Source: an uncultured Muribaculaceae bacterium (GTDB lineage Bacteria > Bacillota_I > Bacilli_A > RF39 > UBA660). From it: a stretch of DNA of 49,941 nt. The notes below the pieces were generated by a model that had not been told where the DNA came from, did no database searches, and was given only the letters and a program-made list of their open reading frames with translations. Positions within the stretch are counted from its first letter, which is position 1. Every line of letters begins with the position of its first letter. The DNA is taken from the NCBI GenBank assembly GCA_964494015.1, contig CAZBQC010000002.1, positions 1 through 49,941 on the forward strand, given 5' to 3'. Shown piece after piece: positions 1 through 49,941 of this stretch. The translations under genes were made by a program, and so were the position numbers.

Positions 1-53
1 ATGCCAGTATTTACAATTCACAATTTAGTAAAATAGAAGAAAATTAGTGTTTA

Positions 54-83
54 TTGAAATTACACTCCTAAGGATGATATAAT
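54..83 (+). promoter_or_regulatory. Putative sigma-A promoter (TTGAAA, 18-nt spacer, extended -10 TGATATAAT)
   Basis: TTGAAA at 54-59 and TGaTATAAT at 75-83, about 20 nt upstream of the AGGAG/ATG of the first ORF. Confidence 0.45.
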
Positions 84-102
84 ATTCTCAGGAGTTGATT
101 TT

Positions 103-1104
103 ATGGACCCTCTAATGGAAAGCTTTTTAAAGCTTCTTTCTGATCCGAAATTATATGTTTTAATATTTGCTTATAGTAATTTTGGTGATTTATTATCACT
201 TTGGGAAAATAAGGTTCATCTTCAAAAAGTTTCAAAATATAATCAATTTGTAATTAATAATTCAGAATTTTTAAATGAACTCCGTCAAAATCAACAAGTT
301 GCTGCCATCGATAAGGAAAAAGTCTCAATTTTAAGGCCTTATTTAGAAAAACTTAAGAATTATACTGATCCCGATAATTTAAAAACAATTTATAATAATT
401 TGCAAACGGCTAAGGTTGATAAAAAGTTCCCTTATATAATATTTCTAGGTATAAATATGAGTGCTTACTATGTGCCTCGAGATAATACTATTACTTATTT
501 TTCGCCTAAATCTTTAGGTCACGAATTTTTACATTTAGCTTCTTCTAGTTATGATGAGAAAAGAAAATTGATATTTTCGGGTTTTATGCAAAGAAGTAGC
601 GAGTTTTCTATTGGTAGAGGAATAAATGAGGGATATACAGAATTATTAGCTTCGAAAATTTACAATGAAGGAGAAGTGCGTGCTTATACAAGAAAGGTCA
701 AAATTGCTCGCCTATTAGAATTGTTCTTTGATGATCCCAAAGATATGGAAAAGTTATATTTCAATCATGATCTGCCAGAATTAATTCATTATTTGGAAGG
801 ATTTGCTAAAAGAGATGAGATAATTAAATTTTTAATAGAAGTTGATCATATGAGTAATCCAATTTCAACATCGCTTCATCCCATTTACCCTACTTACGCT
901 AGTATTAAAACTCAACTTAAACTACATAATTGGTTTATGGCTAAATCTCAGGATGCTGATAAAAAAGCAACTTTTGAAGGATTGATCAGAGAATCAAAAA
1001 TGGCTTCTATTATTTTAGATAGGCAGAATACGAAATTACATATGGAAGGTCCCTTTGCAGTAGATAGTTTCACAAATCAAGACGAGCATAAACCTAAAAT
1101 ATAA
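103..1104 (+). CDS. Hypothetical protein with a gluzincin-like zinc metalloprotease signature
   Basis: 333-aa ORF with AGGAG 8 nt upstream of the ATG. HEFLH is followed 32 aa later by GINEGYTE, a thermolysin-type HExxH...NExxxE arrangement. No other recognisable domain. Confidence 0.5.
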   Translation: MDPLMESFLKLLSDPKLYVLIFAYSNFGDLLSLWENKVHLQKVSKYNQFVINNSEFLNELRQNQQVAAIDKEKVSILRPYLEKLKNYTDPDNLKTIYNNLQTAKVDKKFPYIIFLGINMSAYYVPRDNTITYFSPKSLGHEFLHLASSSYDEKRKLIFSGFMQRSSEFSIGRGINEGYTELLASKIYNEGEVRAYTRKVKIARLLELFFDDPKDMEKLYFNHDLPELIHYLEGFAKRDEIIKFLIEVDHMSNPISTSLHPIYPTYASIKTQLKLHNWFMAKSQDADKKATFEGLIRESKMASIILDRQNTKLHMEGPFAVDSFTNQDEHKPKI

Positions 1105-1214
1105 ATTAATAAATTTACAGATCAGAGAATCAATCTAAAATTTGATGATGTACTTTACTAAAGATGAATAGTTCTATTACATCTTTTTTTTCTTATACTT
1201 TAATAGGTGAATTT

Positions 1215-1886
1215 ATGAAGAAATATTCGAAGTATATATTGTTAATAATGGCTCTTTTATTCTTATTAATAGCCTTCAATAAAGTCAATGCTGTCATGAT
1301 GGAATTACCACTTTCCGGTAAAGTTATTTTTGTTGACCCAGGACATGGTGGAAGAGATCCGGGTACCTATTATAGAAATATTTACGAAAAAAACTTAAAT
1401 TTGCAAATTGGGCTTATTCTTCGCGATGAACTTATGAATAAAGGGGCCATTGTCTATATGACTCGTGAAACAGATATAGATTTATCCAGTAAATGGGATG
1501 CTCGTAAAAAACGAGGGGACTTGTATCGTCGTATTAAAATGATGGAAAATGCTAAGGCTGAGCTTTATCTTTCTATCCATATAAATTGGTATCGAAGTTC
1601 TGGTTATCGAGGAGCTGAAGTACTCTATAATGGAATTAATCCCCAAAACAGGATTCTTGGTCAAGTAATTATGGATGGCTTTAAAAATGATTTGAAAAGT
1701 AAAAGAAAATTAGTTAAAACTAATTTATATATGTACCGAAGTACAAGAATACTAGGAGTATTAATCGAATGTGGATTCTTATCTAATCCTAATGAAAGAT
1801 ATTTACTTCAACAATCATCTTATCAAAAAAAGATTGCTACTAGTATCACCGATAGTGTTGTTAAATACTTTACGAGTGTTTCATAA
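1215..1886 (+). CDS. cwlD: N-acetylmuramoyl-L-alanine amidase (Amidase_3), CwlD-like, with an N-terminal membrane anchor
   Basis: Motifs VIFVDPGHGGRDPGT, LSIHINW and ECGFLSNPNE. I prefer the internal ATG at 1215 (AGGTGA 4 nt upstream) over the track start at 1164. A hydrophobic segment ILLIMALLFLLIAF follows the start. Confidence 0.7.
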   Translation: MKKYSKYILLIMALLFLLIAFNKVNAVMMELPLSGKVIFVDPGHGGRDPGTYYRNIYEKNLNLQIGLILRDELMNKGAIVYMTRETDIDLSSKWDARKKRGDLYRRIKMMENAKAELYLSIHINWYRSSGYRGAEVLYNGINPQNRILGQVIMDGFKNDLKSKRKLVKTNLYMYRSTRILGVLIECGFLSNPNERYLLQQSSYQKKIATSITDSVVKYFTSVS

Positions 1887-1961
1887 ACTTATTGCTTTAA
1901 TTTCACAAAAAGTTCATGGACAAAGTTGAAAAATATGATATAATTTATACTAGGTGGTTAG

Positions 1962-2915
1962 ATGAAAACAAAAGAATTTAAGACCTTAGACGAACAAATA
2001 GAAATTTTAAGGGAAAAAGGCTTGACGATTGAAAATCCTGAATATACTAAAGAAGTATTATTGAGAGAAAATTATTTCTTTTTAAATGGTTACCGACATT
2101 TATTTTTAAAATCTAGTATTGATAAGAAATTTATTGAAGGTACTACTTTTGAGGAATTATACAGTTTATTTTTATTTGATCGTGAATTTCGTTATATTAT
2201 GTTTAAATATTTGTCAGTAATTGAAAATAATATCAAGTCAATTATGGCTTATCAATTATCAAAAAAATATGGTTATCGAGAAAAAGATTATTTAAATAAG
2301 AGAACTTTTACCAATGAACGTTCTAAATCAAGACAAGTTAATGATTTGGTGAGAAAAATGCAAAGACAAATAAGAATCAATGCCAATCAGCATGCGGCGA
2401 CTCGTCACTACTTGATCAATTATGGTTATATTCCTTTTTGGGTATTAGTAAAAGTATTATCTTTTGGTATAGTTGGTGAGACTTATACCATATTAAAAAG
2501 AGAAGATCAGGAAGCAATCGCTGGTATTTATAGTATTGATGTTGATGAGTTTGCTTTATATCTATCACTTTTATCAAATTATCGAAATATTTGTGCTCAT
2601 GAGGATATTATTTTTGAAAATAAAACTCAGCGGATAATTGCCGATAATATTTATCATCAGGAATTAAATATACTTCGAAGAGATGGTGAATATATCTATG
2701 GAAAAAACGATTTGTTTGCTGTTGTCATGATGTTAAAGCAATTGCTTTCAACAAATGAATTAACGAATTTGGTTATCGAAATTAAAAGAGCTCTTGATAA
2801 CCTGGGTTACAATTTAAAAACGATCCCAATAAACAAAGTATTAGATCGAATGGGATTTCCTCCTAACTGGGAAGAAATTAGTAAAATAGGAAAGAAGGTG
2901 CTGAATAATGCGTGA
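1962..2915 (+). CDS. Abi-like protein (Abi_2 / AbiD-AbiF family)
   Basis: 317 aa. N-terminal EQIEILREKGL, then ENYFFLNGY, YIPFWVLVKVLSFG and YRNICAHED, which are typical of Abi_2 abortive-infection-type proteins. An extended -10 TGATATAAT lies at 1936-1944. Confidence 0.6.
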   Translation: MKTKEFKTLDEQIEILREKGLTIENPEYTKEVLLRENYFFLNGYRHLFLKSSIDKKFIEGTTFEELYSLFLFDREFRYIMFKYLSVIENNIKSIMAYQLSKKYGYREKDYLNKRTFTNERSKSRQVNDLVRKMQRQIRINANQHAATRHYLINYGYIPFWVLVKVLSFGIVGETYTILKREDQEAIAGIYSIDVDEFALYLSLLSNYRNICAHEDIIFENKTQRIIADNIYHQELNILRRDGEYIYGKNDLFAVVMMLKQLLSTNELTNLVIEIKRALDNLGYNLKTIPINKVLDRMGFPPNWEEISKIGKKVLNNA

Positions 2916-4014
2916 AAAATTATTAAATACCCTTTTGCTGGCAGTGGCTTTCATCTTAGGTGGTATCGGTTCATATTTTTTCATCGAATATAAGTTACCA
3001 GATGCTTATGCCGTTAGTGGTGGAGAAGTTGTTTGTAAAAGATCTTGTACTAATACCGTTGTTCAAACTGAGAATTCTATTAGTGGAGCTGTCGAAAAAG
3101 TTTATGATGCGGTCATGATGGTTCAAAATTATAAAAATAACAACATTCAATCGACGGGGACAGCTTTTGTCTATAAGACAGATGATAAATATGGTTATCT
3201 TTTAACTAATCAGCATGTCGTTGAAGGAAATACGAAAATCGTACTTATTACTTCTGAGGATAAAGAGATTCAAGCGACAGTTTTAGGAGGAGATGAATAT
3301 TTAGATTTAGCAGTCCTTCGCATCAACAAGAGTGAAGTTTTAGCAGTTATTGAAGTGGGGAGCAGTGAAAGTACTAAACTTGGCGATACAGTCTTTACGG
3401 TTGGATCACCATTAGGTTACGAATATCGTGGAACAATTACTAGGGGTACCTTATCGGGAAAAGATCGTCTTGTGACGGTTACTATCTCCAGCACTAAAGA
3501 AGAATATATGATGAAAGTACTACAGACCGATGCTGCTATAAATCCTGGTAATAGTGGAGGACCATTATTAAATGCAGAGGGTAAAGTAATTGGTGTCAAT
3601 TCCTTAAAATTAATCGAAAGTTCTGTCGAAGGAATGGGGTTTGCAATACCAATCGAATATGCAATGACACATGTGGCAATCTTGGAAAAAGGTCAGGAAA
3701 TTGAGCGACCAATGCTCGGTATAAATCTAGTTAATGTCAGTGAAACATTATACTTAAGTCGTAATGGTATTATTGTCGATAGTAGCATTAAAGAAGGTGT
3801 CGTCATCGTCAATGTTGTCTCAGGAAGTGGTGCTGAAAAGGCTGGACTTAAAAAAGGAGATGTCATTACCAAGTTAGGTGATGAAAAAATTACTGATGCA
3901 GCAATGTTAAAATATGTTTTATATAAATACAGTGTCGGTGATACGATTAAAATAACTTATATTCGTGAAAAGGAAACTAAGACAACTAATGCTAAATTAG
4001 CAAAAAGTACGTAA
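2908..4014 (+). CDS. htrA: HtrA/DegP-family serine protease (trypsin-like S1C domain plus PDZ), membrane anchored
   Basis: Catalytic triad context TNQHVV, DLAVLRI and GNSGGPL. C-terminal PDZ-like AEKAGLKKGDVITKLGD. The ATG overlaps the Abi gene stop by 8 nt. Confidence 0.85.
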   Translation: MREKLLNTLLLAVAFILGGIGSYFFIEYKLPDAYAVSGGEVVCKRSCTNTVVQTENSISGAVEKVYDAVMMVQNYKNNNIQSTGTAFVYKTDDKYGYLLTNQHVVEGNTKIVLITSEDKEIQATVLGGDEYLDLAVLRINKSEVLAVIEVGSSESTKLGDTVFTVGSPLGYEYRGTITRGTLSGKDRLVTVTISSTKEEYMMKVLQTDAAINPGNSGGPLLNAEGKVIGVNSLKLIESSVEGMGFAIPIEYAMTHVAILEKGQEIERPMLGINLVNVSETLYLSRNGIIVDSSIKEGVVIVNVVSGSGAEKAGLKKGDVITKLGDEKITDAAMLKYVLYKYSVGDTIKITYIREKETKTTNAKLAKST

Positions 4015-4016
4015 AT

Positions 4017-4046
4017 AAAAATGTGATTTTTAAAATCACATTTTTT
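4017..4046. terminator. Bidirectional intrinsic terminator between convergent genes
   Basis: Perfect hairpin ATGTGATTTTTAAAATCACAT flanked by an A-run and a T-run. Confidence 0.7.
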
Positions 4047-5472
4047 ACTTGGGTATAATTAAAACTTGACCTATTTTTAAGTTGTTATTAGTTAAATTAT
4101 TAATGCGTTTTATTTCATCGACTGTCGTATTGAATTTTTTGGCAAGGTCATATAAGTTATCCCCGCTTTTAACATAGTAGGTTTCATAATTTTCTGTCTT
4201 TGGAATCTGCAATCTTTGACCAATGAATAATAAGTTACTGGTTAGATTATTAAGGGCTTTAATTTGATCTACTGAAATTCCATATTTTTTGGCAATTGAA
4301 TATAAGCTATCTCCACTTTGAACGACATATTCGATATTACCGGTTGTTGGTTCCTCTTCAACTGGTTCTTCCTCAATTGGTTCTTCTTCGGTTGGAATAG
4401 TTAGAACATCACCAATTTGTAAAGTAGTACCCGTTAAATTATTAGCTTGAATTAGATCGTTGATACTAATTCCAAAATTATTGGCGATTTTCCATAGGCT
4501 ATCTCCTTTTTGGACGGTGTAAGTTTGTGTAACAGGAGGAGTTGTTGAAACAGTGCCAGTTGTTGGGATTAATAGTTGCTGTCCGACACTTAGCAAGGTA
4601 CTATCTAATTGATTAAAATTAACAATGTCATTCACGGTCGTATTATATTCTTTAGCAATTTTGTAAAGACTGTCTCCTTTTTGAACGGTATAAACAATGT
4701 ATTCTTCTGGAGTTGTTGGTGGAGGAGTGATAGAAGGAATTTTTAAAATTTGACCAATTTGAAGCATATTACTAGTTAGATTATTAAGAACCTTTAATTC
4801 ATCTACCGTCGTATCATATGCTTGGGAAATTTTCCATAGGCTATCTCCGGCTTTGACAATATAAGTGTTTTCACTACCAGTAGGAGGAGTATAAGCAAGA
4901 TTATAAGTTTTAGTAATTCCTCTTATTACGGCTTCAACATAATCTAATAAATTATTTTGCAATTTTTTTTGATCGCTGGTATTATCGATAAAACCATATT
5001 CAACTAGAATCGGGGTTGTCTTACCAGTATCTCTTAAAATATAATAATAATCTTTTGAGGTATCAGCTGGCAGCCTTCTTTGATAGAATTTTCTAGTTAT
5101 TTGACCTTCCTTGCCAATTTCTTCTAAAACGTTTTTTGCTAAAGTATCATTGTTGCGAAGAGCATAAATGACTTCGGCACCTTCTCCACCTCCGGCATTG
5201 ATATGATTAGATACCAAAACAACATCTTTCGTGTTACCAAAAGGAGTTAAAATTCGATTAATTCTTTCTTGACGTTCTAAAGTCTCATCAGTACTTCTAG
5301 TAATAGCTACAGGAATCCCTAATTGTTTTAATCGATTATACATATAATTAGCAGCTTCTAAATTAAAATTTTTTTCTTTAAGATTACCATAAACAGCTCC
5401 AGAGTCAACCCCGCCATGACCTGCGTCAACTACGACACTGATAGGATTTCGATAACTGTTATCGTTATTCAT
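4045..5472 (-). CDS. N-acetylmuramoyl-L-alanine amidase (Amidase_3) with five C-terminal LysM repeats
   Basis: VVDAGHGGVDSGA, SNHINAGGG and VEYGFIDN. Five repeats of the type Y.V..GDSL..IA......V..L...N.L.....L.IGQ.L.IP are separated by Pro/Thr/Glu linkers. Start set at MNNDNS (GGAGG 7 nt upstream) instead of the track start at 5529. Confidence 0.85.
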   Translation of the reverse strand: MNNDNSYRNPISVVVDAGHGGVDSGAVYGNLKEKNFNLEAANYMYNRLKQLGIPVAITRSTDETLERQERINRILTPFGNTKDVVLVSNHINAGGGEGAEVIYALRNNDTLAKNVLEEIGKEGQITRKFYQRRLPADTSKDYYYILRDTGKTTPILVEYGFIDNTSDQKKLQNNLLDYVEAVIRGITKTYNLAYTPPTGSENTYIVKAGDSLWKISQAYDTTVDELKVLNNLTSNMLQIGQILKIPSITPPPTTPEEYIVYTVQKGDSLYKIAKEYNTTVNDIVNFNQLDSTLLSVGQQLLIPTTGTVSTTPPVTQTYTVQKGDSLWKIANNFGISINDLIQANNLTGTTLQIGDVLTIPTEEEPIEEEPVEEEPTTGNIEYVVQSGDSLYSIAKKYGISVDQIKALNNLTSNLLFIGQRLQIPKTENYETYYVKSGDNLYDLAKKFNTTVDEIKRINNLTNNNLKIGQVLIIPK

Positions 5473-5603
5473 ATAAGACCTCCTAAAATAGTCTATGAAA
5501 TTATAAAGAAAATGATAATCTATTCTCAATAAAAGTAGTTACTATTTTTCATAGGCAATCTCATCAAGATATATTTACTATTTGACATAAACTATGATGA
5601 GGA

Positions 5604-5897
5604 ATGATGCTCATGGATAATCTTTTTGATTTTATCTTTGATTTACCACCTAAAACGCTTACTTTGATAGCAATACTCTTAGGTTTTATGATGATAGATG
5701 ATTTAACTTTTAATGAACAAAATGCTTTGGGGAACTTTCTAATGTTAATAGGACAAGTACTGGAAACTAGTGCGACTCAAGGACAATTATTAAATAGTAA
5801 ACAACAGAGAGCATCAGTTCCTAATCAGGATACGGAGAGGTTAAAGAAAGAAGTAGCCGAATTAAAAAATCAAGTCGATATATTAAACAACAAGTAA
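5604..5897 (+). CDS. Small hypothetical protein (one hydrophobic segment plus a C-terminal coiled-coil-like tail)
   Basis: 97-aa ORF containing LTLIAILLGFMMI and ERLKKEVAELKNQVDILN. The exact start among three close ATGs is unclear. Confidence 0.4.
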   Translation: MMLMDNLFDFIFDLPPKTLTLIAILLGFMMIDDLTFNEQNALGNFLMLIGQVLETSATQGQLLNSKQQRASVPNQDTERLKKEVAELKNQVDILNNK

Positions 5898-5934
5898 CTG
5901 ATAAGAATTTACTGGTAATGATAAAAGTAGTATA

Positions 5935-6804
5935 ATGTTAATGGGTGAGATGATGGGAATTTTATATATAGTTGGAACGCCAATTGGTAATATGAACGAT
6001 ATAACTTTTAGGGCTTTAGATGTTTTTAAAAGTGTCGATTTGATATTGGTTGAGGATACGAGACAAACAATTAAAATATTAAATAGATATGAGATCAAAA
6101 AACCAATGGTTTCGTATCATAAATTTAATGAAAAAGAACGAATTAAGAGTATTATAAAAAGATTGTTAAGTGGAGAGAATATTGCTTTAGTAAGTGATGC
6201 TGGAACTCCATGTGTATCTGATCCTGGTTATATTCTAGTTAAAGAGGCTCGAGATAATAAAATCGAGGTAATTGGTATTCCAGGAGCTTCAGCCTTAGTT
6301 ACAGGATTGTCTATTTCAGGACTCGATAGTAAAAGATTTTCCTTTATTGGATTTTTGCCAGTTAATAACAAAGAGCGAAAAGAAGTAATTGAAGAAGTTC
6401 ATCATAGTAAAATAAATACTTATATTTTTTATGAATCTCCTAAAAGAATTATTAAATTGATAAAATATTTTAAAGATGAGTTTAAGGATGCTAAAGTAGC
6501 AATCTGTTCTGACTTAACCAAGAAGTTTGAAAGAGTAATTTATGGTCAGATAGTTGATGTTTATAATCAAATTATTGATGACGATAAGATTGAAAAGGGA
6601 GAATATACAGTTATTTTAGAAAAGGATAGTATTAAAGAAAAGGAAGATGAAACTAGTCTATCATTAGAAGCCTTAATTATTGATTATATGGTTAAAGAAA
6701 AGGTGCAGGTAAAAGAAGCTATCAAAGGTATTTTAGAAAAGAATAAAAGCATTAAGAAAAATGCTTTGTATGAGGCCAGTTTAAATTTAAAGAAGTTAAT
6801 GTAA
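5935..6804 (+). CDS. rsmI: 16S rRNA (cytidine1402-2'-O)-methyltransferase RsmI
   Basis: GILYIVGTPIGN, DITFRAL, VEDTR, VSDAGTPCVSDPG and FYESPKR are tetrapyrrole-methylase-fold RsmI hallmarks. The start may be one of the internal Met codons a few residues in. Confidence 0.85.
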   Translation: MLMGEMMGILYIVGTPIGNMNDITFRALDVFKSVDLILVEDTRQTIKILNRYEIKKPMVSYHKFNEKERIKSIIKRLLSGENIALVSDAGTPCVSDPGYILVKEARDNKIEVIGIPGASALVTGLSISGLDSKRFSFIGFLPVNNKERKEVIEEVHHSKINTYIFYESPKRIIKLIKYFKDEFKDAKVAICSDLTKKFERVIYGQIVDVYNQIIDDDKIEKGEYTVILEKDSIKEKEDETSLSLEALIIDYMVKEKVQVKEAIKGILEKNKSIKKNALYEASLNLKKLM

Positions 6805-7245
6805 TTCTTTACATACTCCAGGATATGGTTTATAGAAACAATGATTTTTATATCTTCCTGCTAATTGTTGATCAAACCAAACGGTAACACAATTAGCATT
6901 TTTTGATGGAGCATAAAACCAAAGAGCATTAGTAGAAGGGTAATAAGCTTCGCCGTTAATAACTCTTTTAGCGAGGTCTCTTTCAGCGACAGTAGAGGCA
7001 CTGTAAAATAGAGGACTGAGGGTTCCAGAGAATCCGCCGGGAGATTGATAAATTGCGTCATAAATGTTGGTAATATTTTGAAAGGTCAAGCATTTAGCAA
7101 GAACACGATTAATTAAGACATTACCGACCATCAACATCCCTAGTTCTCCCTCGCCAACCGCTTCAGCACGCATAAGTCGCGCTAGTAGGTCAATTTCTTT
7201 ATCGCTAAACTTGACAACGCTACTGACACTACCATTTTCATCCAT
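6796..7245 (-). CDS. Spore cortex-lytic / cell wall hydrolase, CwlJ/SleB family (Hydrolase_2 domain only)
   Basis: 149 aa. LLARLMRAEAVGEGELGMLMVGNVLINRV, YQSPGGFS and WFY match the Hydrolase_2 core. Its size is closer to CwlJ than to SleB. Confidence 0.8.
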   Translation of the reverse strand: MDENGSVSSVVKFSDKEIDLLARLMRAEAVGEGELGMLMVGNVLINRVLAKCLTFQNITNIYDAIYQSPGGFSGTLSPLFYSASTVAERDLAKRVINGEAYYPSTNALWFYAPSKNANCVTVWFDQQLAGRYKNHCFYKPYPGVCKELH

Positions 7246-7300
7246 TTATACCACCTCATTTATCTCTATAATATGTTATGTCTTTTTACCCTTTAGGTTA

Positions 7301-7329
7301 TTGAAAATTAATGAAAATGATGATATACT
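7301..7329 (+). promoter_or_regulatory. Putative promoter of tRNA-Trp
   Basis: TTGAAA at 7301-7306, a 17-nt spacer, and TGaTATACT with the -10 hexamer at 7324-7329. The tRNA starts 19 nt downstream. Confidence 0.5.
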
Positions 7330-7347
7330 TAATAAGTCACAAGTAAT

Positions 7348-7421
7348 AGGGGCATAGTTAAATGGTATAATAGCGGTCTCCAAAACCGTGGTTGGGAGTT
7401 CAATCCTCTCTGCCCCTGCCA
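7348..7421 (+). tRNA. trnW: tRNA-Trp (anticodon CCA), CCA end encoded
   Basis: Acceptor AGGGGCA/TGCCCCT, anticodon arm GCGGT-CTCCAAA-ACCGT, T arm GGGAG-TTCAATC-CTCTC, discriminator G followed by CCA. Confidence 0.9.
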
Positions 7422-7424
7422 TGA
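7378..7424 (+). repeat. 47-bp direct repeat, copy 1 (3' part of tRNA-Trp plus 3 nt); candidate attL
   Basis: CTCCAAAACCGTGGTTGGGAGTTCAATCCTCTCTGCCCCTGCCATGA is identical to 9450-9496. Confidence 0.85.
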
Positions 7425-7432
7425 GAAATCCA

Positions 7433-7461
7433 AGTATAGTAAGCGATTACTGTACTTTTTT
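7433..7461 (+). terminator. Intrinsic terminator after tRNA-Trp
   Basis: AGTATAGTAA-GCGA-TTACTGTACT hairpin (one G-U pair) followed by TTTTT. Confidence 0.65.
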
Positions 7462-7787
7462 AATGATTAATTTATCAGCTAGGTAAAACTTAATCTAAGC
7501 TGATATAAAAGTACTATCATATATATTTTTTGAAATCAATAGTTTTTATAAAAAAATATCGTATTTTGTCAACTTTTTTCCAGAAAATGTTTGTAAATTC
7601 TTAAAAACAATGCTAGAATAGGCTTCAATTAATTGATTAAGGCGATGATTATGTGATAGCAGTATCAAGTTTGATCAATAGTTTAGTTAGTTTAGATTTT
7701 TATTTAATTATTTTTACATAAGTAATTCTAGTTTCAATGAAATTATGATATAATATGTAATATTAAAAACTAGAAAGGAGTCTTATC

Positions 7788-8276
7788 ATGGAAATAAGAG
7801 ACTTATATGATGAAAACAAAATAATAACAAATCAAACAATTGAAAAAGAAATCGCACTTACCAAAGGATTTTACTATTTAACTGTAGTGGTTTGGATACA
7901 AAACTCAAAAAACAAACTTTTATTACAAGTTAATAAAAAGTACAATATGTGGACTACTACAGGTGGACACCCAACATCTGGTCAAACTAGCTTAAAAGGA
8001 ATTGTTACTGAAATAAAAGAAGAATTAGGGATTGATGTAGAAGAAAGTAATTTAAAATTATTTAAAACTATAAAAACTGAAGATGATTTTGTTGATATAT
8101 ATTATTTAAAAATGGATGTTGAGTTAGAAAATATCAAAACTCAAGAAAAAGAGGTAGGAAACATTAAATGGGCAAGTATTGAAGAAATAAACACTATGAT
8201 TAAAAACGATATGTTTTTACCACCGCATATAGAATTTTTTCATTATCTTCTTGAATATTTAAACCATGAAGATTAA
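7788..8276 (+). CDS. NUDIX hydrolase
   Basis: Nudix-box-like GGHPTSGQTSLKGIVTEIKEELGI. AGGAG upstream. Extended -10 TGATATAAT at 7746-7754. Confidence 0.7.
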   Translation: MEIRDLYDENKIITNQTIEKEIALTKGFYYLTVVVWIQNSKNKLLLQVNKKYNMWTTTGGHPTSGQTSLKGIVTEIKEELGIDVEESNLKLFKTIKTEDDFVDIYYLKMDVELENIKTQEKEVGNIKWASIEEINTMIKNDMFLPPHIEFFHYLLEYLNHED

Positions 8277-8294
8277 ATCAAAATAAGAATTTTT

Positions 8295-8326
8295 AAAAAC
8301 AAGCATATTGATTATGCTTGTTTTTA
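8295..8326. terminator. Bidirectional intrinsic terminator
   Basis: AAAAACAAGCATA-TTGATT-ATGCTTGTTTTT lies between convergent genes. Confidence 0.7.
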
Positions 8327-8755
8327 AATTCTATTACATATTAAATCAATAGAGCATTTATATTTTCTTGCTAATTTATATAGATGAATCATTAGTATTA
8401 AAACTTCGCCACTTTCATAAGCTGATATCGTTGATTGTGTTGTATTTAGTAATTTTGATAATTTAATTTGAGTAATGTTATTTTGTTTCCTTATATATTT
8501 TATATTATTACCAACAATGTTTTTATCAATAATTTTTCTATTTTCAATATTGATTTTTTTCTTTGAAATTCCTTTCATGTAATCAATGTTTATATTATAG
8601 TAATTACATAAATCATTCATCTTCTTTAATGGAATTGCCTTACTTCCGTTTTCCCATTTACTGTAAAGAGAATGAGAAACTTTTAATTCATTTGCAATTA
8701 CTTTTTGAGTTTTTTTAAGTTTAAGGCGAATTTCCTTAATTCTTTTAAAATACAT
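8324..8755 (-). CDS. XRE-family transcriptional regulator with two tandem helix-turn-helix domains
   Basis: Two HTH_3-like units: LKKTQKVIANELKVSHSLYSKWENG and RKQNNITQIKLSKLLNTTQSTISAYESG. Confidence 0.7.
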   Translation of the reverse strand: MYFKRIKEIRLKLKKTQKVIANELKVSHSLYSKWENGSKAIPLKKMNDLCNYYNINIDYMKGISKKKINIENRKIIDKNIVGNNIKYIRKQNNITQIKLSKLLNTTQSTISAYESGEVLILMIHLYKLARKYKCSIDLICNRI

Positions 8756-8935
8756 TATGCATCACATTAATCTTTTTCAGGATCATCATATTTTCCCAAT
8801 AATTTATCAATAGAAAAACCATTAATTTCATAAACCAGATTTCTTTTAGAAACTTCTTGATACGAAACAGCTCTAACATTATTTGAAAATATAAAAAAAG
8901 AACAAACTACTACAAACAAAAAAACAACTTTATTA

Positions 8936-9331
8936 ATGGAAGAAACCTTTTATAAAGATTATAACAGTAATAAAAATTTGTTATATGATAATGAAAAGGC
9001 AAAAAAGGATTTTGAAGTTTTAATTAAAATATTAACCGATAATTATACAGACAATGATTTTGAAGATATTTGTAATCTTTTAGAATATATAACAAATGAA
9101 GATATTACTTATGATAATTTTGATAATGCTATGGATTTATGTAGAACATATTTGAAAGATGAATACAATTATTTTAAAAAAATAGAAATATTCTTATTTG
9201 ATCTACCTAGAGAAAAAATATTAAGCTTTATAGATTTTGTAATTCAAATTGATAGTAACATTATAAATATTGATCCTATAGTAGGTGTAGAAAAATATAT
9301 GGACAAGCTTGATTTGATCGCAAGAATTTAG
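8936..9331 (+). CDS. Hypothetical acidic protein
   Basis: 131-aa ORF with no convincing RBS and no recognisable motif. Confidence 0.3.
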   Translation: MEETFYKDYNSNKNLLYDNEKAKKDFEVLIKILTDNYTDNDFEDICNLLEYITNEDITYDNFDNAMDLCRTYLKDEYNYFKKIEIFLFDLPREKILSFIDFVIQIDSNIINIDPIVGVEKYMDKLDLIARI

Positions 9332-9449
9332 TATAATATAAAAAGTAAATTCAAAAAGTTTGTTTCTTCGTGACTATTGGCTAGTCAGGAAAAATCCTAG
9401 TCTACCGTTTTATAGGTTTTTATGGTGTTTGAGGTCGAACTAGTTTTGC

Positions 9450-9496
9450 CTCCAAAACCGTGGTTGGGAGTTCAATCCTCTCTGCCCCTGCCATGA
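9450..9496 (+). repeat. 47-bp direct repeat, copy 2 (orphan 3' half of tRNA-Trp); candidate attR
   Basis: Identical to 7378-7424. There is no matching 5' acceptor or D arm upstream, so it is not a functional tRNA. Confidence 0.85.
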
Positions 9497-9528
9497 TAGA
9501 AGTCACTCCAAACTTTTGGAGTTGATTT

Positions 9529-9548
9529 AAACTTGGTATGAAAATATC
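9529..9548 (+). repeat. Partial copy of the AACTTGGTATGAAAATATC terminator-type repeat
   Basis: 20 nt identical to 14912-14931. The downstream half has diverged. Confidence 0.6.
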
Positions 9549-9581
9549 GATTTTAGTTATATAGGTAGGTGGGGTGATAAA

Positions 9582-9896
9582 GTGCAAGATGTTAAAGTTA
9601 TAACAATTTGTGGTAGTATGAGATATTCAAAAGAAATGATGAAGATTTCAGAAGAATTAGAGTTAAAACAAGGCTATGCAGTTATTCAATGTGTTTATAA
9701 TGTTGATGGTTCAAAATATGAAGAACTTGGTGCCACCATGTTAGATAGAATTCATCGTAAGAAAATAGATATTAGTGACTCAATTTATGTAGTTAATATT
9801 GATGGATATATTGGCAATAGTACAAGGAACGAAATTGAATATGCTTTAGAAAACGGTAAAGAAGTTTTATACCACGAGCCACCAGAAAAATATTAA
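9582..9896 (+). CDS. Small protein, possibly nucleoside 2-deoxyribosyltransferase-like fold
   Basis: 104 aa with a GTG start after GGTGGGG. ITICGSMRY near the N-terminus and IYVVN...GYIGNSTRNEIEYALENGKEV resemble the Rossmann-like deoxyribosyltransferase/DUF4406 pattern. This is a weak call. Confidence 0.35.
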   Translation: MQDVKVITICGSMRYSKEMMKISEELELKQGYAVIQCVYNVDGSKYEELGATMLDRIHRKKIDISDSIYVVNIDGYIGNSTRNEIEYALENGKEVLYHEPPEKY

Positions 9897-9961
9897 ATAA
9901 ATAGGTAAAAATAAAAAATTTGAACCCCCTTTTAATTCCATGCCAAATATGTATTAGTTTA

Positions 9962-9988
9962 ACTTGATATAAAATTATCAAGTTTTTT
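9962..9988 (+). terminator. Intrinsic terminator
   Basis: ACTTGATA-TAAAAT-TATCAAGT followed by TTTTT. Confidence 0.65.
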
Positions 9989-10344
9989 CATGTAATTATA
10001 AAATGTTTAGACGGATGGTATTGATCAATAACCAAAACATAAGTATTTTCTAGTAGATAATCATCACTAGGATTAGAAACTCTAAAATCTGAAGTTACGT
10101 TAAATATTATATCACATGTATAAAATCAATATTGGAATAAAAAATTGATAAAGGTTTATATTTCTTAGAAATTAATATTGTAAAATATACTAGTAAATGT
10201 TATTATTTTATTATGATTTGTTAGATAGTAGCCGTTGATCTGAATGAATTTATTCGGGTTTTAAAAATTCTAAATTGAAATTTAAAATCCTTTACTTTCA
10301 TTTGTTTAAGCCAATGGAGTTATGTGAAAAAGCAAGGAGATTCT

Positions 10345-12102
10345 ATGAAAAGATTATTGATAATTATTTTGTTAATTGTAGCTTTTATGATTAGACCACT
10401 TGTAGTTAGAGCAGATTTAACGGAGACGCAAGCCAATAATATTGCTACTTTTGCTGAACGATTTATTACTGAAGGTAATAAAAGAAGAGATAGTAAAGGG
10501 TATCCTTTGCTTGCTTATAAAAGTAGTGATGCTCGTATTGAGGGTTATTATGAACGTCTTTACTATATAAAAAATGATTATCATCATTATTACAAATCTA
10601 ATGGTAAGAAGGTATACATCAATGGCAATCGCTGGGTATTTAACTGTGACTCTTTTGTTTCCTATGTTTATCGACATGTATATGGTCTTATTCTAACTAA
10701 GAGTAAAACATCAAAAACTGATGGTTATAGCGGTTTAAAAATAATGTCATCGACAGCTGCACCATGGACAATGAGTAATTATATTAACGATGCTGCTGCT
10801 AGTACCCATTTTTATTTTATTAAGAGAAATATTAAAATCGCTAGTTTAAATCTTAGTATTCTTAAAAAGGGAGACTTAATTATTAGGGATACCTCTCATA
10901 TTATGATCTATGTAGGAAATGGTAAGATTGCTCATGCTGCTACTAGTCATTTAGATGGTAGTGTTAAGAAAGATGATATGGGATTACAAGTTACAAACTT
11001 AAAGACTCGTTATCCTGGTACTACAATTAGTGTTGCTCGATTAAAAGATCATATTATTAGTCCAAGTGTCAGTGCCAATATGCAAGTTAGATGGATCGAT
11101 AATGGTCAAGTTATGAATTTGGCTTCAACAACAACAACAACAACAACTACTACACCATCACAGCCAACTAGCGATACAACTAAACCAGTTATCGGTTCGG
11201 TAACAGTTAACACGAATTCGTATAGGTATGCTTTAATATCATTTAGTGCCAGCGATAATACAGGAATAGTCGGCTGGAAAGTTACTAGTAGTCTATCAAC
11301 TCCAACACTTTGGAACAGCGTTGTTACTAATAAAAGTATTAGTATTGCAAACACTTCAGTTGCTTTCAACGGAACATATTATTTATGGGTAAAAGATGGA
11401 GCTAATAATACGGGGTATGAGACCTTTGTCGTTTCCCATATCGATTCCAATAAGCCAGTTATTAGCAGTTTTACATCTATTAAACAAGCTAATGATAAAT
11501 ATGTATTAAAAGTAATTGCTAACGATAATGAGTCCGGTCTTGCTACTAATGCCTATTCTTGGGATGGTAAGAAAACATGGCAAACAATCAACGTTTTGTC
11601 TGTCAGTGAGTTTAAGACATATACGGTATATGTAAGAGATGCTGCCGGTAATGAAACCAATGCTGTCTATACTCTCAAGAGCGAAACTATCGATGATAAG
11701 CAAGCACCAAAGATTACCTATCATAATATTTCAACAGTCGATGATAAACAGCAAGTCAGTATTTTAGCAAGCGATACTGGTGGTTCGGGAGTAGCAGGTT
11801 ACTATGTGTCAAAAAATACATCGAAACCGACAGTCTCATCTAATTGGGTGAGAGTTGGAACCACTAATTATTCATTTGAAGCCGAAGCTGGAAGTTATTA
11901 TCTTTGGGTTATTGACAAGAGTAATAATATATCAAATGAATATTATAAAATAGTCGTCGAAGCAAGTAACAACAGCAAAACAGGATCATCAGTTGGTAAA
12001 AATATCCTTATAATTATCATCTCTATTGTTGTCGGTATTCTTGGATTCTATGCTTATCGCTATTTAAAACGAAATAGTTTCTCTAAAGATAATTATATGT
12101 AA
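10345..12102 (+). CDS. Cell-surface protein: signal peptide, NlpC/P60-like cysteine peptidase domain, poly-Thr linker, three Ig-like repeats, C-terminal TM anchor
   Basis: MKRLLIIILLIVAF signal peptide. NCDSFVSYVY (Cys) and SHIMIYVGNGKIAHA (His) match the NlpC/P60 pattern. T9 linker. Three ~100-aa repeats each contain SD/NDN..G and YYLWV/YTVYV...NN. The tail has ILIIIISIVVGILGFYAYRYLKR. Start moved to the ATG at 10345 (AAGGAGA 4 nt upstream). Confidence 0.7.
   Translation: MKRLLIIILLIVAFMIRPLVVRADLTETQANNIATFAERFITEGNKRRDSKGYPLLAYKSSDARIEGYYERLYYIKNDYHHYYKSNGKKVYINGNRWVFNCDSFVSYVYRHVYGLILTKSKTSKTDGYSGLKIMSSTAAPWTMSNYINDAAASTHFYFIKRNIKIASLNLSILKKGDLIIRDTSHIMIYVGNGKIAHAATSHLDGSVKKDDMGLQVTNLKTRYPGTTISVARLKDHIISPSVSANMQVRWIDNGQVMNLASTTTTTTTTTPSQPTSDTTKPVIGSVTVNTNSYRYALISFSASDNTGIVGWKVTSSLSTPTLWNSVVTNKSISIANTSVAFNGTYYLWVKDGANNTGYETFVVSHIDSNKPVISSFTSIKQANDKYVLKVIANDNESGLATNAYSWDGKKTWQTINVLSVSEFKTYTVYVRDAAGNETNAVYTLKSETIDDKQAPKITYHNISTVDDKQQVSILASDTGGSGVAGYYVSKNTSKPTVSSNWVRVGTTNYSFEAEAGSYYLWVIDKSNNISNEYYKIVVEASNNSKTGSSVGKNILIIIISIVVGILGFYAYRYLKRNSFSKDNYM
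11126..11146 (+). repeat. (CAA)7 trinucleotide microsatellite encoding part of the poly-Thr linker
   Basis: Read directly. It is in frame (ACA codons), so length changes would alter the linker rather than the reading frame. Confidence 0.9.
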
Positions 12103-12150
12103 AAGCAGTCTCATTAAAGCCTAATCAGTAATTATATAAAATTCATCGTT

Positions 12151-12180
12151 AACTGTATTGAATTAAAATACAGTTTTTTA
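12151..12180 (+). terminator. Intrinsic terminator
   Basis: AACTGTATT-loop-AATACAGTT followed by TTTT. Confidence 0.65.
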
Positions 12181-12250
12181 ATTTTAGATTGTGGTATTAA
12201 GAAATGGATGTTAATCATATAATAATATGACTAAAAAGAAAGGAGAAAAA

Positions 12251-13141
12251 ATGCAAAGATATATTACTTTAGCTCTTGAATTACATTTGTTTTTTTCAAG
12301 AATCATGAAGGAACATGCTATTTTTTTAGAAGCAGGATTTCCTACTAAGGATAAAGGTTTTGTCGAGGAGGCAGAGCAGTATAAAAATGAATTTGAAAAA
12401 TTGCTTTTTGATGTTGTAAGCATTAGTAATGGATTAATTCGTCCTCAAATCTTGAATTCTGGCGAAATAGTTACAGAGTATACACTTAGTACCGAAACAA
12501 AGACAGAAAATCTTACTGGTATTCCGATAAATAAGAAGATTACTCTAATGGAGCAAGATTTAAAAATCAATAATACTTCACCGATGGCAATTAGTCCTGA
12601 TGTTATCAGAGGTATAAATAAACATGCTATAGATTTACTTGATAGATTAATAGCTTTCAAAGAGAAAATCCTAAATGAAATGCTATCTTGCAAGACTTTT
12701 ACTACAAACTATCCACTTTTAATAGATCATATTCTAAGAGAAGCTAGGTTATATCGTTCTTATGTTGCGGCTCTAGAAAATGGTCAGGATATTGAATTTG
12801 GTAATATTAAACAAGTCGAATTATTTTGGAATCAAATTATGATGGAACATGCCTTATTCATCCGAGGGTTACTAGATCCAACAGAAAATGATTTAATAAA
12901 TACTTCTAATGAGTTTGCCAATGAATATAAAAAGTTATTAGAAGAAACGATGAATATGACTAATGCCACTATCGAGAGTGTCAAAAATAAGACTTATCAG
13001 GAAACTTTAAAATATCGAGATTTTAAAGCTACAGGTACTAAAGGGTTGGATTCGTGTCAAATCAAATCCATAATTTTACCATTATTAGCAGATCATGTTT
13101 TAAGAGAAGCTAATCACTATCTAAGAATTTTAAAAAGTTAA
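12251..13141 (+). CDS. DUF2935-family protein (two helical repeats)
   Basis: Duplicated motif: LELHLFFSRIMKEHAIFLEAG and ELFWNQIMMEHALFIRGLLDP. Each half ends with DHILREA/DHVLREANHY. Start set at MQRYI (AAAGGAGA upstream). Confidence 0.6.
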   Translation: MQRYITLALELHLFFSRIMKEHAIFLEAGFPTKDKGFVEEAEQYKNEFEKLLFDVVSISNGLIRPQILNSGEIVTEYTLSTETKTENLTGIPINKKITLMEQDLKINNTSPMAISPDVIRGINKHAIDLLDRLIAFKEKILNEMLSCKTFTTNYPLLIDHILREARLYRSYVAALENGQDIEFGNIKQVELFWNQIMMEHALFIRGLLDPTENDLINTSNEFANEYKKLLEETMNMTNATIESVKNKTYQETLKYRDFKATGTKGLDSCQIKSIILPLLADHVLREANHYLRILKS

Positions 13142-13147
13142 AATCAA

Positions 13148-13181
13148 AACTTGGTATAAAGTATCAGGTTTTTTGATATAA
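13148..13181 (+). terminator. Repeat-family intrinsic terminator, copy 1 (AACTTGGTAT-AAA-GTATCAGGTT plus T-run plus GATATAA)
   Basis: 10-bp stem containing G-U pairs, so it folds only in + strand RNA, followed by TTTTTT. Nearly identical to 14912-14946. Confidence 0.6.
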
Positions 13182-13316
13182 AACTATAGTGTCTTTAAAA
13201 TTATTAAAACTTTTGTAAAATAAGGTTTTATTTTTAAATATCACATCTAAAAAACAATTAGTCGCTTGCTGTTGATAATAAAACTATAAAAAAATAATAA
13301 AATTTTACAAAAAATA

Positions 13317-13345
13317 TTGACAAAAAAAATCAATTATGTAATACT
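13317..13345 (+). promoter_or_regulatory. Putative promoter of the permease gene
   Basis: TTGACA at 13317-13322, a 17-nt spacer, then TAATAC. It is followed by a ~140-nt leader ending in a T9 run. Confidence 0.4.
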
Positions 13346-13489
13346 ACCTTATAGGATATCCGATAGACAATGAAAAGTTCAGTAAAGATTGTAATATTTT
13401 CATTATTAATCGATGACATTTTATTAAATATTTAATCTTACTGGAAACAGTATTTTTTTTTAAATTTTTTTGAATAGGAGGTAAAATTT

Positions 13490-14854
13490 ATGAAAGAAAA
13501 AGATACTTTAGGTTATTTACCAGATGAAAAACCGGCTTTTTTTGAACTGATTCTATTTGCCCTTCAACAAATAGTAGTAATGTTCCCAGCAACCGTTTTA
13601 GTAGCACTAATAACTGGATTTCATGTTTCAACAACCATCTTTGCCAGCGGACTAGCAACCCTGGTATTTATTTTGGTCACAGGCAAGAAAATTCCTTTAT
13701 ATTATGGATCGAGCTTCTCATACATAGCGGCAATTGCCTCTATAATGAGTGCTGAATCGTTTGCCAGTTACTCGCTTAATGAAAAAATATCAATTGCTCA
13801 ATTCGGTATTGTCATGTCCGGCTTCGTTTCCATTATTGCAGGTCTAATCGTAAAAAAGTGTGGCAAGAAGTTATTGAATAAGGTCTTGCCTGCCACCGTG
13901 ACTGGAAGTATAGCGATAATTATTGGTTTATCGTTAGCAACTAATGCTTTAGGTAATGCTTCTTCCGTACCCGGATCTGTTAAGGCAACTATGAACGCAG
14001 TAGCACAGAATTGGGCATGGATTACCGCCTTAATTACCTTAGTTTCAACGATTGTCTATTCAGTATATTTAAAAGGTAAATTAAGTCAGTTACCAATTTT
14101 ATTTGGCTTGATCACTGGTTATCTGTTTGCAGTTATTATTGATCTGTCAACAGGAATTGATTTTGTTAATTTTAACACTGTAACATCAAATAGTATTTTG
14201 AGTTTGCCAATATTCACCTTGCCTAAGCCAAGTTGGGCCGCTATTATTGCCATCATGCCAATAGCTATTGCTACGATACCAGAATCAACGGCTCATATTT
14301 ATCAGCTTGATATATATGTAAAAGAATTGGCTAGAAGAAAGAATTCTAAAAAGACTTATGACATTGAGAATAAATTAGGTGCAAATTTAGTTGGCGACGG
14401 AATTGGAGATATAGTGTCAGGAGTCATTGGTGGACCAGCTGGAACTAACTACGGTGAAAATATAAGTGCCATGGCGATATCGAAGAACTTTTCCGTCTCA
14501 GTTTTAATTGCAGCTGCCATCATAACTATGGTCATATCTTGTTTCACACCACTAATTAATATCGTATATTCGATACCAACATGTGTTATTGGTGGACTTT
14601 CAATATATCTATTCGGAGTCATTGCTGCTCAAGGAATAACAATCATGATGGATAAAAAAGTAGACATGTTTAGTTCAAAAAACTTAGCTGTTATTGCAGT
14701 TATCCTAATAGTAGGATTAGGTGGAACGTTTAATTATGATAGCGGAATGATTCCTATCTTTGGAACGAGTATTCCCGCTTTAGCAACGGCTTCCGTGGTT
14801 GGAATTATACTCAACCTGATTCTTTCAATAGGAGATAAGAAAACTAAAGAATAA
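13490..14854 (+). CDS. NCS2-family nucleobase (uracil/xanthine) permease
   Basis: 454 aa and polytopic. Strong RBS AGGAGG. Typical NCS2 segments include FALQQIVVMFPATVLV, IPLYYGSSFSYI, PESTAHIY, GDGIGDIVSGVIGGPAGTNYGENI and GGLSIYLFGVIAAQG. Confidence 0.85.
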   Translation: MKEKDTLGYLPDEKPAFFELILFALQQIVVMFPATVLVALITGFHVSTTIFASGLATLVFILVTGKKIPLYYGSSFSYIAAIASIMSAESFASYSLNEKISIAQFGIVMSGFVSIIAGLIVKKCGKKLLNKVLPATVTGSIAIIIGLSLATNALGNASSVPGSVKATMNAVAQNWAWITALITLVSTIVYSVYLKGKLSQLPILFGLITGYLFAVIIDLSTGIDFVNFNTVTSNSILSLPIFTLPKPSWAAIIAIMPIAIATIPESTAHIYQLDIYVKELARRKNSKKTYDIENKLGANLVGDGIGDIVSGVIGGPAGTNYGENISAMAISKNFSVSVLIAAAIITMVISCFTPLINIVYSIPTCVIGGLSIYLFGVIAAQGITIMMDKKVDMFSSKNLAVIAVILIVGLGGTFNYDSGMIPIFGTSIPALATASVVGIILNLILSIGDKKTKE

Positions 14855-14911
14855 GAAATAATAAAAATTATGATTGTTTTAGTCAACGATTACCCTCTAA
14901 GCAGTTCAGTG

Positions 14912-14946
14912 AACTTGGTATGAAAATATCAGGTTTTTTGATATAA
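14912..14946 (+). terminator. Repeat-family intrinsic terminator, copy 2; its tail forms the extended -10 (TGATATAAT) of the next gene
   Basis: AACTTGGTAT-GAAA-ATATCAGGTT followed by TTTTTTGATATAAT. Confidence 0.6.
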
Positions 14947-14966
14947 TAAAAATGTGGTGATTAAAG

Positions 14967-15674
14967 ATGAATTTAGTGAAAGAAAAATGGCGTGACAAAG
15001 ATGGACAAGAGTTCATCGAATATTTGGAAACACTAAAAAATCCTGAGAAGATTGACTGGTCAAGAAATATCCTGAATACTAAGATGCCAGTTTTAGCTAT
15101 TAAAACACAGGTCGTAAAAGATATTGCCAAAGAAATTAGCAAGGGTAATTCTCGATCTTTTCTAGATTTAGAATTAAATAATTATTATGAAAACTCTGCT
15201 ATTAATGGTTTCTTAATATCAGAGATAAAAGATTTTAGGATAATGAAAAAATATTTAGATAAATATATATTAAAAATAGATAACTGGGCCTCTTGTGATT
15301 TGCTTTCTTTTAATGTAAAAGATTGCGAGGGAGAATTTTATAATTTATCATTAGAATATACAAAAAGTAAGGAACCTTTTATTAGAAGAGTAGGTTTAAA
15401 TATTTTATTTAAAATGATTAATTGTGATGAGTACATTGATAAGATTTTTGCTGTTATGAATCGTTTTTATCATGAAGAACATTATTATGTCAATATGATG
15501 AATGCTTGGTTATTTTGTGAATGCTTTATAAAAAGAAGAGAGAAAACAATCGAATTTTTGAAAAACCATCGACTAAACAAGTTTACGATTAATAAGGGGA
15601 TAAGTAAATGTCGGAATAGTTATCGAGTTTCTAAAGAAGATAAAGAAATGTTACTAAAATACAAAGTAAAGTAG
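14967..15674 (+). CDS. DNA alkylation repair protein (AlkD-like HEAT-repeat family)
   Basis: 235 aa. The pattern DNWASCDLL and FIRRVGLNILFK with repeated helical units resembles the DNA_alkylation family. Confidence 0.5.
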   Translation: MNLVKEKWRDKDGQEFIEYLETLKNPEKIDWSRNILNTKMPVLAIKTQVVKDIAKEISKGNSRSFLDLELNNYYENSAINGFLISEIKDFRIMKKYLDKYILKIDNWASCDLLSFNVKDCEGEFYNLSLEYTKSKEPFIRRVGLNILFKMINCDEYIDKIFAVMNRFYHEEHYYVNMMNAWLFCECFIKRREKTIEFLKNHRLNKFTINKGISKCRNSYRVSKEDKEMLLKYKVK

Positions 15675-15701
15675 TAATGGTAGTAGGAGGAGATAAAGAA
15701 A

Positions 15702-16007
15702 GTGAATAAATTAATTCCTGTCTTTTATGGAGTCACAGAAGAAGAAAGTAATTATCACTATATAGAATATCCCTATAGTGAAAAATATGCTGGTAAAAAT
15801 ATAAATTTAGACTTAAAAGGCTTAAGAGAATTTGTTAAAGATTCAAATTTACAGAATGTAATAAAATATTATTTTATTACGGACTTAAGTAATTTTGAAG
15901 TAATGAACAATATTTATAAAGATCATAAATATAATATGATCACCGTAAAGATACCATTTAAGATTAAAATAGATAAGGTATATAAATTATTTGAGGAAAA
16001 AACTTAA
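15702..16007 (+). CDS. Hypothetical protein
   Basis: 101 aa with a GTG start 10 nt after AGGAGGAG. Confidence 0.4.
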   Translation: MNKLIPVFYGVTEEESNYHYIEYPYSEKYAGKNINLDLKGLREFVKDSNLQNVIKYYFITDLSNFEVMNNIYKDHKYNMITVKIPFKIKIDKVYKLFEEKT

Positions 16008-16054
16008 TAGTTTTTTTTATATATGATATAATTTAGTTATAGGGAAATAACTGA

Positions 16055-16657
16055 ATGGATAAAAGGAATAGTAACACTATTAATTATTACAATGAAAATG
16101 CTAAGTCATATTTTGATTTGACAGTTAATGTTGATATGAGTATACTATATGGTAAATTCTTGCTTCATCTTCCTAATCATGGATATATCTTGGATTTTGG
16201 ATGTGGCTCTGGAAGAGATAGTAAATACTTTATCGATCACGGCTATAAGGTTAGAGCTGTTGATGGCTCAATCAAATTATGTGAATTAGCATCTTCATAT
16301 CTTGGTCAAGAAGTTGAATGCATGAATTTTTCTGATTTTAATGATCAAAGTCTTTATGATGGAGTATGGGCGTGTTCATCAATAATTCATTTACCTCAAA
16401 ATGAATTAATTGATACTTTGAAAAGGATTAGTCGGTCGTTAAAAGATGATGGAGTTGTTTATGTTTCTTTTAAAAGTGGAATTGGTGACGAAATAATTAA
16501 CGGTCGATATTTCAACTACATGACTAAAGATGCTTTTATTCATTTGTTAACTTATTTTCCGGAGTTAAAGTTAGTTGATATATTTGAAAATTTATTGACT
16601 ATCAATTGTAATGAAGCAAGACACTGGAATAACTTTGTCTTACGAAAAGGAATTTGA
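16055..16657 (+). CDS. Class I SAM-dependent methyltransferase
   Basis: Motif I ILDFGCGSGRDS, then acidic VRAVDGS and GVWACSSIIHL. Extended -10 TGATATAAT at 16024-16032. Confidence 0.75.
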   Translation: MDKRNSNTINYYNENAKSYFDLTVNVDMSILYGKFLLHLPNHGYILDFGCGSGRDSKYFIDHGYKVRAVDGSIKLCELASSYLGQEVECMNFSDFNDQSLYDGVWACSSIIHLPQNELIDTLKRISRSLKDDGVVYVSFKSGIGDEIINGRYFNYMTKDAFIHLLTYFPELKLVDIFENLLTINCNEARHWNNFVLRKGI

Positions 16658-16719
16658 TATTTTTACTATTGAGGATAGTAATCATATTAAAAATTAATAA
16701 AAATTTTAAGGAGGTAAAG

Positions 16720-17166
16720 ATGGGAAAAGAAAAAATAACTTTTGAACAAATGTTGTCATCGATAATGGTATTATATTCTAACAATATTAATGATTATGAC
16801 TTGGATCAGATAATAAAGGATTTTCTTACTAAGTATAATGATAATAATGATAAATATGAATTAGTATTTGAACCTTTAAGATATTTGTCTCATTTTGTTG
16901 AGGAAAGAGGAGAATACTTTAGGTTCAAAGAGGGTTTTGAATTTAATACTGATATTAGTAAAACAATTCAATGGACTAGACCATGTACTTTAGAAGAATA
17001 TTTAGTTATAGTAGCTGGTAGAGAAGTATTTAATGACATGTATGAATTAATATTGGAAGCAAAGGAAGATGAAGTAATAGCTGAATCAGAGGAACAAAAA
17101 GTTTCAGCTGAACTTTTCGAAGATCCGTATTTTAAGAGATTAAGTAAGTTTTACGGTGGAAAATAA
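16720..17166 (+). CDS. Hypothetical protein
   Basis: Start set at MGKEKITFE (AAGGAGG 6 nt upstream) rather than the track start at 16654. Confidence 0.5.
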   Translation: MGKEKITFEQMLSSIMVLYSNNINDYDLDQIIKDFLTKYNDNNDKYELVFEPLRYLSHFVEERGEYFRFKEGFEFNTDISKTIQWTRPCTLEEYLVIVAGREVFNDMYELILEAKEDEVIAESEEQKVSAELFEDPYFKRLSKFYGGK

Positions 17167-17189
17167 TGCATTTCCACCGTAAAATTTTT
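17149..17189 (+). terminator. Intrinsic terminator; upstream boundary of operon 1
   Basis: 14-bp stem TTTTACGGTGGAAA / TTTCCACCGTAAAA followed by TTTTT. Confidence 0.8.
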
Positions 17190-17273
17190 GCAAATATTTT
17201 ATGAAACTATCTTCATTTTGGTAGGTTTTTAGATAAAAAACAGCACTTTCTTTAGTAAAATTATTAATAGAGG

Positions 17274-17301
17274 TTGACTTTTTAAATGAAAATCGTATAA
17301 T
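17274..17301 (+). promoter_or_regulatory. Putative promoter of operon 1
   Basis: TTGACT at 17274-17279, a 16-nt spacer, and a consensus TATAAT at 17296-17301. It lies ~120 nt upstream of the small precursor ORF. Confidence 0.55.
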
Positions 17302-17419
17302 AGTTTACAATTATATGGAGACATTATCCTCTTAGAATTAACTTTTTAACTAGTCTATGTAATTATTTGTGTTATAGAATTCGTAAGAATTTTATATAGA
17401 ATAAGAAAGGATGGTTTCA

Positions 17420-17518
17420 ATGAAAAATTTTGAAAAAAAAGTGAATCCAACAATTTCTGTTATCAAAAATAACGGCACAAAAGTTTGTATGGCTGTTGGA
17501 ACATGTCATTGTAACTAA
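17420..17518 (+). CDS. Unannotated 32-aa Cys-rich small ORF; candidate RiPP precursor peptide (MKNFEKKVNPTISVIKNNGTKVCMAVGTCHCN)
   Basis: ATG at 17420 preceded by AGAAAGGATGG. Lys/Asn-rich N-terminal half and a C-terminal CMAVGTCHCN with three Cys. TAA at 17516-17518. It sits immediately upstream of a radical-SAM/SPASM gene and is below the 60-aa cutoff of the ORF track. Confidence 0.65.
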   Translation: MKNFEKKVNPTISVIKNNGTKVCMAVGTCHCN

Positions 17519-17523
17519 TCACA

Positions 17524-17570
17524 CATAAAAGTGGTGTTGGCTATAACGCCGACACCACTTTTATGATTAT
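17524..17570 (+). terminator. Strong hairpin with a U-rich tail between precursor ORF and maturase genes (candidate leaky terminator/attenuator)
   Basis: 18-bp stem CATAAAAGTGGTGTTGGC / GCCGACACCACTTTTATG (one G-U pair), loop TATAAC, then ATTATT. GC-rich core GTGGTGTTGGC...GCCGACACCAC followed by TTTTATGATTATT. Confidence 0.65.
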
Positions 17571-18781
17571 TGAAAGGAGCATGTTGGTTGAACGCATATG
17601 TAAATAATGAAGTAGTAGTTGTAAACAACATCTTTGAAAATAAATTATTTATTTATAATAGAATTAAGCGAATAGATTATGATATAAACGAAGATACTTT
17701 TGATATTATCATGGATATAAAAAAGAACAATTATGAATTGGAACAATTAAAACAGAAATATGGAGAATATTTTATAAATCAATTGTTTGATTTGGAAATA
17801 TTGACACTAACACCTCAAAGTAATTCAATAAATGTTAAAAAAGTTGATAAACAGAATAATGTAAGAATTTTTGCTGAATTAACAGATAAATGTAATTTAA
17901 AATGCAAGCATTGTTATGGATCGTTTGGATATAAAAATAGTAATGAATTGGATTTAGAAGATTTAAAGTTATTAGTTGATAACGCAGCATTAAATGGTGT
18001 ATATCAATTTGATTTGACTGGCGGTGAGCCATTTATATATCCATGTATTGAAGAGTTACTTTGCCACTTATATAATGCTGGAATGTTAGTAAGAATTTTT
18101 ACTAACCTAACCATTTTCGGTAAAAAACAGTTAGATATGATTCTAAAATACGGAGTAAAAAATATTATTACAAGCATAGATTCTTCAAGAAAAAGAATTC
18201 ACGAGGAATTTAGAGGACAAATAGGGTGTTTTGATAAAACAGTCAATTCCATAAATATTTTAAAAGAAAATAATGTGGATGTAACTATTAATACAATGAT
18301 AGGAAATCATAATAAGGATCATGTTGACGAAATTGTAAAGTTCATTGAAGAAATGGAAGTTAAAAGTGTATTAGATGTTATTGTACCCGAAGGTAGGGCA
18401 ATCGCATTAAATGAAGATACATTTGAATCTGCTAATATAATAAAGAATATTTATAGAAATCATTATAGTATTATTGATCCTAATGCAATTTCAATTAATT
18501 GTGGAATAGGAGATCGCTTTGTTTATTTAAAATCTGATGGAAATATATATATTTGTCCAAGTTTAATTTCCAAGGAATACAAAATAGGCAGTATAAAGGA
18601 TTTTGACACTAATGAAATTTGGAGGAAATTATCAAATAAATTTGGGTATTTATGTTGTAAAAAATACAAAATAGAATGTGGTAAATGTAAAGGTGGATGT
18701 AGAGCAAGAGCCCTAAAATTAAATGGAAACATTAATCAAAAAGATGATATTTATTGCATTGTTAATGAGATTGAGAGTTAA
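17570..18781 (+). CDS. Radical SAM/SPASM peptide-modifying enzyme with an N-terminal PqqD/RRE-like extension
   Basis: CNLKCKHCYG (CxxxCxxC), LTGGEPF, and a C-terminal SPASM-type Cys cluster (CGIGDRFVYLKSDGNIYICPS ... CCKKYKIECGKCKGGCRARA ... DIYC). About 95 aa precede the rSAM motif. The likely true start is the in-frame TTG at 17588, 9 nt after AAAGGAG. Confidence 0.8.
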   Translation: MKGACWLNAYVNNEVVVVNNIFENKLFIYNRIKRIDYDINEDTFDIIMDIKKNNYELEQLKQKYGEYFINQLFDLEILTLTPQSNSINVKKVDKQNNVRIFAELTDKCNLKCKHCYGSFGYKNSNELDLEDLKLLVDNAALNGVYQFDLTGGEPFIYPCIEELLCHLYNAGMLVRIFTNLTIFGKKQLDMILKYGVKNIITSIDSSRKRIHEEFRGQIGCFDKTVNSINILKENNVDVTINTMIGNHNKDHVDEIVKFIEEMEVKSVLDVIVPEGRAIALNEDTFESANIIKNIYRNHYSIIDPNAISINCGIGDRFVYLKSDGNIYICPSLISKEYKIGSIKDFDTNEIWRKLSNKFGYLCCKKYKIECGKCKGGCRARALKLNGNINQKDDIYCIVNEIES

Positions 18782-18782
18782 T

Positions 18783-19601
18783 ATGAAGAAATATTTAGGA
18801 ACGGAAAATGCAACATTGGAGTTAAAATTTTTTAATATAAGTAAATATTCGCAATTTTTTAAAAAAAATATAGATTTTATAATATCACAAAATTTTCAGA
18901 GAATAATTTTATATATATCTGATAGTGAAATTGAAATGCTTATTTCAGAAATTAAAGACTTTTTCAATGATACAAATATATTAATAATAATTTATAGTTA
19001 TTTTAAAGAATATAAAGAATTTTCCCTACCAGACAATGTTATATTGGTTAATGAAAATGAAGAAGTTTATGTTGTCGCAAATAAAATATTTAATAGTATT
19101 AAGTTAAATAAAAAATCAGTAGATGCCATTATCCGGTATGTAAAAGATAATAATAATATTATTATTGATGTTACGCCAAATATAAATCACATATCTGAAT
19201 TTAATGAATTGATAACTACTTTAATGACGCACTTGGATGGGATAGCTATTAATTTTTCTGGTTTGATAATTCCTAGTTTCTTGATAAGAGAACATCCCTG
19301 TAATGCTTATTTATGCGATGGTTGGAAGTGTGGTCTACAAATAAGTTGCTTGCCAAAACATATATTAATAGACGATGATTTTAATGTATATCCACATGAT
19401 TTAGTTTATTCGAAATTAAAAATTGGTAATGTAACATCAAATAAATTACAAAATGTATTAGAATCATATCTTGTTTCTGAAGAGTATAAAAATTTTCAGA
19501 TATATAACAAAAATGTATTCATAAAAAAATTAGCAAATTATCCTTTTGATTATATGCCCTTACTGGAATATATAAGATCAGAGGCAGAAAATGATAAGTA
19601 G
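18783..19601 (+). CDS. Radical-SAM-like accessory protein lacking the CxxxCxxC motif but keeping a Cys-rich SPASM/twitch-like segment
   Basis: 272 aa from the ATG at 18783, 1 nt after the previous stop. No CxxxCxxC anywhere. The C-terminal third has HPCNAYLCDGWKCGLQISCLPKHILIDDDFNVYPHD...KIGNV, which resembles the auxiliary-cluster region of SPASM enzymes. Confidence 0.45.
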   Translation: MKKYLGTENATLELKFFNISKYSQFFKKNIDFIISQNFQRIILYISDSEIEMLISEIKDFFNDTNILIIIYSYFKEYKEFSLPDNVILVNENEEVYVVANKIFNSIKLNKKSVDAIIRYVKDNNNIIIDVTPNINHISEFNELITTLMTHLDGIAINFSGLIIPSFLIREHPCNAYLCDGWKCGLQISCLPKHILIDDDFNVYPHDLVYSKLKIGNVTSNKLQNVLESYLVSEEYKNFQIYNKNVFIKKLANYPFDYMPLLEYIRSEAENDK

Positions 19602-20499
19602 AGCAAATATTATTTTAACTCACAATTGTAATTTGAGATGTTTACATTGTTATATAGATGCTAAAACCAGTAGTGAAAATCAAGAAGAAATTTTAACTAG
19701 AACAAAAAAAATTATTTATCAATTATATAAAGATAATGTTAAAAGTATAATGTTTACTGGTGGGGAATGTATGTTATTTAGGCCACTACTAGAACTAATT
19801 AGGTATGCTAAAAATTATCAAATGTCAGTAACGATTTTTACAAATGGAATGATATTTAATAAAGAAATTTTTGATTTAGTTGATGCCGTAAACATTAGTT
19901 TAGACGGAACAAAAGAAATTCATAATTATATTAGACAAAATAATTATTCTTATGATAATGTAGTTAAAGTTTTGGATTATTTAAAAAAAATCGATAAATA
20001 TACTACTATTCAAATGACGATAAATAACTTGAATGTTAATGATTTGGATTTTTTATCTCCGTTATTAATGCAGCACTTAAATGTTAGAACAGTGAAATTA
20101 GTTTTTATATCATCAGATGGTAGAGCAATAGAAAATAATTTAGTACATGAACATACACATATTGATAAAATATATGATAAAATTGATACTCTTTATGAAG
20201 CCACGAAATATCATATTCAATTTGTTCCAAGTATTATTAATAAATATGATTTTGAAAATTATTATGTAAGTGGAGTATTGGATTTTGCTCTATGGATAGA
20301 TGTTCCGGAAAATACTTATTATTTTATAAGTAATAAATATATGCCTAGTCATACATTGGATGATTTTAATATACAAGAAGCAAATAGATGCAATAACAAA
20401 ATTAAACAAATTATCTCAGATAGCAAATCTTTAATAATTAAAGATGAGTATATTAATTTGGAAAAAACACTTTCTGAATTAATTAAGGGAGAATTATAA
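19591..20499 (+). CDS. Radical SAM enzyme (core domain only, no SPASM Cys cluster)
   Basis: THNCNLRCLHCY and FTGGECMLF. Only one further Cys occurs in the C-terminal 200 aa. It overlaps the previous gene by 11 nt. Confidence 0.75.
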   Translation: MISRANIILTHNCNLRCLHCYIDAKTSSENQEEILTRTKKIIYQLYKDNVKSIMFTGGECMLFRPLLELIRYAKNYQMSVTIFTNGMIFNKEIFDLVDAVNISLDGTKEIHNYIRQNNYSYDNVVKVLDYLKKIDKYTTIQMTINNLNVNDLDFLSPLLMQHLNVRTVKLVFISSDGRAIENNLVHEHTHIDKIYDKIDTLYEATKYHIQFVPSIINKYDFENYYVSGVLDFALWIDVPENTYYFISNKYMPSHTLDDFNIQEANRCNNKIKQIISDSKSLIIKDEYINLEKTLSELIKGEL

Positions 20500-22442
20500 T
20501 GAATGAAAAGCCAGTAATGACATTAGGAATATTCGCTCATGCGAATGCCGGAAAAACTACTATAACAGAGCAATTATTGTATCATACCAATGTAAAAAAG
20601 ACTCGTGGCAGAGTAGACAATGGTGACACTACAACAGATAATTTAAAAGTAGAGCGTGAAAGAGGTGTATCAGTCAGAGCTTCTTTAGTGACTTTATCTT
20701 TGAGTGATAGGAAAGTACAATTAATTGATACTCCAGGACATGTAGATTTTTCTGCTGAAGTAGAAAGAGCAATCAGTGTACTTGATGGTGCAATTTTAGT
20801 AGTATCGGGTGTTGAAGGTGTTGAATCACAAACACAAGTGATATGGAAAATATTAATGGAAAGGAATATTCCAACATTAATATTTATTAATAAAATGGAT
20901 AGAGTGGGTGCTGATTATGATAGAGTAATTGCTGAAATGAAAGCTAAATTAAGTACCAATATACTTCCTATAGTTAAAGTAAAAAAAGAACAGGATGGTA
21001 CGCTTTCATATAAAGATGTGAAAATTGAAAATATAATAGAAGATATAGCAAGTTATGATGATAATATTTTAGAAAGATATTTGAACGATGAAAAAATATC
21101 AAGAGAATGGTTAGAAGAGCAAGTCAAAAGAATGGCACAAACTGGATTATTATATTTAGTTTATGGTGGAAGTGCATTGCTAGATGAAGGTATGTATCAT
21201 TTAATTAATGGAATATCATCCTATTTACCTGTAGCATCAAAATCAAAATCGTCAGATTTTACTGGGTATATATATACAGTAAAAAGAGATGCTGGAGTTC
21301 GAGAGTTATATGTAAAAGTATTAGAAGGTGAATTAGAAAACAGATATGAGTTTATCACTGATCATGGTTTAAAACAAAAAGTTAGAACAATAACAAAACT
21401 AGAAGGAACGAAACGAACAAGAAGCGAAAGATTAGAAACCGGAGAGATAGGTATTATTACTGGACTTGATGCAAAATGTGGAGATCTTATTGGTAAACCA
21501 ATTCCTAATTTTAAACCTTTTTCATTTGTTAATCCATTATTTCATACTTCTATAACTACTAATAGCAATAGATTACATGAGTTGGTAACTGCTCTTGAAA
21601 TATTAAACGATGAAGATCCATCATTGAATTTACAATACAATAATAATACTGGACAAATTAGCATTGATTTAATGGGAAATTTGCAATCAGAGATAATTGC
21701 AAATATAATAAAGGATAGGTTTCAAATTGATGCAGTATTTTCTGATCCAATAATAATTCATCGTGAAACTCCAATATCTATTGGAAAAGGTGAATGTACT
21801 TTTGATAGGGTATCAGCAGTTGAATTTGAAATTCAGCCTTTACCAATTGGAAGTGGATTACATTACTCATCAAAAATTTCAACCGACTATTTGTTTGCAA
21901 AATACCAAAAACAAATTGAAAAGTTAATAAGAAGTTATTTAAAACAAGGTTTGTATGGTTGGGAAGTTACTGATGCAATGATAACATTAATAGGTGGTAA
22001 GAGCGACTCTGTTTGTTCAGATCCATCACACTTTAATGTGATTGTTCCTCTTGCTTTTATGAGAGCCTTAAAAAATGCTGAAATGCAATTAGAAGAACCA
22101 ATGATGAAATATGAAATAACTGTACCAAACGAAAATATTAGACAAGTATTATCTTCCGTTTCATCATTAGGAGTTAAATATGAAAAAATAATAACTTTAT
22201 CTGAAAACTCCATAATTCCAGGTAATGCACCATTGTCCAGTATAATTGATTTACCGACAATAATAACTAGATTAACCGGTGGTCATGGCAGTTTAATAAA
22301 GAAACCAAATGGTTATCAACCACGTCCAAATATAGATTTGATTGAAAAGAAAGTTATTGGTAGAGATCCAAGAAATGAAATATTATTTTTAATGGATATG
22401 GGGTGCAGTATGGAACATATTGATAGGTCGAAAAGGAAATAA
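20499..22442 (+). CDS. Translational GTPase of the Tet(M)/Tet(O) ribosomal-protection / EF-G-like family
   Basis: 647 aa, which is ribosomal-protection-protein length and shorter than EF-G. G1 AHANAGKTT, G2-region GRVDNGDTTTDNLKVERERGVS (compare Tet(M) [22 protein letters not shown], recalled from memory), G3 DTPGHVDF, G4 NKMDR. The start ATG overlaps the preceding stop (TAATG). Confidence 0.75.
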   Translation: MNEKPVMTLGIFAHANAGKTTITEQLLYHTNVKKTRGRVDNGDTTTDNLKVERERGVSVRASLVTLSLSDRKVQLIDTPGHVDFSAEVERAISVLDGAILVVSGVEGVESQTQVIWKILMERNIPTLIFINKMDRVGADYDRVIAEMKAKLSTNILPIVKVKKEQDGTLSYKDVKIENIIEDIASYDDNILERYLNDEKISREWLEEQVKRMAQTGLLYLVYGGSALLDEGMYHLINGISSYLPVASKSKSSDFTGYIYTVKRDAGVRELYVKVLEGELENRYEFITDHGLKQKVRTITKLEGTKRTRSERLETGEIGIITGLDAKCGDLIGKPIPNFKPFSFVNPLFHTSITTNSNRLHELVTALEILNDEDPSLNLQYNNNTGQISIDLMGNLQSEIIANIIKDRFQIDAVFSDPIIIHRETPISIGKGECTFDRVSAVEFEIQPLPIGSGLHYSSKISTDYLFAKYQKQIEKLIRSYLKQGLYGWEVTDAMITLIGGKSDSVCSDPSHFNVIVPLAFMRALKNAEMQLEEPMMKYEITVPNENIRQVLSSVSSLGVKYEKIITLSENSIIPGNAPLSSIIDLPTIITRLTGGHGSLIKKPNGYQPRPNIDLIEKKVIGRDPRNEILFLMDMGCSMEHIDRSKRK

Positions 22443-22451
22443 AGTGTTAAT

Positions 22452-23579
22452 ATGATAGATATAAGATTAAAAAAAATGGCCGAATCAATTATTAAATATT
22501 CACTTAATATAAGACCAGGGGAAAAAGTTTTAATTGATTCCAGTAAAAATTGTAGTGAAATGATTAAATATTTAATTGAATTAATTGCAAATAATGGTGC
22601 AATTCCATTAGTAATTATTAAAGAAAATGATATTCAAAGAAGCTTAATAATGAACGGTAGTCAAGAACAGTTTGAAATTATGAGGAAGCACGAACAAATG
22701 TTACTAGAGTGTGTTGATGTATATATTAATATGATGGATTCGGATAATTGTTATGATATGTCTGATATTCCAAGTGATAAACGGTCACTATATCAGCAAT
22801 ATTATTTCAAGCCAATTAATTTTGAAGTAATTATGCCAAAACTTAGATGGATAACTGTAGACTATCCATCCGTGTCATCAGCACAACAATTTGGCATGAG
22901 TACAGAAGCATATGAAAAATATTTCTTTGATGCTGTCAATACAGATTATAAAGAGTTACATACCGCAATGATACCTTTAAAAAACATACTTGATAAGGGA
23001 AGGCATGTTCAAATAACATCTCCAGATACAACAAATTTATCTTTTGATATAACCGAATTTAAAGCTGTGATTTGTAGTGGTAAAATAAATATTCCTGATG
23101 GAGAGGTGTTTATTGCTCCAGATTTAAAATCATTAAATGGAACAATTAAATTTAATGTTCCATCTCGTTACTCTGGAAAGCAATTCTCGAACATTTTTCT
23201 TACATTTGAGAATGGTAAAGTAATTAGTCATAATTCAGATACGAATAGTTCTTCACTAACCTCTTTATTGGATATTTCTGAAGGCAATAGATATGTTGGA
23301 GAATTTGCTATAGGAACAAACCCAAACATTGATACACCAAGGACAAACATTTTATTTGATGAAAAAATATTAGGCTCTATTCATTTAGCCTTAGGAAATA
23401 GTCATAGTTTAAGTGACAACGGAAATGTTGGATCAATTCATTGGGATATGGTTAAAATGTTAACTCCTGAATATGGCGGTGGAAGTGTTATTATTGATGA
23501 TCGATTGATTCAAGAAAATGGAATATTTATTCCAGAAGAATTAAAGTCCCTACATTCTAAAAAATTAGTTAGGAAATAA
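22452..23579 (+). CDS. M29-family aminopeptidase (AmpS/PepS-like)
   Basis: IKYSLNIRPGEKVLI, INIPDGEVFIAP, GEFAIGTN, IHLALGNS and IHWDMV follow the thermophilic-metalloprotease M29 motif order. Confidence 0.75.
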   Translation: MIDIRLKKMAESIIKYSLNIRPGEKVLIDSSKNCSEMIKYLIELIANNGAIPLVIIKENDIQRSLIMNGSQEQFEIMRKHEQMLLECVDVYINMMDSDNCYDMSDIPSDKRSLYQQYYFKPINFEVIMPKLRWITVDYPSVSSAQQFGMSTEAYEKYFFDAVNTDYKELHTAMIPLKNILDKGRHVQITSPDTTNLSFDITEFKAVICSGKINIPDGEVFIAPDLKSLNGTIKFNVPSRYSGKQFSNIFLTFENGKVISHNSDTNSSSLTSLLDISEGNRYVGEFAIGTNPNIDTPRTNILFDEKILGSIHLALGNSHSLSDNGNVGSIHWDMVKMLTPEYGGGSVIIDDRLIQENGIFIPEELKSLHSKKLVRK

Positions 23580-23629
23580 TGGTAAAAGAGTAGAATCAAA
23601 AAATTAAATTATAAAAGGAGGTAATTTGA

Positions 23630-24103
23630 ATGGAATTAGTTCAAATTAAACAAAAAGATTTAGAAATATTAGAAAGGTTATTGCAGTTATATTTACACGA
23701 CATTAGTAAATATTTTCCAATAGAATTTGAGGAAAATACAGGGTTATATCTGTATGATGGTTTAGACAAATATTTTGATGGTTCAAAAAATTATGCTTAT
23801 TTTATAAAATTAGAAAAAAAAATAGCCGGCTTTATTTTGGTTGATTCTAATGAAAATGAAAAAATTATTCAAGAAATGTTTGTTTTAAATCATCATAAAA
23901 ACAAAGGTATTGGTAAATTAGCTGTTTGCAAAGTGTTAGAGAATAGTAAAGGTAATTGGATTATAAAGTCCTTACCGAATTCTGAACCTGCTGAAAGATT
24001 TTGGGATAGAACAATAAAAGAATATACTAATAATAGTTATCATGTTGAACATGTTGGTAGATATAATAGAGCTGTTTTTACTTTTAATAATAGTGATAAA
24101 TAA
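23630..24103 (+). CDS. GNAT-family N-acetyltransferase
   Basis: 157 aa. Acetyl-CoA-binding region QEMFVLNHHKNKGIGKLAV and C-terminal AERFWDRTIKEY. Strong RBS AAGGAGG. Confidence 0.7.
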   Translation: MELVQIKQKDLEILERLLQLYLHDISKYFPIEFEENTGLYLYDGLDKYFDGSKNYAYFIKLEKKIAGFILVDSNENEKIIQEMFVLNHHKNKGIGKLAVCKVLENSKGNWIIKSLPNSEPAERFWDRTIKEYTNNSYHVEHVGRYNRAVFTFNNSDK

Positions 24104-24104
24104 T

Positions 24105-25295
24105 ATGGAAGTATATTTAAGAAGAAAGAGTGAGGAATTAGAGTTTTTGTCTGGTTTTATAGATAATGAATTTCAGCATGCTCGTTTGATTGCACCAGCC
24201 AATGTTATATCAGTAAAAGAGCAAATAACTAAAGAGATTAGAAATAAAAACAGTATAAAATACTATCATGAATTAACAAATAAAACTAAAATTGGATTCA
24301 ATGATATATTTGAATACAACTATACATATGAACGATTTAATGGTTTTATAAAAATTCCATATTTTGCGAATGATTTTTATCATATAGAAAAAAATGTTAT
24401 CACAGAAACTTATTTTTCTAATTGTGGTATGAGTTCCATAGTTTCGCTTTTATCATCAATAATTTCCGCAAATGATTGTAGTGTGGACTTAATGTATGAG
24501 GAAACTTACTTTGAAACAATAAAGTTTCTTAGTTCGATAATAAAAGTAAAAAATCAAGATTTTTTTCTTTATATTGATTCAATAGCAAGTAATTTTAGCT
24601 TTCTTGATGATTTTAATTCTGATAATTATCTTGGAGTAATTATTGATACAACTTGTTTTGTTGGTGAAGATTATAAAAAAATGATAAACTATATAATATC
24701 GACAGGAACACCATGTGTTTTAGTACGTAGTCATACTAAAATAGATTTACTTGCAACAGAATACTCACATATTGGATCCGTTTCATTTATTTATCCGAAA
24801 ATTGAAAATAATAAAACAAAGAGAGTAAAAAAAGTTGAAACTGATTGTAAACATTTAATAGGTGTTTTTGGAGCTTGTTTACCTCCAGAAAAGTTTCCAA
24901 CTTTTATATTAAATAATAAAATAAAAACATTAAATAATAACAGAATAAAAATTGTTAATGAAAACAATAGTTTATTCTTTTCTATTTTGAAAGATTATAA
25001 AATTAATGTGATTTTACCGAATCATAGGCAATTCTGCTTGATATATTTAAAAACCATTTCAGGTACATTAGAGGATTTAAAACAGAAAATATATAATTTT
25101 TGCAAAGAAAATGAGAAGGAATTTCTAACTTACTCAGCTGTAAGTTTTGGTTTTGATTATATTTCCATTGACTGTTATCAAAATTTTGTGGATTCAACAT
25201 TTAAAATTAGGGTATGTATAAATGATTTTCCAAAATTAGTTATAGAAAGCTTCGCTTACAAATTTATTGAATTTTTAAAAATAATTGATGACTAA
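24105..25295 (+). CDS. Hypothetical protein; possibly a divergent fold-type I PLP enzyme (Cys/Met-metabolism family-like)
   Basis: ATG 1 nt after the GNAT stop. The order of FSNCGMSSIVSLL, YEETY, VIIDTTCF and VLVRSHTKIDL parallels the SSGmaAi / Y.gT / vDnTfatP / hSaTKyl motifs of cystathionine synthase/lyase-type enzymes. Weak similarity judged by eye only. Confidence 0.35.
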   Translation: MEVYLRRKSEELEFLSGFIDNEFQHARLIAPANVISVKEQITKEIRNKNSIKYYHELTNKTKIGFNDIFEYNYTYERFNGFIKIPYFANDFYHIEKNVITETYFSNCGMSSIVSLLSSIISANDCSVDLMYEETYFETIKFLSSIIKVKNQDFFLYIDSIASNFSFLDDFNSDNYLGVIIDTTCFVGEDYKKMINYIISTGTPCVLVRSHTKIDLLATEYSHIGSVSFIYPKIENNKTKRVKKVETDCKHLIGVFGACLPPEKFPTFILNNKIKTLNNNRIKIVNENNSLFFSILKDYKINVILPNHRQFCLIYLKTISGTLEDLKQKIYNFCKENEKEFLTYSAVSFGFDYISIDCYQNFVDSTFKIRVCINDFPKLVIESFAYKFIEFLKIIDD

Positions 25296-25504
25296 TATTA
25301 GAATACAGTTAAAAGAGTATGAATTTGATTAATCTATATTGAAAAGAAATTATTATAAACAAAAGGCTTGTTCAAATATTTTAAATTTTCACTATAGTTA
25401 CGACTGAAAGTAATGAATATTTAAATAATATTTGAAAATTCGTAATAGTTAGTTTTAATGAAAATACATACTAAGGTGAGGTGGTATCACAATATTTTTA
25501 ACTA

Positions 25505-25513
25505 TGATATAAT
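25505..25513 (+). promoter_or_regulatory. Extended -10 element TGATATAAT upstream of the MoaA-like gene
   Basis: Same 9-mer as at 75-83, 1936-1944, 7746-7754, 14939-14947 and 16024-16032. It lies ~105 nt upstream of the ATG at 25618. Confidence 0.4.
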
Positions 25514-25617
25514 ATAAGCTACTAATAAAATTTCTTATTAGGGAACATTAGATAAATGTCTAAAAAATAAATTAATTGAAAGATTGTTGGAATATATATA
25601 ATTAAGGAGTTCTTAAA

Positions 25618-26487
25618 ATGATGAAAATAAAAAAGCTTCCAATGGATGAATTAAGGATATCGATTACTTCAAGTTGCAATATGAAGTGTTACTATTGTCA
25701 CAATGAAGGAAATAGATTAACAAGCAAACTAGATATTAATGATATAGATTCATTAATAAACGCTGCAATGAAATTTGGATTAAAAAGTATCAGATTGACT
25801 GGTGGAGAACCAATGATCTGTAATGATATTTTCAGTATTTGTAGCATGATAAAAGAAAAATATAATTTAAAAATAGGTATAAATACTAATGGCATCGAAA
25901 TAGATAAAATATTAGAATTGATTGATTCTAATTTAATTGATAGAGTGGTAGTAGGAATAGATTATTTCAATAATAAGATATCTAAGAATTCACCAGTTGG
26001 TATATGTTCTAAAGATATTTTAAGAAATATTGAATTAATCAAAAAAAGAGGTATTGGTGTTACTATTGCAACAGTTTTTGATAATGATTATAGTGATATA
26101 GAACAGTTATTTAATTGGGCTTTAACACATGACATTAGAATAAAAATTTTGGAAAAGATAGATGATGAACAAAGTGATGTTACATCTCCAGCTTATATAA
26201 AAATTAGAGATCAAATTATAGATAAATATAATTTAATACCTAAAATAGATCCTATTTTTAATGAGTTACATGGTTATCTTGGTGGAAAGAGAGTTGTTTC
26301 TTTTTTTCATTCTCATTGTCGAATAAGGGAGTGCAGATTATGTAAAAACATGCACTTGAGAGTCATGAGTAGTGGGAAGCTAAAGCCTTGTTTGCTAAAT
26401 ACGGAAACAGAAGTTGATTACAAGATAGGAAATGTTGAAAAAAATATTGTTACAGCTATTGATTTATTAGGGATACCACCTAAATAA
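25618..26487 (+). CDS. Radical SAM enzyme, MoaA-like (GTP 3',8-cyclase family architecture)
   Basis: LRISITSSCNMKCYYCHNEG, IRLTGGEPM, and a C-terminal second cluster region CRIRECRLCKNMHLRVMSSGKLKPCL. No other molybdopterin genes are in the window. Confidence 0.55.
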   Translation: MMKIKKLPMDELRISITSSCNMKCYYCHNEGNRLTSKLDINDIDSLINAAMKFGLKSIRLTGGEPMICNDIFSICSMIKEKYNLKIGINTNGIEIDKILELIDSNLIDRVVVGIDYFNNKISKNSPVGICSKDILRNIELIKKRGIGVTIATVFDNDYSDIEQLFNWALTHDIRIKILEKIDDEQSDVTSPAYIKIRDQIIDKYNLIPKIDPIFNELHGYLGGKRVVSFFHSHCRIRECRLCKNMHLRVMSSGKLKPCLLNTETEVDYKIGNVEKNIVTAIDLLGIPPK

Positions 26488-26496
26488 TAGTTAATG

Positions 26497-26540
26497 AAAA
26501 ATATGAATAAGCTTTAATAATAAAAACTTATTCATATTTT
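26497..26540. terminator. Bidirectional intrinsic terminator between convergent genes
   Basis: AAAATATGAATAAG / CTTATTCATATTTT stem with A/T flanks. Confidence 0.7.
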
Positions 26541-27314
26541 TGTGGATTTAATTTTTACTCTGTAATTATTTGAATCAAAACTAATATCTCTGGTTACATA
26601 ACTATATAATTTATTTAGTGCCTCCATATGTTCTTTCATACCTTTGGAATGGTTTAAAGAAGCCTGATCAAATAGATTAATGAACTCTTGTTCAGGAATA
26701 TTTTTAAAGGTTTTTTCTCGATATCCAGTATTGTCATGATATAATTTGTTAACTCTTGAAATAGACAACTCTGGAAATCCATACAATTGATGATAAAAAC
26801 TCCTGATTCTATCTACTAATATAGGATATAAATGAAAAAAGTAAGGATTTTTTTCTTCATACAGTATTATAAGATGTTTAATCTTATTATTCATAAATGA
26901 AATAAAATCTTTTGCCTCATCGTCTGTTAAGCCTGGGAGTGGCATACTATATAATTGAAGGACGTAGTCCTGTAATTTTTTTATATTACCGTTTCTATCA
27001 AATAAAATTTGACCATGTCCTATTGTTGATAGCAAAACATTACTTTGATTTTTAAAGTCATTCATCGCTCTAGCATATATTTCCTGAATGGGTTTTTCAT
27101 AATATTCTATGATAAAATCATCTGTTTTTTGATATCCTCTTATCAAATGATTTAAATCATCATTATTGAAAATAATTTGTAAGTCTAGATCTGAATCTTT
27201 TGTATTATAGCCTGTTAAATAACTTCCGTAAAAAACAATTCCTTCGACATTATCATTTTCAAGATATCCCATCATTTTTATAAATTTTCTTAAAGCTTCT
27301 TGATAGGAATTCAT
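26532..27314 (-). CDS. Nucleotidyltransferase-domain protein (pol-beta superfamily; possibly an antibiotic nucleotidyltransferase)
   Basis: N-terminal GIVFYGSYLTGYNTKDSDLDLQIIF (GS...D.D motif) and a helical C-terminal domain. The substrate cannot be inferred. Confidence 0.55.
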   Translation of the reverse strand: MNSYQEALRKFIKMMGYLENDNVEGIVFYGSYLTGYNTKDSDLDLQIIFNNDDLNHLIRGYQKTDDFIIEYYEKPIQEIYARAMNDFKNQSNVLLSTIGHGQILFDRNGNIKKLQDYVLQLYSMPLPGLTDDEAKDFISFMNNKIKHLIILYEEKNPYFFHLYPILVDRIRSFYHQLYGFPELSISRVNKLYHDNTGYREKTFKNIPEQEFINLFDQASLNHSKGMKEHMEALNKLYSYVTRDISFDSNNYRVKIKSTKI

Positions 27315-27539
27315 TCAGGCCTCACCATCCCGTCTACATAAAGTTTAACACAAAAGAAATGCACTTCCAATATTTTAAAAGAATTTTTTGATAAAAAAAT
27401 AACAATTTTTTCAGAATAAATTTGGAATTTCTTTTTTAGTATCTTATGATATGATTAATATTGTAGTGATATTTACGGGTATAAAACAATGATTTTCACT
27501 AAAAAGCGTTAAAAATCCCTATAAATTATCAAAAAAGTA

Positions 27540-27568
27540 TTGACATTTCCATCTTTTTCCAGTATTAT
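27540..27568 (+). promoter_or_regulatory. Putative promoter preceding a ~235-nt untranslated leader
   Basis: TTGACA at 27540-27545, a 17-nt spacer, and TATTAT at 27563-27568. Confidence 0.5.
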
Positions 27569-27803
27569 ACATACCCTTGGGCAAAAAGGGTGTAATATAA
27601 TTGGACTTCATTTTTACAAGTTCCTCTCTTGCTTTAAGGGGTTTGGATGGTTGGGAAATGAATTCTTTTTCATTAAGAACTTTAAAATTTAAAGAAAGGG
27701 AAACTGAATGTTCATCATCAGTTGCCAATGTTTTTATCGCTAAAAAGGGACAATTGCCGACAATTTTTCCTTTTTTTGTGAATAAAAATTTGTTGTATAT
27801 ATC

Positions 27804-28307
27804 ATGTACATAAGTGAATTATTACCTTCCTTTATTATGGATCAATATGATTATACTGAAACTAAAAGAGCTGTCAAAAATTATATTTCTCGGCTAAATT
27901 ATTTAAAATGGAATTATGCAGTTTTATCCGAACAAAAGCTGACTGCTAATTATAATTTTGATGCCTTCCCAGAACAAAAGAGTTTTTCGCGGTCGAGATG
28001 CGATAACTTTAGATTAGGTTTCTTGGAAGAAATTGCCGAAGAAAAGGATCAACTTGAGAGTACCTATAATAAAGTTATCAACGAATACATGTCTGAAGAA
28101 GAACGGTTAGTTATTGAGTACTTATACCATAAAGATTATAATGTTACAGAAATATTAGATGTTTTAAAACTTAATAACATTAATGGAGGTGATTTAAAAC
28201 AAGAATTATTGATCTGTAAAAGCGCAACCATAAAGTTAGCAGTATACTTAGGTATCGAGGTGAAAAAAGATGAAAATAAAGCCAAAAAAAACGAAGAATT
28301 AACCTAG
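27804..28307 (+). CDS. ArpU-family phage-type transcriptional regulator (sigma-like)
   Basis: 167 aa. N-terminal TKRAVKNYISRLNYLKW and QKLTANYNFD, and C-terminal EERLVIEYLY...NVTEILDVL, a region-4-like HTH, fit the ArpU family pattern. The start codon is uncertain because no clear RBS is present. Confidence 0.45.
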   Translation: MYISELLPSFIMDQYDYTETKRAVKNYISRLNYLKWNYAVLSEQKLTANYNFDAFPEQKSFSRSRCDNFRLGFLEEIAEEKDQLESTYNKVINEYMSEEERLVIEYLYHKDYNVTEILDVLKLNNINGGDLKQELLICKSATIKLAVYLGIEVKKDENKAKKNEELT

Positions 28308-28444
28308 TTGGCACTAAAAATTAATTATTCGTACAAACATTATAACATACTAAAAATAAAAAACAAGATATTTTTTCAATTATTTTTAAGTAATTAGGGA
28401 GTAAATCAATTTGTATTTACTCCTTTTATAAAGGGGGATTAGAA

Positions 28445-28729
28445 ATGAATAAAAGAAAACTATGGAGTAAAAAAGAAAAAATTAGAGTTGTTAGAAAAGT
28501 GTTAAGTACGAATAAATCCCTATCGACAATTGCTAAAGAAGAATCTCTCGATGTGAAAATTATTATTAGATGGGTAAGAAAGTATAATAATGAAGGAGAA
28601 AATGGTCTATCATCAAATAGGAATAAGACTTTAGCTAAGAGGACCACTCAAGAAAAAACACTAGGTTGGGAGCTGGAAAATATATTATCAAAAAAAGTTT
28701 ATTGGCTGAAAGAGGGTGTTCAAATTTAA
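28445..28729 (+). CDS. IS3-family transposase OrfA (HTH)
   Basis: WSKKEKIRVVRKVLSTNKSLSTIAKEESLDVKIIIRWVRKY is a typical IS3 OrfA helix-turn-helix. Confidence 0.8.
   Translation: MNKRKLWSKKEKIRVVRKVLSTNKSLSTIAKEESLDVKIIIRWVRKYNNEGENGLSSNRNKTLAKRTTQEKTLGWELENILSKKVYWLKEGVQI
28690..28697 (+). other. Programmed -1 ribosomal frameshift heptamer A AAA AAA (G)
   Basis: In the orfA frame the codons read TCA AAA AAA GTT. A -1 slip gives ...KKSLLAERGCSNLKV, which is the orfB frame. Confidence 0.7.
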
Positions 28730-29619
28730 AAGTTGCTTCCTCTCTTAAATTAAAGTATGCCATTATTCATCAACTTAGGAAGAATTATTCTATTAAATTT
28801 TTGTGTGATCGTTTAGATATCAATCGTAGCAGTTATTATAAGTGGTTAAAAAGCGATTGTGGTCACAGGCAAAGAAAAAAAAGAGAGAAATTAATTAAAC
28901 TTATCAACGTTATTCATGAAAACTATCCAACTTACGGATATCGAAGAATTGGATTTTTAGTTAGAAAAAGATTTAATGTTTCTGATCAATACATATATAA
29001 ATGTTGTTCATACTTAGGAATAAAGTCAAAAGTTAAAAGAAATAAGTCGAGAAATAAACCTTTAGGCATCAATAAGTATGATAATCTTGTCAATAATAAG
29101 TGGAATACTTTAAGGCCTTTAGAAATAGTAATATCTGATACCACTACTATTAATCATTGCACAGGCGAGTACAATTTAACTTTATATATTGATGCATTCA
29201 ATAATGAGATTATTAGCTATGATCTAACTGAGAAGGGACATGAAGAACTTTCTTCTCATCTTAAAGCTTTGACTAGATTTATTAAGATAAAAAAGAGTCG
29301 AGGTTACTTTAATATTAGAACGATTCTTCATACTGATCAAGGAGCAATATATGCTTCTGATGTTTTTAATGCTATTTGCAAGAACAATAATATTATTCAC
29401 AGTATGTCGAGGTTGGGTAAACCGACTGACAATGCCAAAATAGAGGCGATTAACGGTTGGATTAAACAAGAAATGGAAACAGACTTCCATTTTTTTTATG
29501 TACAAAATATTGCTCAGTTCATTAAAAAATATGTTAACTACTACAATACTGAGCGACCATCCTATAAGTTAGGTAATAAGACACCTCTTGGGTATAGGCT
29601 TGATTGTCATTTTAAATAA
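28696..29619 (+). CDS. IS3-family transposase OrfB part (DDE/rve integrase core), expressed as an OrfAB fusion
   Basis: YGYRRI, VISDTT (D), LHTDQGAIYAS (D) and GKPTDNAKIEAINGWIKQE (E). Confidence 0.8.
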   Translation, partial: SLLAERGCSNLKVASSLKLKYAIIHQLRKNYSIKFLCDRLDINRSSYYKWLKSDCGHRQRKKREKLIKLINVIHENYPTYGYRRIGFLVRKRFNVSDQYIYKCCSYLGIKSKVKRNKSRNKPLGINKYDNLVNNKWNTLRPLEIVISDTTTINHCTGEYNLTLYIDAFNNEIISYDLTEKGHEELSSHLKALTRFIKIKKSRGYFNIRTILHTDQGAIYASDVFNAICKNNNIIHSMSRLGKPTDNAKIEAINGWIKQEMETDFHFFYVQNIAQFIKKYVNYYNTERPSYKLGNKTPLGYRLDCHFK

Positions 29620-29703
29620 TATTTTAAGTTTATAAGTATATTCATAATGTTACTAAAAATTAAAAGAGAATAGAATAAGATGAAATTTAGAAGAGGTGAA
29701 CAT

Positions 29704-30660
29704 ATGAATATTGAACATTTAGAAGATAGTTGTCCAAATCACTGGACGGGAAGAAAAGGTTATAGTCCGGATATGATTTGCATGCACATTGTCGAAGGCA
29801 GTGTGGCATCAGCCGTTAACTGGTTTCAAAATCCGTCTTCTCAGGTCTCGTCTCACTTTATCATTGGAAAAGATGGTCGAATTGTTCAGATGGTAAAACT
29901 TAGCGATGGCGCATGGTGTAACGGTGACCGAAAGAATCCAACCGCTAAGCTAGTGATAAATCGTGAGGGTATTAATCCTAATTCTTATACGTATTCAATC
30001 GAACATGAAGGGTATTCATACAAAGATGGTTCTGGTGCCTTAACAGAAAAACAATATCAGGCGACCTTGCACGTCTGTAAGTTAATTATTGATGATATGA
30101 AAAATAGTTATGGTATTAATTTTATTATCGATCGAGATCATTTAATTGGTCACTATGAAATTAATTCTATCGATAAAATTAATTGTCCAGGATTAGATAA
30201 AGGAAAGAATTTTCCGTTTGATCGTTTGCTTGCGGATTTAAAAGTCTGGAAGGAACCGTATCCTTTTGAGATTAATGAAGAAGTTTATGCTTTGGAAGCT
30301 GTTATTTTGGAAGAAACGGCTGGCTATGACAGTAGCACAACTTATTTACTACCGAAAGGAAGCTTTGCTATTGTTAATAAGTATCATGAAATAAACGGGC
30401 GATACATGGCTTTAAAAAATGAACATAATGAATACTTTAAAGCAGCCTGGACGAAAGAATTTACAAAATTTTCTAAAGAAAAACCAACCGAACCAATTCC
30501 AGATAGTGAAGATGATAATAATCAAAATGATGAAGAAGATAACAACGACAATAATGGTGTTCCTTCAAATAATAATGTTCCTCATCAAAAAGTTTGTACT
30601 TTTACTACTATCTTCAAATTTATCGGATCGTTGTTTCAAAAAATATTTAAGAGAAAATAG
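29704..30660 (+). CDS. N-acetylmuramoyl-L-alanine amidase (Amidase_2/PGRP type), endolysin-like, with a low-complexity acidic linker and a basic amphipathic tail
   Basis: MICMHIVEGS, SSHFIIGKDGRIVQMV, YSIEHEG and LIGHYEI...CPG. A possible SH3-like middle region, then DDNNQNDEEDNNDNN. Start set at MNIEHLED (GAGGTGA upstream). Confidence 0.75.
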   Translation: MNIEHLEDSCPNHWTGRKGYSPDMICMHIVEGSVASAVNWFQNPSSQVSSHFIIGKDGRIVQMVKLSDGAWCNGDRKNPTAKLVINREGINPNSYTYSIEHEGYSYKDGSGALTEKQYQATLHVCKLIIDDMKNSYGINFIIDRDHLIGHYEINSIDKINCPGLDKGKNFPFDRLLADLKVWKEPYPFEINEEVYALEAVILEETAGYDSSTTYLLPKGSFAIVNKYHEINGRYMALKNEHNEYFKAAWTKEFTKFSKEKPTEPIPDSEDDNNQNDEEDNNDNNGVPSNNNVPHQKVCTFTTIFKFIGSLFQKIFKRK

Positions 30661-30721
30661 TTACGATAGATATTTAGTAATTAATTAAATTAATGATTCA
30701 TATAGTGATAGTGGTGAGATA

Positions 30722-31192
30722 GTGAAAATATGGAAAGATAAAGAGTTAATTCTTAATATCCTTGTACCTGTATTATTAGGTATCCTAGTCGGATTTTTGA
30801 TTATGCCTAGTATAAATGATTATCAAAAATTATTACAACCAAGTTTATCCCCTCCTAATTATCTTTTTTCTCTTGTTTGGATAATACTCTATATATTAAT
30901 GGGGATCTCATTTTATTTAATCAGCACAACCAACTCCTTTAAGAAGAAAAGAGCTTCAGATATTTATTTTACTCAATTATTTGTAAATTTATTATGGCCA
31001 ATAATTTTCTTTACTTTCAAACTTCGTTTTTTTGCTTTTATCTGGATTATTATTCTAATTATTTTAGTTACGATGATGATCTTTGAATTTTACAAGATTT
31101 ATAAAAAAGCTGCCTATCTACAGATACCTTATTTATTATGGATCTTGTTTGCAGCCTATTTAAATTTTTCTATCTATTGGCTTAATCGTTAA
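30722..31192 (+). CDS. tspO: TspO/MBR-family tryptophan-rich sensory protein
   Basis: Five TM segments. LQPSLSPPNYLFSLVWIILYILMGIS and QLFVNLLWPIIFF. Confidence 0.8.
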   Translation: MKIWKDKELILNILVPVLLGILVGFLIMPSINDYQKLLQPSLSPPNYLFSLVWIILYILMGISFYLISTTNSFKKKRASDIYFTQLFVNLLWPIIFFTFKLRFFAFIWIIILIILVTMMIFEFYKIYKKAAYLQIPYLLWILFAAYLNFSIYWLNR

Positions 31193-31269
31193 AACTAGAA
31201 AATTTGTTCGAAAAAAGTATTGATTACTTCGACGACTGATAATATAATTAGATTATGGAGGTGAGAAAA

Positions 31270-32463
31270 ATGCCTCACATAATCTTTCATGTCGATGTGA
31301 ACAATGCTTTTTTGTCGTGGACAGCGGTTGATCTCTTAAGTAAAGGCTTGGAGGAAGATATCAGGAAGATTCCAAGTGTCATCGGAGGAGATGAACGTCT
31401 TCGTCACGGAGTAGTTTTGGCTAAAAGTCCAGTTGCCAAGAAGTATGGAATTATTACCGGAGAGTCTTTGTATATGGCCAGGAAGAAATGCCCGAATTTA
31501 AAAGTTTTTTTAGGTGACTATGATTTATACCAAAAACAGTCGGATAATTTATTTGCATATCTAAGTCAGTACACTCCAGATCTTGAAAAATTTTCTATCG
31601 ATGAGTGTTATATGGATATGAGTAACACTAATTACCTATATAAGGATTTGATGGAAGTAGCATATAAGATAAAGGAAGAGATTAAGGTTCGTTTTGGTTT
31701 TACGGTCAATGTCGGAGTAGGTAATAATAAATTGTGTGCGAAAATGGCTAGTGATTTATTGAAACCTGATAAAGTGAATACAATATTTAAAAGTGAAATA
31801 GAAACGAAGATGTGGCCTTTACCAGTAAATGAATTATACATGGTTGGAAAAAGAAGTAGCGAACAGCTTATTAATTTAGGAATTAAAACGATTGGTGATT
31901 TAGCTAAGACGGATCTTAAATTCTTAAAGAAATATTTTCAAAGTTTTGCTACGACAATGTGGGAATATGCTAATGGAATTGATGAAAGTAAAGTGGAAAG
32001 TCATCAAAGTAAGAATAAATGTCTTAGTATTTCCACAACTTTGCCACAAGATATTAGTGATAAGGAGACTATAACTAAGATTCTGTTGAAAGAATGTCAT
32101 GAAATAGGATTAAAGTTACGTAAGCAGGGGTTATATACAAAAGTAATTGCCATAACCTTGCGTAACTCTAAATTTGAAAATTATTCTCATCAGGAAAAAC
32201 TAGTTAATCCGACTAATATTACAATGGAAATATACAAAACAGTTTTGAGTCTTTTAGACAATGGCTGGAAAGGGGAACCAATTCGAAATATTGGAGTAAG
32301 ATTAAGTGATTTTACTGATAAATTAAATATTCAATTATCTTTATTTGATCAAGTAAAAGATAATCCTAAAAACGAAAAAGTCCAAAAACTATTGGACGAA
32401 ATCAATGAAAAGTATCACGATATAAAAGTTGGGCCGGCTATCATGATCAATAAAGACGATTGA
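31270..32463 (+). CDS. dinB: DNA polymerase IV (Y-family)
   Basis: IFHVDVNNAFLSWTAV, SIDECYMDMS and VNVGVGNNKLCAKMASD. Start at MPHII (GGAGGTG upstream). Confidence 0.85.
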   Translation: MPHIIFHVDVNNAFLSWTAVDLLSKGLEEDIRKIPSVIGGDERLRHGVVLAKSPVAKKYGIITGESLYMARKKCPNLKVFLGDYDLYQKQSDNLFAYLSQYTPDLEKFSIDECYMDMSNTNYLYKDLMEVAYKIKEEIKVRFGFTVNVGVGNNKLCAKMASDLLKPDKVNTIFKSEIETKMWPLPVNELYMVGKRSSEQLINLGIKTIGDLAKTDLKFLKKYFQSFATTMWEYANGIDESKVESHQSKNKCLSISTTLPQDISDKETITKILLKECHEIGLKLRKQGLYTKVIAITLRNSKFENYSHQEKLVNPTNITMEIYKTVLSLLDNGWKGEPIRNIGVRLSDFTDKLNIQLSLFDQVKDNPKNEKVQKLLDEINEKYHDIKVGPAIMINKDD

Positions 32464-32484
32464 TAATCAACTCAACTTTTAATT

Positions 32485-32925
32485 TCACAATTTTTTAGTA
32501 CCCAACTTTTTTATATCATCAACGGCTGTTTTAAAAGCAATATATCTTTGAGAAAGCTCTAGAATTAGTTCTTTGGCTTTCTCAATACTGCAAACCACAC
32601 AGTCGCCATCATTTAAATCTATCGGCAGTTTGTATCCTGATTTTCTTTGAACAATACATATTTTTTTGCCTATATCATAATTAGGACCATAACAAGGGAC
32701 TTTTTCTCCTATGTATATATTAAATAAAAGTTTGTCTAAGTTAATCATTTTACCGTATTTATCTGGTGTCCGATATGTTTGAAGAACCATTATCGTTTTC
32801 ACATTTTCATCGAGATCAAAATTACTTTTGTTGATAGTTATTAGAGAAATAGGTTTATTTGAGGCAATAAAATCTTCATCTAGAGTATCAATTACCATAT
32901 CAAATATGTCAGTGTTATTAAACAT
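32485..32925 (-). CDS. Hypothetical protein
   Basis: ORF with AGGAGG 6 nt upstream of the internal ATG (MFNNTDIF). No recognisable motif. Confidence 0.45.
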   Translation of the reverse strand: MFNNTDIFDMVIDTLDEDFIASNKPISLITINKSNFDLDENVKTIMVLQTYRTPDKYGKMINLDKLLFNIYIGEKVPCYGPNYDIGKKICIVQRKSGYKLPIDLNDGDCVVCSIEKAKELILELSQRYIAFKTAVDDIKKLGTKKL

Positions 32926-33086
32926 AAACTTCCTCCTTCTTAACAATAATTATTATAATACTTGTTAATTAAAAAATTGTCAAGGATTTGAAGGTATCAA
33001 ACCATTACAATTTCTGGTAATTTAGATGATGTATCAGATTTTATTAATTCTAAAAATATGTTAAAATAAAATAGGAGGAATGAAAA

Positions 33087-33620
33087 ATGTATGAATTAAA
33101 AGATTTTGAATTAGAAGGAAAAATGAATGATGCGTATCATTATTTGACACTAAATTTATCCGAAACAGGGCACAATAGCAAACCTGTTTTAATGCATAGT
33201 ATTGCTGTTTCGATGACATTATATCATTTGGGATATAATGAAGAAATTGTAATTTCGTCTATATTACATGATGTAATTGAAGATACTGATGTTTGTTATG
33301 AGGATGTAAAATCAAAATTTGGAGAGAATATTGCTGATATTGTTAATGCAGTTAGCTTTAATCCGGATATAGAAGATAAAATATTACAAACCAAAGAAGT
33401 ATATAAAAGAATTGGTAACCAGGGATATCAGGCTTTAATTGTAAAGTGTTCTGATTTGTTTTGTAATTTACCATTCATAGAATGTGTTAAAAAAGAAGAG
33501 ACATTAAGGTATTTAAAAACGAAATATAAATTATTTATTGAAATGTTTGGTGAAGAATTAAGCAAGGAAAAAATATATAATTTGTTTGTTGAAAGGTATA
33601 AAAGTTTGATTAATGATTAA
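33087..33620 (+). CDS. HD-domain (p)ppGpp-hydrolase-like protein (RelA/SpoT hydrolase-domain family, stand-alone)
   Basis: HSIAVSMTLYHLG and ILHDVIEDTD are the signature of the RelA/SpoT-type HD hydrolase domain. 177 aa. Confidence 0.65.
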   Translation: MYELKDFELEGKMNDAYHYLTLNLSETGHNSKPVLMHSIAVSMTLYHLGYNEEIVISSILHDVIEDTDVCYEDVKSKFGENIADIVNAVSFNPDIEDKILQTKEVYKRIGNQGYQALIVKCSDLFCNLPFIECVKKEETLRYLKTKYKLFIEMFGEELSKEKIYNLFVERYKSLIND

Positions 33621-33681
33621 ATATTATGAACCATTAGTGTTAGTAAAAAAAGTGCAGAGGCAAAGATAGAAAATAGTTAAC

Positions 33682-33761
33682 GATAAAAAAGTTAGTTTTT
33701 TTTTCGCATCAATTGTAGCATTCCGTTTTTTATTTAATAAAGATTAAAAAATTGTTGACAA
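33682..33761 (+). repeat. Duplicated intergenic block, copy A (left flank of operon 2)
   Basis: GATAAAAAAGTTAGTT plus a T-run ... TATTTAATAAAGAT ... AAAAAATTGTTGACAA. The same ordered blocks occur at 41747-41857. Confidence 0.55.
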
Positions 33762-33783
33762 TTAATGAATTATTTGTTATTGT
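33755..33783 (+). promoter_or_regulatory. Putative promoter of operon 2
   Basis: TTGACA at 33755-33760, a 17-nt spacer, and extended -10 TGtTATTGT with the hexamer at 33778-33783. A ~160-nt leader follows. Confidence 0.5.
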
Positions 33784-33946
33784 AACCATTGTATTTGGGA
33801 ATGTATCCCCAAGGTTATTTTATTGTTGCGGTATTTAATTAATTTGGGGGACTGATTTTCGGATTCTCAATTTTTATTATAAAAAGCGGAGATTATGAAA
33901 TAAAAATTATAAGATAATTTATGTGTAGCAGTCCATGGAGGATTTT

Positions 33947-36043
33947 ATGGAAGAAGATAAGATAACTGTTGTTGTACCTATGTATAATAGTGAAAAATAT
34001 ATAGAACGTTGTCTAAAATCCATATGCAATCAATCGTATCAAAATCTAGAAATTATTGTAATAGATGATGGAAGTACAGATAATAGTAAATTTATTGTTG
34101 AAAAGCTACAAGAAAGTGATTCAAGAATCAATTACTTTTACCAAGAAAATAAAGGACCAGGTTTAGCTAGAAATGTTGGGATTGAAAACGGAATAGGCAA
34201 ATATATTTCTTTTATTGATAGTGATGATGAAATAAGAAAAACATTTATTGAAGTTCTTTACAAAACTATAAGAAAAGACGACAGTTTTTCCTTAACTGGT
34301 GGATATATGATTTATCAAGATGGATCAACCGAAAAATCATTTTTAACAACAAAAACAGAAACTAAGAACTTTAAAGTTCCTATCTGTTGTAATAAACTAT
34401 TTAATTTTGAATTAATTCGAAAAAATAACTTAAGATTTCAGGGACTATATTATGCAGAGGATATAGATTTTTGGGGAAGAATTTTAATGATTAATGATAA
34501 TTTTTCGATTGCAAATGACTATTTATATTTATGCTATTTTAGAGAAGATTCTTTGACTAGAAGTTACACAGATAAAAGTATAATTTATCAAATATTCTAT
34601 GTAGTAGATAACATAGAAAAACTTGCAAAAGAAAATGAAAAGTTCGATCAGTATAAAGATAGCTTAGAATTTTTAAATATAAAAGAAATTTTTATAAGGG
34701 CAATGAAACAAATTAGTCAAATGCCTAGTTTCAGTGACTATGACATAATTAAAATGCTTGAATATGTCGAGGCAAAATATCCTAATTGGTATTATAATAA
34801 ATATATCAGATCTTCCTTTGATAAATATAGAAAGAAAAGATTGGAATTGTTATTTAAAAAAGATTTTGCCGGTTTAATTAGTTATCTTAGACAATTAAAT
34901 TCAGGATATGTAGTTCAATCTGATGAAGAGATTTTAGCACAAAATATTATTAATCATTCCATTGCTGTTGAAAAAGGACAAGCAGTTCAAATTAGGTATA
35001 AAAGCACGAAGTGTAATCCGTTAGTTATACAATTAATTAGAGAAATTCAAGAAAAAGGAGCAATTGCTATTACTAGATTTCAGGATGCAGAATTAGAAAG
35101 GGTTACAAAAGAAACATATGACATTTATGCAATGACTAAGTTGGCCGGGATAATTACAAGAGAATCTGAATTTTATGATTCATTTATATCAATTGGATAT
35201 AGTGAAAATGATTATGATTCATCAAAAAGTAATGAAAACCCAGCTAGTAGAATACTTATTAGTAATCTTACGGATTATAATAAAATTGTTCGTAATAAAA
35301 AGGGGATAGTACTTTCTTATCCTTCTCCTTTAGATGCGCATAAGTCAAAAATGACTACAGAGGAATATAAGAGATATGCTTTTTCTATTTTAAATTATGA
35401 TTACAAGTCACTTAAGTCAAAAATGGTACCATTACAGAAATTAATAGAGAAAACGAAAAAAGTTTCTATATTAGGTAAAGATACAGAGTTAAGTTTTCTT
35501 ATTGAAAATATAGGTGGAATTATCATGGCGGGAGAAGTTAATATTCCGGATGGAGAAGTATATACTGCTCCAATTAGAAATAGTGTCAATGGAATAGTAA
35601 AGTTTAATGTCCATAGCAAATACATGGGAAATGTTTACGAAAATGTGATATTAGAATTTAAAAATGGAAAGATTATTGATTTTAATTGTAACAATCCAAA
35701 TGATTTTAAAGGTATCATAGATATTGACGAGGGTAGTAGGTATATTGGAGAATTTGCTTTAGGAGTTCATCCGTTAATACTTCATCCTATATTAAGTACT
35801 CTTCATGATGAAAAAATATATGGCAGTTTTCATTTGGCATTAGGGCAGTCTTATAGGAATGCTTATAATGGAAACGATTCCAATATACATTGGGATTTAA
35901 TTGATATTCAGAGAAATGATTATAATCCAGGTAAAATATATTTTGATGAAGAATTAGTAAGAGAAAATGGAGAATTTATTTTGGATGATTTAAAACCATT
36001 AAATGACAAAAGAGCTTATACATTAACTACAAGGAGAAGATAA
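33947..36043 (+). CDS. Bifunctional fusion: N-terminal family-2 glycosyltransferase plus C-terminal M29 aminopeptidase domain
   Basis: GT2: ITVVVPMYNSEKYIERCL, IIVIDDGSTDNS and FIDSDD. M29: VNIPDGEVYTAP, GEFALGVHP, FHLALGQS and IHWDLI. Start preferred at the ATG at 33947 (GGAGG 5 nt upstream); the track start is 33935. Confidence 0.75.
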   Translation: MEEDKITVVVPMYNSEKYIERCLKSICNQSYQNLEIIVIDDGSTDNSKFIVEKLQESDSRINYFYQENKGPGLARNVGIENGIGKYISFIDSDDEIRKTFIEVLYKTIRKDDSFSLTGGYMIYQDGSTEKSFLTTKTETKNFKVPICCNKLFNFELIRKNNLRFQGLYYAEDIDFWGRILMINDNFSIANDYLYLCYFREDSLTRSYTDKSIIYQIFYVVDNIEKLAKENEKFDQYKDSLEFLNIKEIFIRAMKQISQMPSFSDYDIIKMLEYVEAKYPNWYYNKYIRSSFDKYRKKRLELLFKKDFAGLISYLRQLNSGYVVQSDEEILAQNIINHSIAVEKGQAVQIRYKSTKCNPLVIQLIREIQEKGAIAITRFQDAELERVTKETYDIYAMTKLAGIITRESEFYDSFISIGYSENDYDSSKSNENPASRILISNLTDYNKIVRNKKGIVLSYPSPLDAHKSKMTTEEYKRYAFSILNYDYKSLKSKMVPLQKLIEKTKKVSILGKDTELSFLIENIGGIIMAGEVNIPDGEVYTAPIRNSVNGIVKFNVHSKYMGNVYENVILEFKNGKIIDFNCNNPNDFKGIIDIDEGSRYIGEFALGVHPLILHPILSTLHDEKIYGSFHLALGQSYRNAYNGNDSNIHWDLIDIQRNDYNPGKIYFDEELVRENGEFILDDLKPLNDKRAYTLTTRRR

Positions 36044-36044
36044 A

Positions 36045-37166
36045 ATGACAAAAGTGCCGTCGCTGATTGTTTTAAATCTTACATCTGATTGTAATTTACG
36101 ATGTAAATATTGTTATGCTTCTGCCGGTAATTGCAAAGATTATATGACTTCAAGGTGTGCTATTGAAATAGTTACACAAGTTTCAAAATATAATGATTCT
36201 ATTGAACTACTATTTCATGGTGGCGAACCACTAATGAACTTTGAAGTTATTAAGAATGTAATAAATTTTTGCAAAAATAAATTAAAAGAAAAAGAAATAA
36301 GTTATTATATTCAAACTAATTCATTGCTTCTTACAAAAGAAAAAGCAGAATATCTAATCAATGAAAATGTTGAAATATGTCTTAGTATGGATGGTAATAC
36401 TGAAATAAGTAATAGTGGCAGGGTCGACTCTAAAGGGAATTCGAGTTTAAATATTATTAAAAGCAGAATAGAGTTATTGAAATCATTAGACTATAATACT
36501 ACCATTTTGGCAGTTCTAAATAAGAAAAATGTAGGAAAAATTGAATCATTTATAGACTATCTTGTGGAAAATAAAATTTATAATTTTTCATTAAACTATT
36601 TTATTAAAGGTGGTCGTGGTAATAATAATAAGAATCTAGCGCTAAATCCGAAAGCACTATATAATGCAACAGTAAAAACTATTAATAAAGTTTTAGAATA
36701 TCGTCGGAAAAATGTTAAAATAATAGAGAGAAATGTTTTACATTTATTAAGAAATGTTATAACCAAAAGTAAAGGTTATATGTGTATGAATAGTCCATGC
36801 GGGGCTGGTAATCATCTTTTAGGGTTCACACCGAATGGGGATATTTATCCTTGCGATGATTTAAGTTCAGTAGAACAATTTAAAATCGGAAATATTTTTG
36901 ATGGTGATTTAATGAATACCCTAGAAAATAATAGTATTGTAAATTTCTTTAACTATTGTTCTTATGATAATATTCCAAAATGTTGTTGCTGTGATTTTAA
37001 AGATCGTTGTGGAGCTGGTTGTGCATCTAGAAAATTTTATGAAAAAGGCACAATATATGAAGTTGATCCAATTTGTGAATTTTATAAAATGATAATACCA
37101 TATATAGAAAATAGAATAAAAAATGAACCGTTAATAAAGGAATTGATTGATGAACATGAAAAATGA
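36045..37166 (+). CDS. Radical SAM/SPASM enzyme (anSME-like), no N-terminal extension
   Basis: SDCNLRCKYCY, FHGGEPL and YMCMNSPCGAGNHLLGFTPNGDIYPCDD, then CCCCDFKDRCGAGCASR and PICEF. Confidence 0.8.
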   Translation: MTKVPSLIVLNLTSDCNLRCKYCYASAGNCKDYMTSRCAIEIVTQVSKYNDSIELLFHGGEPLMNFEVIKNVINFCKNKLKEKEISYYIQTNSLLLTKEKAEYLINENVEICLSMDGNTEISNSGRVDSKGNSSLNIIKSRIELLKSLDYNTTILAVLNKKNVGKIESFIDYLVENKIYNFSLNYFIKGGRGNNNKNLALNPKALYNATVKTINKVLEYRRKNVKIIERNVLHLLRNVITKSKGYMCMNSPCGAGNHLLGFTPNGDIYPCDDLSSVEQFKIGNIFDGDLMNTLENNSIVNFFNYCSYDNIPKCCCCDFKDRCGAGCASRKFYEKGTIYEVDPICEFYKMIIPYIENRIKNEPLIKELIDEHEK

Positions 37167-37845
37167 TATTTTAGGGAAAAAAATAGACAGAAACCAATTA
37201 GATATTATAAATAAAATAATGAAAGTAAAAAATAAAATTCTTTTTTTAAAATCCATCCCTCAAACAGGGAAAACAGCAGTTCTAAAAAGATTATTTGACA
37301 TCAATAATGATAAAATAAAAATGTTTATTACTGGATGTAATCCAAAAAACATGAAGTTTATTGACGATAGTGTTTTATTTGAAATAAACTCATGTATTAA
37401 TAAAAATAGGAATGAAAATATATCAATTTTTTTTGATGAATACTATAATTGTAAAATTTTGGATTATTTTAAACATAATAAATTAGATAATGTAAGTGTA
37501 TATATTAGTACTAATAAAATAAGTAAAGAAATTAGTTATGATGTTGAAATAATAGATATATACGAAGATGTATTTAGAGGTTTAGATAAATTCATGTTTT
37601 CAAAATATTCGGTTGATATCTCTACAAAAGTTCGTAAAAGAAGTATTTCAATAATGGAACTTATGGAAATTGTCAAAATTCTTCAAAATAAAAAGTATTT
37701 AAATTATTCTGTTGATAAATTACTTTTATTCCTTCAAAATAAGCTAAAAAGTAAAAAAATTAAAAGATTTTTACCGACGACTACGGCAATACTTTATATA
37801 AATAAAGATTATCAAATGTTAAAAACATTTGAGTTCAAAGAATAG
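37147..37845 (+). CDS. Hypothetical protein with P-loop NTPase-like Walker A/B motifs
   Basis: SIPQTGKTAVLKRL (Walker-A-like) and ISIFFDEYY (Walker-B-like). Overlaps the previous gene by ~20 nt. Start at TTG 37147 or ATG 37150/37156. Confidence 0.35.
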   Translation: MMNMKNDILGKKIDRNQLDIINKIMKVKNKILFLKSIPQTGKTAVLKRLFDINNDKIKMFITGCNPKNMKFIDDSVLFEINSCINKNRNENISIFFDEYYNCKILDYFKHNKLDNVSVYISTNKISKEISYDVEIIDIYEDVFRGLDKFMFSKYSVDISTKVRKRSISIMELMEIVKILQNKKYLNYSVDKLLLFLQNKLKSKKIKRFLPTTTAILYINKDYQMLKTFEFKE

Positions 37846-37857
37846 TGGGGTAATTAA

Positions 37858-39165
37858 ATGAGCTTATCATTAGTAACTAAACCAAATTTGAATATTCTTA
37901 TAAATAAGAATAGTGGCAAATGGATAGCATTTAAAAATAATGAAGAAATAAAAAGTGAGATTATAGAAATAACCAATAAACAACAACTAATGCGAAAGTA
38001 TGGTGAAAAATTCGCAAATCTACTTTGGAATAAAAGAGTTGAGATGGCTAAGAAATCCAAAAATAAGTTATGTTATAATATGAATTGCCTAGTAATAAAT
38101 GTGACTAATAATTGTAACTTAAAATGTGAATATTGTTATGTAAATAAATATGATAACAGACATTTTATAGAGAGCGACACTATAATTAAATCAGTAAAAA
38201 TGTTTGCCTCAAATATTTATCCAAATAAATTGACAGTAATTTTTCATGGAGGTGAGCCATTATTAGCTTTTGATAAAATTAAAGAGGCTGTTATTAAATT
38301 AATTAATGTAAATAATGTTGTATATTCTCTCCAAACCAATGGAACATTACTTGATTCAGACAAATTAGATTTTTTTAAGAAGCATAAATTTTTAATTGGA
38401 TTAAGCATTGATGGTATAAATGACGAAAATAATTCGTTAAGAAATGTAGATGGTAAAATGAGAGATTATACCCTAAATAATTTGAAAATTTTAAGCCAAA
38501 ATAAAGATTTTGTAAAGCCTCTTCTTGTGATTCATAGGAAAAATATCAATAGTATAAAAGAAATAGTTGATTATTTTAAAAATAATGGATTTGATGGTTT
38601 AGTATGTAATTTATTATTTGAAAGTAATGATTTTAAAAATTGCGTATTAGATGATTCATTATTTGAAAATATGAAATACACTTTGGATGTTATGATGGAA
38701 AATTTTGACGGTGAAAACTTCTCCTTTTCCGAACGTGACATAAGGTTATTATTTAGAAAGGTGGTATTTGGTTTTTTAGATGAATACATGTGCATGAATA
38801 GCCCATGTGGAGCAGGCAAAGAAACAATTGCGATTGATTATAATGGGAATGTATGGGGATGTAATGTATTAATATCAAAAAACAAAGATCAAAATTATAT
38901 GGGGAATGTATTTAATAATTCTGTTGAAGAAATATTAAATAAAAAAATTTCAATTTCTAAACGTAATATTAAAAATATAGTTAAGTGTATGTCTTGTCCC
39001 TATAAAGTATTATGTGGTGGTGGAGGATGTTGCGGATTCATATCTCATCAAAACAATAAACTTCTGGATAATAGTATATATTGCAACTATCATTTTAAAC
39101 TAATTACTTATATAATAGAGAGTGTCATGAAATATAACAAAACTGATATTTTGGTTAATTTTTAA
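37858..39165 (+). CDS. Radical SAM/SPASM enzyme with a ~85-aa N-terminal (RRE-like) extension; paralog of 36045-37166
   Basis: NNCNLKCEYCY, FHGGEPL and YMCMNSPCGAGKETIAIDYNGNVWGCN, then CMSCPYKVLCGGGGCCGF and IYCNY. Confidence 0.8.
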   Translation: MSLSLVTKPNLNILINKNSGKWIAFKNNEEIKSEIIEITNKQQLMRKYGEKFANLLWNKRVEMAKKSKNKLCYNMNCLVINVTNNCNLKCEYCYVNKYDNRHFIESDTIIKSVKMFASNIYPNKLTVIFHGGEPLLAFDKIKEAVIKLINVNNVVYSLQTNGTLLDSDKLDFFKKHKFLIGLSIDGINDENNSLRNVDGKMRDYTLNNLKILSQNKDFVKPLLVIHRKNINSIKEIVDYFKNNGFDGLVCNLLFESNDFKNCVLDDSLFENMKYTLDVMMENFDGENFSFSERDIRLLFRKVVFGFLDEYMCMNSPCGAGKETIAIDYNGNVWGCNVLISKNKDQNYMGNVFNNSVEEILNKKISISKRNIKNIVKCMSCPYKVLCGGGGCCGFISHQNNKLLDNSIYCNYHFKLITYIIESVMKYNKTDILVNF

Positions 39166-39178
39166 AGGAGGTGATTAT

Positions 39179-39307
39179 ATGAAAAATAAGGATAAAAACT
39201 TTGATGCAATTATGAAAAAGCTATTAAACAATAAGAAAGTAAAAATTAAAGTTCCTACTTACAATAGTAAGGTAATGATGGCTCATTGGAGCAACGGATA
39301 TAATTAA
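39179..39307 (+). CDS. Unannotated 42-aa Cys-free small ORF; candidate RiPP precursor (MKNKDKNFDAIMKKLLNNKKVKIKVPTYNSKVMMAHWSNGYN)
   Basis: Strong RBS AAAGGAGGTG 5 nt upstream of the ATG at 39179, which lies 13 nt after the rSAM stop. TAA at 39305-39307, followed by a terminator. The C-terminus is rich in aromatic and polar residues (Y28, H36, W37, Y41) and has no Cys. Confidence 0.65.
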   Translation: MKNKDKNFDAIMKKLLNNKKVKIKVPTYNSKVMMAHWSNGYN

Positions 39308-39318
39308 AAGGAATTTGG

Positions 39319-39352
39319 AAATGACATATGATTTATTCATTTGTCATTTTTT
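39319..39352 (+). terminator. Intrinsic terminator ending operon 2
   Basis: AAATGACA(TATGA...TCAT)TGTCATTT followed by TTT. Confidence 0.65.
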
Positions 39353-39561
39353 AACTTAATAATAAGTGAAAACTTTTGATATTTTTCTGGATATTATTTT
39401 ATAATCATATTTACTTTTTGTTATCTATTTAGGATAATTATACAGAATTTTATATATTTAATTAGTAATATTGATTATCTTTTTTCCTTAGTATATTATA
39501 GTATTGTGTAAAGATTTAACTTTTGATTCTTAAGGTTTGTTATGAAAGAAAGTAGTGAAAT

Positions 39562-41178
39562 ATGAAAAATGTTTATTATTGTTCACACAATAAAGAAATT
39601 ATTAATAATAAGATATTAATTAAACCTAATGCTGGTTTGTATTATACATTAGACAATTATGTTTTATGTTTATTATATTCTGTAAGTTTTGATGTAGATT
39701 ATTACATACAAATAGTATTTGTTGGTAAAAAATTAATTATAGTGGAAAGATTTAAAAATGCTATTAAGCAAGCTTATAGTGATAAAAGTGTTTACATATA
39801 TACAGCTAAAGGCCCCTTTTTTCGACATAAAAAGAAAGAGAATTATTATATAAAAAGAAAATTAATGGTAAATAATGTAAGTTATATAAAAAATATTTAT
39901 GATGAAATAACTGATAAGGCCAAAAACAATGAATTAGATATAATAAAATATAAACAAAGTACAAAAAAAGATATAGATATCCTTAATAAAAAGTTTCTTG
40001 AGAAAATTTTAAATATGAATTCAAAAACAAAAATCAATGAATGTTCATTGTTTTTTCCTCATATTAAAAAGAATACTAATCATAAAATACTAAAAGGAGT
40101 GGAAAAATATAGAAATAATGATATAAATAATCCTCATTATTTGTTCCATGGATCTTGTAGTTTAGTAAAGGGTTATATAAACCCAAATCAAGCTTATTGT
40201 AGTACTCTTAGTGTAGAGAACAATGAATGTGCTGTATACTCAGTAGCAGATCCAAAATATACTATACCATATTTATTTAAATTAAAAAAAGGGAAATTTT
40301 ATAATTTTAAAAACAGGAAGCATGAGTATGCAAGCCATTTTAAAACAGATTTATATTTTGGATTAGAAAATACAATAATCAAACAAGGCAGTATAAGCAT
40401 GAATGCAGTTGGCTATATATATGTTTTCTTGTCGAACAACTTTTTTCGAAATTCATCTGTGCAATGGATTTCTAAAGAAAAATGTAAGCCAATTGATATT
40501 GTAAAAATAAGTTATAAAGATGTACAAGAAAACTTTATTTATGTAAAGGAATGTTTAATTGAGAACTTATATAAAAAAATTGAAAAAAAGAGAGGCTTTT
40601 TGGAAGCTGAATTTAATAAAATCAAAAAACAGTGGTTTGATAATTTAATTGATAACCATGATAGAAAACATATGGAAAGAGTATGTCTATTATCGGTATA
40701 CATTGCAACTTTGATGAATATAGATGATAACGATATTATTTTATTAATTAAGGTGGCTTTATATCATGATATAGGCCGAATTAATGAATTTAGGGAAGAA
40801 AAACACGGGATCAGAGGTGCTAAGCTCCTTCATAGTATCCTAACTAATTATTTACCTGAACCAGTAGGTAATATTAATATAAATGAAATTCAATTTTTAG
40901 TTTCAAGCCATTGTGTTAACGAAAATAAATATAGTTCTTTTTTTCGTAAATATAAATGTTCAAAAATTAGACACGATAGCTTATTGATTTTGTTAAAAAT
41001 TCTAAAAACTGCTGACATACTTGACATGTGCAGATATAAAAAATTTAACTCAATTTTTAAGATTTTAAATTTTAGTGAAATTGAAAGTGCTAGATTAATT
41101 TATATTGCAGAAGATTTATATAAATATTATAATAATTATATTAGTGATAGAAAGGAGTATTTTAAAAATCAAAAATGA
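39562..41178 (+). CDS. Large hypothetical protein with a C-terminal HD-domain phosphohydrolase module
   Basis: The HD module contains HMERV and VALYHDIGRINE...KHGIRGAKLL. The middle region has YLFHGS ... AVYSVADPKYTIPY, a possible ADP-ribosyltransferase-like H-Y pattern (see findings). Confidence 0.5.
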   Translation: MKNVYYCSHNKEIINNKILIKPNAGLYYTLDNYVLCLLYSVSFDVDYYIQIVFVGKKLIIVERFKNAIKQAYSDKSVYIYTAKGPFFRHKKKENYYIKRKLMVNNVSYIKNIYDEITDKAKNNELDIIKYKQSTKKDIDILNKKFLEKILNMNSKTKINECSLFFPHIKKNTNHKILKGVEKYRNNDINNPHYLFHGSCSLVKGYINPNQAYCSTLSVENNECAVYSVADPKYTIPYLFKLKKGKFYNFKNRKHEYASHFKTDLYFGLENTIIKQGSISMNAVGYIYVFLSNNFFRNSSVQWISKEKCKPIDIVKISYKDVQENFIYVKECLIENLYKKIEKKRGFLEAEFNKIKKQWFDNLIDNHDRKHMERVCLLSVYIATLMNIDDNDIILLIKVALYHDIGRINEFREEKHGIRGAKLLHSILTNYLPEPVGNININEIQFLVSSHCVNENKYSSFFRKYKCSKIRHDSLLILLKILKTADILDMCRYKKFNSIFKILNFSEIESARLIYIAEDLYKYYNNYISDRKEYFKNQK

Positions 41179-41732
41179 AACAAGAAAAATTATATAATAA
41201 AATTAAGTTCGAGACCGAAAGATTAATAATTAGGCGTATAAAAAAGTCTGATTGGAATGATTTTTTTCAATTAATGAGTGATGAAAAAACCATGAATTTT
41301 CTAGGTAGAGTTATAACAAAAGATGAAGCAAAAGGTTATGTTATAAATCAAAGTAATATTAGTTACGAAAATTATAGTGGTTGTTATGCTGTGGTATTAA
41401 AATCCGAAAATAAAGTAATTGGACAGTTTGGTCTAGACATAAATGAGAAACATTCTAAGGCTTCTATAAGTTATTTATTTAATAGTAACTATTGGAATAA
41501 AGGTTATGCTATTGAAACGGTTAAATTTATGGTGGATTTTGCTTTTAATGAAATAAAATTAAATAGAATCGAAGCCGATTGCGTGGAAGAAAATGATTCA
41601 TCATTAAAGATATTCAATAAATTAGGAATGAAGTACGAAGGAAAATTTAGGGAGGCTCGTTTTAATAAAAAATATAATAAATATTTTAATGTTGTTTATT
41701 ATGCAGTATTAAGAAAAGATTATAAATCATAA
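41175..41732 (+). CDS. GNAT N-acetyltransferase of the RimJ/RimL (Acetyltransf_3) type
   Basis: ERLIIRRIKKSDWNDFFQL, NKGYAIETVKFMVDFAFNEIKLNRIEADCVEENDSSLKIFNKLGMKYEG. The ATG overlaps the preceding TGA (ATGA). Confidence 0.7.
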   Translation: MKQEKLYNKIKFETERLIIRRIKKSDWNDFFQLMSDEKTMNFLGRVITKDEAKGYVINQSNISYENYSGCYAVVLKSENKVIGQFGLDINEKHSKASISYLFNSNYWNKGYAIETVKFMVDFAFNEIKLNRIEADCVEENDSSLKIFNKLGMKYEGKFREARFNKKYNKYFNVVYYAVLRKDYKS

Positions 41733-41746
41733 AAAGTAAAATTAAA

Positions 41747-41857
41747 GATAAAAAAGTTAGTTCTTTTTTTTGTGATTATTAATAAATTATATTGTCGAAT
41801 AAATATTTAAAAGATCTTTACATGTCGATATTAGTCAAAAAAAATTGTTCTTGACAA
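41747..41857 (+). repeat. Duplicated intergenic block, copy B (right flank of operon 2 region, upstream of rpsJ)
   Basis: GATAAAAAAGTTAGTT plus C plus a T-run ... ATATTTAAAAGAT ... AAAAAAAATTGTTCTTGACAA. See copy A. Confidence 0.55.
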
Positions 41858-41897
41858 ACTTTTCAATAAAAAAGTCAAAGAAGTGTCAAAAAAGTAC

Positions 41898-41926
41898 TTG
41901 CAATAGTGAATTTATTATGCTAATAT
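41898..41926 (+). promoter_or_regulatory. Putative promoter of the S10 ribosomal protein operon
   Basis: TTGCAA at 41898-41903, a 17-nt spacer, and TAATAT at 41921-41926. A ~120-nt leader precedes rpsJ. Confidence 0.55.
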
Positions 41927-42049
41927 TATAAGCGTGTAATTTGCTTAGATGTGCAAGGTTGCCGATACACCAGGTTAAGTTGCTTGGTTAAATCGGGTTA
42001 TTTGTACGGAGCAAGCCTATACTAGATATAGACGAAGGGAGGACAGAAA

Positions 42050-42361
42050 ATGTCAAACGGAAAGGTTCGCATCAGACTAAAGGCCTACGATCATAGAATA
42101 CTTGACAATGCAACTAGTCGTATCGTCGAAACTGTCAAAAGATCAGGTGGTGTCATAAGTGGTCCAATACCGCTACCAACTGAAATTGACAAGTACACAG
42201 TTTTAAGATCTCCTCACAAGTACAAAGATGCTCGTGAGCAGTTTGAAATGCGTACACATAAGAGATTAATTGATATTAAGAACCCAAGTAAGGAAATTAT
42301 AGATGCTTTAACACATTTAGACTTACCTAGTGGTGTAGATATCGAAGTAAAAACAAATTAA
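42050..42361 (+). CDS. rpsJ: 30S ribosomal protein S10
   Basis: [14 protein letters not shown]...ISGPIPLPT...[27 protein letters not shown]. Confidence 0.97.
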
Positions 42362-42386
42362 TTAATAATATTAGGAGGATTAAATT

Positions 42387-43211
42387 ATGAAAGGAATCTT
42401 AGGAAAAAAGATTGGAATGACTCAAGTATTTACTACTAAAGGTAAATTGATTCCGGTCACAGTCGTCGAAGTTGAACCAAATATCGTAACACAAGTTAAA
42501 ACTAACGAAAAAGATGGTTACGAAGCTATTCAACTTGGAGCAGTCACTGTCAAGGCTAAATCAAGCAATAAAGCTAAAATGGGTCATACTAACAAAGCAA
42601 ATACAGAACCTAAGCGCTTCTTAAAAGAAATTAGGGGATTAAAATCAAGCAACTATACTTTAGGGCAAATCATCGATGTAACTTTATTTGAACCAGGAGA
42701 AGTAGTTGATGTCACTGGAATCAGTAAAGGTAAAGGATTCCAAGGTGTTATTAAGAGATATAATCAAACTAGAGGTCCAATGGGACATGGTTCACAATAT
42801 CATCGTGGAGTTGGTTCACTTGGAACCAGATTACCAATGCATGTTATTAAAGGTAAGAAGATGCCCGGACACATGGGTAGCGAATTAACTACCATCCAAA
42901 ACTTGGAAGTAGTCAGTATCGATATCGAAAAGAATGTTATTTTAATTAAAGGTAATGTTCCTGGTCCAAAAAATTCTTTAGTTATAATTAAGAGTGCAGT
43001 TAAAGGTAATGGTAAGAAGAATAAATTAGAAGAACTTATTAGTTACGAGGAGATAGTTCCGGAAGAAGAGAATATTGTCGGTTCTGAAGAGACAGTCGTC
43101 GAAGAAGAAAACGTCGTCGATTCTGAAGAGGTGGCAGTAGAAGAAAATGCTACAACTGAGGAAATCGAGAGCGAAACTACTCAAACTGAAGAAGTAACTG
43201 AAGAAAAATAA
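42387..43211 (+). CDS. rplC: 50S ribosomal protein L3 with a ~60-aa acidic C-terminal extension
   Basis: [15 protein letters not shown]...[10 protein letters not shown]...[15 protein letters not shown], then a Glu-rich tail built from a 39-nt tandem repeat. Confidence 0.95.
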
Positions 43212-43253
43212 TCATCACAAACTATTAACTAGTGATGAGAGGAGGAAAAGTAG

Positions 43254-43877
43254 ATGAAAAAGATAAAACTTTTAAATAATAAAGGTGAAAAAATTAAAGA
43301 TATTAATTTAAATGAAGAAATATTTGCTATTGAACCAAATGATAAAGTTTTATATGATGCGATTATTTTAAGTCGTGCATCCTTAAGACAAGGAACTCAT
43401 AAAACTAAGACTCGTGCCGAAGTTTCTGGTGGTGGTAGAAAACCATGGAAACAAAAAGGGACAGGTCATGCTAGACAAGGTTCAATTAGAGCTGTTCAAT
43501 GGAAAGGTGGAGGCGTTTACGCAGGACCAGTTCCAAGGGACTACAGCAAAAAAATGAATCGTAAAGAACGTCGCTTAGCACTAAAGACAGCTTTAACATA
43601 TATTGCTAAGGAAGATATGGTAGCAGTAGAAAAGTTAGATTTTGCTACTCCAAAAACCAAAGAGTTAATCAGTTTTCTAGAAAACTTAAAAATAGCTGAT
43701 AAAAAGGTTTTAGTTGTGGCTCAAGAACTAAGCGAAAACTTGATTTTAGCATCTCGTAATTTACCAAATATTATGATTATGGAAGCTAATGAAATCAATA
43801 CTTTGGACTTAGTGACAGCCGATAAGTTGATTATCGAGGAAGCAGCTATTAAGACCTTAGAGGAGGTGCTAAAGTAA
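43254..43877 (+). CDS. rplD: 50S ribosomal protein L4
   Basis: RQGTHKTKTRAEVSGGGRKPWKQKGTGHARQGSIRAVQWKGGG. Confidence 0.95.
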   Translation: MKKIKLLNNKGEKIKDINLNEEIFAIEPNDKVLYDAIILSRASLRQGTHKTKTRAEVSGGGRKPWKQKGTGHARQGSIRAVQWKGGGVYAGPVPRDYSKKMNRKERRLALKTALTYIAKEDMVAVEKLDFATPKTKELISFLENLKIADKKVLVVAQELSENLILASRNLPNIMIMEANEINTLDLVTADKLIIEEAAIKTLEEVLK

Positions 43878-44158
43878 TGGATACTAAATATTTAGAAATT
43901 ATTAAGGGTCCAGTCGTTACTGAAAAAAGTGGCTTGGCAGCGAATCAAAATAAATATAGTTTTAAAGTTGATCCTAGAAGTACTAAGTTAGAGATCAAGA
44001 ATGCTATTGAAAAAATATTTAAGGTGAAAGTTGAGAGGATAAGTACTCTTATTGTGAAACCTAAGAAAAAGAAAGTTGGTCGTTATACTGGGCTATCTAA
44101 TCGCATCAAGAAAGCAATTGTTACTTTAAAAGATGGTCAAAAGATCGATCTAAACTAG
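43877..44158 (+). CDS. rplW: 50S ribosomal protein L23
   Basis: IIKGPVVTEKS...YSFKVDPRSTKLEIKNAIEKIFKVKV. Confidence 0.95.
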   Translation: MDTKYLEIIKGPVVTEKSGLAANQNKYSFKVDPRSTKLEIKNAIEKIFKVKVERISTLIVKPKKKKVGRYTGLSNRIKKAIVTLKDGQKIDLN

Positions 44159-44173
44159 GAAGGTGGTATAAAG

Positions 44174-45001
44174 ATGGCAATTATTAATTTTAAACCGACA
44201 ACTAATGCTAGACGTAAGATGAGTAAATTAGTTAATGAAGAACTAACTAAAAAAGCACCGGAAAAGAGCCTAGTTGTTCGTAAGGTTAAAAATGGTGGAC
44301 GTAATAATCAAGGTAAAATTACGGTTAGACATCAAGGTGGAGGCGCCAAAAGAAAATATCGTCTTGTCGATTTTAAACGTGATAAGGCTGATATTGAAGG
44401 AGTCGTTGCTGCTGTTGAGTACGATCCAAACCGTAGTGCTAATATTGCTTTAATCAATTATGTCGATGGTGAAAAAAGATATATTTTGGCACCAAAAGGT
44501 CTTAAAGTAAAAGACAAAATCATAAGTGGTGAAAAAGTTGACATTAAAGTAGGTAATGCTTTACCGATCATGAATATTCCAGTTGGTGCAGTCATTCATA
44601 ATATTGAACTTCGTCCTAAAAAGGGTGGGGAGCTAGCAAGAAGTGCTGGTGCCTCGGCTCAAATTTTAGGTCGAGAAGATACCTATGTTATGGTACGACT
44701 AAGTAGTGGAGAACAAAGAAAAATTCTAGGTACCTGTTATGCTACGATCGGTGAAGTTGGCAATGAAGACCATGAGTTAATAAAGCTTGGTAAAGCAGGA
44801 AGAACTCGTCACATGGGAATTCGTCCAACTGTTCGTGGTTCAGCTATGAACCCTAACGATCACCCACATGGTGGTGGTGAGGGTAAAGCACCAATCGGTC
44901 GTAAAGGACCAGTTACTCCTTGGGGTAAACCAGCCCTTGGATATAAGACAAGAAAGAATAAGGCTAGCAATAAATTTATTGTTCGCCATCGTTCAAAATA
45001 A
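44174..45001 (+). CDS. rplB: 50S ribosomal protein L2
   Basis: [16 protein letters not shown]...RSAGASAQI...[14 protein letters not shown]. Confidence 0.97.
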
Positions 45002-45019
45002 AGAAAGGATAGGTAGAAT

Positions 45020-45313
45020 ATGGCAAGAAGCTTAAAAAAAGGACCTTATGTCTTTGATAGACTATTAACTAAGGTCAAAAATTTAAACAAGTCTGGGAAA
45101 AAAGAAGTTATTAAAACTTGGTCTCGTCGTTCGACAATATATCCTGACTTTATTGGACACACGTTTGCAGTACATAACGGAAAAGAATTTATTCCGGTTT
45201 ATGTTACTGAGGATATGGTAGGACATAAATTAGGAGAATTCTCCTTAACCCGTAAATTTACTGGTCATGGTGAAGAAAAGAAAACAACGACAACAACACC
45301 TAAAGCTAACTAG
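45020..45313 (+). CDS. rpsS: 30S ribosomal protein S19
   Basis: [11 protein letters not shown]...[25 protein letters not shown]...GHKLGEF. Confidence 0.97.
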
Positions 45314-45327
45314 GAGGAAAAAGATAT

Positions 45328-45660
45328 ATGGAATCATATGCAATTGCTAAATCAGTAAGAGTATCACCCATTAAAAGTCGACTAGTAATTGACTTAATTC
45401 GTGGTAAGAATATTGATGAAGCGCTAAATATATTAAATAATTATCGTAATAAGCCTTCACGATTAATTAAAAAGGTTTTAGATTCAGCTATTGCTAATGC
45501 CGTTAACAATAATAAAGCTGATCGTAATAAACTATATGTCAGTGAAGCAAGAATCGATGCTGGTCCAGTCATGAAACGTGGCCTATTTGATTCAAGAGGT
45601 CATACGGGACATAACGACAAGAGAACTAGTCATATTGTCGTAAAAGTGGCTAGTAGGTAG
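45328..45660 (+). CDS. rplV: 50S ribosomal protein L22
   Basis: AIAKSVRVSPIKSRLVIDLIRGK...ALNIL...SAIANA. Confidence 0.95.
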   Translation: MESYAIAKSVRVSPIKSRLVIDLIRGKNIDEALNILNNYRNKPSRLIKKVLDSAIANAVNNNKADRNKLYVSEARIDAGPVMKRGLFDSRGHTGHNDKRTSHIVVKVASR

Positions 45661-45669
45661 GAGGATAAT

Positions 45670-46344
45670 ATGGGTCAAAAGGTTAGTCCAGTCGGATTTA
45701 GAATTGGTATTAATAAAGACTGGGAATCAAAATGGTATGCGCCTACTAAAGATTTTTCTAAATATTTAAACAATGATATTAAAATTCGTGCTTATTTAGA
45801 AAAGAATTTAGGGGATGCCGGTATTTCTAAAATTGAAATTGAAAGAAATAAAAGAAGAACAGAAGTAATTATCCACACTGTCAAGCCAGGAATTATTATT
45901 GGACGTGGTGGAGAAGAAATTGAAAAATTGAAGAAGATTTTATCAAAATTAGTTGATGAGAGCGTTCAAGTATCAGTTGTTGACCTTAAAAATGCTGATA
46001 TTAATGCTAAAATAGTGGCTGATTCGATTGCTAAGCAAATTGAGAATCGTGCATCTTTTAGAATGGCTCAAAAACGAGCTATTAGAAATGCCATGAAAGC
46101 TGGAGCTAAGGGAATTAAGACTCTAGTTTCAGGACGCTTAGGTGGCGTAGAAATGGCAAGACGTGAAGGTTATACTGAAGGAACTATTCCACTTCATACG
46201 ATTAGAGCTGATGTCGATTATGCAACAAGTGTTGCCAATACAACTTTTGGTAAGATCGGCGTTAAAATATGGATTTATAAAGGTGAAATACTTCCAGTGA
46301 AAAAAGGAGGTAAGGACAATGGCAATTATACCAGCAAGAGTTAA
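45670..46344 (+). CDS. rpsC: 30S ribosomal protein S3
   Basis: [24 protein letters not shown]...[12 protein letters not shown]. Confidence 0.97.
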
Positions 46345-46753
46345 ATTCCGTCGCGTACATCGCTTACCTTATGAAGGAAGAGCTAAAGGAAATAGAGAAT
46401 TATACTTTGGCGACTTTGGTTTAGTGGCTAAAGAAGGAGCTTGGATTTCAAGTAACCAAATCGAAGCAGCACGTGTTGCGATGACTAGGTACATGAAACG
46501 TGGTGGAAAAGTATGGATCAATATTTTCCCTCATATGCCAAGAACTAAGAAACCACTTGAAACTCGTCAAGGAAAAGGTAAAGGTAATGTCGAGGAATGG
46601 GTTGCAGTCGTTAAAGAAGGCAAAATCTTATTTGAAATTGCTGGAATTGATGAAGCAACAGCTAGAGAAGCTTTAAGACTAGCATCTCATAAGTTATCGA
46701 TTCAAACAAAATTTATAAAAAAAGAAAATGGTGGTGAACGAAATGAAGGTTAA
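46319..46753 (+). CDS. rplP: 50S ribosomal protein L16
   Basis: [34 protein letters not shown] upstream. Overlaps the rpsC 3' end. Confidence 0.93.
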
Positions 46754-46952
46754 TGAGATAAGAAAACTAACCACTGCCGAAATTACTAAAAAAGTTAAGG
46801 AAGGTAAAGAAGAATTATTCAATTTACGTTTCCAACAAGCAACAGGTAATTTAGAGAAACCTTCAAGAATGAGAGAGTTAAGACACGAAGTAGCAAGACT
46901 AAAGACAGTTCTAAAGGAACGTGAACTAGCTGAGGAGGTTAACAATGGATAA
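46743..46952 (+). CDS. rpmC: 50S ribosomal protein L29
   Basis: [14 protein letters not shown]...[15 protein letters not shown]. Start set at the internal ATG at 46743 rather than the track start at 46728. Confidence 0.9.
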
Positions 46953-47202
46953 AACTAAAAAAGAGTTAATTGGTAAAGTCGTAAGTGCTAAAAATAGTAA
47001 GACTATTACCGTTTTAGTTGAAACTTACAAGACTGATCGCCTATATGGTAAAAGAGTTAAATATTCTAAGAAATATGCTGTTCATGATGAAAGCAATAAA
47101 GCTAAAGTTGGGGACACCGTTAGAATTATCGAAACGAAACCAATCTCAAAGACTAAATATTTTTATTTAAAAGAAATAGTAAAGAAAGCAGTTATTTTAT
47201 AA
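46945..47202 (+). CDS. rpsQ: 30S ribosomal protein S17
   Basis: [19 protein letters not shown]...[16 protein letters not shown]...[16 protein letters not shown]. Confidence 0.95.
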
Positions 47203-47224
47203 CTCTAAAAAGGAGGAAAAAGAG

Positions 47225-47593
47225 ATGATAGGGCAAGAGACTGAATTAAAGGTTGCCGATAACTCTGGAGCACGTGAAGTATTAGTTATTCGTGTTAAGG
47301 GTGGTAGCAACAGAAAATTTGGTAATATTGGCGATACAGTCGTATGTACTGTTAAAAGTGCAATCCCAAATGGGACTGTTGCTAAAGGCAAAGTTGTCAA
47401 AGCTGTTATAGTAAGAAGTACTTTTGGAGTTAGAAGAAAAGACGGAAGTTACATTAAATTCGATGATAATGCATGTGTCATTATTAAAGATGATAAAAGT
47501 CCAGTGGGAACCAGAATTTTCGGACCAGTGGCACGTGAACTTCGCGGAAAAGATTTCATGAAAATTGTTTCTTTAGCTAAAGAAGTACTATAG
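47225..47593 (+). CDS. rplN: 50S ribosomal protein L14
   Basis: [24 protein letters not shown]...FDDNACVII...[12 protein letters not shown]. Confidence 0.97.
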
Positions 47594-47603
47594 GGAGGAA
47601 ATT

Positions 47604-47915
47604 ATGAACTTTAAAGTAGGAGATAAAGTAATCGTTATTGCTGGATCTAATAAAGGTAAAGAAGGAAAAATCAAGAAGACGTTAAGACAAGAAAATAAAG
47701 TTATTATCGAAGGCGTTAACCTTATTAAAAAGCATAAAAAAGCTTCCCAAAATGAAACTGGTGGAATTCTAGAATTAGAAGGACCAATTCATGCATCTAA
47801 TGTTATGAGATTAGACCCTAAGACTAAGAAGAGAGTAAGAAGTGGGAAAGCTGTAACAGAAGATCACACAAAGAAAGTTAAAATTTCAAAGAAATCAAAC
47901 GAAAAGTTTGATTAA
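47604..47915 (+). CDS. rplX: 50S ribosomal protein L24
   Basis: KVGDKVIVIAGSNKGKEGKIKK (KOW motif)...IHASNVM. Confidence 0.93.
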   Translation: MNFKVGDKVIVIAGSNKGKEGKIKKTLRQENKVIIEGVNLIKKHKKASQNETGGILELEGPIHASNVMRLDPKTKKRVRSGKAVTEDHTKKVKISKKSNEKFD

Positions 47916-47934
47916 TTGGAAGGAGGGTATGTAA

Positions 47935-48474
47935 ATGAACCGCCTAAAAGAAAAGTACTTAAAAGAAGTTGTTCCAAGCTTAATGAAAAAGCATGGATAT
48001 AAATCAGTGATGCAAGTTCCTTATTTAGAGAAAATTGTTGTCAATATTGGAGTGGGGGATGCCACGACCAATTCGAAGTTACTTGATGCCGCAGTTAACG
48101 ATTTAACTATTATAACTGGTCAAAAGCCAGTTGTCACTAAAGCTAAAAAGTCAATTGCTAATTTCAAGGTCAGAGAAGGACAATCAATTGGTTGCAAAGT
48201 TACTCTAAGAGGAGAAAATATGTATAATTTTATGGATAAATTAATTAATATTTCTCTTCCTCGTGTTCGTGATTTTCGAGGTGTTAGTCCTAAAGCTTTC
48301 GATGGTAGAGGAAACTATACTTTAGGAATTAAAGAACAATTAATCTTTGCCGAAGTCGAATATGACAGCATTGTCAAAATTCGTGGTATGGACATCATCT
48401 TCGTCACAACCGCTAAAACTAATAAAGAGGCATATGATTTACTAGAAGAACTTGGAATTCCTTTTAGAAAGTAA
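47935..48474 (+). CDS. rplE: 50S ribosomal protein L5
   Basis: [14 protein letters not shown]...[23 protein letters not shown]...RGMDI. Confidence 0.97.
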
Positions 48475-48486
48475 TGGGAGGATAAA

Positions 48487-48672
48487 ATGGCAAAAAAAAG
48501 TATAATTATTAAAGCTAATCGTAAACAAAAATTCAAAGTACGTGAATATACTCGTTGCAAGAGATGTGGAAGACCACATGCTGTCATGAGTAAATTTGGT
48601 ATTTGCCGAATCTGTTTTAGAGAATTAGCATATAAAGGACAAATACCAGGAATTAAAAAATCAAGCTGGTAG
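48487..48672 (+). CDS. rpsN: 30S ribosomal protein S14 type Z (zinc-binding)
   Basis: 61 aa. [10 protein letters not shown]...CRICFRELA (CxxC...CxxC). Confidence 0.95.
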
Positions 48673-48687
48673 AAGGAGGAATAAATA

Positions 48688-49086
48688 ATGGTAGTAACCG
48701 ATACAATCGCAGATATGCTAACTAGAATTCGTAATGCTAGTAGTATGAACTACTTAGAAGTGAAGGTACCTGCTTCAAAATTAAAAATTGAGCTAGCAAG
48801 AATCCTGAAAGAAGAAGGATTTATTGAAGATTATAAAATAGTTGAAGAAGGTGTTCAAGGAACAATTCTATTGACATTAAAATATGGTGAAAAGAAAGAA
48901 AGAGTAATTACGGGATTAAGACGTATTTCGAAACCGGGATTGAGAGTTTATGCTAAGAGTACAGAAATACCTAAGGTATTAAATGGATTAGGAATAGCTA
49001 TTATTTCTACTTCTCATGGTATTATGACTGATAAAGAGGCAAGGAAGCAAAATCTTGGTGGCGAAGTACTTGCTTACATCTGGTAA
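48688..49086 (+). CDS. rpsH: 30S ribosomal protein S8
   Basis: [14 protein letters not shown]...[16 protein letters not shown]...[10 protein letters not shown]. Confidence 0.97.
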
Positions 49087-49099
49087 GTAGGAGGCATAT

Positions 49100-49636
49100 A
49101 TGAGCCGTATAGGAAACAGAAAATTAATTATACCTGATGGAGTCACCGTTACTTTAGAAGGTAATCTTGTTACTGTTAAAGGACTAAAAGGTGAATTATC
49201 GACCACTTTAGATAAAGATATTACGATGAAGTTGGAAGATAAGACCATCAGTTTGACAAGAAATAATGAACTACTTGAAACTAGAGCTAAACATGGAACA
49301 ATGAATGCTAATATCAATAATATGATCAATGGTGTCAAGCATGGTTACAAGAAGGAATTAGAAATCGTCGGTGTAGGATATCGCTTTAATTTAAGAGGAG
49401 ATAAACTAGTAATTAGTGCTGGATACTCTCATCCAGTTGAAGTAATGATACCAAAAGACATCAAGATCGAAGTACCTAGTAATACGGAGTTAACCATCAG
49501 TGGAATTGACAAAGTATTAGTAGGTGAGTTTGCAGCACAAATTAGGGAAATTAGAAGACCAGAACCTTATAAAGGTAAAGGTATTCGTTATAAAGACGAA
49601 TATATTCGTCGTAAAGAAGGAAAGAAAGCTGCTTAA
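49100..49636 (+). CDS. rplF: 50S ribosomal protein L6
   Basis: MSRIGNRKLIIPDGVTV...VGVGYRF...PEPYKGKGIRY. Confidence 0.97.
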   Translation: MSRIGNRKLIIPDGVTVTLEGNLVTVKGLKGELSTTLDKDITMKLEDKTISLTRNNELLETRAKHGTMNANINNMINGVKHGYKKELEIVGVGYRFNLRGDKLVISAGYSHPVEVMIPKDIKIEVPSNTELTISGIDKVLVGEFAAQIREIRRPEPYKGKGIRYKDEYIRRKEGKKAA

Positions 49637-49660
49637 TAAGTAGAAGGGAGAAATTTACTT

Positions 49661-49941
49661 ATGATTAAAAAAATGACAAGAAACGACATGCGTAAAATTA
49701 GACATAGTCGTATTAGAAGTAAAATGTTTGGAACAAGCGAAGTACCAAGACTTAATGTTTATCGCTCAAACTTGGGAATTTATGCTCAAATTATCGATGA
49801 TGAAACTTCGACTACTTTAGCTAGTGCATCATCACTAGATAAGAGCTTGAAACTTAAGAATGGCAGTAATAAAGAAGCAGCATCAAAAGTTGGAGAAGCG
49901 ATTGCCAAAGCTGCTAAAAAAGCTAAAATTACCAAAGTTGT
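49661..49941 (+). CDS. rplR: 50S ribosomal protein L18 (3'-truncated by the window end)
   Basis: [52 protein letters not shown] upstream. The ORF runs off the window. Confidence 0.9.

Follow-up and report, generated by a model that had tools for sequence, protein, structure and literature searches.

In the sactipeptide and ranthipeptide clusters (SkfA/SkfB, AlbA, CteA/CteB, PapA/PapB, and StsB, with AlbA belonging to subtilosin and StsB to streptosactin), the gene for a short Cys-containing precursor directly precedes that of an N-terminally extended radical SAM/SPASM maturase, with a terminator-like hairpin after the precursor gene; such clusters also encode an exporter of the C39/ABC type, an endoprotease or a transporter for immunity. 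In mycofactocin (MftA-C/E) and PQQ (PqqA/E/F) biosynthesis, a radical SAM/SPASM enzyme acts on the extreme C terminus of the precursor and a cluster peptidase frees a small fragment, and leader removal by an aminopeptidase is established for bottromycin (BotP) and class III lanthipeptides (AplP). Microcin C, made from the MccA heptapeptide, is directed against translation and becomes toxic after aminopeptidase trimming, with immunity provided by the MccE GNAT and the MccF peptidase. For tetracycline resistance, efflux and target protection are familiar alternatives; the domain-IV tip loop is the drug-dislodging element of Tet(M) and Tet(O), and Otr(A), a ribosomal protection protein (RPP), confers self-resistance within the oxytetracycline cluster.

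The locus analysed here lies in a 49,941-nucleotide stretch of DNA, referred to as the window, and its features are as follows.

17144..17191, + strand: terminator-like hairpin of the upstream gene, intrinsic type (-22 kcal/mol, z = -7.05), then a T run; 5' boundary
17274..17301, + strand: sigma-70-type promoter, TTGACT-16 nt-TATAAT, 11/12 match, the top site of the region
17302..17419, + strand: 5' leader; almost identical to that of locus L095 over its last 70 nt, where the ribosome-binding site lies
17420..17518, + strand: gene for the 32-aa precursor peptide, with VNPTISVI as leader motif and CMAVGTCHCN as core; orthologous sORFs elsewhere
17524..17565, + strand: 18-bp hairpin then UUUUAU, in the gap between precursor and enzyme genes (-29.9 kcal/mol, z = -8.4); probable attenuating terminator
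17588..18781, + strand: A, radical SAM/SPASM peptide maturase (Pfam Radical_SAM 3e-23, plus SPASM), N-terminal extension of ~95 aa
18783..19601, + strand: B, radical-SAM-fold protein without a CxxxCxxC SAM cluster; invariant HPCNAYLCDG..C...YPH (3 Cys + His)
19591..20499, + strand: C, radical SAM core enzyme without SPASM (Pfam Radical_SAM 1.5e-18), CNLRCLHC; 11-nt overlap with B
20499..22442, + strand: D, translational GTPase of the ribosomal-protection type, Tet(M)/Tet(O)-like (GTP_EFTU, EFG_III/IV/C), of the AHANAGKTT clade
22452..23579, + strand: E, cytoplasmic M29 (AmpS/PepS-type) aminopeptidase (Pfam Peptidase_M29 3.6e-48)
23630..24103, + strand: F, GNAT N-acetyltransferase (Pfam Acetyltransf_1/7/10)
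24105..25295, + strand: G, PLP enzyme of fold type I, akin to C-S lyases
25618..26487, + strand: H, MoaA-like radical SAM protein (top NCBIfam match moaA, 122 bits, below the cut-off of 325)
26497..26541, bidirectional: AT-rich hairpin between the convergent H and nucleotidyltransferase genes (-13.8 kcal/mol, z = -5.1); 3' boundary

The locus shares with the sactipeptide and ranthipeptide clusters the position of the precursor, the extended maturase and the hairpin. In contrast to these clusters, matches to curated families stay below their cut-offs, an extra B and C pair is present, and an RPP-type GTPase, an M29 peptidase and a GNAT, joined in one subtype by a PLP enzyme, are found instead of an exporter, endoprotease or immunity transporter. 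The mycofactocin and PQQ systems are similar in having a radical SAM/SPASM enzyme for the C terminus of a short precursor together with a cluster peptidase. However, the C-terminal motif here is CHC rather than GVY or E..Y, the peptidase belongs to M29, whereas those of the mycofactocin, PQQ, bottromycin and AplP systems are creatininase-like, M16, M17 or M1, and all of these systems lack a ribosome-protection GTPase. The tiny precursor, a GNAT that would acetylate a freed amine and a peptidase within the cluster recall microcin C, as would a product aimed at translation and activated by an aminopeptidase, and type-1 CHC precursors likewise end in Asn. The MccB/ThiF-like adenylyltransferase and the MccC exporter are missing here, the modification enzymes are of the radical SAM type, Asn is not the last residue of CHCSA-type precursors, and protection would be at the ribosome instead of at an aminoacyl-tRNA synthetase.

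Organization of the locus

The promoter proposed in the first-pass annotation is present, and its -35 and -10 hexamers are both kept in the orthologous L095 locus (84% identity). Promoter-like sites overall are no commoner than in shuffled sequence (93 versus 90.4), and the match by itself is therefore weak proof. The 5' leader matched no Rfam family. Both of the bracketing terminators proposed earlier are real hairpins, the downstream one having an AT-only stem. The coordinates of the gene junctions also proved accurate, with stop 18781/ATG 18783, an 11-nt overlap at 19591-19601, TAATG at 20497-20501, a 9-nt gap at 22442/22452, and stop 24103/ATG 24105. The count of nine genes, with eight ORFs following the sORF, was wrong, as 17274-25295 contains the sORF and seven ORFs, or eight genes; the ninth must be H, which lies beyond this interval. 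H is preceded by a 322-nt gap and a promoter-like site of its own, no terminator follows G, and H is possibly co-transcribed here. It is missing from every related locus and is outside the conserved system. The GC content of the cluster is 26.6% (GC3 16.2%) compared with 32.8% (GC3 23.9%) for flanking genes, and the reported richness in Asn, Lys and Ile relative to the flanks holds for Asn and Ile, but not for Lys.

Precursor peptide and hairpin

The predicted 32-aa sORF is present with an AGGA ribosome-binding site, and its translation is MKNFEKKVNPTISVIKNNGTKVCMAVGTCHCN. Ten other loci have an orthologous sORF 53-114 nt ahead of A, and all 11 combine the leader motif (K/N)P(T/V)I(S/T) with an invariant C-terminal CHC, the C termini being CHC(N/SA/SN). 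Conservation beside the homologous radical SAM gene holds in every locus with intact upstream DNA and is far above background, with one such sORF per cluster locus at the expected site versus 2 in 1.28 Mb of unrelated loci. Only synonymous changes separate the cores of the window and L095, and the core is under purifying selection. The precursor family, with its NPTI-type leader and C-terminal CHC, is new. The strong hairpin noted earlier downstream of the sORF was recovered at 17524-17565 and differs from that of L095 by one compensatory pair. In all loci tested (L001, L004, L007, L009, L101, and L011) a hairpin of unrelated sequence occupies the equal position, followed by a U tract in most of the loci compared. 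The start of A is most likely the TTG at 17588, 8 nt after GAAAGGAG, rather than 17570.

Radical SAM proteins and tailoring enzymes

Pfam agrees with the domains first assigned to A, C, E, and F. A contains the motif CNLKCKHC and invariant SPASM cysteines. The solved structures nearest to A are SkfB (1e-26), CteB, and PqqE, and its top matches over solved structures and NCBIfam taken together are SkfB, CteB, StsB, and AlbA, with likeness to PqqE and MftC too. None of the curated NCBIfam equivalogs reaches its cut-off (e.g. StsB, 108 versus 625 bits), and none of the ~75 homologues of A (37-84% identity) is named. The description of A as RRE-bearing was not upheld: HMM searches detected no RRE/PqqD domain, which is only hinted at when profiles are aligned with the N terminus of CteB. 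The top PDB match of C is SkfB; both A and C are nearest to SkfB and CteB, which are thioether-forming maturases. B has no match in Pfam or NCBIfam. Its AlphaFold model (AF2 pLDDT 82.7) matches the radical SAM enzymes AbmM and SuiB as well as TIM barrels in Foldseek, in line with the earlier guess of a radical SAM-like protein without CxxxCxxC. The Cys/His motif of B aligns by hhalign on the first half of the SPASM domain of A, and B is directly upstream of C in every locus.

E keeps the Glu/Glu/His metal-ligand motifs when aligned to AmpS (1zjc), has no signal peptide, and is 49-91% identical among related loci. F is found in most loci at variable positions. G has no match in Pfam; a Foldseek search with its AlphaFold model (AF2 pLDDT 91) points to methionine gamma-lyase and cystathionine beta-lyase (E = 3e-10, prob 1.0), bearing out the PLP-like fold guessed earlier, and GM, D181, S-H-T-K212 (the S-x-T-K lysine), and R369 are invariant. 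G occurs only in loci whose precursor ends in CHCN. E, F, and G may serve in immunity or salvage instead of biosynthesis.

GTPase D

The Tet(M)-like character first proposed for D is evident from its Pfam domains and from end-to-end alignment with TetO (7.9e-94) and TetM, the EF-G match being weaker. D is full-length, shares the five-domain EF-G-like architecture and intact G motifs of Tet(M), Tet(O), and TetB(P), with G1/G3 invariant, and is 34-35% identical to TetB(P) and about 35% to TetB(P)/Tet(O). In a neighbor-joining tree the D lineage forms a separate clade. D differs from the Tet proteins in G1 (AHANAGKTT, not AHVDAGKTT), in a C-terminal DPRNE extension and in domain-IV loop III, which is GGKSDSVCSDP in the window where Tet proteins have GLYYSPVSTP, and which across the clade, where it is conserved, reads GK(S/C)D(S/H/N)V(C/G)S(D/E)P in place of LYYSPVSTP. 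Loop III tracks the precursor type, with KSDSVCS accompanying CHCN and KCD(H/N)VGS accompanying CHCSA, in what amounts to only two or three independent lineages. A further member of the clade (43% identity) is positioned 4 nt downstream of an unrelated radical SAM/SPASM gene with its own Cys-containing sORF. At least one other, P0242, is a solitary gene in housekeeping surroundings; the clade thus extends beyond RiPPs and may serve translation more broadly.

Conservation of the cluster

The precursor, A, B, C, D, and E recur together in ~15 independent metagenomic or MAG loci, and the set persists through at least four gene orders with A down to 37% identity. The orders are sORF-A-B-C-D-E-F-G (window, L095, L001-6, L098, L100, and L101), sORF-A-x-A2-B-C-D-E (L007/8, L009/10, and L102), sORF-A2-B-C-E-A-D (L011/12), and A-x-A2-B-C-E-F-D (P0053 locus). 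The conserved core is thus the sORF with A to E, F being mobile, G confined to the CHCN subtype, and H excluded. D and E are the best-conserved proteins (55-85%, compared with 27-78% for B). Chromosomal and mobile-element settings differ, with many loci on integrative/conjugative elements beside integrases, Mob_Pre, AbiEii or T4SS genes, and some in plain housekeeping neighborhoods. The mobile elements of gut bacteria that often carry the cluster are also vehicles for genuine tet genes, a point against the reading favoured below.

No exporter is found in any D/E-containing locus. The reported lack of an exporter, endoprotease or regulator stands for the window and its D/E-containing relatives, but not for sister clusters, as distant clusters with the A-B-C module have an ABC-2 or MFS transporter in the place of D/E: L104 (a Paraclostridium MAG) combines a CHCSN precursor with an ABC-2 transporter and lacks D, and L093 and L094 have MFS transporters. 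This replacement can be likened to the alternative between tetracycline efflux and target protection. A missing exporter is awkward for an antibiotic if the product is secreted.

Full-text searches of the literature turned up no account of such a cluster. Together with the neighborhood, the sORF conservation and the lack of an NCBIfam equivalog, this supports the original proposal of a RiPP-like operon with an accessory set matching no described class; of the refuting outcomes named with that proposal, all those open to in silico checks came out in its favour. It is very probable that the locus, D and E included, is a real and conserved RiPP cluster.

Discussion

We lean toward reading the segment as an operon that makes radical SAM-modified ribosomal peptides of a family not described before, here termed CHC peptides; the product would mature in the cytoplasm and act on the ribosome, with D providing immunity by target protection. 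The promoter at 17274 would drive high expression of the precursor, with part of the transcripts reading through the hairpin into the enzyme genes. Maturase A would be recruited by the leader motif (K/N)PTI(S/T)V and, being SkfB/CteB-like, would most likely form thioether cross-links from the invariant Cys-His-Cys. A second modification may be made by B and C, the radical SAM core acting with a radical-SAM-fold partner that supplies a Cys3His site. Cytoplasmic E would then trim the leader from the N terminus and stop at the modified core, F could acetylate the exposed amine, and in CHCN-type loci the C-S-lyase-like G may tailor the product further. On the ribosome, D would use GTP and its clade-specific domain-IV loop, in the manner of Tet(M), to dislodge the product from the A-site region of the small subunit. 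Target protection would be needed because the active compound is freed inside a producer with no dedicated exporter. Otr(A) is a precedent, as it is likewise embedded in a biosynthetic cluster, although its pathway makes a polyketide and that of D a ribosomal peptide. Taken singly, self-resistance to a ribosome-targeting product as the role of D is an even proposition.

The lack of an exporter in D/E-containing loci, the cytoplasmic location of every enzyme and the many loci on integrative/conjugative elements could also be accounted for if the modified peptide, instead of being secreted as an antibiotic, acted inside the cell as an effector or cofactor, with D as a reversing factor and E, F, and G as turnover enzymes. 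Such a peptide could be a regulated translation inhibitor for dormancy, a mobile-element addiction system (a stable RiPP toxin with a GTPase antidote) or an abortive infection factor, and an aminopeptidase, an N-acetyltransferase and a C-S lyase together would be reminiscent of the mercapturate-type breakdown of Cys conjugates, which is established biochemistry. We consider this explanation rather unlikely, as sister clusters with the same maturase module have ABC-2/MFS transporters typical of secreted RiPPs, some loci have plain housekeeping neighborhoods, and PADLOC defence families gave only generic radical SAM similarity.

The TAATG overlap couples D translationally to C, and this, with the strictly conserved GTPase motifs and the clade member outside any RiPP cluster, would fit an accessory translation factor that frees ribosomes stalled on so short a precursor mRNA or links precursor translation to modification. 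That role is improbable for D, because L104 has the A-B-C module and a CHC precursor but no D, and the clade-specific conservation falls on the domain-IV tip loop; we know of no RiPP pathway that requires a dedicated translational GTPase, and literature searches gave none. It is more improbable still that D is an ordinary divergent tetracycline-resistance gene hitch-hiking beside an unrelated radical SAM RiPP cluster on mobile DNA. Its nearest annotated relatives are indeed TetB(P), TetO, and TetM, and several loci are on mobile elements of gut or rumen bacteria. However, D abuts or overlaps biosynthetic genes, its linkage to the cluster is kept over at least four gene orders and down to 41% identity, it scores 527 bits against the curated tet_protect cut-off of 775, and loop III has other residues in place of the Tyr-Tyr-Ser-Pro tip that is critical in Tet(M)/Tet(O). 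Moreover, B was found in 0 of 72,556 plasmids, among which 1,415 records have D-like (Tet/EF-G-type) matches.

The cluster type is hitherto undescribed and conserved in uncultured gut Firmicutes, and the constant presence of the Tet(M)-like GTPase suggests a new ribosome-targeting compound made alongside its own resistance gene.

Organization of the cluster

The cluster comprises a precursor peptide gene (sORF) followed by seven genes, A to G, and is more AT-rich than its flanks, with a GC content of 26.6% compared with 32.8% and a GC3 of 16.2% compared with 23.9%.

Features of the cluster and its borders (window coordinates)
17144-17191, +, terminator-like hairpin closing the upstream gene (-22 kcal/mol, z = -7)
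17274-17301, +, near-consensus promoter TTGACT-16 nt-TATAAT (11/12 match), separated from the precursor ORF by a leader of 118 nt (+)
17420-17518, +, precursor ORF, 32 aa, MKNFEKKVNPTISVIKNNGTKVCMAVGTCHCN
17524-17565, +, 18-bp hairpin after the precursor, then UUUUAU (-29.9 kcal/mol, z = -8.4)
17588-18781, +, A, rSAM/SPASM protein; likely start TTG, 8 nt 3' of GAAAGGAG
18783-19601, +, B, pseudo-rSAM protein
19591-20499, +, C, rSAM protein
20499-22442, +, D, Tet-like GTPase
22452-23579, +, E, M29 aminopeptidase
23630-24103, +, F, GNAT
24105-25295, +, G, PLP enzyme
25618-26487, +, H, MoaA-like rSAM gene, 322 nt past G
26497-26541, AT-rich bidirectional hairpin, 3' of H

The junctions of the seven genes after the sORF are those of the first-pass annotation, which had counted nine genes in all. 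From the promoter to the end of G there are eight, the sORF and the seven, and the supposed ninth is H, which was rejected as a member of the system because it occurs in none of the related loci. H scores about 120 bits with moaA models, far below their cut-offs, and has its own promoter-like site (25486-25513, +), with no terminator between G and H; a fold scan found none directly 3' of G. A search of the conserved 5' UTR against Rfam gave no riboswitch or leader family, and the sole match in the whole window at the gathering threshold is one tRNA (7348-7418, +).

Downstream lie a nucleotidyltransferase gene of the Polbeta/NTP_transf_2 type (26532-27314, -), which matches the PADLOC candidate family PDC-S09, and an IS element transposase with an rve integrase core (28666-29619, +), suggesting that the cluster is located in a variable, mobile region. 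The window also holds a second rSAM cluster (33935-41732, +; GC 25.2%), which encodes a GT2-M29 fusion of 702 aa, an rSAM/SPASM protein of 373 aa, a protein of no assigned family (232 aa), a further rSAM/SPASM protein of 435 aa, a candidate 42-aa sORF (39179-39307, MKNKDKNFDAIMKKLLNNKKVKIKVPTYNSKVMMAHWSNGYN), an HD-domain protein of 538 aa, and an Acetyltransf_3 GNAT, so the pairing of rSAM, M29, and GNAT genes recurs in this genome.

Precursor peptides

In the window and in 10 related loci, A is preceded at a distance of 53-114 nt by a co-oriented sORF, which confirms the short peptide ORF that had been noted beside the rSAM/SPASM gene as a conserved partner of it. Every locus whose upstream DNA is intact has a single small ORF in this position. 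The leader motif (K/N)P(T/V)I(S/T) and a C-terminal Cys-His-Cys are invariant among the cluster precursors, and the background is low, with two CHC-terminal sORFs only in 1.28 Mb of unrelated loci.

Precursor sequences
Window: ...VNPTISVI...CMAVGTCHCN
Related loci: ...INPTITVV...CMAVGVCHCN
Related loci: ...VKPTITVV...YMAVGVCHCN
Related loci: ...VKPTITQV...FMAVASCHCSA
Related loci: ...VKPTISVV...FACASGTCHCSA
Related loci: ...VKPVITVI...TLTVGGCHCSA

Comparison of the window with the orthologous locus L095 (84% identity) revealed synonymous changes only in the precursor core, with the promoter hexamers, the ribosome-binding site, and the hairpin retained and one compensatory base pair within the hairpin. 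All tested loci have a hairpin 3' of the precursor gene, most of them with a U tract, despite unrelated sequences. This placement matches the classic attenuator arrangement of RiPP operons. At L099 (3780-4160) the precursor gene and the first ~24 codons of A are replaced by unrelated DNA; this truncated A without a sORF is apparently a rearrangement, arising either by natural disruption or as a chimera of the assembly.

Radical SAM proteins A, B, and C

A contains Radical_SAM and SPASM domains behind an N-terminal extension of ~95 aa, with the CxxxCxxC motif present as CNLKCKHC and the SPASM cysteines C305, C323, C357, C367, C371, and C390 invariant across 18 homologues. Among solved structures, the closest to A are those of the thioether-forming SkfB (1e-26), CteB, and PqqE. 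None of the curated NCBIfam maturase equivalogs reached its cut-off with A, the best RiPP-model scores being 108.6 bits for StsB (cut-off 625), 78 for AlbA (850), 74 for SkfB (300), and 59.5 for PapB (340). Pfam searches at E <= 10 detected no PqqD/RRE domain in the N-terminal 101 aa of A or in the 64-79-aa proteins of four related loci (L007, L009, L011, and L104), and BLASTP found no similarity between the N-terminus of A and the small protein of L007. In a profile alignment, the match between A and CteB starts at residue 29, within the RRE region. About 75 homologues of A with 37-84% identity are present in public metagenomes and MAGs. Relatives that bear a name are labelled as 'Bacilli bacterium', 'Clostridia bacterium', and 'Paraclostridium sp.' MAGs, and the housekeeping proteins encoded in the window are singletons in the 90% clusters. 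A scan of genome contigs with patterns from the A alignment, which are generic rSAM patterns, gave as the matches listed rSAM/SPASM genes of 22-30% identity.

B has no HMM match, and a PDB sequence search was likewise uninformative. Its AlphaFold model (pLDDT 82.7) resembles the rSAM enzymes AbmM and SuiB as well as TIM barrels, and in a profile-profile alignment its invariant HPCNAYLCDG..C...YPH falls on the first half of the SPASM domain of A. Because of this resemblance and the placement of the motif, B is predicted to have the rSAM fold, with the SAM cluster lost and a Cys3His site kept. C consists of an rSAM core with no SPASM domain. B is always directly upstream of C with the two genes overlapping, which suggests that B and C form a split enzyme. 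B is absent from plasmids.

The GTPase D

D has the five-domain architecture of EF-G, with GTP_EFTU and EFG_III/IV/C domains. Residues 6-609 align end to end to TetO 3-613 (7.9e-94); TetM also aligns end to end, and the match to EF-G is weaker. The score with the NCBIfam model tet_protect (NF012153) is 527.3 bits, below the cut-off of 775, with all class-specific models lower, and the closest annotated relative on plasmids is TetB(P), at 34-35% identity. The GTPase motifs of D are intact. Its G1 AHANAGKTT and G3 DTPGH are invariant in 12 orthologues, compared with AHVDAGKTT for the Tet-type G1. In Tet(M)/Tet(O) the tip of domain-IV loop III (LYYSPVSTP in TetO) is the drug-dislodging element and contacts the tetracycline site. 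This loop reads GLYYSPVSTPADF in TetO but GGKSDSVCSDPSHF in D, where the Tet tip Tyr-Tyr-Ser-Pro-Val-Ser-Thr-Pro is missing and the D form is conserved inside its own clade. The tip varies with precursor type, being GKSDSVCS(D/E)P in loci whose precursors end in CHCN and GKCD(H/N)VGS(D/E)P in those ending in CHCSA.

A search of 1.84 billion representatives yielded at least 16 clusters at 50% identity with the AHAN motif, most of them with a C-terminal DPRNE motif, and in an NJ tree these clusters split from Tet-like proteins. A scan of viral contigs did not find the D clade. The genomic context of two further members of the clade was examined. P0227 (43% identical to D; L105 3388-7024) is encoded 4 nt 3' of an unrelated rSAM/SPASM gene (432-450 aa), with a candidate Cys-containing 26-aa sORF (METINSNIVVDLEEVSCKNNTCDYHV) upstream, which makes this locus another rSAM-RPP pairing, independent of the first. 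P0242 (38% identity, from a higher-GC organism; L107 2232-4115) stands alone amid the housekeeping genes YceD, L32, and TyrRS with just one divergent 272-aa rSAM gene nearby, so the D clade is not exclusively cluster-embedded.

Proposed processing and tailoring enzymes

E, called an M29 aminopeptidase in the first-pass annotation, is assigned to that family by Pfam PF02073 Peptidase_M29 (164.8 bits, cut-off 27), and its IPDGEVFIAPD, GEFAIG, and HLALG align to the metal-ligand motifs of AmpS, with HWD further downstream. F is a generic GNAT for which a PDB sequence search gave nothing informative. The earlier description of G as PLP-fold-like holds at the level of structure, with no family match in sequence: neither Pfam nor NCBIfam, including Cys_Met_Meta_PP, matches it, and a profile search of the PDB reached only E ~0.9, to MGL and CGL. 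The model of G (pLDDT 91) retrieves methionine gamma-lyase and cystathionine beta-lyase in Foldseek (E = 3e-10, probability 1.0), and the phosphate-loop G108/M109, D181, S209-H-T-K212, and R369 are invariant in 36 homologues. G thus combines the fold, Schiff-base lysine, pyridine-N aspartate, and carboxylate-binding arginine of a fold-type-I PLP enzyme.

Conservation and rearrangement of the cluster

The set of precursor, A, B, C, D, and E is kept across several gene orders, D and E being the best-conserved proteins, and G is confined to loci of the CHCN subtype.

Gene orders
Type 1: sORF-A-B-C-D-E-F-G; window, L095, L001-6, L098, L100, L101
Type 2: sORF-A-small protein-A2-B-C-D-E, GNAT upstream or on the opposite strand; L007/8, L009/10, L102
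Type 3: sORF-A2-B-C-E-A-D-x-B12-rSAM; L011/12
Fourth order: A-x-A2-B-C-E-F-D; P0053 locus

The surroundings are integrase/Mob_Pre/AbiEii elements for L001-3, a T4SS conjugative element for L007/8, IS elements for L011, and plain housekeeping neighbourhoods for L004-6. The linkage outlasts both rearrangement and relocation, which is strong evidence, at the level of sequence, that the cluster genes work together. Local differences also occur: in the mobile-element copies L001 (17710-18261), L002, and L003 a gene for a Ham1p-like non-canonical NTP pyrophosphatase lies directly 3' of G, and L095 carries an additional gene (212 aa) between E and F, with an acyltransferase gene following its G.

Three distant relatives (L104, L093, and L094) keep the A-B-C module and are missing D and E. 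L104 (795-9411; Paraclostridium sp. MAG, GCA_051656945.1) encodes a B12-rSAM protein, A, a 64-aa protein, an rSAM/SPASM protein, B, C, the precursor, and a three-gene ABC-2 transporter, with neither a GTPase nor an M29 gene. Its precursor, (V)KRENISKSTEKNKATKPVITVISSDVKNAGVSMSGCHCSN, with the pattern ...KPVITVI...GVSMSGCHCSN, sits after C and ahead of the transporter genes. L093 (9142-14771; GCA_016841825.1) has four precursors whose leaders carry the motif LNPTIA/T and whose cores lack Cys and are rich in Pro, Ile, and Tyr, as well as an MFS transporter, and L094 (9652-15922) has several precursor copies and an MFS transporter. Since these outgroups combine A-B-C with a transporter in place of D and E, the transporter and the D-E pair are alternatives within one maturase family, and the multi-copy precursors of L093 and L094 and the Cys-free cores of L093 indicate that the maturase trio serves other, chemically different RiPPs.

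Proposed pathway and alternatives

The first-pass annotation had read the operon as RiPP-like and had made that reading depend on the neighbourhood being conserved elsewhere. The block co-occurs in many loci, in several gene orders and in differing surroundings, and the conservation of the precursor, the maturase motifs, and the retained gene set support its assignment to a new rSAM RiPP family. In the pathway that we favor, A would form thioether-type cross-links from the CHC motif and B with C would add a second modification. The leader would be trimmed by the cytoplasmic aminopeptidase E, the new N-terminus would be N-acetylated by F, and G, as a C-S-lyase-like enzyme, would carry out further tailoring in the CHCN subtype only. 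D would shield the ribosomes of the producer from a product already active in the cell. In mercapturate-type processing of cysteine conjugates, a peptidase is followed by an N-acetyltransferase or a beta-lyase. The trio E, F, and G parallels these enzyme steps, which could leave a very small final product. For D, otr(A) in the oxytetracycline cluster provides a precedent for a resistance gene inside a biosynthetic cluster.

This pathway explains the missing exporter and endoprotease, the exchange of D and E for a transporter, the strong conservation of D, and the clade-specific loop of D. The product could instead be an intracellular regulator or an addiction module, and D could be an accessory translation factor or a hitch-hiking tet gene; all of these readings were rated lower. 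A microcin-C-like mechanism was rejected, as no ThiF-like (MccB-type) gene is present in the window cluster or the related loci and the terminal Asn is not universal, being lacking in the CHCSA precursors. A known defence system was also rejected, PADLOC giving only generic viperin-like rSAM similarity.

Proposed ribosomal protection and significance

As an rSAM RiPP cluster, the system belongs to a known type; what is new here is the precursor family and the accessory logic, which were not found described. The cluster fits none of the NCBIfam equivalogs, PADLOC families, or Rfam families, a full-text search of the literature did not find a description of it, and a review of translation-targeting RiPPs mentions no RPP-linked RiPP (PMC7136475).

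Returning to the proposed producer protection by D, we tentatively suggest, as a possibility in which our confidence is low, that the AHANAGKTT GTPases are a sister lineage of Tet(M)/Tet(O) whose native role in anaerobic Firmicutes may be to protect the ribosomes of producers. The threat would be a new class of small Cys-His-Cys peptide antibiotics, cross-linked by rSAM enzymes and matured by a cytoplasmic aminopeptidase. In that case the clusters would reveal a ribosome-binding RiPP scaffold that has yet to be discovered, and also where in nature resistance of the ribosomal-protection type in the gut microbiome has its ecological origin or reservoir. A resistance gene in a biosynthetic cluster is one of the few clues to the target of a natural product that sequence alone can offer. 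As a putative resistance gene D points to the ribosome, and the peptide family is one of uncultured gut and rumen Firmicutes that is not known to have been isolated. If true, this would provide a new antibiotic scaffold against a validated target, the first RiPP pathway with Tet(M)-type GTPase protection, and new rSAM chemistry at Cys-His-Cys, with an enzyme pair split between rSAM and pseudo-rSAM proteins. D-clade genes on conjugative elements are a possible reservoir of resistance determinants that escape current AMR models by scoring below the cut-offs. The old question of what ribosomal protection proteins guarded against before clinical tetracyclines is thereby given a testable form, and the value of the cluster would lie in a self-resistance-guided lead to a ribosome-targeting product and in a way to approach the part that ribosomal-protection GTPases play in nature.

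Follow-up and report, generated by a model that had tools for sequence, protein, structure and literature searches.

The described systems closest to the locus reported here are the sactipeptides (SkfA/SkfB, SboA/AlbA and streptosactin, StsA/StsB) and the CteB system, in which a small precursor gene is found directly 5' of an rSAM/SPASM maturase with an N-terminal RRE. The same arrangement is seen in the window, i.e. the whole stretch of 49,941 nucleotides that we analysed, albeit the maturase domain concerned is RRE-like in a structural model only. A hairpin between the precursor and enzyme genes and a Cys-containing core are also shared, and SkfB and CteB are the best matches of the window maturase. 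However, the scores of this maturase with the sactipeptide models are far below the cutoffs (109 versus 625 for StsB, NF045574; 78 versus 850 for AlbA, NF012164; 74 versus 300 for SkfB, TIGR04403). In sactipeptides several Cys donors face their acceptors in a hairpin, whereas in the family of the window peptide the invariant Cys number just two, both part of a C-terminal CHC, and the cores of a sister clade lack Cys. An ABC exporter or C39 protease is missing from the window gene set, which on the other hand adds a pseudo-rSAM, a second rSAM enzyme, a Tet(M)-like GTPase and an M29 aminopeptidase to what is found in sactipeptide clusters and with CteB. The definition of ranthipeptides or SCIFF peptides (six Cys in about 45 aa) is not met by a family with two to three Cys per peptide, and the PapB model gives 60 versus 340.

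PQQ (PqqA/PqqE) and mycofactocin (MftA/MftC) resemble the window locus in having a short peptide with a conserved C-terminal end, a cluster-encoded peptidase and no dedicated exporter. Their rSAM/SPASM enzymes make use of an RRE, to which there corresponds, in the window maturase, a domain that is RRE-like in a structural model only. Here too the maturase scores are low (91 versus 265 for MftC, TIGR03962; 83 versus 381 for PqqE, TIGR02109), and the targets are Glu/Tyr or Val-Tyr, whereas the window family offers CHC. Cofactor-processing enzymes and client dehydrogenases are lacking in the window set, which contains a ribosome-protection-type GTPase.

The streptococcal RaS-RiPPs comprise NxxC peptides, which carry a Cys-Asn beta-thioether, and WGK peptides. 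They share with the window a short precursor with a tiny conserved motif and a single rSAM/SPASM enzyme that cross-links it, in the window by inference, and the window peptide ends in Cys-Asn. In contrast, the WgkB model gives 87 versus 650, no shp/rgg quorum-sensing regulator adjoins the window cluster, and half of the members of the window family have Ser-Ala in place of the terminal Asn.

No curated family, named protein or paper matches the locus, which represents an undescribed pathway of uncultured gut and rumen Bacillota. Its named relatives come from metagenome-assembled Bacilli, Clostridia and Paraclostridium genomes and are annotated merely as "radical SAM protein" or "hypothetical protein". 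In the full-text literature available to us, from which most subscription journals were missing so that absence is no proof, nothing was found on a CHC peptide, literal peptide strings included, and within the same coverage neither a Tet(M)-like gene nor an M29 aminopeptidase was found in an rSAM RiPP cluster. We regard the system as an rSAM RiPP with a new precursor family, and its link to a ribosome-protection-type GTPase as unusual and possibly unprecedented. The explanation that we propose is that the short ORF encodes the "A" peptide of an undescribed rSAM-modified RiPP family. We assign this reading a probability of about 0.8, with the chemistry and the target being inferred and a ribosome-targeting product being considerably less certain.

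Results

The precursor gene and its expression signals

The precursor gene (17420-17518; this and all other features described are on the + strand) encodes a peptide of 32 aa, MKNFEKKVNPTISVIKNNGTKVCMAVGTCHCN, running from the ATG at 17420 to the TAA at 17516-17518. Its leader opens with MKNFEKKVNPTISVIKNNG and its core ends with CMAVGTCHCN. The stretch AGAAAGGATGG terminates 5 nt 5' of the ATG, and a Shine-Dalgarno site, AAAGGATGG, occupies positions 17406-17414, 5 nt ahead of the start codon. An earlier note on this DNA had proposed a hidden gene with this start, stop, translation and ribosome-binding site, and in each of these respects the sequence agrees with it. The key gene of the locus is concealed when ORFs are listed with a cutoff of 60 aa.

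In the orthologous loci an equivalent GGAGG or AAAGGA is found 5-10 nt upstream of the precursor start. An alternative in-frame ATG at 17411 is itself part of the Shine-Dalgarno site, and initiation there is improbable. The top-scoring sigma-70-like promoter within 16600-20600 is TTGACT-16-TATAAT at 17274-17301, with 11 of 12 positions matching; it is a consensus match only, and the total count of promoter-like sites in the scanned region did not exceed the shuffled expectation. An Rfam search of 16600-18000 returned nothing but sub-threshold noise.

The DNA has a GC content of about 28%, and nine ORFs of at least 20 aa overlap the 550 nt between 17100 and 17650. Taken alone, a 32-codon ORF is not beyond chance. 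With ORFs of this size being unremarkable at such a GC content, the case for a gene rests on conservation.

Conservation of the peptide

Contigs for comparison were those carrying members of the rSAM/SPASM family with 84% down to 35% identity to the window protein. The family is sharply bounded, comprising about 83 proteins at E < 1e-50, after which the next matches drop to about 1e-32. A profile scan of genome contigs with the rSAM alignment picked up generic rSAM motifs, and the matches listed (L001-L080, 22-30% identity) were uninformative for this family.

Each orthologous locus of sufficient length for a judgement contained a precursor ORF of 28-42 aa, with a Shine-Dalgarno site and on the strand of the operon; as a rule this ORF immediately precedes the rSAM/SPASM gene. 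About 30 distinct variants were collected from operons whose rSAM/SPASM enzymes are 84% to 36% identical to that of the window, for example MKKINPTITVVEVKKNETCMAVGVCHCN, MNKQVKPTITVVTNNGNQSYMAVGVCHCN, MKEKKVVKPTITQVKVSDQKQFMAVASCHCSA, MKKETTKAVKPTISVVKANSSSFACASGTCHCSA, ...VKKVKPVITVIKHSEIGKSTLTVGGCHCSA and MNNETKSVPAISFITVEENDADIVLGDCHCSLD. A homologue search with the peptide, which the earlier note had suggested as a check, gave a positive answer: a profile of ten variants matched 28 further small proteins (E 4e-13 to 2e-5) in a collection of 5.8 billion proteins, the majority of them absent from the profile itself. No NCBIfam model matched the peptide.

The residues that are invariant in the family are, in window numbering, P10, I12, C29, H30 and C31. 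The Lys-rich leader contains the motif P-x-I-[S/T], usually in the form K/N-P-T-I-S/T-V, and in 25 of the 31 variants the CHC begins 19 residues after the Pro of this motif (range 18-21). The Cys-His-Cys is placed 1-3 residues from the C-terminus and is followed by N, SA, SS, NT or SLD. The CxxxxxCxC pattern that the earlier note had ascribed to the C-terminus is correct as to its last two Cys, which are invariant with the His between them, but its first Cys is not conserved; that position is C, Y, F, V or absent across the family. One other clade has a Cys two residues nearer CHC, the most distant clades have no extra Cys, and 12 of the 31 variants have two Cys only, those of CHC. Loss of the C-terminal Cys pattern from syntenic loci had been named beforehand as an outcome that would refute a precursor; as it turns out CHC is kept, while the three-Cys pattern as such is not.

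The codons of CHC vary synonymously among loci (TGT/TGC, CAT/CAC, TGT/TGC), and a Ser following CHC is retained with codons of both the TCA and the AGT/AGC family. When the window is compared with its closest relative (L084), the identity is 0.92 for the ORF and 0.54 for the 200 nt upstream in an ungapped comparison. Since CHC and the following Ser are kept through synonymous codon changes, selection on the precursor is inferred from these alignments to act at the level of the protein and not of the DNA. That the sORF at 17420-17518 is a real gene can hardly be doubted, and its assignment as an rSAM-modified precursor is well supported.

A hairpin separates the precursor from the maturase gene

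A hairpin with a perfect 18-bp stem (17524-17565; dG -29.9 kcal/mol, z -7.7), followed by the U-rich tract UUUUAU, begins 6 nt past the precursor stop codon and precedes the rSAM/SPASM gene, albeit it was not flagged by a consensus terminator scan. Between the hairpin and that gene, whose start is probably the TTG at 17588, there is a Shine-Dalgarno site. A hairpin 3' of the precursor stop was found in all ten loci examined, i.e. the window and nine others, with a sequence that varies by locus and at a distance from the stop codon of 0 to about 19 nt. It is likely a leaky terminator or a transcript-stabilising element between the precursor and enzyme genes.

The gene set that travels with the peptide

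The conserved gene set was defined by a tblastn matrix of window genes against the orthologous loci, across which the partner genes all diverge together. The genes 3' of the hairpin are tightly packed or overlapping. The first encodes the rSAM/SPASM peptide maturase (17588-18781; 397 aa from the likely TTG start, the ORF itself opening at 17570), which is 83 to 37% identical across loci. Next is a pseudo-rSAM partner (18783-19601; 272 aa, 78 to 25%), followed by a second rSAM enzyme without a SPASM or auxiliary-cluster domain (19591-20499; 302 aa, 82 to 29%), and both of these are found in all orthologous loci. A Tet(M)/Tet(O)-like translational GTPase (20499-22442; 647 aa, 85 to 41%) is found in all CHC loci whose length allows a judgement. 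The constant core of the putative cluster is thus the precursor, the rSAM/SPASM enzyme, the 272-aa protein, the rSAM enzyme and the Tet(M)-like GTPase.

An M29 aminopeptidase (22452-23579; 375 aa, Pfam Peptidase_M29 3.6e-48) is found in most loci with 91 to 33% identity; it is missing from L109 and was not seen in L108, whose contig stops soon after the GTPase gene. In these two loci, which form the most distant clade, the precursor gene is directly upstream of the GTPase gene. Most loci also have a GNAT acetyltransferase (23630-24103; 157 aa, Pfam Acetyltransf_1 1.3e-5; 76 to 41%). The GNAT gene is situated upstream of the precursor gene in some loci.

The accessory genes follow the tail of the peptide. 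The clade with peptides ending in CHCN is the only one with a 396-aa protein without assigned function (24105-25295), homologues of which, at 50-81% identity, occur only in L081-L086, L084 and L093. The CHCSA clades have an extra protein of 67-71 aa and a second, unrelated rSAM/SPASM enzyme that is 24% identical to the first. The 71-aa protein showed no similarity to the N-terminus of the maturase in BLASTP. For the 396-aa protein no Pfam, NCBIfam, PADLOC or PDB match was obtained. It was considered as a PLP enzyme of the Cys/Met-metabolism fold (motifs NCGMSSI, DTTCF and SHTK), but a PDB profile search came back empty, and with hhalign only a 22-residue GMS motif could be aligned to E. coli MetB (probability 1.1%), leaving the assignment an unproven lead.

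The earlier note had counted two or three rSAM-type proteins at the locus. Two rSAM enzymes are indeed conserved, but the third, a MoaA-like rSAM protein (25618-26487), falls outside the set; none of the orthologous loci has a counterpart of it, its tblastn matches reflecting rSAM-core similarity to other rSAM genes, and it was rejected as a third maturase. The pseudo-rSAM at 18783-19601 belongs inside the set. Conservation with the set does not extend to the genes upstream of 17200, and no transporter is conserved in the gene set across the orthologous loci. The clusters are patchy and mobile, with an integrase adjoining L081, and L087 lying within a conjugative element.

The three enzymes of the conserved core

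The rSAM/SPASM maturase matches Pfam Radical_SAM (3e-23) and falls just below the cutoff for SPASM (20.4 versus 21.5 bits). It has the motifs CxxxCxxC and C-x12-G-x4-C, and further invariant Cys in the C-terminal domain. In an AF2 model (pLDDT 92.4) residues 15-74 form three strands and three helices (beta3-alpha3) in the layout of an RRE, albeit Pfam sequence searches gave no PqqD/RRE match in this N-terminal part. With Foldseek the top matches were SkfB, CteB and SuiB, with full-length alignments to these RRE-containing proteins, and PqqE was also among the sequence and fold matches. All curated NCBIfam maturase models score the protein far below their cutoffs; it is a maturase of a known type, outside every curated NCBIfam or PADLOC family, and because of these low scores no known family can be used to infer its chemistry.

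The 272-aa protein is predicted to form an rSAM-like partial barrel with a C-terminal extension (AF2 pLDDT 82.7) and has no CxxxCxxC; it is named pseudo-rSAM because this SAM-cluster motif is missing. Its C-terminal half bears HPCNAYLCDGxxC. Its three conserved Cys are absent in the L089 clade. Foldseek matched it to AbmM (4e-4) and SuiB (probability 1.0), and there was no Pfam or NCBIfam match. The family is rare, with 156 representatives among 1.84 billion proteins. The second rSAM enzyme matches Pfam Radical_SAM (1.5e-18), and among PDB entries it matches SkfB best, with the alignment confined to the core.

Pfam searches up to E 10 with the maturase N-terminus, the 67-71-aa proteins, the pseudo-rSAM and the 396-aa protein yielded only noise. 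Against the anti-phage defence models of PADLOC the three rSAM proteins showed only generic rSAM-core similarity to pVip (57-69 bits), and there was nothing specific for the others.

The Tet(M)-like GTPase

Tet(M) and Tet(O) share with the window GTPase a five-domain EF-G-like architecture, and the protein is closer to them than to EF-G: alignments spanning the whole protein give 318 bits with TetO and 294 bits with TetM, and EF-G is matched in two stretches (246 bits). It contains the Pfam domains GTP_EFTU, EFG_III, EFG_IV and EFG_C, and its G motifs are intact. It differs from Tet(M) and Tet(O) in its score with the tetracycline ribosomal protection model NF012153, which at 527 bits is below the cutoff of 775 bits, and in having its own tip of domain IV loop III. 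It is with loop III of domain IV that Tet(M) contacts the tetracycline site. The tip, YGLYYSPVSTP in Tet(M) and Tet(O), is GGK[S/C]D[S/H/N]V[C/G]S[D/E]P in the GTPases of the cluster family, where it is conserved, and the YSPVS of the former aligns to SDSVCS in the window protein. The altered tip suggests that a different ligand may be involved.

Otr(A) is the self-resistance gene of the oxytetracycline cluster. The window GTPase gene is likewise placed inside a biosynthetic operon, but is tied to a peptide and not to a polyketide pathway. We propose, on homology alone and without activity data, that the GTPase protects the ribosomes of the producer; that the loop by which Tet(M) and Tet(O) displace tetracycline is another one here speaks against this. 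A Tet(M)-like GTPase of its own comes with every CHC cluster, which suggests that the product inhibits the ribosome; taken by itself, however, the claim that the ribosome is the target is held only tentatively.

A sister locus with Cys-free cores

In a sister locus, L092, the rSAM enzyme is 35-36% identical to that of the window and the pair of pseudo-rSAM and rSAM genes is retained. It has four tandem peptides with a common N-P-T-I leader and differing, Pro-rich cores devoid of Cys; an MFS pump is present and the GTPase is absent. Since the same leader is here attached to Cys-free cores, the leader motif would be the recognition handle, and the enzyme clade is not tied to Cys thioethers. As the enzymes are kept without the GTPase, the latter appears to go with the CHC product rather than with the enzymes. 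A shared leader with varied tandem cores is what would typically be seen for a RiPP, and supports the assignment of the family as such.

Discussion

The earlier note had inferred that the hidden peptide is a precursor modified by the adjacent rSAM maturase or maturases. All the comparative tests that could be made support this, and there is no biochemical evidence either way. The support consists of the co-occurrence of the sORF and the rSAM/SPASM gene over 84-36% identity, the layout of leader and core with its fixed spacing and, on the side of the maturase, the RRE-like N-terminal domain in the model with SkfB, CteB and SuiB as the nearest folds. As there are no expression, peptide or activity data, the modification itself remains an inference.

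Were the ORF a chance product of AT-rich intergenic DNA, the only functional elements would be the promoter, the untranslated leader and the hairpin of an rSAM operon. The density of ORFs of at least 20 aa around it (nine), and promoter-like sites that are no commoner than in shuffled sequence, are what such a view would lead one to expect, but homologous peptides down to E 4e-13 in 5.8 billion proteins, a peptide in every orthologous locus long enough to judge even though the flanking intergenic DNA has diverged, and conserved Shine-Dalgarno sites make it practically untenable. A translated ORF could also serve as a cis-regulatory leader peptide, its translation controlling read-through of the hairpin into the operon and the peptide itself being without function. 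A leader peptide and attenuator are found upstream of tet(M) on Tn916, and leader peptides are also known for erm genes. The strong hairpin with its U-rich tail is only 6 nt past the stop codon, presumably so near that a ribosome terminating there could influence how it folds; all loci examined have a hairpin, the operon holds a Tet(M)-like gene, and in L108 and L109 the sORF is immediately 5' of that gene. Regulatory peptides of this kind keep their regulatory codons, however, whereas P-x-I and CHC are here kept with fixed spacing despite synonymous changes. Stop codon and hairpin are anywhere between 0 and about 19 nt apart, peptides with different C-terminal tails come with different sets of operon enzymes, and the four tandem peptides of L092 combine a common leader with varied cores, none of which fits a purely regulatory role. 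We consider such a role improbable as the sole function, albeit attenuation and a precursor function are not mutually exclusive.

A somewhat less remote alternative, still an unlikely one, is that the peptide is the precursor of an intracellular cofactor or metal-binding molecule formed from the C-terminal CHC, as in the case of PQQ and mycofactocin, with the GTPase having another translation-related role. The conserved gene set has no exporter, the invariant C-terminal part is only three residues long, and an exopeptidase such as M29 could free a very small product. PqqE is among the structural and sequence matches of the maturase, and Cys-His-Cys is, by inference, a plausible set of metal ligands. 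On the other hand, dehydrogenases and other clients are missing from the gene set, the scores with the maturase models of PQQ and mycofactocin are far under cutoff, and the co-diverging Tet(M)-like GTPase would have no role in making a cofactor. The patchy and mobile clusters, exemplified by the integrase at L081 and the conjugative element around L087, fit an accessory weapon better.

For the preferred reading, that of a modified RiPP precursor, the following mechanism can be envisaged. The hairpin, acting as a leaky terminator or stabiliser, would provide precursor mRNA in excess of enzyme mRNA. The RRE-like N-terminal domain of the rSAM/SPASM enzyme may bind the P-T-I-S-V stretch of the leader as a beta-strand, and the fixed spacer would then present CHC to the active site. 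There the enzyme would cross-link one or both Cys of CHC, a thioether to a nearby carbon being the most likely product by analogy with SkfB and CteB. Thioether chemistry is, however, an assumption that is weakened by the Cys-free cores of L092. The pair of pseudo-rSAM and 302-aa rSAM could install a second radical modification. As to tailoring, the M29 aminopeptidase might trim the unmodified leader and the GNAT enzyme cap or detoxify the new amine, albeit leader removal by M29 cannot be universal since the gene is missing from L109 and was not seen in L108. Finally, the Tet(M)-like GTPase would shield the ribosomes of the producer, with the mature product inhibiting translation at the small subunit. 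The absence of a conserved transporter counts against a secreted antibiotic, for which it would be unusual.

If the precursor reading holds, the locus defines a new RiPP family with a tiny code for recognition and modification, P-x-I followed after about 19 residues by CHC, which would be easy to test and to engineer, and an unusual enzyme trio of an rSAM/SPASM enzyme, a pseudo-rSAM and a SPASM-less rSAM. The GTPase in every cluster would serve as a pointer to the target, in that resistance-guided logic leads one to expect a ribosome inhibitor, made by bacteria not yet brought into culture, and it would become clear where one branch of Tet(M)-like proteins originated and what it does in nature. 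It is conceivable, though far from established, that the CHC peptides make up a new class of rSAM-modified, ribosome-binding antibiotics of uncultured gut and rumen Bacillota, with a dedicated and hitherto unrecognised clade of Tet(M)-like GTPases as the immunity proteins of their clusters. In that case they would be the first peptide natural products with such protection, and the clusters would constitute a reservoir for the spread of resistance genes.

Accessory genes and the C-terminal tail of the peptide

The C-terminal tail of the precursor peptide tracks the accessory gene content of the cluster (window 24105-25295 and, in orthologous loci of other genomes, L087 9190-10531 and L089 9205-10555). 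Peptides ending in CHCN are accompanied by an unknown protein of 396 amino acids (window 24105-25295), and those ending in CHCSA by an additional protein of 67-71 amino acids together with a second radical SAM (rSAM)/SPASM protein. This co-variation suggests that the residues C-terminal to the Cys-His-Cys (CHC) motif are themselves modified.

The motifs NCGMSSI, DTTCF and RSHTK of the 396-residue protein resemble those of fold-type I PLP enzymes of Cys/Met metabolism. When it was aligned with E. coli MetB using hhalign, only the 22-residue GMS motif was matched (probability 1.1%), and a profile search of the PDB gave no match. Assignment as a putative fold-type I PLP enzyme, resting on these sequence motifs, remains an unproven lead.

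In one distant cluster, L091, a B12-binding rSAM (474 aa) and a 79-aa ORF are added 3' of the GTPase gene (L091 11415-12839), which may represent an additional methylation step.

Cluster borders, mobility and precursor position

Directly past the cluster in the window lies a MoaA-like rSAM of 289 aa (25618-26487). With 120 bits against 284 it falls well short of the MoaA cutoffs, and none of the orthologous loci has an equivalent of it. On the upstream side, the stretch 16055-17166, which adjoins the precursor promoter, encodes a 200-aa SAM-dependent methyltransferase and, overlapping it, a protein of 170 aa without family match; neither is kept in the orthologous loci.

Signs of mobility surround the clusters: an IS3-type transposase (rve) downstream in the window (28666-29619), a tyrosine integrase and an AAA_25 protein adjoining the cluster at L081 (3627-5888), and the conjugation genes TrbL, PrgI, TraG-like and ArdC flanking that at L087 (1-5742).

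The most distant clade has a relocated precursor gene, which no longer lies upstream of the rSAM/SPASM gene but immediately 5' of the gene for the Tet(M)-like GTPase (L108 8576-8704; L109 13305-13412). The M29 aminopeptidase is absent from L109 and none was seen in L108, where the contig ends soon past the GTPase gene.

A sister system

At the sister locus L092 (GCA_016841825.1, JAENYK010000004.1, 7080-11180), four small ORFs stand in tandem, all with the leader (F)NDLNPTIA and with Cys-free, Pro-rich cores, such as ...EEPIIAPIISYPGIDY. They are followed 3' by an rSAM/SPASM (35-36% identity to that of the window), a pseudo-rSAM, an rSAM and an MFS pump, with no Tet(M)-like gene at the locus. 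The system has the appearance of another, likewise undescribed RiPP family that relies on the same recognition motif.

Follow-up and report, generated by a model that had tools for sequence, protein, structure and literature searches.

A GTPase related to ribosomal protection proteins is linked to a radical SAM peptide cassette and may confer self-immunity

Results

Organization of the locus

The window, that is, the whole 49,941-nt stretch of DNA analyzed, carries a cassette of genes that extends from a small precursor peptide gene to genes downstream of a translational GTPase related to ribosomal protection proteins (RPPs) (Table 1). As promoter-like sites are not more numerous than in shuffled sequences (90 vs. 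86.9), the best promoter match is weak evidence, suggestive by its position only.

Table 1. Genes and sequence elements of the cassette found in the window.
Feature	Coordinates	Strand	Remarks
Best sigma-70-like promoter match	17274..17301	+	TTGACT-16-TATAAT (11/12); intergenic, 5′ of precursor gene
Precursor peptide gene	17411..17518	+	Second ATG (17420), behind AAAGGA, is the likely true start and gives MKNFEKKVNPTISVIKNNGTKVCMAVGTCHCN
Perfect 18-bp hairpin	17524..17565	+	Directly 3′ of precursor stop; attenuator or leaky-terminator type
Radical SAM (rSAM)/SPASM protein, peptide-maturase-like	17570..18781	+	403 aa by ORF listing; Pfam Radical_SAM 3.2e-23, weak SPASM
unk292, cassette-specific protein	18723..19601	+	Conserved Cys motif REHPCNAYLCDGWKC; likely start ATG 18783
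Second radical SAM protein (rSAM302)	19591..20499	+	302 aa, without SPASM domain; Pfam Radical_SAM 1.5e-18, Fer4_12; stop overlaps GTPase start
RPP-like translational GTPase, AHANAGKT clade	20499..22442	+	647 aa; Pfam, NCBIfam, tree, AF2 model
M29 (AmpS/PepS-type) metallo-aminopeptidase	22452..23579	+	Pfam Peptidase_M29 3.6e-48; candidate leader-trimming protease
Small GNAT-like acetyltransferase	23630..24103	+	157 aa; weak Pfam Acetyltransf_1/7/10 matches
unk417, conserved protein	24042..25295	+	In type A and A′ cassettes, 43–81% identity
MoaA-like radical SAM protein	25618..26487	+	289 aa; preceded by a 320-nt gap; MoaA NCBIfam 117–123 bits, below cut-offs

The precursor has about 30 residues, of which about nine form the core. 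Orthologous precursors occupy the same position in all cassette loci and share a K(P)TITVVK leader and a core of the form (C)MAVG(T/V)CHCN, ...SSCHCSA or ...GTCHCSA, the C-H-C/Y motif at the C-terminus being invariant. A terminator scan from 17.3 to 26.5 kb returned no terminator-like site and missed the hairpin that follows the precursor, which was located by eye and by folding. Its predicted fold has an energy of −29.9 kcal/mol (z = −8.8), and none of 200 shuffled sequences was equally stable. In eight further loci a hairpin of other sequence lies 3′ of the precursor, in several of them with a U-tract. With its kept core and its kept hairpin, the precursor behaves like a real structural gene. 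The idea that the small ORF is a mere tet(M)-style leader or attenuator peptide, for which adjacency was the sole support, was dropped because the peptide core is conserved and the adjoining rSAM/SPASM proteins resemble peptide maturases.

For the rSAM/SPASM protein, TTG 17588 (behind AAAGGAG) is the likelier start, because homolog alignments begin near residue 7. No NCBIfam model reached its cut-off on this protein, and orthologs with 44–83% identity are present in all cassette loci. unk292 gave no Pfam or NCBIfam match. The second rSAM gene is kept directly 5′ of the GTPase gene in type A and type B cassettes, and the M29 peptidase gene adjoins the GTPase gene in all loci of these two types (49–91% identity). 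The acetyltransferase gene is kept in type A cassettes and has moved upstream in type B. unk417, which has no Pfam or NCBIfam family match either, probably starts near 24105, as its homologs have about 394 aa; its sole hydrophobic segment lies in the N-terminal extension, which is probably untranslated. The MoaA-like rSAM gene has no ortholog at this position in other cassette loci, and its membership in the cassette is uncertain.

The cassette of the window encodes no exporter or multi-pass membrane protein, and most type A and B cassettes are likewise without an exporter, which would be unusual for a secreted antibiotic. In a PADLOC search, the rSAM genes showed only generic core similarity to pVip (57–69 bits) and the GTPase only a marginal P-loop match; on this outcome, an anti-phage defence system was dropped as a candidate.

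The GTPase and its relatives

The GTPase ORF encodes a five-domain translational GTPase, with Pfam matches to GTP_EFTU (2.4e-50), EFG_III, EFG_IV and EFG_C that are far above chance level. The motifs reported in the initial annotation of this 647-aa protein were all located: the P-loop AHANAGKTT at residues 13–21, DTPGH at 77–81 and NKMDR at 131–135, together with its switch-I-region string, GRVDNGDTTTDNLKVERERG, at residues 37–56. A SAL motif was found in addition to the DTPGH and NKMD motifs. The overlap with the upstream rSAM gene described there is also correct. The TAA of that gene (20497–20499) and the ATG of the GTPase gene (20499–20501) have the single base 20499 in common (TAATG), and a Shine-Dalgarno sequence, GGGAG, lies at 20487–20491, 8 nt 5′ of the ATG. 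In homologous loci a 1-nt overlap, an 8-nt overlap or a 9-nt gap recurs between the two genes. A diphthamide-like modification of the GTPase itself by the rSAM enzymes was considered and dropped, adjacency being its sole support.

The best-scoring NCBIfam model for the GTPase is tet_protect (NF012153; 4.3e-158), with 527.3 bits, below the cut-off of 775. EF-G models gave 284–309 bits (TIGR00484, 284 vs. a cut-off of 659) and EF-G2 gave 218 vs. 890. The specific Tet models also stay far under their cut-offs: TetM/W, 364 vs. 1100; Tet(Q), 337 vs. 1425; Tet(M), 286 vs. 1420. The Otr(A) model (NF000120) gave 373 bits, with 900 required. Among PDB sequences the best matches are Tet(O) (7.9e-94) and Tet(M) (1.8e-86), followed by EF-G (4.9e-72), and the closest annotated genes are TetB(P) (35% identity), Tet(O/W/S) (31–32%), Tet(M) (30%) and EF-G (26%). 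The AF2 model of the protein (pLDDT 83.9) matches both EF-G and Tet(M) (3j9y) with E ≤ 1e-48; as both match so strongly, fold comparison has no power to separate them.

Neighbour-joining trees were built with 41–42 sequences, leaving out Tet(Q), Tet(T) and Tet(36) and with an unverified Streptomyces homolog (L068) as the sole stand-in for Otr(A). Together, the GTPases that share at least 40% identity with the query make up a single clade (bootstrap 1.0), which we term the AHANAGKT clade after its P-loop. It lies outside the clade of Tet(M/O/W/S) plus TetB(P), and the RPP-like sequences are split from EF-G with a bootstrap of 0.94. A sister relation between the AHANAGKT clade and the classical Tet clade has a bootstrap of 0.79 in the first tree, and in the larger tree the two are not strict sisters. 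Judged from its sequence, the GTPase is neither an EF-G nor a classical Tet protein, and it belongs to a distinct clade on the RPP side rather than the EF-G side. In the phylogeny that had been proposed as a check in the initial annotation, the protein does not fall within the EF-G clades. The description "Tet(M)/Tet(O)-like" given there holds as regards RPP-type homology; membership in the Tet(M)/Tet(O) group does not, given the separate clade, its own P-loop and the score of 527 vs. 775 bits. Public annotation follows the Tet naming: NCBI calls two clade members [quoted passage not shown].

The P-loop of the clade reads AHANAGKT, that of Tet proteins AHVDAGKT; its Asp-to-Asn change is invariant in the clade and has no precedent among the translational GTPases compared. 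At 50% identity, AHANAGKT sequences fall into roughly 22 clusters. Loop III of Tet(M) domain IV displaces tetracycline, and deletion of L505 abolishes tetracycline protection (PMC4750697). The domain IV loops had been singled out at the outset for comparison with Tet(M), and here the result went against a tetracycline-type protein: the tetracycline-contacting tip of loop III is not kept. It reads GKSDSVC in the GTPase and GLYYSPV in Tet(M), so that L505-Y506-Y507-S508-P509-V510 correspond to K-S-D-S-V-C and five of the six residues differ, only the equivalent of S508 being kept in the tip; over the loop as a whole the equivalents of S508, S511, P513 and F516 are retained. Tetracycline is therefore unlikely to be the cognate drug. 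Besides GKSDSVC, the loop III types GKCDNVG and GQFDSMG occur in relatives of the GTPase. Loop I of domain IV is five residues shorter than in Tet(M), for which reason the GTPase may not reach the tetracycline/decoding site. Compared with EF-G, the protein has lost translocation loop I (GGRGQYGH) and carries another sequence in place of the loop III His motif (SYH.VDSS). The loop I deletion indicates that the protein is no translocase, and catalysis of translocation does not appear plausible. The C-terminal extension (CTE; residues ~620–647, GRDPRNEILFLMDMG...KRK) aligns with that of Tet proteins and TetB(P), and EF-G sequences stop earlier. It includes a G.DPRNE..F.M motif and an AF2-predicted helix at residues 627–633.

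Occurrence across loci

Wherever a GTPase shares at least 49% identity with that of the window, the locus has the same cassette, comprising a precursor ending in CHCN or CHCSA, the hairpin, the rSAM/SPASM protein, the Cys-motif protein, an rSAM protein, the GTPase and the M29 peptidase. It is present in 16/16 loci whose GTPase shows at least 55% identity, and also in the locus of a 49%-identical GTPase (P0063). When the Cys-motif protein unk292 was used as bait in a reverse search, the GTPase was found in 14 of 15 loci, the remaining one being truncated where the GTPase would lie. The co-occurrence with rSAM genes in other genomes, on which the initial annotation had made its immunity proposal depend, is thus observed both forward (16/16) and in reverse (14/15).

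The place of the GTPase gene within the cassette varies: it is in the middle in types A and B, first in L047, last in P0036 and directly after the precursor in L043. The L047 GTPase is only 40% identical to that of the window, its M29 peptidase being 66% identical. Six loci of more distant clade members have a minimal cassette, precursor (…SCHYH)–rSAM/SPASM–GTPase, which encodes no exporter or multi-pass membrane protein. In a further variant, L042, a GTPase of the clade lies in a four-rSAM cluster that also encodes two ABC exporters and an S8 protease, and ABC exporters are found in this variant only. Altogether, synteny of the GTPase with rSAM cassettes extends over more than 25 loci in many flanking contexts. 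In forward and reverse searches alike, the GTPase is linked in an essentially obligate manner to the precursor and the rSAM genes, and this linkage tolerates permutation of gene order. The view, originally derived from the tight coupling of the genes, that chance insertion is not the explanation is borne out by this synteny and by the phylogeny, on which chance insertion of a tet gene was rejected. A conserved methyltransferase gene 3′ of type C/F GTPase genes had no NCBIfam or Pfam match and no assignment as an rRNA methyltransferase. Cassettes adjoin integrases and transposases, as mobile bacteriocin loci do.

Copies of the GTPase gene also occur outside intact cassettes. L015 has an intact GTPase, 94% identical to the cassette copy of L030, next to an upstream maturase that is a frameshifted, stop-riddled remnant; the precursor is gone. 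L016 likewise has an intact GTPase beside a pseudogenised maturase, and L013 and L014 carry stand-alone copies. The pattern in L015 is as expected for an immunity or resistance gene, not for a biosynthetic gene.

Discussion

Taking these results together, we consider it probable (about 0.6) that the GTPase is a self-immunity factor and that the RiPP it guards against acts on the ribosome. Self-resistance has precedents in Otr(A), encoded within the oxytetracycline cluster, and in the ARE-ABCF proteins of producers. We infer that the peptide targets the ribosome and that the GTPase protects against it, as well as the site at which both would act. The precursor, through its ~9-residue ...CHCN core, would give rise to a small rSAM-modified peptide, which the M29 aminopeptidase may trim. 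The peptide would inhibit translation by binding to a ribosomal site that lies in or close to the factor-binding, decoding or A-site region. If it acts like Tet(M)/Tet(O), the GTP form of the GTPase would bind the ribosomal factor site, where its domain IV loops and CTE may reach the inhibitor site and dislodge the inhibitor or prevent its rebinding; GTP hydrolysis would then free the GTPase, and translation would resume.

The RPP-like homology, the five domains, the distinct clade, the linkage that tolerates permutation and the orphan copies beside decayed biosynthetic genes all speak in favour of immunity, and the orphan copies strengthen the inference because the maturase next to them is decayed. 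Other observations count against it. The cassette of the window and most type A/B cassettes are without an exporter; the fixed place between two biosynthetic genes and the translational coupling would also fit a role in production; and the P-loop is atypical and loop I shorter than that of Tet(M). The literature searched contained no account of an rSAM or RiPP cluster with an RPP-like GTPase.

A bolder reading, which we hold to be unlikely, is that AHANAGKT GTPases and C-H-C/Y peptides form an unrecognised two-component ribosome system, in which the modified peptide would be a new class of ligand that the GTPase loads or removes. RPPs would then have been born in Firmicutes as partners of such peptides, the clinical Tet(M)/Tet(O) being a later exaptation.

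Endogenous translational control appears distinctly unlikely. A non-exported peptide would brake the ribosomes of its own cell, either in a dormancy- or hibernation-like fashion or in the manner of the toxin in a toxin-antitoxin-like pair; the GTPase, as a dedicated factor, would remove it and restart translation. The strict one-to-one linkage, the translational coupling to the maturases and the lack of an exporter or multi-pass membrane protein in both the window cassette and the minimal cassette would fit such a system. However, the two ABC exporters and the S8 protease of L042 match a secreted RiPP, an orphan GTPase by a decayed maturase is better explained by protection from a neighbour's product, and the integrases and transposases that adjoin cassettes are as in mobile bacteriocin loci.

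It is quite improbable that the GTPase is required for, or assists, production of the peptide. In such a role it might, for example, rescue ribosomes on the mRNA of the precursor, hand the precursor, nascent or released, over to the rSAM enzymes or serve as a scaffold. Its location, flanked by rSAM302 and M29 and overlapping the former by 1 nt, its presence in every assessable cassette and its being one of only two proteins in the minimal three-gene version would agree with such a role, but its place in the cluster ranges from first to last, in L047 it has diverged (40% identity) more than the M29 peptidase (66%), and intact orphan copies outlive precursor and maturase. Furthermore, we know of no RiPP pathway that uses a translational GTPase, and none was found in the literature searched.

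Fusidic acid and argyrin target EF-G or the EF-G-ribosome complex, and elfamycin and thiopeptide producers achieve self-resistance by resistant target copies. On this precedent, and in view of its EF-G-like five-domain fold, the GTPase could be a resistant substitute for EF-G, or a decoy that titrates a peptide directed against EF-G or its complex with the ribosome. We regard this as very improbable: with loop I deleted and the His motif of loop III replaced, it would not plausibly catalyze translocation; it branches with RPPs, not with EF-G; and conserved GTPase motifs would be superfluous in a stoichiometric decoy.

That the gene is an ordinary acquired tetracycline-resistance gene present in the operon by chance, as the NCBI name of two members and the top score of tet_protect might suggest, is extremely improbable in view of model scores under every Tet cut-off (527 vs. 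775 bits for the general model), the separate clade (bootstrap 1.0), the synteny in more than 25 loci and flanking contexts of many kinds, and a loop III tip that differs from Tet(M) at five of six residues, L505 included (PMC4750697), and the same holds for a housekeeping EF-G/EF-G2-type paralog unrelated to the peptide, which is ruled out by the lower EF-G model scores, the tree, the absent translocation loops and a location outside the str-operon context.

If the immunity reading is correct, the resistance gene points to new, very small rSAM-modified peptides (~9-residue core) that target the ribosome, in uncultured gut Bacilli and Clostridia, and it offers a resistance-guided lead to a new translation inhibitor, possibly with a new ribosomal binding site. 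Among RPP-type (EF-G-derived) protection factors, the GTPase would moreover be the first whose cognate is a peptide and not a tetracycline, which would widen the scope of the RPP mechanism and bear on the origin of Tet(M)/Tet(O)-type proteins. AHANAGKT-type genes abound in gut metagenomes of humans and animals; members of one 90% cluster are seen on 162 contigs. Since databases label them as tetracycline resistance, resistome surveys would over-count this resistance if they are peptide-immunity genes. The invariant Asp-to-Asn change in the P-loop of a translational GTPase is of mechanistic interest by itself.

Comparison with known systems

The GTPase is homologous over its full length to Tet(M), Tet(O), Tet(W), Tet(S) and TetB(P) (28–35% identity). 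Both have a five-domain EF-G-derived architecture, G1–G5 motifs, a catalytic PGH and a CTE after domain V, and they are similar in length (647 aa vs. 639–652 aa). The CTE of the GTPase is longer than that of Tet RPPs; it carries a DPRNE..F.M motif of its own, and its tail is basic. Unlike Tet RPP genes, which reside on plasmids or Tn916-like elements, the gene is part of an rSAM peptide cluster. The logic proposed here would be that of Otr(A) of Streptomyces rimosus, where the genes for making a translation inhibitor and the gene for an RPP-type GTPase share one cluster; the Otr(A) cluster is a type II PKS one (oxytetracycline), whereas here a RiPP (rSAM) cluster of low-GC gut Firmicutes is involved, and no tetracycline scaffold.

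Firmicutes rSAM/SPASM RiPP clusters (sactipeptides, ranthipeptides, SCIFF, CefB-/PapB-type maturases) have in common with the cassette a short Cys precursor, a hairpin, an rSAM/SPASM protein and a peptidase. Unlike them, the cassette has no maturase at NCBIfam cut-off, a core of about nine residues with an invariant C-terminal C-H-C/Y, an M29 aminopeptidase and an EF-G-like GTPase, and it is mostly without an ABC immunity/export system. Factor-type target protection in or near biosynthetic clusters is likewise provided by ARE-ABCF proteins (LmrC, VarM, OleB) and FusB-type proteins, in which an NTPase on the ribosome or on a factor displaces the drug (PMC8161019; PMC8546547). Their folds are unrelated to that of the GTPase, the former being ABC ATPases and FusB a zinc protein. 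ARE-ABCF proteins occupy the E site and reach the PTC, and FusB binds EF-G; an EF-G-like GTPase would be expected, by analogy, at the factor-binding position of the A site.

Results

The initial annotation had described the GTPase as Tet(M)/Tet(O)-like and translationally coupled to a radical SAM (rSAM) operon. The motifs it quoted, AHANAGKTT, DTPGH, NKMDR and GRVDNGDTTTDNLKVERERG, are each found exactly in the ORF, and the TAATG overlap with the upstream rSAM gene was confirmed (TAA at 20497-20499). Pfam domains GTP_EFTU, EFG_III, EFG_IV and EFG_C are present. The window (about 28% G+C) is chromosomal, with the S10/spc ribosomal-protein operon at its right end. Both rSAM clusters of the window are located directly 5′ of that operon, in the slot of rpsL-rpsG-fusA-tuf in many bacteria.

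Table. Coordinates of features in the window
Feature	Position	Strand	Remarks
Abi_2 protein	1962-2915		abortive-infection-like
Trypsin/PDZ protease	2908-4014		HtrA-type; follows Abi_2 gene
Candidate precursor ORF	17411-17518	+	short; directly 5′ of first rSAM gene
Hairpin after precursor	17524-17565		perfect; -29.9 kcal/mol, z = -8.8
unk292	18723-19601		Cys-motif protein
rSAM302	19591-20499		302 aa
Ribosome-binding site	20487-20491		GGGAG; 8 nt 5′ of GTPase ATG
GTPase ORF	20499-22442	+	647 aa; ATG from 20499
P-loop	20535-20561		GTPase residues 13-21
MoaA-like rSAM	25618-26487		320-nt gap after operon 1
Nucleotidyltransferase	26532-27314	-	Polbeta/NTP_transf_2; convergent with operon 1 end
Transposase	28666-29619		IS3 family (rve/HTH_21); between both rSAM clusters
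Second rSAM cluster	33935-41732		without GTPase
42-aa ORF	39179-39307		candidate precursor
S10/spc operon	42050-49941		S10, L3, L4, L2, L22, S3, L16, L14, L5, L6 and others

The best NCBIfam model for the GTPase was NF012153 (general tetracycline ribosomal protection), with 527 bits against a cut-off of 775; specific Tet and Otr(A) models reached 286-373 bits, those for EF-G 284-309 bits, each under its own cut-off. Solved structures ranked by sequence were Tet(O) (7.9e-94), Tet(M) (1.8e-86) and then EF-G (4.9e-72). The nearest annotated plasmid gene is TetB(P) (35% identity), Tet(O/W/S) being 31-32%, Tet(M) about 30% and EF-G about 26% identical. The AlphaFold2 model (pLDDT 83.9, pTM 0.74) adopts the five-domain fold of EF-G/Tet(M) and, as Foldseek matched it to EF-G and Tet(M) alike, the fold cannot tell them apart. 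Neighbour-joining (distance-based) trees were built from 41-42 sequences with fetched reference genes that cover only some of the Tet classes. The RPP (ribosomal-protection protein)-like sequences, query included, split from EF-G at bootstrap 0.94. Every sequence sharing 40% identity or more with the query falls within one clade (bootstrap 1.0), separate from that of the classical Tet(M/O/W/S) group; both clades are joined at bootstrap 0.79 in the first tree, a strict sister relation not being resolved in the larger one. The RPP-like architecture claimed initially stands, but the protein has its own clade and does not belong to the tetracycline RPP group.

Tet, EF-G and RF3 carry AH(V/I)DAGKT in the P-loop, whereas the clade has FAHANAGKTT, the invariant Asp being replaced by Asn throughout. 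An exhaustive search covered 1.84 billion representatives at the 50%-identity level, and the best 150 matches were inspected for this motif. AHANAGKT is present in 22 of them (ranks 1-13 plus nine others as far as rank 142), comprising nearly all top-ranked matches, and the rest have the canonical Asp. As P-loop Asn coordinates K+ in other GTPase families, the catalytic consequences of this change may be interesting.

Loop III of domain IV reads G-K-S-D-S-V-C-S-D-P-S-H-F in the clade, instead of G-L505-Y-Y-S508-P-V-S-T-P-A-D-F in Tet(M) and G-S-Y-H-E-V-D-S-S-E-M-A-F in EF-G. Loop I is shorter by 5 residues than in Tet(M) and by 7 than in EF-G, whose GGRGQYGH is missing. At the C-terminus, the clade has a conserved extension (G.DPRNE..F.M with a basic tail) that aligns with that of Tet/TetB(P); EF-G lacks it. 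Tet(M) function depends critically on loop III and the C-terminal helix, and deletion of L505 abolishes tetracycline protection (PMC4750697). Given this role of loop III and its different sequence in the clade, tetracycline is an unlikely cognate ligand.

Operon 1 comprises precursor, hairpin, rSAM/SPASM (403 aa), unk292, rSAM302, GTPase, M29 aminopeptidase, a small GNAT and unk417; neither unk292 nor unk417 has an assigned family. The precursor likely starts at 17420, behind AAAGGA, yielding MKNFEKKVNPTISVIKNNGTKVCMAVGTCHCN. A scan, which is weak evidence, placed the best promoter-like site 5′ of the precursor and detected no terminator-like site inside the operon. unk292 has a conserved REHPCNAYLCDGWKC motif (alignment A2) and precedes an rSAM gene without SPASM domain; it may have split off from that enzyme as its auxiliary Fe-S (SPASM/twitch-like) partner. 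The MoaA-like rSAM matches GTP 3′,8-cyclase models at 117-123 bits, below cut-off, and has no counterpart at that position in other cassettes.

The second cluster encodes a GT2-M29 fusion (M29 domain 37% identical to that of operon 1), rSAM/SPASM, a 232-aa protein of unassigned family, another rSAM/SPASM, a 42-aa ORF (MKNKDKNFDAIMKKLLNNKKVKIKVPTYNSKVMMAHWSNGYN) resembling a further precursor, an HD-domain protein and a GNAT. The nucleotidyltransferase matches MntA antitoxin and PADLOC PDC-S09 weakly; PADLOC assigned no defence system. Several cell-wall hydrolases (Amidase_3, LysM, SleB-like) near the Abi_2 and HtrA-type genes suggest a spore-forming Firmicute.

Context look-ups revealed the same cassette around homologs of 85, 68, 67, 59, 56 and 49% identity, with differing flanks and often beside integrases or transposases (e.g., loci L001, L002 and L006). 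When 105 fetched loci were screened by tblastn, co-occurrence with the rSAM genes was borne out: rSAM/SPASM, unk292, rSAM302 and M29 follow the same order in each of the 16 loci whose GTPase shares 55% identity or more. Conversely, with unk292 as bait in metagenome contigs, the GTPase is adjacent in 14 of 15 loci; the 15th contig begins within the cassette, just where an upstream GTPase would be lost. Locus counts take in near-identical contigs of different samples; distinct precursor variants number at least ten in CHC-type cassettes and four in the CHYH type. The precursor is kept in all cassettes, with leader K(P)TITVVK and core (C)MAVG(T/V)CHCN, CMAVSSCHCSA or ACASGTCHCSA. A hairpin of different sequence follows it in 8 other loci, with U-tracts in several, a leaky-terminator arrangement of the kind typically seen with RiPP structural genes.

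The place of the GTPase within the cassette varies. In L047 (a Clostridia MAG) a 40% identical GTPase lies 5′ of the precursor in an otherwise orthologous cassette (M29 66% identical); in P0036 it is the last gene, behind M29 and GNAT; in L043 it directly follows a precursor ending in SSCHCSA. Six loci (GTPases 43-47% identical) carry a minimal, type C cassette of precursor (MKSINKKVVVKAENVTTSNASCHYHI/V), rSAM/SPASM and GTPase, the 451-aa rSAM/SPASM matching best, under cut-off, CefB/PapB-type peptide maturases. L042 combines four rSAM genes, an unk292 homolog, an S8 protease, the GTPase and two ABC exporters, and L044 comprises M29, rSAM, amidohydrolase and GTPase. Directly 3′ of the GTPase in type C and type F clusters is a conserved class I methyltransferase of about 335 aa with an N-terminal extension of about 190 aa (L032, 12007-13023; L044, 12016-13023). 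It may be a component of these systems; its family matches are marginal only, including EmtA rRNA methyltransferase (E = 0.003-0.02). Aminoacyl-tRNA synthetase genes beside some cassettes (downstream of M29 in L009/L010, split and tRNA-synt_1b, TrpRS/TyrRS-type, in L009; class I LeuRS-type, upstream of the precursor, in L011) are possibly coincidental housekeeping context. Every member of the clade derives from a metagenome or MAG, the bacteria being uncultured 'Bacilli', Mycoplasmataceae-like organisms and Clostridia of the gut; where named publicly, the proteins are 'TetM/TetW/TetO/TetS family tetracycline resistance ribosomal protection protein'.

Clade members in L013-L016 and L031 have no rSAM neighbours. 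The L015 GTPase (673 aa) is intact and shares 94% identity with the cassette copy of L030; the 400 nt 5′ of it hold frameshifted, stop-interrupted remnants of L030 maturase residues ~230-330, and the precursor is gone. The orphan of L031, 87% identical to L030 and otherwise conserved, has an in-frame TAG (11153-11155), which points either to decay of this copy or to a fault in the assembly.

Discussion

With homology, a distinct clade, two-way linkage, tolerated permutation of gene order and orphan retention established, the best-supported explanation, to which we assign a probability of roughly 0.6, is ribosome-protection-type self-immunity against a small rSAM-modified, translation-inhibiting peptide. 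The modified peptide would target the ribosome, and the GTPase would protect against it. The main difficulty is that most cassette versions lack an exporter. An intracellular role would fit this lack, with the peptide serving as an endogenous ligand of the ribosome and the GTPase as the factor releasing it. The GTPase might instead assist peptide production; its retention in L015 after the loss of biosynthesis, as expected of an immunity or resistance gene, speaks against a role in biosynthesis alone. The missing translocation loops disfavour a further rival, in which the GTPase would replace the target of an EF-G-directed peptide or act as a decoy for it. A tet gene present by chance, or a housekeeping paralog of EF-G, can in effect be ruled out.

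In a 2007 survey of translational GTPases in bacteria, Tet proteins figure solely as tetracycline-resistance factors (PMC1780047), and our full-text literature search found no report of an RPP-type GTPase as a fixed RiPP-cluster component. Self-immunity of this kind would extend RPP-type target protection to a new clade, a new cluster type and, presumably, a new ligand. Its closest precedents are Otr(A), which confers self-resistance within the oxytetracycline cluster, and the ARE-ABCF proteins of producers.

Follow-up and report, generated by a model that had tools for sequence, protein, structure and literature searches.

The region between positions 33755 and 39352 of the window, by which we mean the whole 49,941-nucleotide stretch of DNA that was analysed, carries a compact run of four genes and a sORF of 42 aa, with a promoter-like site ahead of them and a hairpin terminator behind. 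Their order is GT2-M29 fusion, radical SAM (rSAM)/SPASM enzyme 1 (rSAM1), P-loop NTPase, rSAM/SPASM enzyme 2 (rSAM2), which has an RRE-like N-terminal domain, and the sORF. The features are listed below together with a GNAT gene located downstream.

33755-33783, + strand: sigma-70-type promoter-like site (TTGACA-17-TGnTATTGT with a TG upstream of the -10; 10/12 matches)
33794-33878, + strand: 5' leader in which two hairpin elements (33794-33812; 33844-33878 plus T-run) form an attenuator-like 1:2/2:3/3:4 arrangement
33947-36043, + strand: fusion of a GT2 glycosyltransferase (~residues 1-320) and an M29 aminopeptidase (~330-700), from Pfam; ORF as opened 33935-36043, 702 aa
36045-37166, + strand: rSAM/SPASM enzyme 1, 373 aa, without RRE (Pfam; CX3CX2C; SPASM Cys set)
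37150-37845, + strand: P-loop NTPase, AAA_14/STAND-like, 231 aa from ATG (37147-37845, 232 aa from TTG); Walker motifs and orthologue conservation
37858-39165, + strand: rSAM/SPASM enzyme 2, 435 aa, RRE-like N-terminal domain of ~70 aa (Pfam; AF2 model)
39179-39307, + strand: putative precursor peptide, 42 aa, no Cys, leader MKNKDKNFDAIMKKLLNNKKVKIK, core VPTYNSKVMMAHWSNGYN (AGGAGGTGA ahead of the ATG; homologues; codon pattern)
39318-39352, + strand: intrinsic-terminator-like hairpin and U-run (dG -13.3 kcal/mol, z -3.76)
41175-41732, + strand: Acetyltransf_3 (RimJ/RimL-type) GNAT (Pfam, 102 bits)

Operon structure and control elements

The gene content and operon structure show that the region is a genuine five-gene operon, as judged from the sequence and without transcript data. 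The stop codon of the fusion gene lies at 36043 and the ATG of rSAM1 at 36045, the overlap between the rSAM1 and P-loop genes amounts to 20 nt with the TTG start at 37147 or 17 nt with the ATG at 37150, and gaps of 12 and 13 nt separate the P-loop gene from the rSAM2 gene (37858) and the latter from the sORF, whose ATG is preceded by AGGAGGTGA. The first gene opens at 33935 but probably starts at the ATG at 33947, because GGAGGA is found ahead of it at 33937-33942 and the alignment with its orthologue begins at residue 5. The same operon, sORF included, occurs at 68-72 % identity in MAGs of Bacilli and Mollicutes, where its flanks differ. All of the features listed in an earlier sequence-only reading were present, apart from two details that were corrected, i.e., the start of the first gene and the length of the rSAM2 extension.

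The promoter that had been claimed at 33755-33783 is present, although its motif score alone is not above chance, as promoter-type matches occurred in the AT-rich window at chance density (79 found vs 80.5 expected). The call is credible because the -35 and -10 blocks are kept in the orthologous operon of L011, L012 and L013, and not because of the match score. Both hairpin elements of the 5' leader are conserved in the MAG operon, in which the second one forms a strong terminator (dG -28.5 kcal/mol, z -4.3), while its counterpart in the window is weaker (z -0.9). The leader had no match to an Rfam family, and its regulatory role is inferred from sequence alone. The terminator that had been claimed at 39319-39352 held, with the hairpin now placed at 39318-39352 and none of 200 shuffles folding equally well. 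A simple terminator scan missed this hairpin.

Enzymes and recurrent partners

In the fusion protein, both PF00535 (GT2; 125 bits vs a cutoff of 23.3) and PF02073 (Peptidase_M29; 117.9 bits vs a cutoff of 27) were detected. With DDGS (residue 44) and DSDD (residue 95), the DxD motif expected of GT2 (GT-A) is present and the membership criteria are fulfilled. The M29 blocks PDGEV, GEFALG, FHLALG and IHWD are all present, and PDGEV, GEFAL, DEK and FHLALG align with the matching conserved blocks of AmpS, PepS and AmpT, which we take to supply the Glu, His and Asp metal ligands of M29, so membership in the M29 family is met as well. The catalytic motifs of both domains are intact, while activity, donor sugar and acceptor were not demonstrated. 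The MAG orthologue is 72 % identical, and only one other full-length GT2-M29 fusion was found in the best 150 matches among 1.84 billion representatives. No TM segment was predicted in this protein, and all of the proteins of the system are soluble by prediction. The best named matches of the GT2 domain were TuaG, PglI, EPS-type enzymes and GalT1, whose polysaccharide or glycan acceptors count against a reading in which a peptide is glycosylated.

Both rSAMs exceeded the cutoffs for PF04055 (Radical_SAM) and PF13186 (SPASM), and with CX3CX2C at residue 16 in rSAM1 and residue 86 in rSAM2 and 7-8 SPASM Cys in each, they meet the criteria for radical SAM/SPASM membership; eight Cys are invariant among the rSAM2 orthologues. 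The claim that the enzymes share the string YMCMNSPCGAG (residue 245 in rSAM1, residue 310 in rSAM2) and full SPASM Cys sets held, as did that of an N-terminal extension in rSAM2 only, which, judging by the CX3CX2C positions, comprises ~70 aa and not ~85. The two proteins are only 29 % identical to each other, and in the compared clusters each is represented by separate orthologues (35-72 % identity for rSAM1, 29-70 % for rSAM2). Two separate rSAM orthogroups are retained in every compared cluster, which fits two modifications. The closest solved structure for both is CteB, with the rSAM1 alignment beginning at CteB residue 97. In the AF2 model of rSAM2 (pLDDT 86.7), the N-terminus consists of four strands and two helices, and the best fold matches are the RRE-bearing RiPP maturases CteB, TigE and SuiB. 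This domain is thus predicted by the model to resemble an RRE; there are no peptide-binding data. None of the curated NCBIfam families reached its cutoff for the proteins of this system, and the reaction type can therefore not be transferred by homology from a curated RiPP maturase family.

The P-loop protein has a Walker A motif TGKT at residues 38-41 and a Walker B motif FFDE, and across 10 orthologues GK, G..P and DE are invariant, with the pattern GK[ST] and hhhhDE. The window protein scored 17.8 bits for AAA_14, under the cutoff of 27, while a match to this family was found in 10/10 orthologues (best E 1e-8). It had no NCBIfam match, and its AF2 model, of low confidence, was too poor for a fold search. 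The P-loop NTPase is a core member of the gene set, co-conserved with the rSAMs.

The set that recurs in the relatives comprises the two rSAM orthogroups, the P-loop NTPase, a glycosyltransferase (GT2 in the window, GT9 with ADP-heptose genes in other clusters), a peptidase (M29, M3 or transglutaminase-core) and an Acetyltransf_3 GNAT. In L153, a single operon encodes a protease, rSAM1, the P-loop protein, rSAM2, a four-repeat precursor, GT9, the GNAT, M29 and ADP-heptose genes. The window GNAT belongs to a transcription unit that is separate from the operon and shared with an HD-domain gene (39562-41178). It is 73 % identical to the GNAT adjoining the MAG operon and 32-37 % identical to those that lie within or beside the L004, L006 and L153 clusters; L098 likewise carries an Acetyltransf_3 GNAT. 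Because of this recurrence, including in the single operon of L153, the window GNAT is probably a seventh component of the system, with its role being inferred. Both this partner and the core status of the P-loop protein had been overlooked in the sequence-only reading, and the kinship that it proposed with another candidate operon (operon 1) is weak, as nothing supports it beyond 36 % identity between the M29 domains and a general resemblance of the rSAMs. ABC exporters are present in the L006, L008-L010, L095 and L096 clusters, while no exporter is encoded in the window, the MAG operon or L153. Mobile contexts were observed for L095 (recombinase, ArdA, Rep) and L012 (transposase).

The probable precursor peptide and its conserved motif

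The 42-aa peptide ends in -HWSNGYN, and its close homologues are P0122-P0124. All of the precursors, which range from 40 to 82 aa across the family, share the fixed-spacing motif [ILV]-P-x-[YF]-[DN]-x3-h-M-x-H-W-[ST]-[ND], either once or as 2-4 tandem repeats. The sORF is conserved beside orthologous rSAM pairs in ~10 distinct cluster types from metagenomes, and both sORF and motif are kept even between clusters with rSAM2 identities of no more than 29-35 %, while the motif was not found in 80 control rSAM loci (1.1 Mb). Compared with the 68-72 % identical operon, the 18-codon core has five synonymous codon changes and one non-synonymous change. These changes show that the core is under purifying selection, and their synonymous-dominated pattern indicates that the sORF is translated. 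The proposal of a RiPP-type operon with a terminal Cys-free sORF as the precursor, which would have been refuted had the sORF not been conserved next to homologous rSAM pairs, is therefore supported by its conservation in many divergent clusters.

Cys is absent from the core and is not conserved in the precursor family. In L004 and L006, hardly any leader precedes the core of the precursor, which means that the division into leader and core used here may be wrong. It is also conceivable that the P-x-Y-D half of the motif serves in recognition and is not itself modified.

Known systems, rival readings and the proposed pathway

The generic criteria for a RiPP cluster are met, as the precursor is co-conserved with modifying enzymes and an RRE-like element is found in the maturase model, without peptide-binding data. 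The triceptide, darobactin and dynobactin maturases (XyeB, GrrM, FxsB, YhhB, HaaB, HtkB, DarE, DynA), which form cyclophanes and ethers, are likewise SPASM rSAMs that act on Cys-free, Trp/Tyr/His-rich cores; the core here contains the aromatic-X-X triplets Y-N-S, H-W-S and W-S-N, and DynA, YhhB, GrrM and AmcB were among the NCBIfam matches. However, all of the scores were far under the family cutoffs, there are always two dedicated rSAMs rather than one, an obligatory P-loop NTPase is accompanied by a glycosyltransferase, an M29 peptidase and a GNAT, and the motif has an invariant Pro and Met. For triceptides, which are defined by the family HMM cutoff and an aromatic-X-X cross-link between residues i and i+2, the synthase scores were 109 vs 445 (YhhB, NF041707), 96 vs 310 (GrrM/OscB, TIGR04261), 77 vs 370 (FxsB, TIGR04269) and 104 vs 425 (AmcB, NF041718), and the Gly two residues after the first aromatic in the L095 precursor speaks against the first site carrying the same triceptide-type i/i+2 link in all members. 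Darobactin/dynobactin membership, which is defined by the HMM cutoff and a core of the type W-N-W-S-K-S-F or W-N-S-N-V-H-S-Y-R-F, was rejected (DynA NF041298, 157 and 121 bits vs 450; DarE NF038005, 75 vs 650; different core motif). CteB/SCIFF and the sacti- and ranthipeptide maturases resemble the system in that CteB is the nearest solved structure and rSAM2 has the RRE, rSAM and SPASM architecture, but thioethers need Cys, which the core lacks, and this membership was also rejected (PapB NF047865, 158 and 143 vs 340; ScfB TIGR03974, 132 and 79 vs 425). The glycocins share a GT2 gene (SunS/ThuS-type) together with a small ribosomal peptide, but their cores are disulfide-stapled and helical and no rSAMs are involved, unlike the Cys-free core and the GT2-aminopeptidase fusion of the present system.

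The sequence-only reading had been aware of no described RiPP class that combines such parts. This held only partly. The mycofactocin pathway (MftA-F) combines rSAM/SPASM, peptidase and GT2, whose target is the C-terminus of a short ribosomal peptide, also without an exporter in the cluster, which makes the present parts list unusual rather than unprecedented. In contrast to mycofactocin, the system has two rSAMs, a different core motif, no MftB, MftD or MftE, and relatives with ABC exporters; membership was rejected, with MftC (TIGR03962) at 78 vs 265, MftF (TIGR03965) at 56 vs 280, the other Mft families also under cutoff and a precursor end of -HWSNGYN, not the -GVY of MftA. No match to this pathway was found in the open literature searched.

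Taken together, we consider it likely that this is a RiPP-type system that converts the 42-aa peptide into a cross-linked, sugar-decorated and trimmed product, with the chemistry being inferred and not shown. In this view, the peptide, as the translation product of the operon's final gene, would be docked by rSAM2 via the RRE-like N-terminal domain of this enzyme. The anciently diverged SPASM paralogues rSAM2 and rSAM1 would each introduce one radical-mediated modification in the invariant core (P-x-Y/F-D/N ... M-x-H-W-S/T-N/D), with side-chain cross-links (C-C, C-N or C-O) on Tyr/Phe and His/Trp as the likeliest outcome. The P-loop NTPase would be an ATP-dependent accessory, perhaps the partner of the RRE-less rSAM1. 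The GT2 domain would attach a sugar, a role that a GT9 heptosyltransferase with its own ADP-heptose pathway may have in the relatives, the fused M29 aminopeptidase would trim N-terminal residues up to the protected, modified core, and the nearby RimJ/L-type GNAT may cap the new N-terminus or protect the producer. The genes with their domains, the layout of the operon, the conservation of precursor and motif and the co-conservation of the enzyme set are shown, and the RRE-like fold is predicted by a model, while every chemical step, the step order and the product function are inferred. The earlier guesses of double crosslinking, glycosylation and leader removal by the fused aminopeptidase fit, respectively, the two retained rSAM orthogroups, the recurrent GT2 or GT9 with ADP-heptose genes and the recurrent peptidase, but none of them is demonstrated. 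A secreted RiPP would usually come with an exporter, and the absence of one from the window, the MAG operon and L153 is a point against the proposal.

This absence favours an alternative along the lines of PQQ or mycofactocin, in which the peptide serves as a sacrificial scaffold from which a small molecule is made inside the cell: the core would be cross-linked by the rSAMs, the rest digested by endo- and exopeptidases (M29), and the remnant glycosylated, N-acetylated and retained intracellularly as a cofactor or metabolite. The invariant fixed-spacing core, with up to four identical repeats in some precursors, the solubility of all of the proteins and the mycofactocin-like parts list, with MftF and MftC among the weak NCBIfam matches, also speak for it. 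Against it stand the far lower than required Mft scores, the ABC exporters of the relatives, the lack of conserved partner oxidoreductases nearby, and a rare, patchy distribution with some mobile contexts (L095, L012), which is typical of secondary metabolites and not of cofactors. We regard this reading as unlikely.

Even less probable is an HXS-like antiphage defence. In the antiphage HXS system (HxsA-D), paired rSAM/SPASM enzymes and an accessory mature a His-Xaa-Ser effector (PMC13128918), which would block the entry of phage DNA. HxsB (TIGR03978) was the top curated match for both rSAMs, two rSAMs with a small accessory and a substrate resemble HxsBCD/A, the invariant H-W-S/T is compatible with His-Xaa-Ser and the accessory is STAND/AAA_14-like. 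However, the HxsB scores (164.5 and 150.5 bits) were less than half of the 370-bit equivalog cutoff, which together with the 42-aa substrate and an accessory without an NCBIfam match excluded membership. PADLOC yielded only generic viperin-type rSAM matches, there was no HxsD match, the 40-82-aa substrates lack both the peptidoglycan-binding domain of the 214-aa HXS effector and a basic HxS repeat array, and HXS lacks a glycosyltransferase, an aminopeptidase, a GNAT and an ABC exporter. That the sORF is a chance ORF and the true substrate of the enzymes is no peptide but, for example, a glycan or a component of the cell envelope, is all but ruled out. The glycan-related best matches of the GT2 domain (TuaG, PglI, EPS-type, GalT1) are compatible with it, and a promoter and sORF alone are not significant in AT-rich DNA, but the reading is contradicted by the conservation data, i.e., the retention of sORF and motif beside divergent rSAM2 proteins, the predominance of synonymous changes in the core and the missing motif in the control loci, as well as by the fusion of GT2 to an aminopeptidase and the RRE-like domain of rSAM2. 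A RiPP-type system thus remains the preferred reading, as one member of a small family of rSAM-modified RiPP pathways that is apparently undescribed.

The operon and its expression signals

In the region 33.7-39.4 kb, five reading frames that all run in one direction were found, the last of which is a small open reading frame (sORF) that encodes the putative precursor peptide.

Reading frames of the operon
33935-36043, + strand: gene 1, GT2-M29 fusion, 702 aa, with Pfam matches to GT2 (125 bits) and Peptidase_M29 (118 bits) in one polypeptide
36045-37166, + strand: gene 2, radical SAM/SPASM enzyme rSAM1, 373 aa, Pfam Radical_SAM and SPASM
37147-37845, + strand: gene 3, P-loop protein, 232 aa, weak Pfam match to AAA_14
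37858-39165, + strand: gene 4, radical SAM/SPASM enzyme rSAM2, 435 aa, Pfam Radical_SAM and SPASM
39179-39307, + strand: sORF (precursor), 42 aa, MKNKDKNFDAIMKKLLNNKKVKIKVPTYNSKVMMAHWSNGYN

Genes 1 and 2 are separated by a 1-nt gap, genes 2 and 3 share 17-20 nt, and the next two junctions have gaps of 12 nt and 13 nt; the sORF ATG is preceded by AGGAGGTGA. The sequence-only reading had described these gene junctions, as well as the string YMCMNSPCGAG and complete sets of SPASM cysteines in both rSAMs, and all of this held; its claim of an N-terminal extension of about 85 residues in rSAM2 failed on length, as about 70 residues were found. For gene 1, the ATG at 33947 is favoured over the opening of the ORF as the start, because GGAGGA lies upstream of it and the alignment with the orthologue begins at residue 5.

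The promoter-like site at 33755-33783 matched 10 of the 12 consensus positions. Matches of this quality occur at chance density in the AT-rich DNA of the window; real support for the promoter comes from the -35 and -10 blocks, which are kept between the window and the orthologous operon. The operon is followed by a terminator hairpin at 39318-39352 (-13.3 kcal/mol, z = -3.76). Two conserved hairpin elements were also observed in the 5' leader of about 150 nt (33784-33934), in which CCCCAA, the 3' arm of hairpin 1, is able to pair with UUGGGG, the 5' arm of hairpin 2, in an attenuator-like manner; in the leader of the orthologous operon, hairpin 2 forms a strong terminator (dG -28.5 kcal/mol, z -4.3). 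An Rfam search of 33000-42000 returned nothing relevant, and the 5' leader had no family match.

Conservation of the precursor peptide

The sequence-only reading had proposed that its interpretation would be refuted if the sORF were not conserved next to homologous rSAM pairs; this was checked, and conservation was found. A search with rSAM2 revealed a small family, the nearest members of which are 66-70 % identical and come from metagenome-assembled genomes (MAGs) of Bacilli and Mollicutes. These relatives carry the same five genes in the same order (hereafter, the MAG operon), ending with a 40-aa sORF, MTKDKKYDAIMKKLATKRAKVNVPTYDSKVMMAHWSNGYN, while the MAG operon and the window operon have no flanking genes in common. 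Two more 40-aa sORF variants are known among the close relatives. Over its 18 codons, the core of the window differs from that of the MAG operon by one amino acid (N to D) and by five synonymous substitutions, a pattern that marks the peptide as translated and constrained.

The distant set comprised clusters in which rSAM2 is 29-40 % identical together with the results of a back-translated motif scan of metagenomes, and it yielded further precursors that adjoin orthologous rSAM pairs.

Precursor cores in the distant clusters (L-numbers denote metagenome loci)
L004: LPKYDENSIMMHWSDTS, two repeats
L006 and L177: LPKYDERAIMMHWSNTS, two repeats
L131: at least three repeats
L153 and L205: LPEYDENSIMMHWSNTSNKE, four repeats
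L008: IPEFDDEALMVHWTNIS
L009 and L010: IPEFDDEALMVHWTNCS
L095: VPNFDGTSLMSHWTNVD
L096 and L181: VPDYDEASLMVHWSNIT
L136: LPDYDDDALMLHWTNAS

The precursors aligned without gaps to the motif [ILV]-P-x-[YF]-[DN]-x3-h-M-x-H-W-[ST]-[ND], in which P, M, H and W are invariant. As controls, we used 80 generic rSAM loci (21-30 % identical) that were obtained by scanning contigs with the rSAM2 alignment; the core motif did not occur in any frame of these unrelated rSAM/SPASM loci (1.1 Mb). Its absence from the controls, together with the conservation in both close and distant clusters, indicates that the sORF is a genuine, conserved precursor gene. The precursors of L153, L205, L131, L004 and L006 consist of two to four 20-aa repeats of the core motif that are nearly identical, and hardly any leader precedes them; that of L153 (7676-7924, - strand) reads MKNN(LPEYDENSIMMHWSNTSNKE)x3 LPEYDENSIMMHWSNTGF.

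The DNA-pattern scan of the metagenomes produced 120 stretches, which were mostly chance matches. A recurrent match from soil, PLFDRLAIMRHWSD (L113, L138, L165, L180, L185 and L216), was rejected as a precursor, being the C-terminus of a NonGDSL lipase-like protein, and this coincidence cautions against mining by the motif alone. An N-x-S/T sequon after HW[ST]N, which is present in several relatives, was likewise rejected as the glycosylation site, as the window, L004 and L095 do not have it.

Putative maturation enzymes and their genomic surroundings

The two rSAMs are only 29 % identical to each other, and each has its own orthologue in the clusters that were compared (35-72 % identical for rSAM1 and 29-68 % for rSAM2), which indicates that they represent two old functions that have been separately maintained. 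In the AF2 model of rSAM2 (pLDDT 86.7), four strands and two helices make up an N-terminal unit. A fold search with the model ranked CteB, TigE and SuiB, which are RiPP maturases that bear an RRE, ahead of anSME and ChlB. rSAM1 has no N-terminal domain, and its closest solved relative, CteB, aligned from CteB residue 97. The 232-aa P-loop protein belongs to the core of the family. Its orthologues adjoin the rSAMs in the clusters examined, and in L004 the gene lies beside a stand-alone M29 on the opposite strand. All ten orthologues keep GK[ST], G-x-x-P and hhhhDE without change and matched AAA_14, and some also matched nSTAND NTPase families. An AF2 model built from three sequences was unusable (pLDDT 45), and a profile searched against PDB sequences matched guanylate kinases and proteins like them over their P-loop stretches only. 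A P-loop NTPase is not known from the described RiPP pathways.

The tailoring genes vary across the family. The glycosyltransferase is of the GT2 type in the window and the MAG operon and of the GT9 type in L004, L006, L096 and L153. ADP-heptose gene sets (HldE, GmhA and a HAD phosphatase), some complete and some partial, accompany the GT9 clusters and are also found in L098, in which no GT9 was seen. These GT9 and ADP-heptose genes lie inside peptide-modifying rSAM clusters of low-GC organisms; no heptosylated RiPP was described in the open literature searched. The peptidase is an M29 in the window, the MAG operon, L004 and L153, and an M3 in L003; a transglutaminase-core protease was found in L004, L006 and L153 and is a feature of the multi-repeat clusters (also L205 and L131). 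An Acetyltransf_3 GNAT occurs in L004, L006, L098 and L153 and beside the MAG operon. The window GNAT (41175-41732) shares 73 % identity with that of the MAG and 37 % with that of L153, the reference cluster, which has all of the parts in one operon (protease, rSAM1, P-loop, rSAM2, four-repeat precursor, GT9, GNAT, M29, HldE, GmhA and HAD); on these grounds, the window GNAT is likely to be a seventh component of the system. The M29 domain of the window is 38 % identical to the L153 M29. Among the best 150 matches in 1.84 billion representative proteins, the full-length GT2-M29 fusion was found elsewhere only in the MAG orthologue, and it is a local invention that joined two functions that are separate elsewhere. 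Its GT2 motifs (DDGS, DSDD) and M29 motifs (PDGEV, GEFALG, FHLALG, IHWD) are intact, and all of the proteins are soluble.

Two HD-domain proteins, one downstream (39562-41178) and one upstream (HD_4, 33087-33620), were rejected as cluster members, as neither has a counterpart in any related locus. The downstream protein (538 aa) carries its HD domain at the C-terminus, whereas the 360 aa of its N-terminal part match no family, and the stop of its gene overlaps the GNAT start (ATGA at 41175-41178).

The window holds five rSAM genes, counting a 289-aa radical SAM protein without a SPASM match (25618-26487) just downstream of a second rSAM cluster, operon 1 (17411-25295). Operon 1 comprises a Cys-containing 35-aa sORF, an rSAM/SPASM, a 292-aa protein of unknown function, a second rSAM, a Tet(M)/EF-G-like GTPase in which every EF-G domain is present, an unfused M29 (36 % identical to the operon 2 M29 domain), a GNAT and a further protein of unknown function with 417 aa. 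The presence of a GTPase of the ribosomal-protection type in an rSAM peptide cluster hints that the product of this cluster might target the ribosome, with self-resistance. Between the two clusters lies an IS3-type transposase (28445-29619) in two overlapping frames (HTH_Tnp_1, then rve), within a low-GC stretch (22-29 % GC) that runs from about 15 to 42 kb, as far as the S10 ribosomal-protein operon, which has 33-38 % GC. The ribosomal proteins L3 (42387-43211) and L2 (44174-45001) are singletons at 90 % identity among 15 billion proteins, which indicates that the source lineage is poorly sampled. At the left end, an Abi_2 (abortive-infection-like) gene (1962-2915) lies among cell-wall amidase, LysM and NlpC/P60 genes.

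Relation to described systems and the proposed pathway

None of the NCBIfam equivalog cutoffs was reached, the best matches being HxsB (164 and 150 bits against 370), PapB, DynA and CbpB. HXS, an antiphage system (PMC13128918), similarly combines two rSAMs and an accessory protein with a His-X-Ser substrate, but its substrate, accessory protein and all tailoring genes differ from those of the window operon, and PADLOC gave only generic viperin-type rSAM matches and nothing specific. The thioether families were ruled out by the Cys-free core. The triceptide, darobactin and dynobactin enzymes provide the closest functional analogy, but the cutoffs of these families were not reached. Mycofactocin is the sole described pathway that joins an rSAM/SPASM, a peptidase and a GT2, yet none of its families match the operon. 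Neither the core motif nor the gene combination was described in the open literature searched, which excluded closed-access papers.

The following pathway is inferred. The RRE-like domain of rSAM2 would recognise the peptide, and each rSAM would introduce one radical modification into the invariant core, with Tyr/Phe and His/Trp cross-links being the most likely chemistry. The P-loop NTPase may act as a helper and could be the partner of rSAM1, which lacks an RRE; HxsD and PqqD are comparable partners of their rSAMs. The glycosyltransferase would then add a sugar, the M29 would trim the N-terminus and halt at the modified core, and the GNAT would cap the new N-terminus or shield the producer. 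Because some precursors are nearly leaderless (L004) or multi-repeat, it is possible that the P-x-Y-D half is a built-in recognition element and not a modification site. L095 has Gly at position i+2 after the first aromatic, which speaks against a uniform triceptide-type link there. An exporter is lacking in the window, the MAG operon and L153, and ABC transporters are present in L006, L008-L010, L095 and L096; this patchy presence does not settle the secretion of the product either way.

The operon, domains and sORF that had been reported in the sequence-only reading were thus confirmed, and comparative genomics supports its view of the operon as a candidate RiPP system, with the chemistry unproven. 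We consider it likely that the system is a small, apparently undescribed family of rSAM-modified RiPPs with an unusual accessory set. A bolder reading, against which we lean slightly when it is taken as a whole, is that of an undescribed RiPP class that ends as a small glycopeptide metabolite. Its unit would be P-x-Y/F-D/N-x4-M-x-H-W-S/T-N/D, of 14-20 residues, in one to four copies per precursor, with some precursors almost leaderless; two dedicated rSAM/SPASM enzymes would modify each unit with the help of the P-loop ATPase, perhaps through an unseen type of cross-link at the invariant Met, His or Trp. O-glycosylation (a hexose-type sugar here, heptose in the relatives), trimming by peptidases including M29 and a last N-acetylation would follow, and the product may act intracellularly or as a signal rather than as a classical bacteriocin. 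New cross-link chemistry has come repeatedly from rSAM/SPASM enzymes whose substrates are Cys-free peptides, and darobactin and dynobactin are new antibiotic scaffolds from such enzymes.

The likelier reading, that of a small rSAM-modified RiPP family, is of moderately high interest for natural-product enzymology. With five genes and the GNAT, the system is small enough for direct heterologous reconstitution, and the precursors that naturally carry several repeats can serve as an internal control when the minimal substrate unit is defined. The family is compact and directly testable, with a sharply conserved core motif and two obligatory rSAM orthogroups. The recruitment of its glycosyltransferases was convergent: the window has a GT2, and the relatives have a GT9 together with an ADP-heptose pathway of their own.

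Follow-up and report, generated by a model that had tools for sequence, protein, structure and literature searches.

The aminopeptidases of family M29, which depend on Co2+/Zn2+, are regarded as housekeeping enzymes, and glycosylation is rare among RiPPs. Glycocin glycosyltransferases of the SunS/ThuS type belong to GT2, add sugars to a ribosomal peptide and have an additional C-terminal domain that recognises the substrate; to our knowledge, the fold of this domain is not that of M29, and their peptides undergo no rSAM modification. The only link between M29 and RiPPs that we know of so far is formed by the highly diverged, non-peptidolytic binders CgnB and CgnE. These two M29-fold proteins (6zsv and 6zsu) belong to crocagin biosynthesis, and CgnB has a dinuclear metal site and no aminopeptidase activity (PMC10070186). 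Metallopeptidases that trim RiPP leaders include AplP-like M1, PttP1/P2 M16 and BotP M17 enzymes, and M29 is not among the leader-peptidase families listed in the same review (PMC10885120). Our literature searches on M29 with RiPPs, on heptosyltransferases with RiPPs and rSAM enzymes and on glycosylated rSAM RiPPs found no description of a GT2–M29 system and no report of glycosylation of rSAM-modified RiPPs.

In the window (i.e. the whole analysed stretch of 49,941 nucleotides), one real, conserved gene joins a GT2 glycosyltransferase to a complete M29 aminopeptidase (Table 1). The open frame runs uninterrupted over 702 codons (33935..36043, + strand). Because ATG 33947 has an upstream GGAGG at a 5-nt spacing and agrees with the start of the orthologues (MEQEK), a product of 698 aa is the preferred gene model, which upholds the single uninterrupted 698-aa frame of the first-pass annotation. 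A frameshift or stop that would separate two genes was looked for at the GT/M29 junction (∼nt 34900) and was not found: Logan contigs from four metagenome runs (three wastewater and one manure, from two studies) match it with 0 mismatches and 0 gaps, and four of the five orthologous loci (L001–L004) carry the intact 698-aa fusion. The fifth (L005) has a frameshift 32 codons before the stop, within the M29 module and away from the junction. An assembly artefact or hidden frameshift is thus ruled out. A decaying or pseudo-domain is likewise ruled out, since dN/dS is 0.07–0.10 in each fusion segment (L001 versus L004), indicating strong purifying selection, and the catalytic residues are all retained. 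The GT2–M29 architecture occurs in a single small clade among billions of proteins searched, which together with the literature agrees with the initial view that the combination is uncharacterised, and our searches did not find the fusion outside a five-gene rSAM cassette. We give a probability of roughly 0.55 to the reading that its product is a bifunctional enzyme which tailors a radical-SAM RiPP in the cytoplasm.

Table 1. Features of the fusion gene, its upstream region and its cassette, with positions in the window.
Feature	Position (nt)	Strand	Basis and details
Promoter-like site	33755..33783	+	TTGACA, 17 nt, TG-n-TATTGT; consensus match only; upstream of fusion gene
5' leader with two conserved hairpins	33794..33877	+	hairpins 33794-33813 and 33846-33869; putative function
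GT2–M29 fusion gene, 698 aa	33947..36043	+	ORF, Pfam, orthologues, contigs; alternative in-frame ATG 33935
Glycosyltransferase module, aa 1 to ∼320	33947..34906	+	Pfam, PDB sequence matches, AF2/Foldseek, motif conservation; acceptor/helical region after GT-A core (aa 6-145)
GT motif sites	D41 (34067); DxD D93-D94 (34223-34228); E171-D172 (34457-34462)
GT motifs			VVVPMYN aa 8-14; IIVIDDGSTDNS aa 36-47; FIDSDD aa 89-94
Complete M29 aminopeptidase module, aa ∼325-698	34919..36040	+	N-terminal and catalytic domains; Pfam, sequence, fold, residue mapping
M29 catalytic residues	E537 (35555); E602 (35750); E622 (35810); H629 (35831); Y636 (35852); H648 (35888); D650 (35894)
M29 motifs			PDGEVY aa 534-539; GEFALG aa 601-606; HLALG aa 629-633; IHWDL aa 647-651
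rSAM/SPASM maturase 1, 373 aa	36045..37166	+	Pfam; orthologues 48-58% identical in L012, L013, L015
P-loop-like protein, 232 aa from TTG	37147..37845	+	weak AAA_14 match, alignment; likely start ATG 37156
rSAM/SPASM maturase 2, 435 aa	37858..39165	+	∼75-aa N-terminal extension
Precursor peptide gene, 42 aa	39179..39307	+	MKNKDKNFDAIMKKLLNNKKVKIK-VPTYNSKVMMAHWSNGYN; RBS, core conservation, orthologues L001-L005
Acetyltransf_3 (RimJ/RimL-type) GNAT	41175..41732	+	Pfam; accompanies cassette family; putative role

Both Pfam matches lie far above their curated cut-offs, in line with the GT2 and M29 assignments and the fusion reported at first: Glycos_transf_2 (PF00535) reaches E 3.7e-36 and 125 bits (cut-off 23.3), and Peptidase_M29 (PF02073) E 6.3e-34 and 117.9 bits (cut-off 27), over profile positions 6–387 of 406. 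All motifs quoted there are present in the order given, and those of the M29 module follow the same order as in the stand-alone M29 of operon 1 (22452..23579: PDGEVF, GEFAIG, HLALG and IHWDM).

The GT-A core has pLDDT values above 95 in the AF2 model, and D41, D93–D94 and E171–D172 are conserved in 23–32 of 32 aligned GT2 sequences. The GT-A/GT2 motifs do lie at the N-terminus, but the module is larger than the ∼230 aa originally allotted to it. Homology and predicted helices reach ∼aa 320, which leaves practically no free linker between the modules; homology of the GT2 protein P0086 with the fusion runs to aa ∼377. PDB sequence matches of the module include GalT1 (5hea, 7e-31), TarS and TarP. 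None of the named NCBIfam equivalogs (TuaG, PglI, PgaC and others) reached its cut-off, the best score being 106 bits against 423. Pfam and the AF2 model reveal no recognisable peptide-binding domain of the GT2 module's own, and the inter-domain geometry of the fusion model is uncertain (pTM 0.62).

In the M29 module, the EEHYHD motif is complete: E537, E602, H629, Y636, H648 and D650 correspond to E253, E319, H348, Y355, H381 and D383 of AmpS (four mapped residue by residue, H-x-D via the invariant motif). The alignment thus removes the concern, raised in the first-pass annotation, that all metal ligands might be lost. Single mutants of these residues inactivate LmAmpII (PMC7023490). The module has pLDDT values above 90 over aa 325–698, and Foldseek aligns it with AmpS, PepS and AmpT at TM 0.64–0.72 over 406–424 columns. 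The model predicts the two-domain fold, including the dimer-forming N-terminal domain, and dimerisation itself is presumed; the family profile aligns to AmpS residues 8–360, i.e. nearly the whole length. With 41–48% identity to stand-alone aminopeptidases from housekeeping contexts and its motif retained, the module is apparently active.

Alternatively, the M29 module may be a non-catalytic peptide-docking domain that presents the core to GT2 in place of a RiPP recognition element, while another host protease cuts the leader; we consider this unlikely. A binding-only role is conceivable because CgnB and CgnE are M29-fold RiPP proteins that bind their precursor without peptidase activity, CgnB even keeping its dinuclear Zn site (PMC10070186). 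The GT2 module's want of a recognisable peptide-binding domain fits such a role, a glycosyltransferase is also encoded in every crocagin-like BGC except that of crocagin, and NicX (7cn3) is an M29-type fold repurposed. However, the window module is a genuine member of Pfam M29, at 118 bits, and close to ordinary aminopeptidases, whereas CgnB/E have no Pfam match and <25% identity to aminopeptidases. The family profile leaves 6zsv and 6zsu unmatched even at E<=10, which rules out CgnB/E family membership. Moreover, the module keeps the N-terminal portion largely lost in CgnB/E and all six EEHYHD residues, Tyr included. Unrelated protease-type families occupy its slot in related clusters, which favours proteolysis as the conserved function.

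M29 proteins with an intact motif occur in RiPP clusters twice in the window and once more in a related cluster, L013. The fusion, operon-1 and L013 M29s share 31–36% identity with one another and 40–45% with housekeeping enzymes, and they form separate long branches. A dedicated RiPP-specific M29 clade is therefore unsupported, and this pattern suggests, from sequence comparison, that the three were recruited independently.

The fusion is the first gene of a cassette in which it is followed by an rSAM/SPASM maturase, a P-loop-like protein, a second rSAM/SPASM maturase and a 42-aa precursor. The gene order is conserved in three lineages with differing flanks, and the intergenic gaps are short or overlapping. 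Upstream, the TTGACAA and downstream box of the promoter-like site are conserved in L002 and L004. Both leader hairpins are kept in the same two loci, with a single compensatory pair seen; a U-run comes after the second, which resembles a terminator or attenuator. An Rfam search of the window matched a tRNA only and nothing in the operon leader. Two HD-domain genes (33087..33620 and 39562..41178) were set aside as system members because the cassettes of L002, L004 and L005 do not contain them.

The two maturases score best with HxsB in NCBIfam (164 and 150 bits, cut-off 370), and all matches to named rSAM maturase families (HxsB, PapB, DynA, CbpB, DarE, the cyclophane-forming GrrM/YhhB/AmcB and others) are below cut-off; those of maturase 1 are best for HxsB, PapB, DynA and CbpB. 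The N-terminal extension of maturase 2 is a possible leader-recognition domain. The P-loop-like protein contains a Walker A-like QTGKT and an hhhhDE motif and is cassette-specific, with homologues in L012, L013 (AAA_14), L015 and L019; a metagenome scan with it returned no matches. As expected of an rSAM/SPASM RiPP cluster, the maturases adjoin a short precursor ORF with a variable leader and a conserved core. The precursor RBS (AAAGGAGGTGA) is invariant, all core substitutions but one are synonymous, and conservation stops at the stop codon. The core VPTYNSKVMMAHWSNGYN carries a motif common to L013, L015, L019 and L020, [VL]-P-x-[YF]-[ND]-x4-M-x-H-W-[ST]-[ND], which is present in 1–3 copies in related clusters; [VL]-P opens all copies. 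Tyr4 and Ser14 are two conserved hydroxyl-bearing positions of the core, and position 4 is Phe in L019, a cluster with no recognisable glycosyltransferase. This core apparently belongs to a wider, so far undescribed RiPP family. The GNAT shares 74% identity with the one found upstream of the cassette in L004 and 32% with those of L013 and L015, and one is also present in L020. The hosts of the RiPP family are uncultured low-GC Bacillota from digesters, wastewater and gut.

We compared the first-gene slot, i.e. the position of the fusion, in related clusters. It is occupied by a PepF-like M3 peptidase in L012, a transglutaminase-core protein in L015/L016 and a DUF553-like homologue of the latter in L013, where a stand-alone M29 adjoins the cassette P-loop gene. 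L013, L015 and L020 contain a separate GT9 with the ADP-heptose genes HldE and GmhA (also GmhB in L013 and L015). No recognisable glycosyltransferase or peptidase was found in the more distant clusters L017–L019, and no split versions of the fusion's GT2 and M29 were found in the related clusters. Since the relatives use GT9 rather than GT2, the fusion is best seen as an analogue of separate genes and not as a merger of orthologues; it would thus merge, as a functional analogue, two accessory functions of the cassette sub-family.

If the bifunctional reading is right, (i) the two rSAM/SPASM enzymes would cross-link the C-terminal core of the 42-aa precursor; (ii) the GT-A/GT2 module, with its DxD and inverting-type ED motifs, would move a sugar from a nucleotide sugar onto the core; and (iii) the M29 module, a predicted metal-dependent exopeptidase (EEHYHD) that presumably dimerises as other M29 enzymes do, would strip the ∼24-residue leader from the N-terminus residue by residue. 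Trimming may halt at the conserved Val/Leu-Pro with which each core copy starts, or where it meets the first residue to carry a modification. The fusion would fix the stoichiometry of the two activities and let both steps take place while the peptide stays on a single protein, and the hold of M29 on the free N-terminus may double as the docking element missing from the GT2 module. In this scheme, catalysis by the modules, the residue that accepts the sugar, the sequence of the steps, the halt at X-Pro and the dimer are inferences.

Coupling of glycosylation with N-terminal peptide trimming had been proposed from the frame itself. The context now agrees with it, because the fusion stands first in a conserved rSAM-RiPP cassette whose precursor can be identified and because related clusters hold a peptidase in the same slot and a separate glycosyltransferase; the residues essential in LmAmpII are also kept. 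Proof of function does not follow from this context. Most assays of characterised M29 enzymes used short substrates, and the processive trimming of a leader of 24 residues is accordingly a proposal. Against the bifunctional reading, the nearest structural relatives of the GT module (TarS, TarP, RmlT and GalT1) glycosylate teichoic acids or glycans, not peptides.

A refinement of the bifunctional reading, rather than a true alternative, is that M29 trimming serves self-protection or the timing of activation. The glycosylated, leader-bearing peptide would be an inactive pro-form whose trimming is gated by glycosylation, or the new N-terminus would be acetylated by the RimJ/L-type GNAT for immunity. 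The GNAT that accompanies the cassette family and the lack of an exporter in the window cassette, as against ABC exporters in L015, L019 and L020, are consistent with this idea, but both points are purely context-based and we regard it as improbable. That the modules act on different substrates (GT2 on an envelope polymer or small molecule, M29 as a general aminopeptidase), their fusion and rSAM adjacency having no pathway meaning, is very improbable: the closest solved relatives of the GT module are wall-teichoic-acid and glycan glycosyltransferases, those of the M29 module are housekeeping enzymes and another M29 fusion is known, to an Acyl_transf_3 membrane acyltransferase (P0233), yet the cassette order with its short or overlapping gaps persists among differing flanks in three lineages, a single promoter-like site and a conserved leader lie upstream of the fusion, the same rSAM genes are paired with a glycosyltransferase and a peptidase in related clusters, and our searches found the fusion in this cassette only.

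Returning to the bifunctional reading, we put forward, tentatively and at somewhat below even odds, that the fusion contains the first M29-family RiPP leader peptidase, joined covalently to a peptide glycosyltransferase; the M29 module would dock the free N-terminus for glycosylation and then trim to a conserved X-Pro stop. It would represent an undescribed family of glycosylated, rSAM-cross-linked peptides that swaps both protease (M29, M3 or transglutaminase-core) and glycosyltransferase (GT2, or GT9 with ADP-heptose genes) families. A genuine M29 enzyme that belongs to RiPP clusters and has its full catalytic motif would add a leader-processing peptidase family. One polypeptide with glycosylation and trimming, if true, would be a system for studying the order and coupling of tailoring steps and could serve engineering as a portable 'glycosylate-and-release' module. 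The locus also opens the way to a RiPP family that is apparently uncharacterised, that includes multi-core precursors and for whose relatives heptosylation is predicted.

Among known systems, AplP-like, PttP and BotP peptidases are analogous in function, i.e. metal-dependent aminopeptidase trimming of a RiPP N-terminus by sometimes BGC-encoded enzymes, but they belong to other peptidase families and none is fused to a glycosyltransferase. CgnB/E resemble the window module in placing an M29 fold in a RiPP pathway and in the glycosyltransferases of crocagin-like clusters, and they bind their precursor, as the window module may do. In contrast, they lack most N-terminal dimer-interface residues and have no extra domains, whereas the window domain keeps its N-terminal domain. 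Their hosts are Proteobacteria, Actinobacteria and Cyanobacteria, and the crocagin pathway uses the modifying enzyme CgnC (Fe2+ cofactor supplied in assays) and no rSAM enzyme, unlike the window cassette.

For the GT module, the closest solved relatives by sequence (E 7e-31 to 1e-14) and also by fold are GalT1/CgT (5hea), TarS (5tz8), TarP (6h1j) and RmlT (8bz7), while the SunS/ThuS type is absent from the PDB sequence matches (E<=1e-5) and the top 50 fold matches of the fusion. These relatives share the DxD and ED motifs and the helical region after the GT-A core. They have no peptidase domain and their acceptors are teichoic acids or protein-linked glycans, whereas the acceptor of the fusion would be a RiPP core. 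The M29 module shares PF02073, the two-domain fold and EEHYHD with matching spacing with AmpS (1zjc), PepS (4icq/4icr/4ics), AmpT (2ayi) and LmAmpII. It differs from them in its position at the C-terminus of a GT2, in its length (∼370 versus ∼410 aa), in its long branch outside the housekeeping clade and in its setting, a RiPP cassette rather than a housekeeping locus.

The proposed fusion gene lies in an open frame without interruption, in which ATG 33947 lies five nucleotides downstream of a GGAGG Shine-Dalgarno sequence and coincides with the start shared by all orthologues; the product is therefore 698 aa long, as the first-pass annotation held in describing a single reading frame. The motifs it listed are all present in the order claimed, and its domain assignment agrees with Pfam: Glycos_transf_2 (GT2) at the N-terminus (E 3.7e-36) and Peptidase_M29 at the C-terminus (E 6.3e-34, profile positions 6–387 of 406) are both far over the curated thresholds. 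No named NCBIfam equivalog was reached by the protein. An identical gene is present in three wastewater metagenome runs, and a partial one in manure metagenome runs; the GT/M29 junction (~nt 34900) has 0 mismatches and 0 gaps in contigs of four runs from two studies. Orthologues (72% identity, likewise 698 aa) occur in one Logan contig (L001) and four MAGs (L002–L005), giving three lineages of loci: the window, L004, and the near-identical group L001/L002/L003/L005. They are intact in four of five loci; in L005, the M29 module carries a frameshift 32 codons from the stop. For the L001–L004 pair, whose dS is not saturated (0.3–0.8), dN/dS is low in all segments (GT-A core 0.07, aa 146–230 0.09 and helical region 0.07; the two M29 domains 0.10 and 0.095), and selection therefore maintains both halves. 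Neither a frameshift or stop splitting the window gene in two nor a loss of M29 metal ligands, the objections foreseen in the first-pass annotation, was found. The GT2–M29 fusion is almost certainly real.

Features of the window, the fusion protein and the related clusters (window coordinates unless a locus is named)
Feature	Position	Description
Operon 1	17411..25295	Second, unrelated rSAM RiPP-like cluster
Operon 1 Cys-rich ORF	17411..17518	35 aa, ...GTKVCMAVGTCHCN
Operon 1 further genes		rSAM/SPASM, 292-aa protein, second rSAM, stand-alone M29, GNAT, 417-aa protein
Operon 1 M29	22452..23579	EEHHHD, not EEHYHD
IS element	28666..29619	rve integrase; between the two RiPP operons
5' leader	33794..33877	Two hairpins, upstream of the fusion
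Open frame	33935..36043 (+)	Contains the fusion gene
Cassette gene 1	33947..36043 (+)	Fusion
Cassette gene 2		rSAM/SPASM, ~370 aa
Cassette gene 3		P-loop-like protein, ~230 aa; weak AAA_14
Cassette gene 4		rSAM/SPASM, 435 aa
Cassette gene 5	39179..39307	Small ORF, 40–42 aa
GNAT	41175..41732	Acetyltransf_3
S10 operon	42050..49636	Ribosomal proteins (L3, L2, others); begins shortly after the cassette
GT-A core	aa 1–115	AlphaFold2, very confident
Acceptor/helical region	to ~aa 320	AlphaFold2, less confident
Two-domain M29 fold	aa 325–698	AlphaFold2, confident
L013 precursor	L013 9326..9454	LPKYDENSIMMHWSDTS, two copies
L015 precursor	L015 5320..5490	LPKYDERAIMMHWSNTS, two copies
L020 precursor	L020 1504..1701	LP[DE]YDDSVIMMHWSNTS, three copies
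L019 precursor		VPNFDGTSLMSHWTNVD, one copy
Fusion slot, L012		PepF-like M3 oligoendopeptidase
Fusion slot, L015/L016		Transglutaminase-core protein
Fusion slot, L013		Homologue of the L015/L016 protein

The AlphaFold2 model has a mean pLDDT of 84 and a pTM of 0.62. Homology with other GT2 proteins reaches ~aa 377 (P0086) and, with the predicted helical region, indicates a GT module of ~320 aa with practically no free linker, rather than the ~230 aa of the first-pass annotation. The GT-A motifs D41, D93-D94 (DxD) and E171-D172 are all conserved, and the closest solved relatives of this module are GalT1/CgT, TarS, TarP and RmlT. Both in sequence and in fold (TM 0.64–0.72 over 406–424 columns), the M29 module is a match to AmpS, PepS and AmpT. 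M29 catalysis is defined by AmpS E253, E319, H348, Y355, H381 and D383, and single mutants at the equivalents of these six residues are all inactive in LmAmpII (PMC7023490). The fusion retains them: E537, E602, H629, Y636, H648 and D650 are the exact counterparts of all six. A seventh residue, E622, is equivalent to a metal ligand of CgnB, and these seven residues are invariant across both fusion lineages and the stand-alone relatives aligned.

The main rival, raised by the first-pass annotation itself, is that the M29 module may solely bind the peptide. CgnB and CgnE provide a precedent for an M29 fold turned RiPP binder that lacks peptidase activity despite an intact dinuclear site, and glycosyltransferases also occur in crocagin-like clusters (PMC10070186). 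However, the fusion M29 is much nearer to true enzymes (CgnB/E similarity is absent even at E<=10), retains the N-terminal domain and the complete EEHYHD motif, and its slot is elsewhere filled by unrelated protease-type families. A catalytically active, leader-trimming peptidase is the somewhat likelier role. Binding and trimming are not mutually exclusive, as a docked N-terminus could be of use for glycosylation as well as for trimming.

The closest relatives of the M29 module (41–48% identity) are abundant stand-alone "aminopeptidases" of 365–375 aa in Bacillota/Bacilli MAGs, and all three whose genomic context was examined have housekeeping neighbours (recA/rny/lon; ruvAB/queA/ftsW; a cotJ region). 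A small divergent ORF of 63–87 aa, without Pfam match, lies just upstream of each housekeeping M29 examined (L006–L011). In a neighbour-joining tree, the fusion M29, the operon 1 M29 (37% identical to the fusion module) and an M29 adjacent to the L013 cassette genes form separate long branches, each nearer to the housekeeping clade than to one another, which suggests that M29 may have been recruited repeatedly into RiPP clusters and evolved faster afterwards. Among the GT2-anchored matches listed, PF02073 occurs only in the window protein and P0002, and no GT2 domain was found in the best 120 M29-anchored matches. HMMER, run exhaustively over 1.84 billion representatives with the linker and M29 as query, gave 2783 matches; among the 150 listed, only P0002 has the linker or GT module. 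The architecture is conserved and, among the matches listed, very rare. Protein P0233 (764 aa), with an N-terminal Acyl_transf_3 membrane acyltransferase and a C-terminal M29, likewise links M29 to a modifying enzyme of carbohydrate or cell-surface type and thus makes a second example.

In each of the three lineages, the same cassette opens with the fusion. In the small ORF, the ribosome-binding site AAAGGAGGTGA is invariant, the leader half diverges and the core VPTY[N/D]SKVMMAHWSNGYN is nearly invariant; core nucleotide changes are synonymous except one, and conservation collapses at the stop codon. Judged by its sequence, this ORF is a genuine precursor gene. Promoter-like sites lie upstream of the fusion and after the precursor gene. 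The 5' leader is conserved in L002 and L004, has no Rfam match and shows only one compensatory pair among three sequences; its second hairpin is followed by a terminator-like U-run and suggests possible attenuation control of the cassette. The GNAT is conserved (74% identity to that upstream of L004); conservation at the other cassette loci does not extend to the flanking HD-domain genes. Neither cassette rSAM reaches an NCBIfam cut-off, and their best matches are HxsB, PapB, DynA, CbpB and cyclophane-forming maturases. The L001, L002, L003 and L005 cassettes share 99–100% protein identity, mostly on short contigs, in MAGs labelled Clostridiaceae, Muribaculaceae and Bacilli, which points to mis-binning or cassette mobility; in L005, an IS transposase lies between the GNAT and the fusion. 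The window itself comes from a low-GC (~27%) organism of a wastewater community and is chromosomal, since the S10 operon adjoins the cassette.

Operon 1 encodes a Tet(M)/EF-G-like ribosomal-protection GTPase (527 bits to tet_protect, under the cut-off of 775), a homologue that suggests self-resistance to a putative ribosome-targeting product. Its M29 has His for the catalytic Tyr (HLALGNSH vs HLALGQSY), apparently the sole non-Tyr sequence among 42 aligned, and may have altered or lost activity because mutation of the equivalent LmAmpII Tyr inactivates.

Relatives of the 435-aa rSAM led to diverged clusters (L012, L013 and L015–L020) with orthologues of the window rSAM1 (48–58% identity), rSAM2 (31–40%), P-loop protein (23–31%) and GNAT. 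The same core, [VL]-P-x-[YF]-[ND]-x4-M-x-H-W-[ST]-[ND], recurs in the precursors of these clusters, in one to three copies each. The multi-core precursors are almost leaderless, with tandem LPxYD...MMHWS[ND]TS cores, and adjoin GT9 heptosyltransferase-like and ADP-heptose pathway genes. L013, L015 and L020 each have a separate GT9 gene with HldE and GmhA, and L013 and L015 additionally a GmhB-like phosphatase; from these genes, heptosylation of the cluster products is predicted. In L013, a stand-alone M29 directly adjoins the cassette P-loop gene. No GT or peptidase was seen in the more distant clusters L017–L019. Given the slot peptidases and separate GT9 genes of closer relatives, peptidase and glycosyltransferase are, by gene content, a recurrent accessory pair within the closer sub-family. 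The window protein merges this pair through non-orthologous representatives, with GT2 instead of GT9.

We put the probability that the fusion is a RiPP tailoring enzyme at roughly 80%. In the best-supported reading, (i) the rSAM enzymes would cross-link the precursor core, (ii) the GT module would then glycosylate it and (iii) the M29 module would finally trim the leader from the N-terminus. Most broad-specificity aminopeptidases leave X-Pro bonds uncleaved, and Val/Leu-Pro opens every core copy, so that X-Pro could be a natural stop for trimming. The GT-less cluster L019 has Phe in place of the Tyr4 of the others, which makes Tyr4 a candidate sugar acceptor on a single case; Ser/Thr14 is a hydroxyl position conserved equally.

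Literature on M29 and RiPPs and on glycosylated or heptosylated rSAM RiPPs yielded no description of this system, nor of heptosylated rSAM RiPPs such as those predicted for L013, L015 and L020. The RiPP leader metalloproteases in a 2023 review belong to M1, M16, M17, M50, M61 and M103, with M29 absent (PMC10885120). Compared with these systems, the fusion appears to be a bifunctional RiPP tailoring enzyme within a seemingly undescribed RiPP family.
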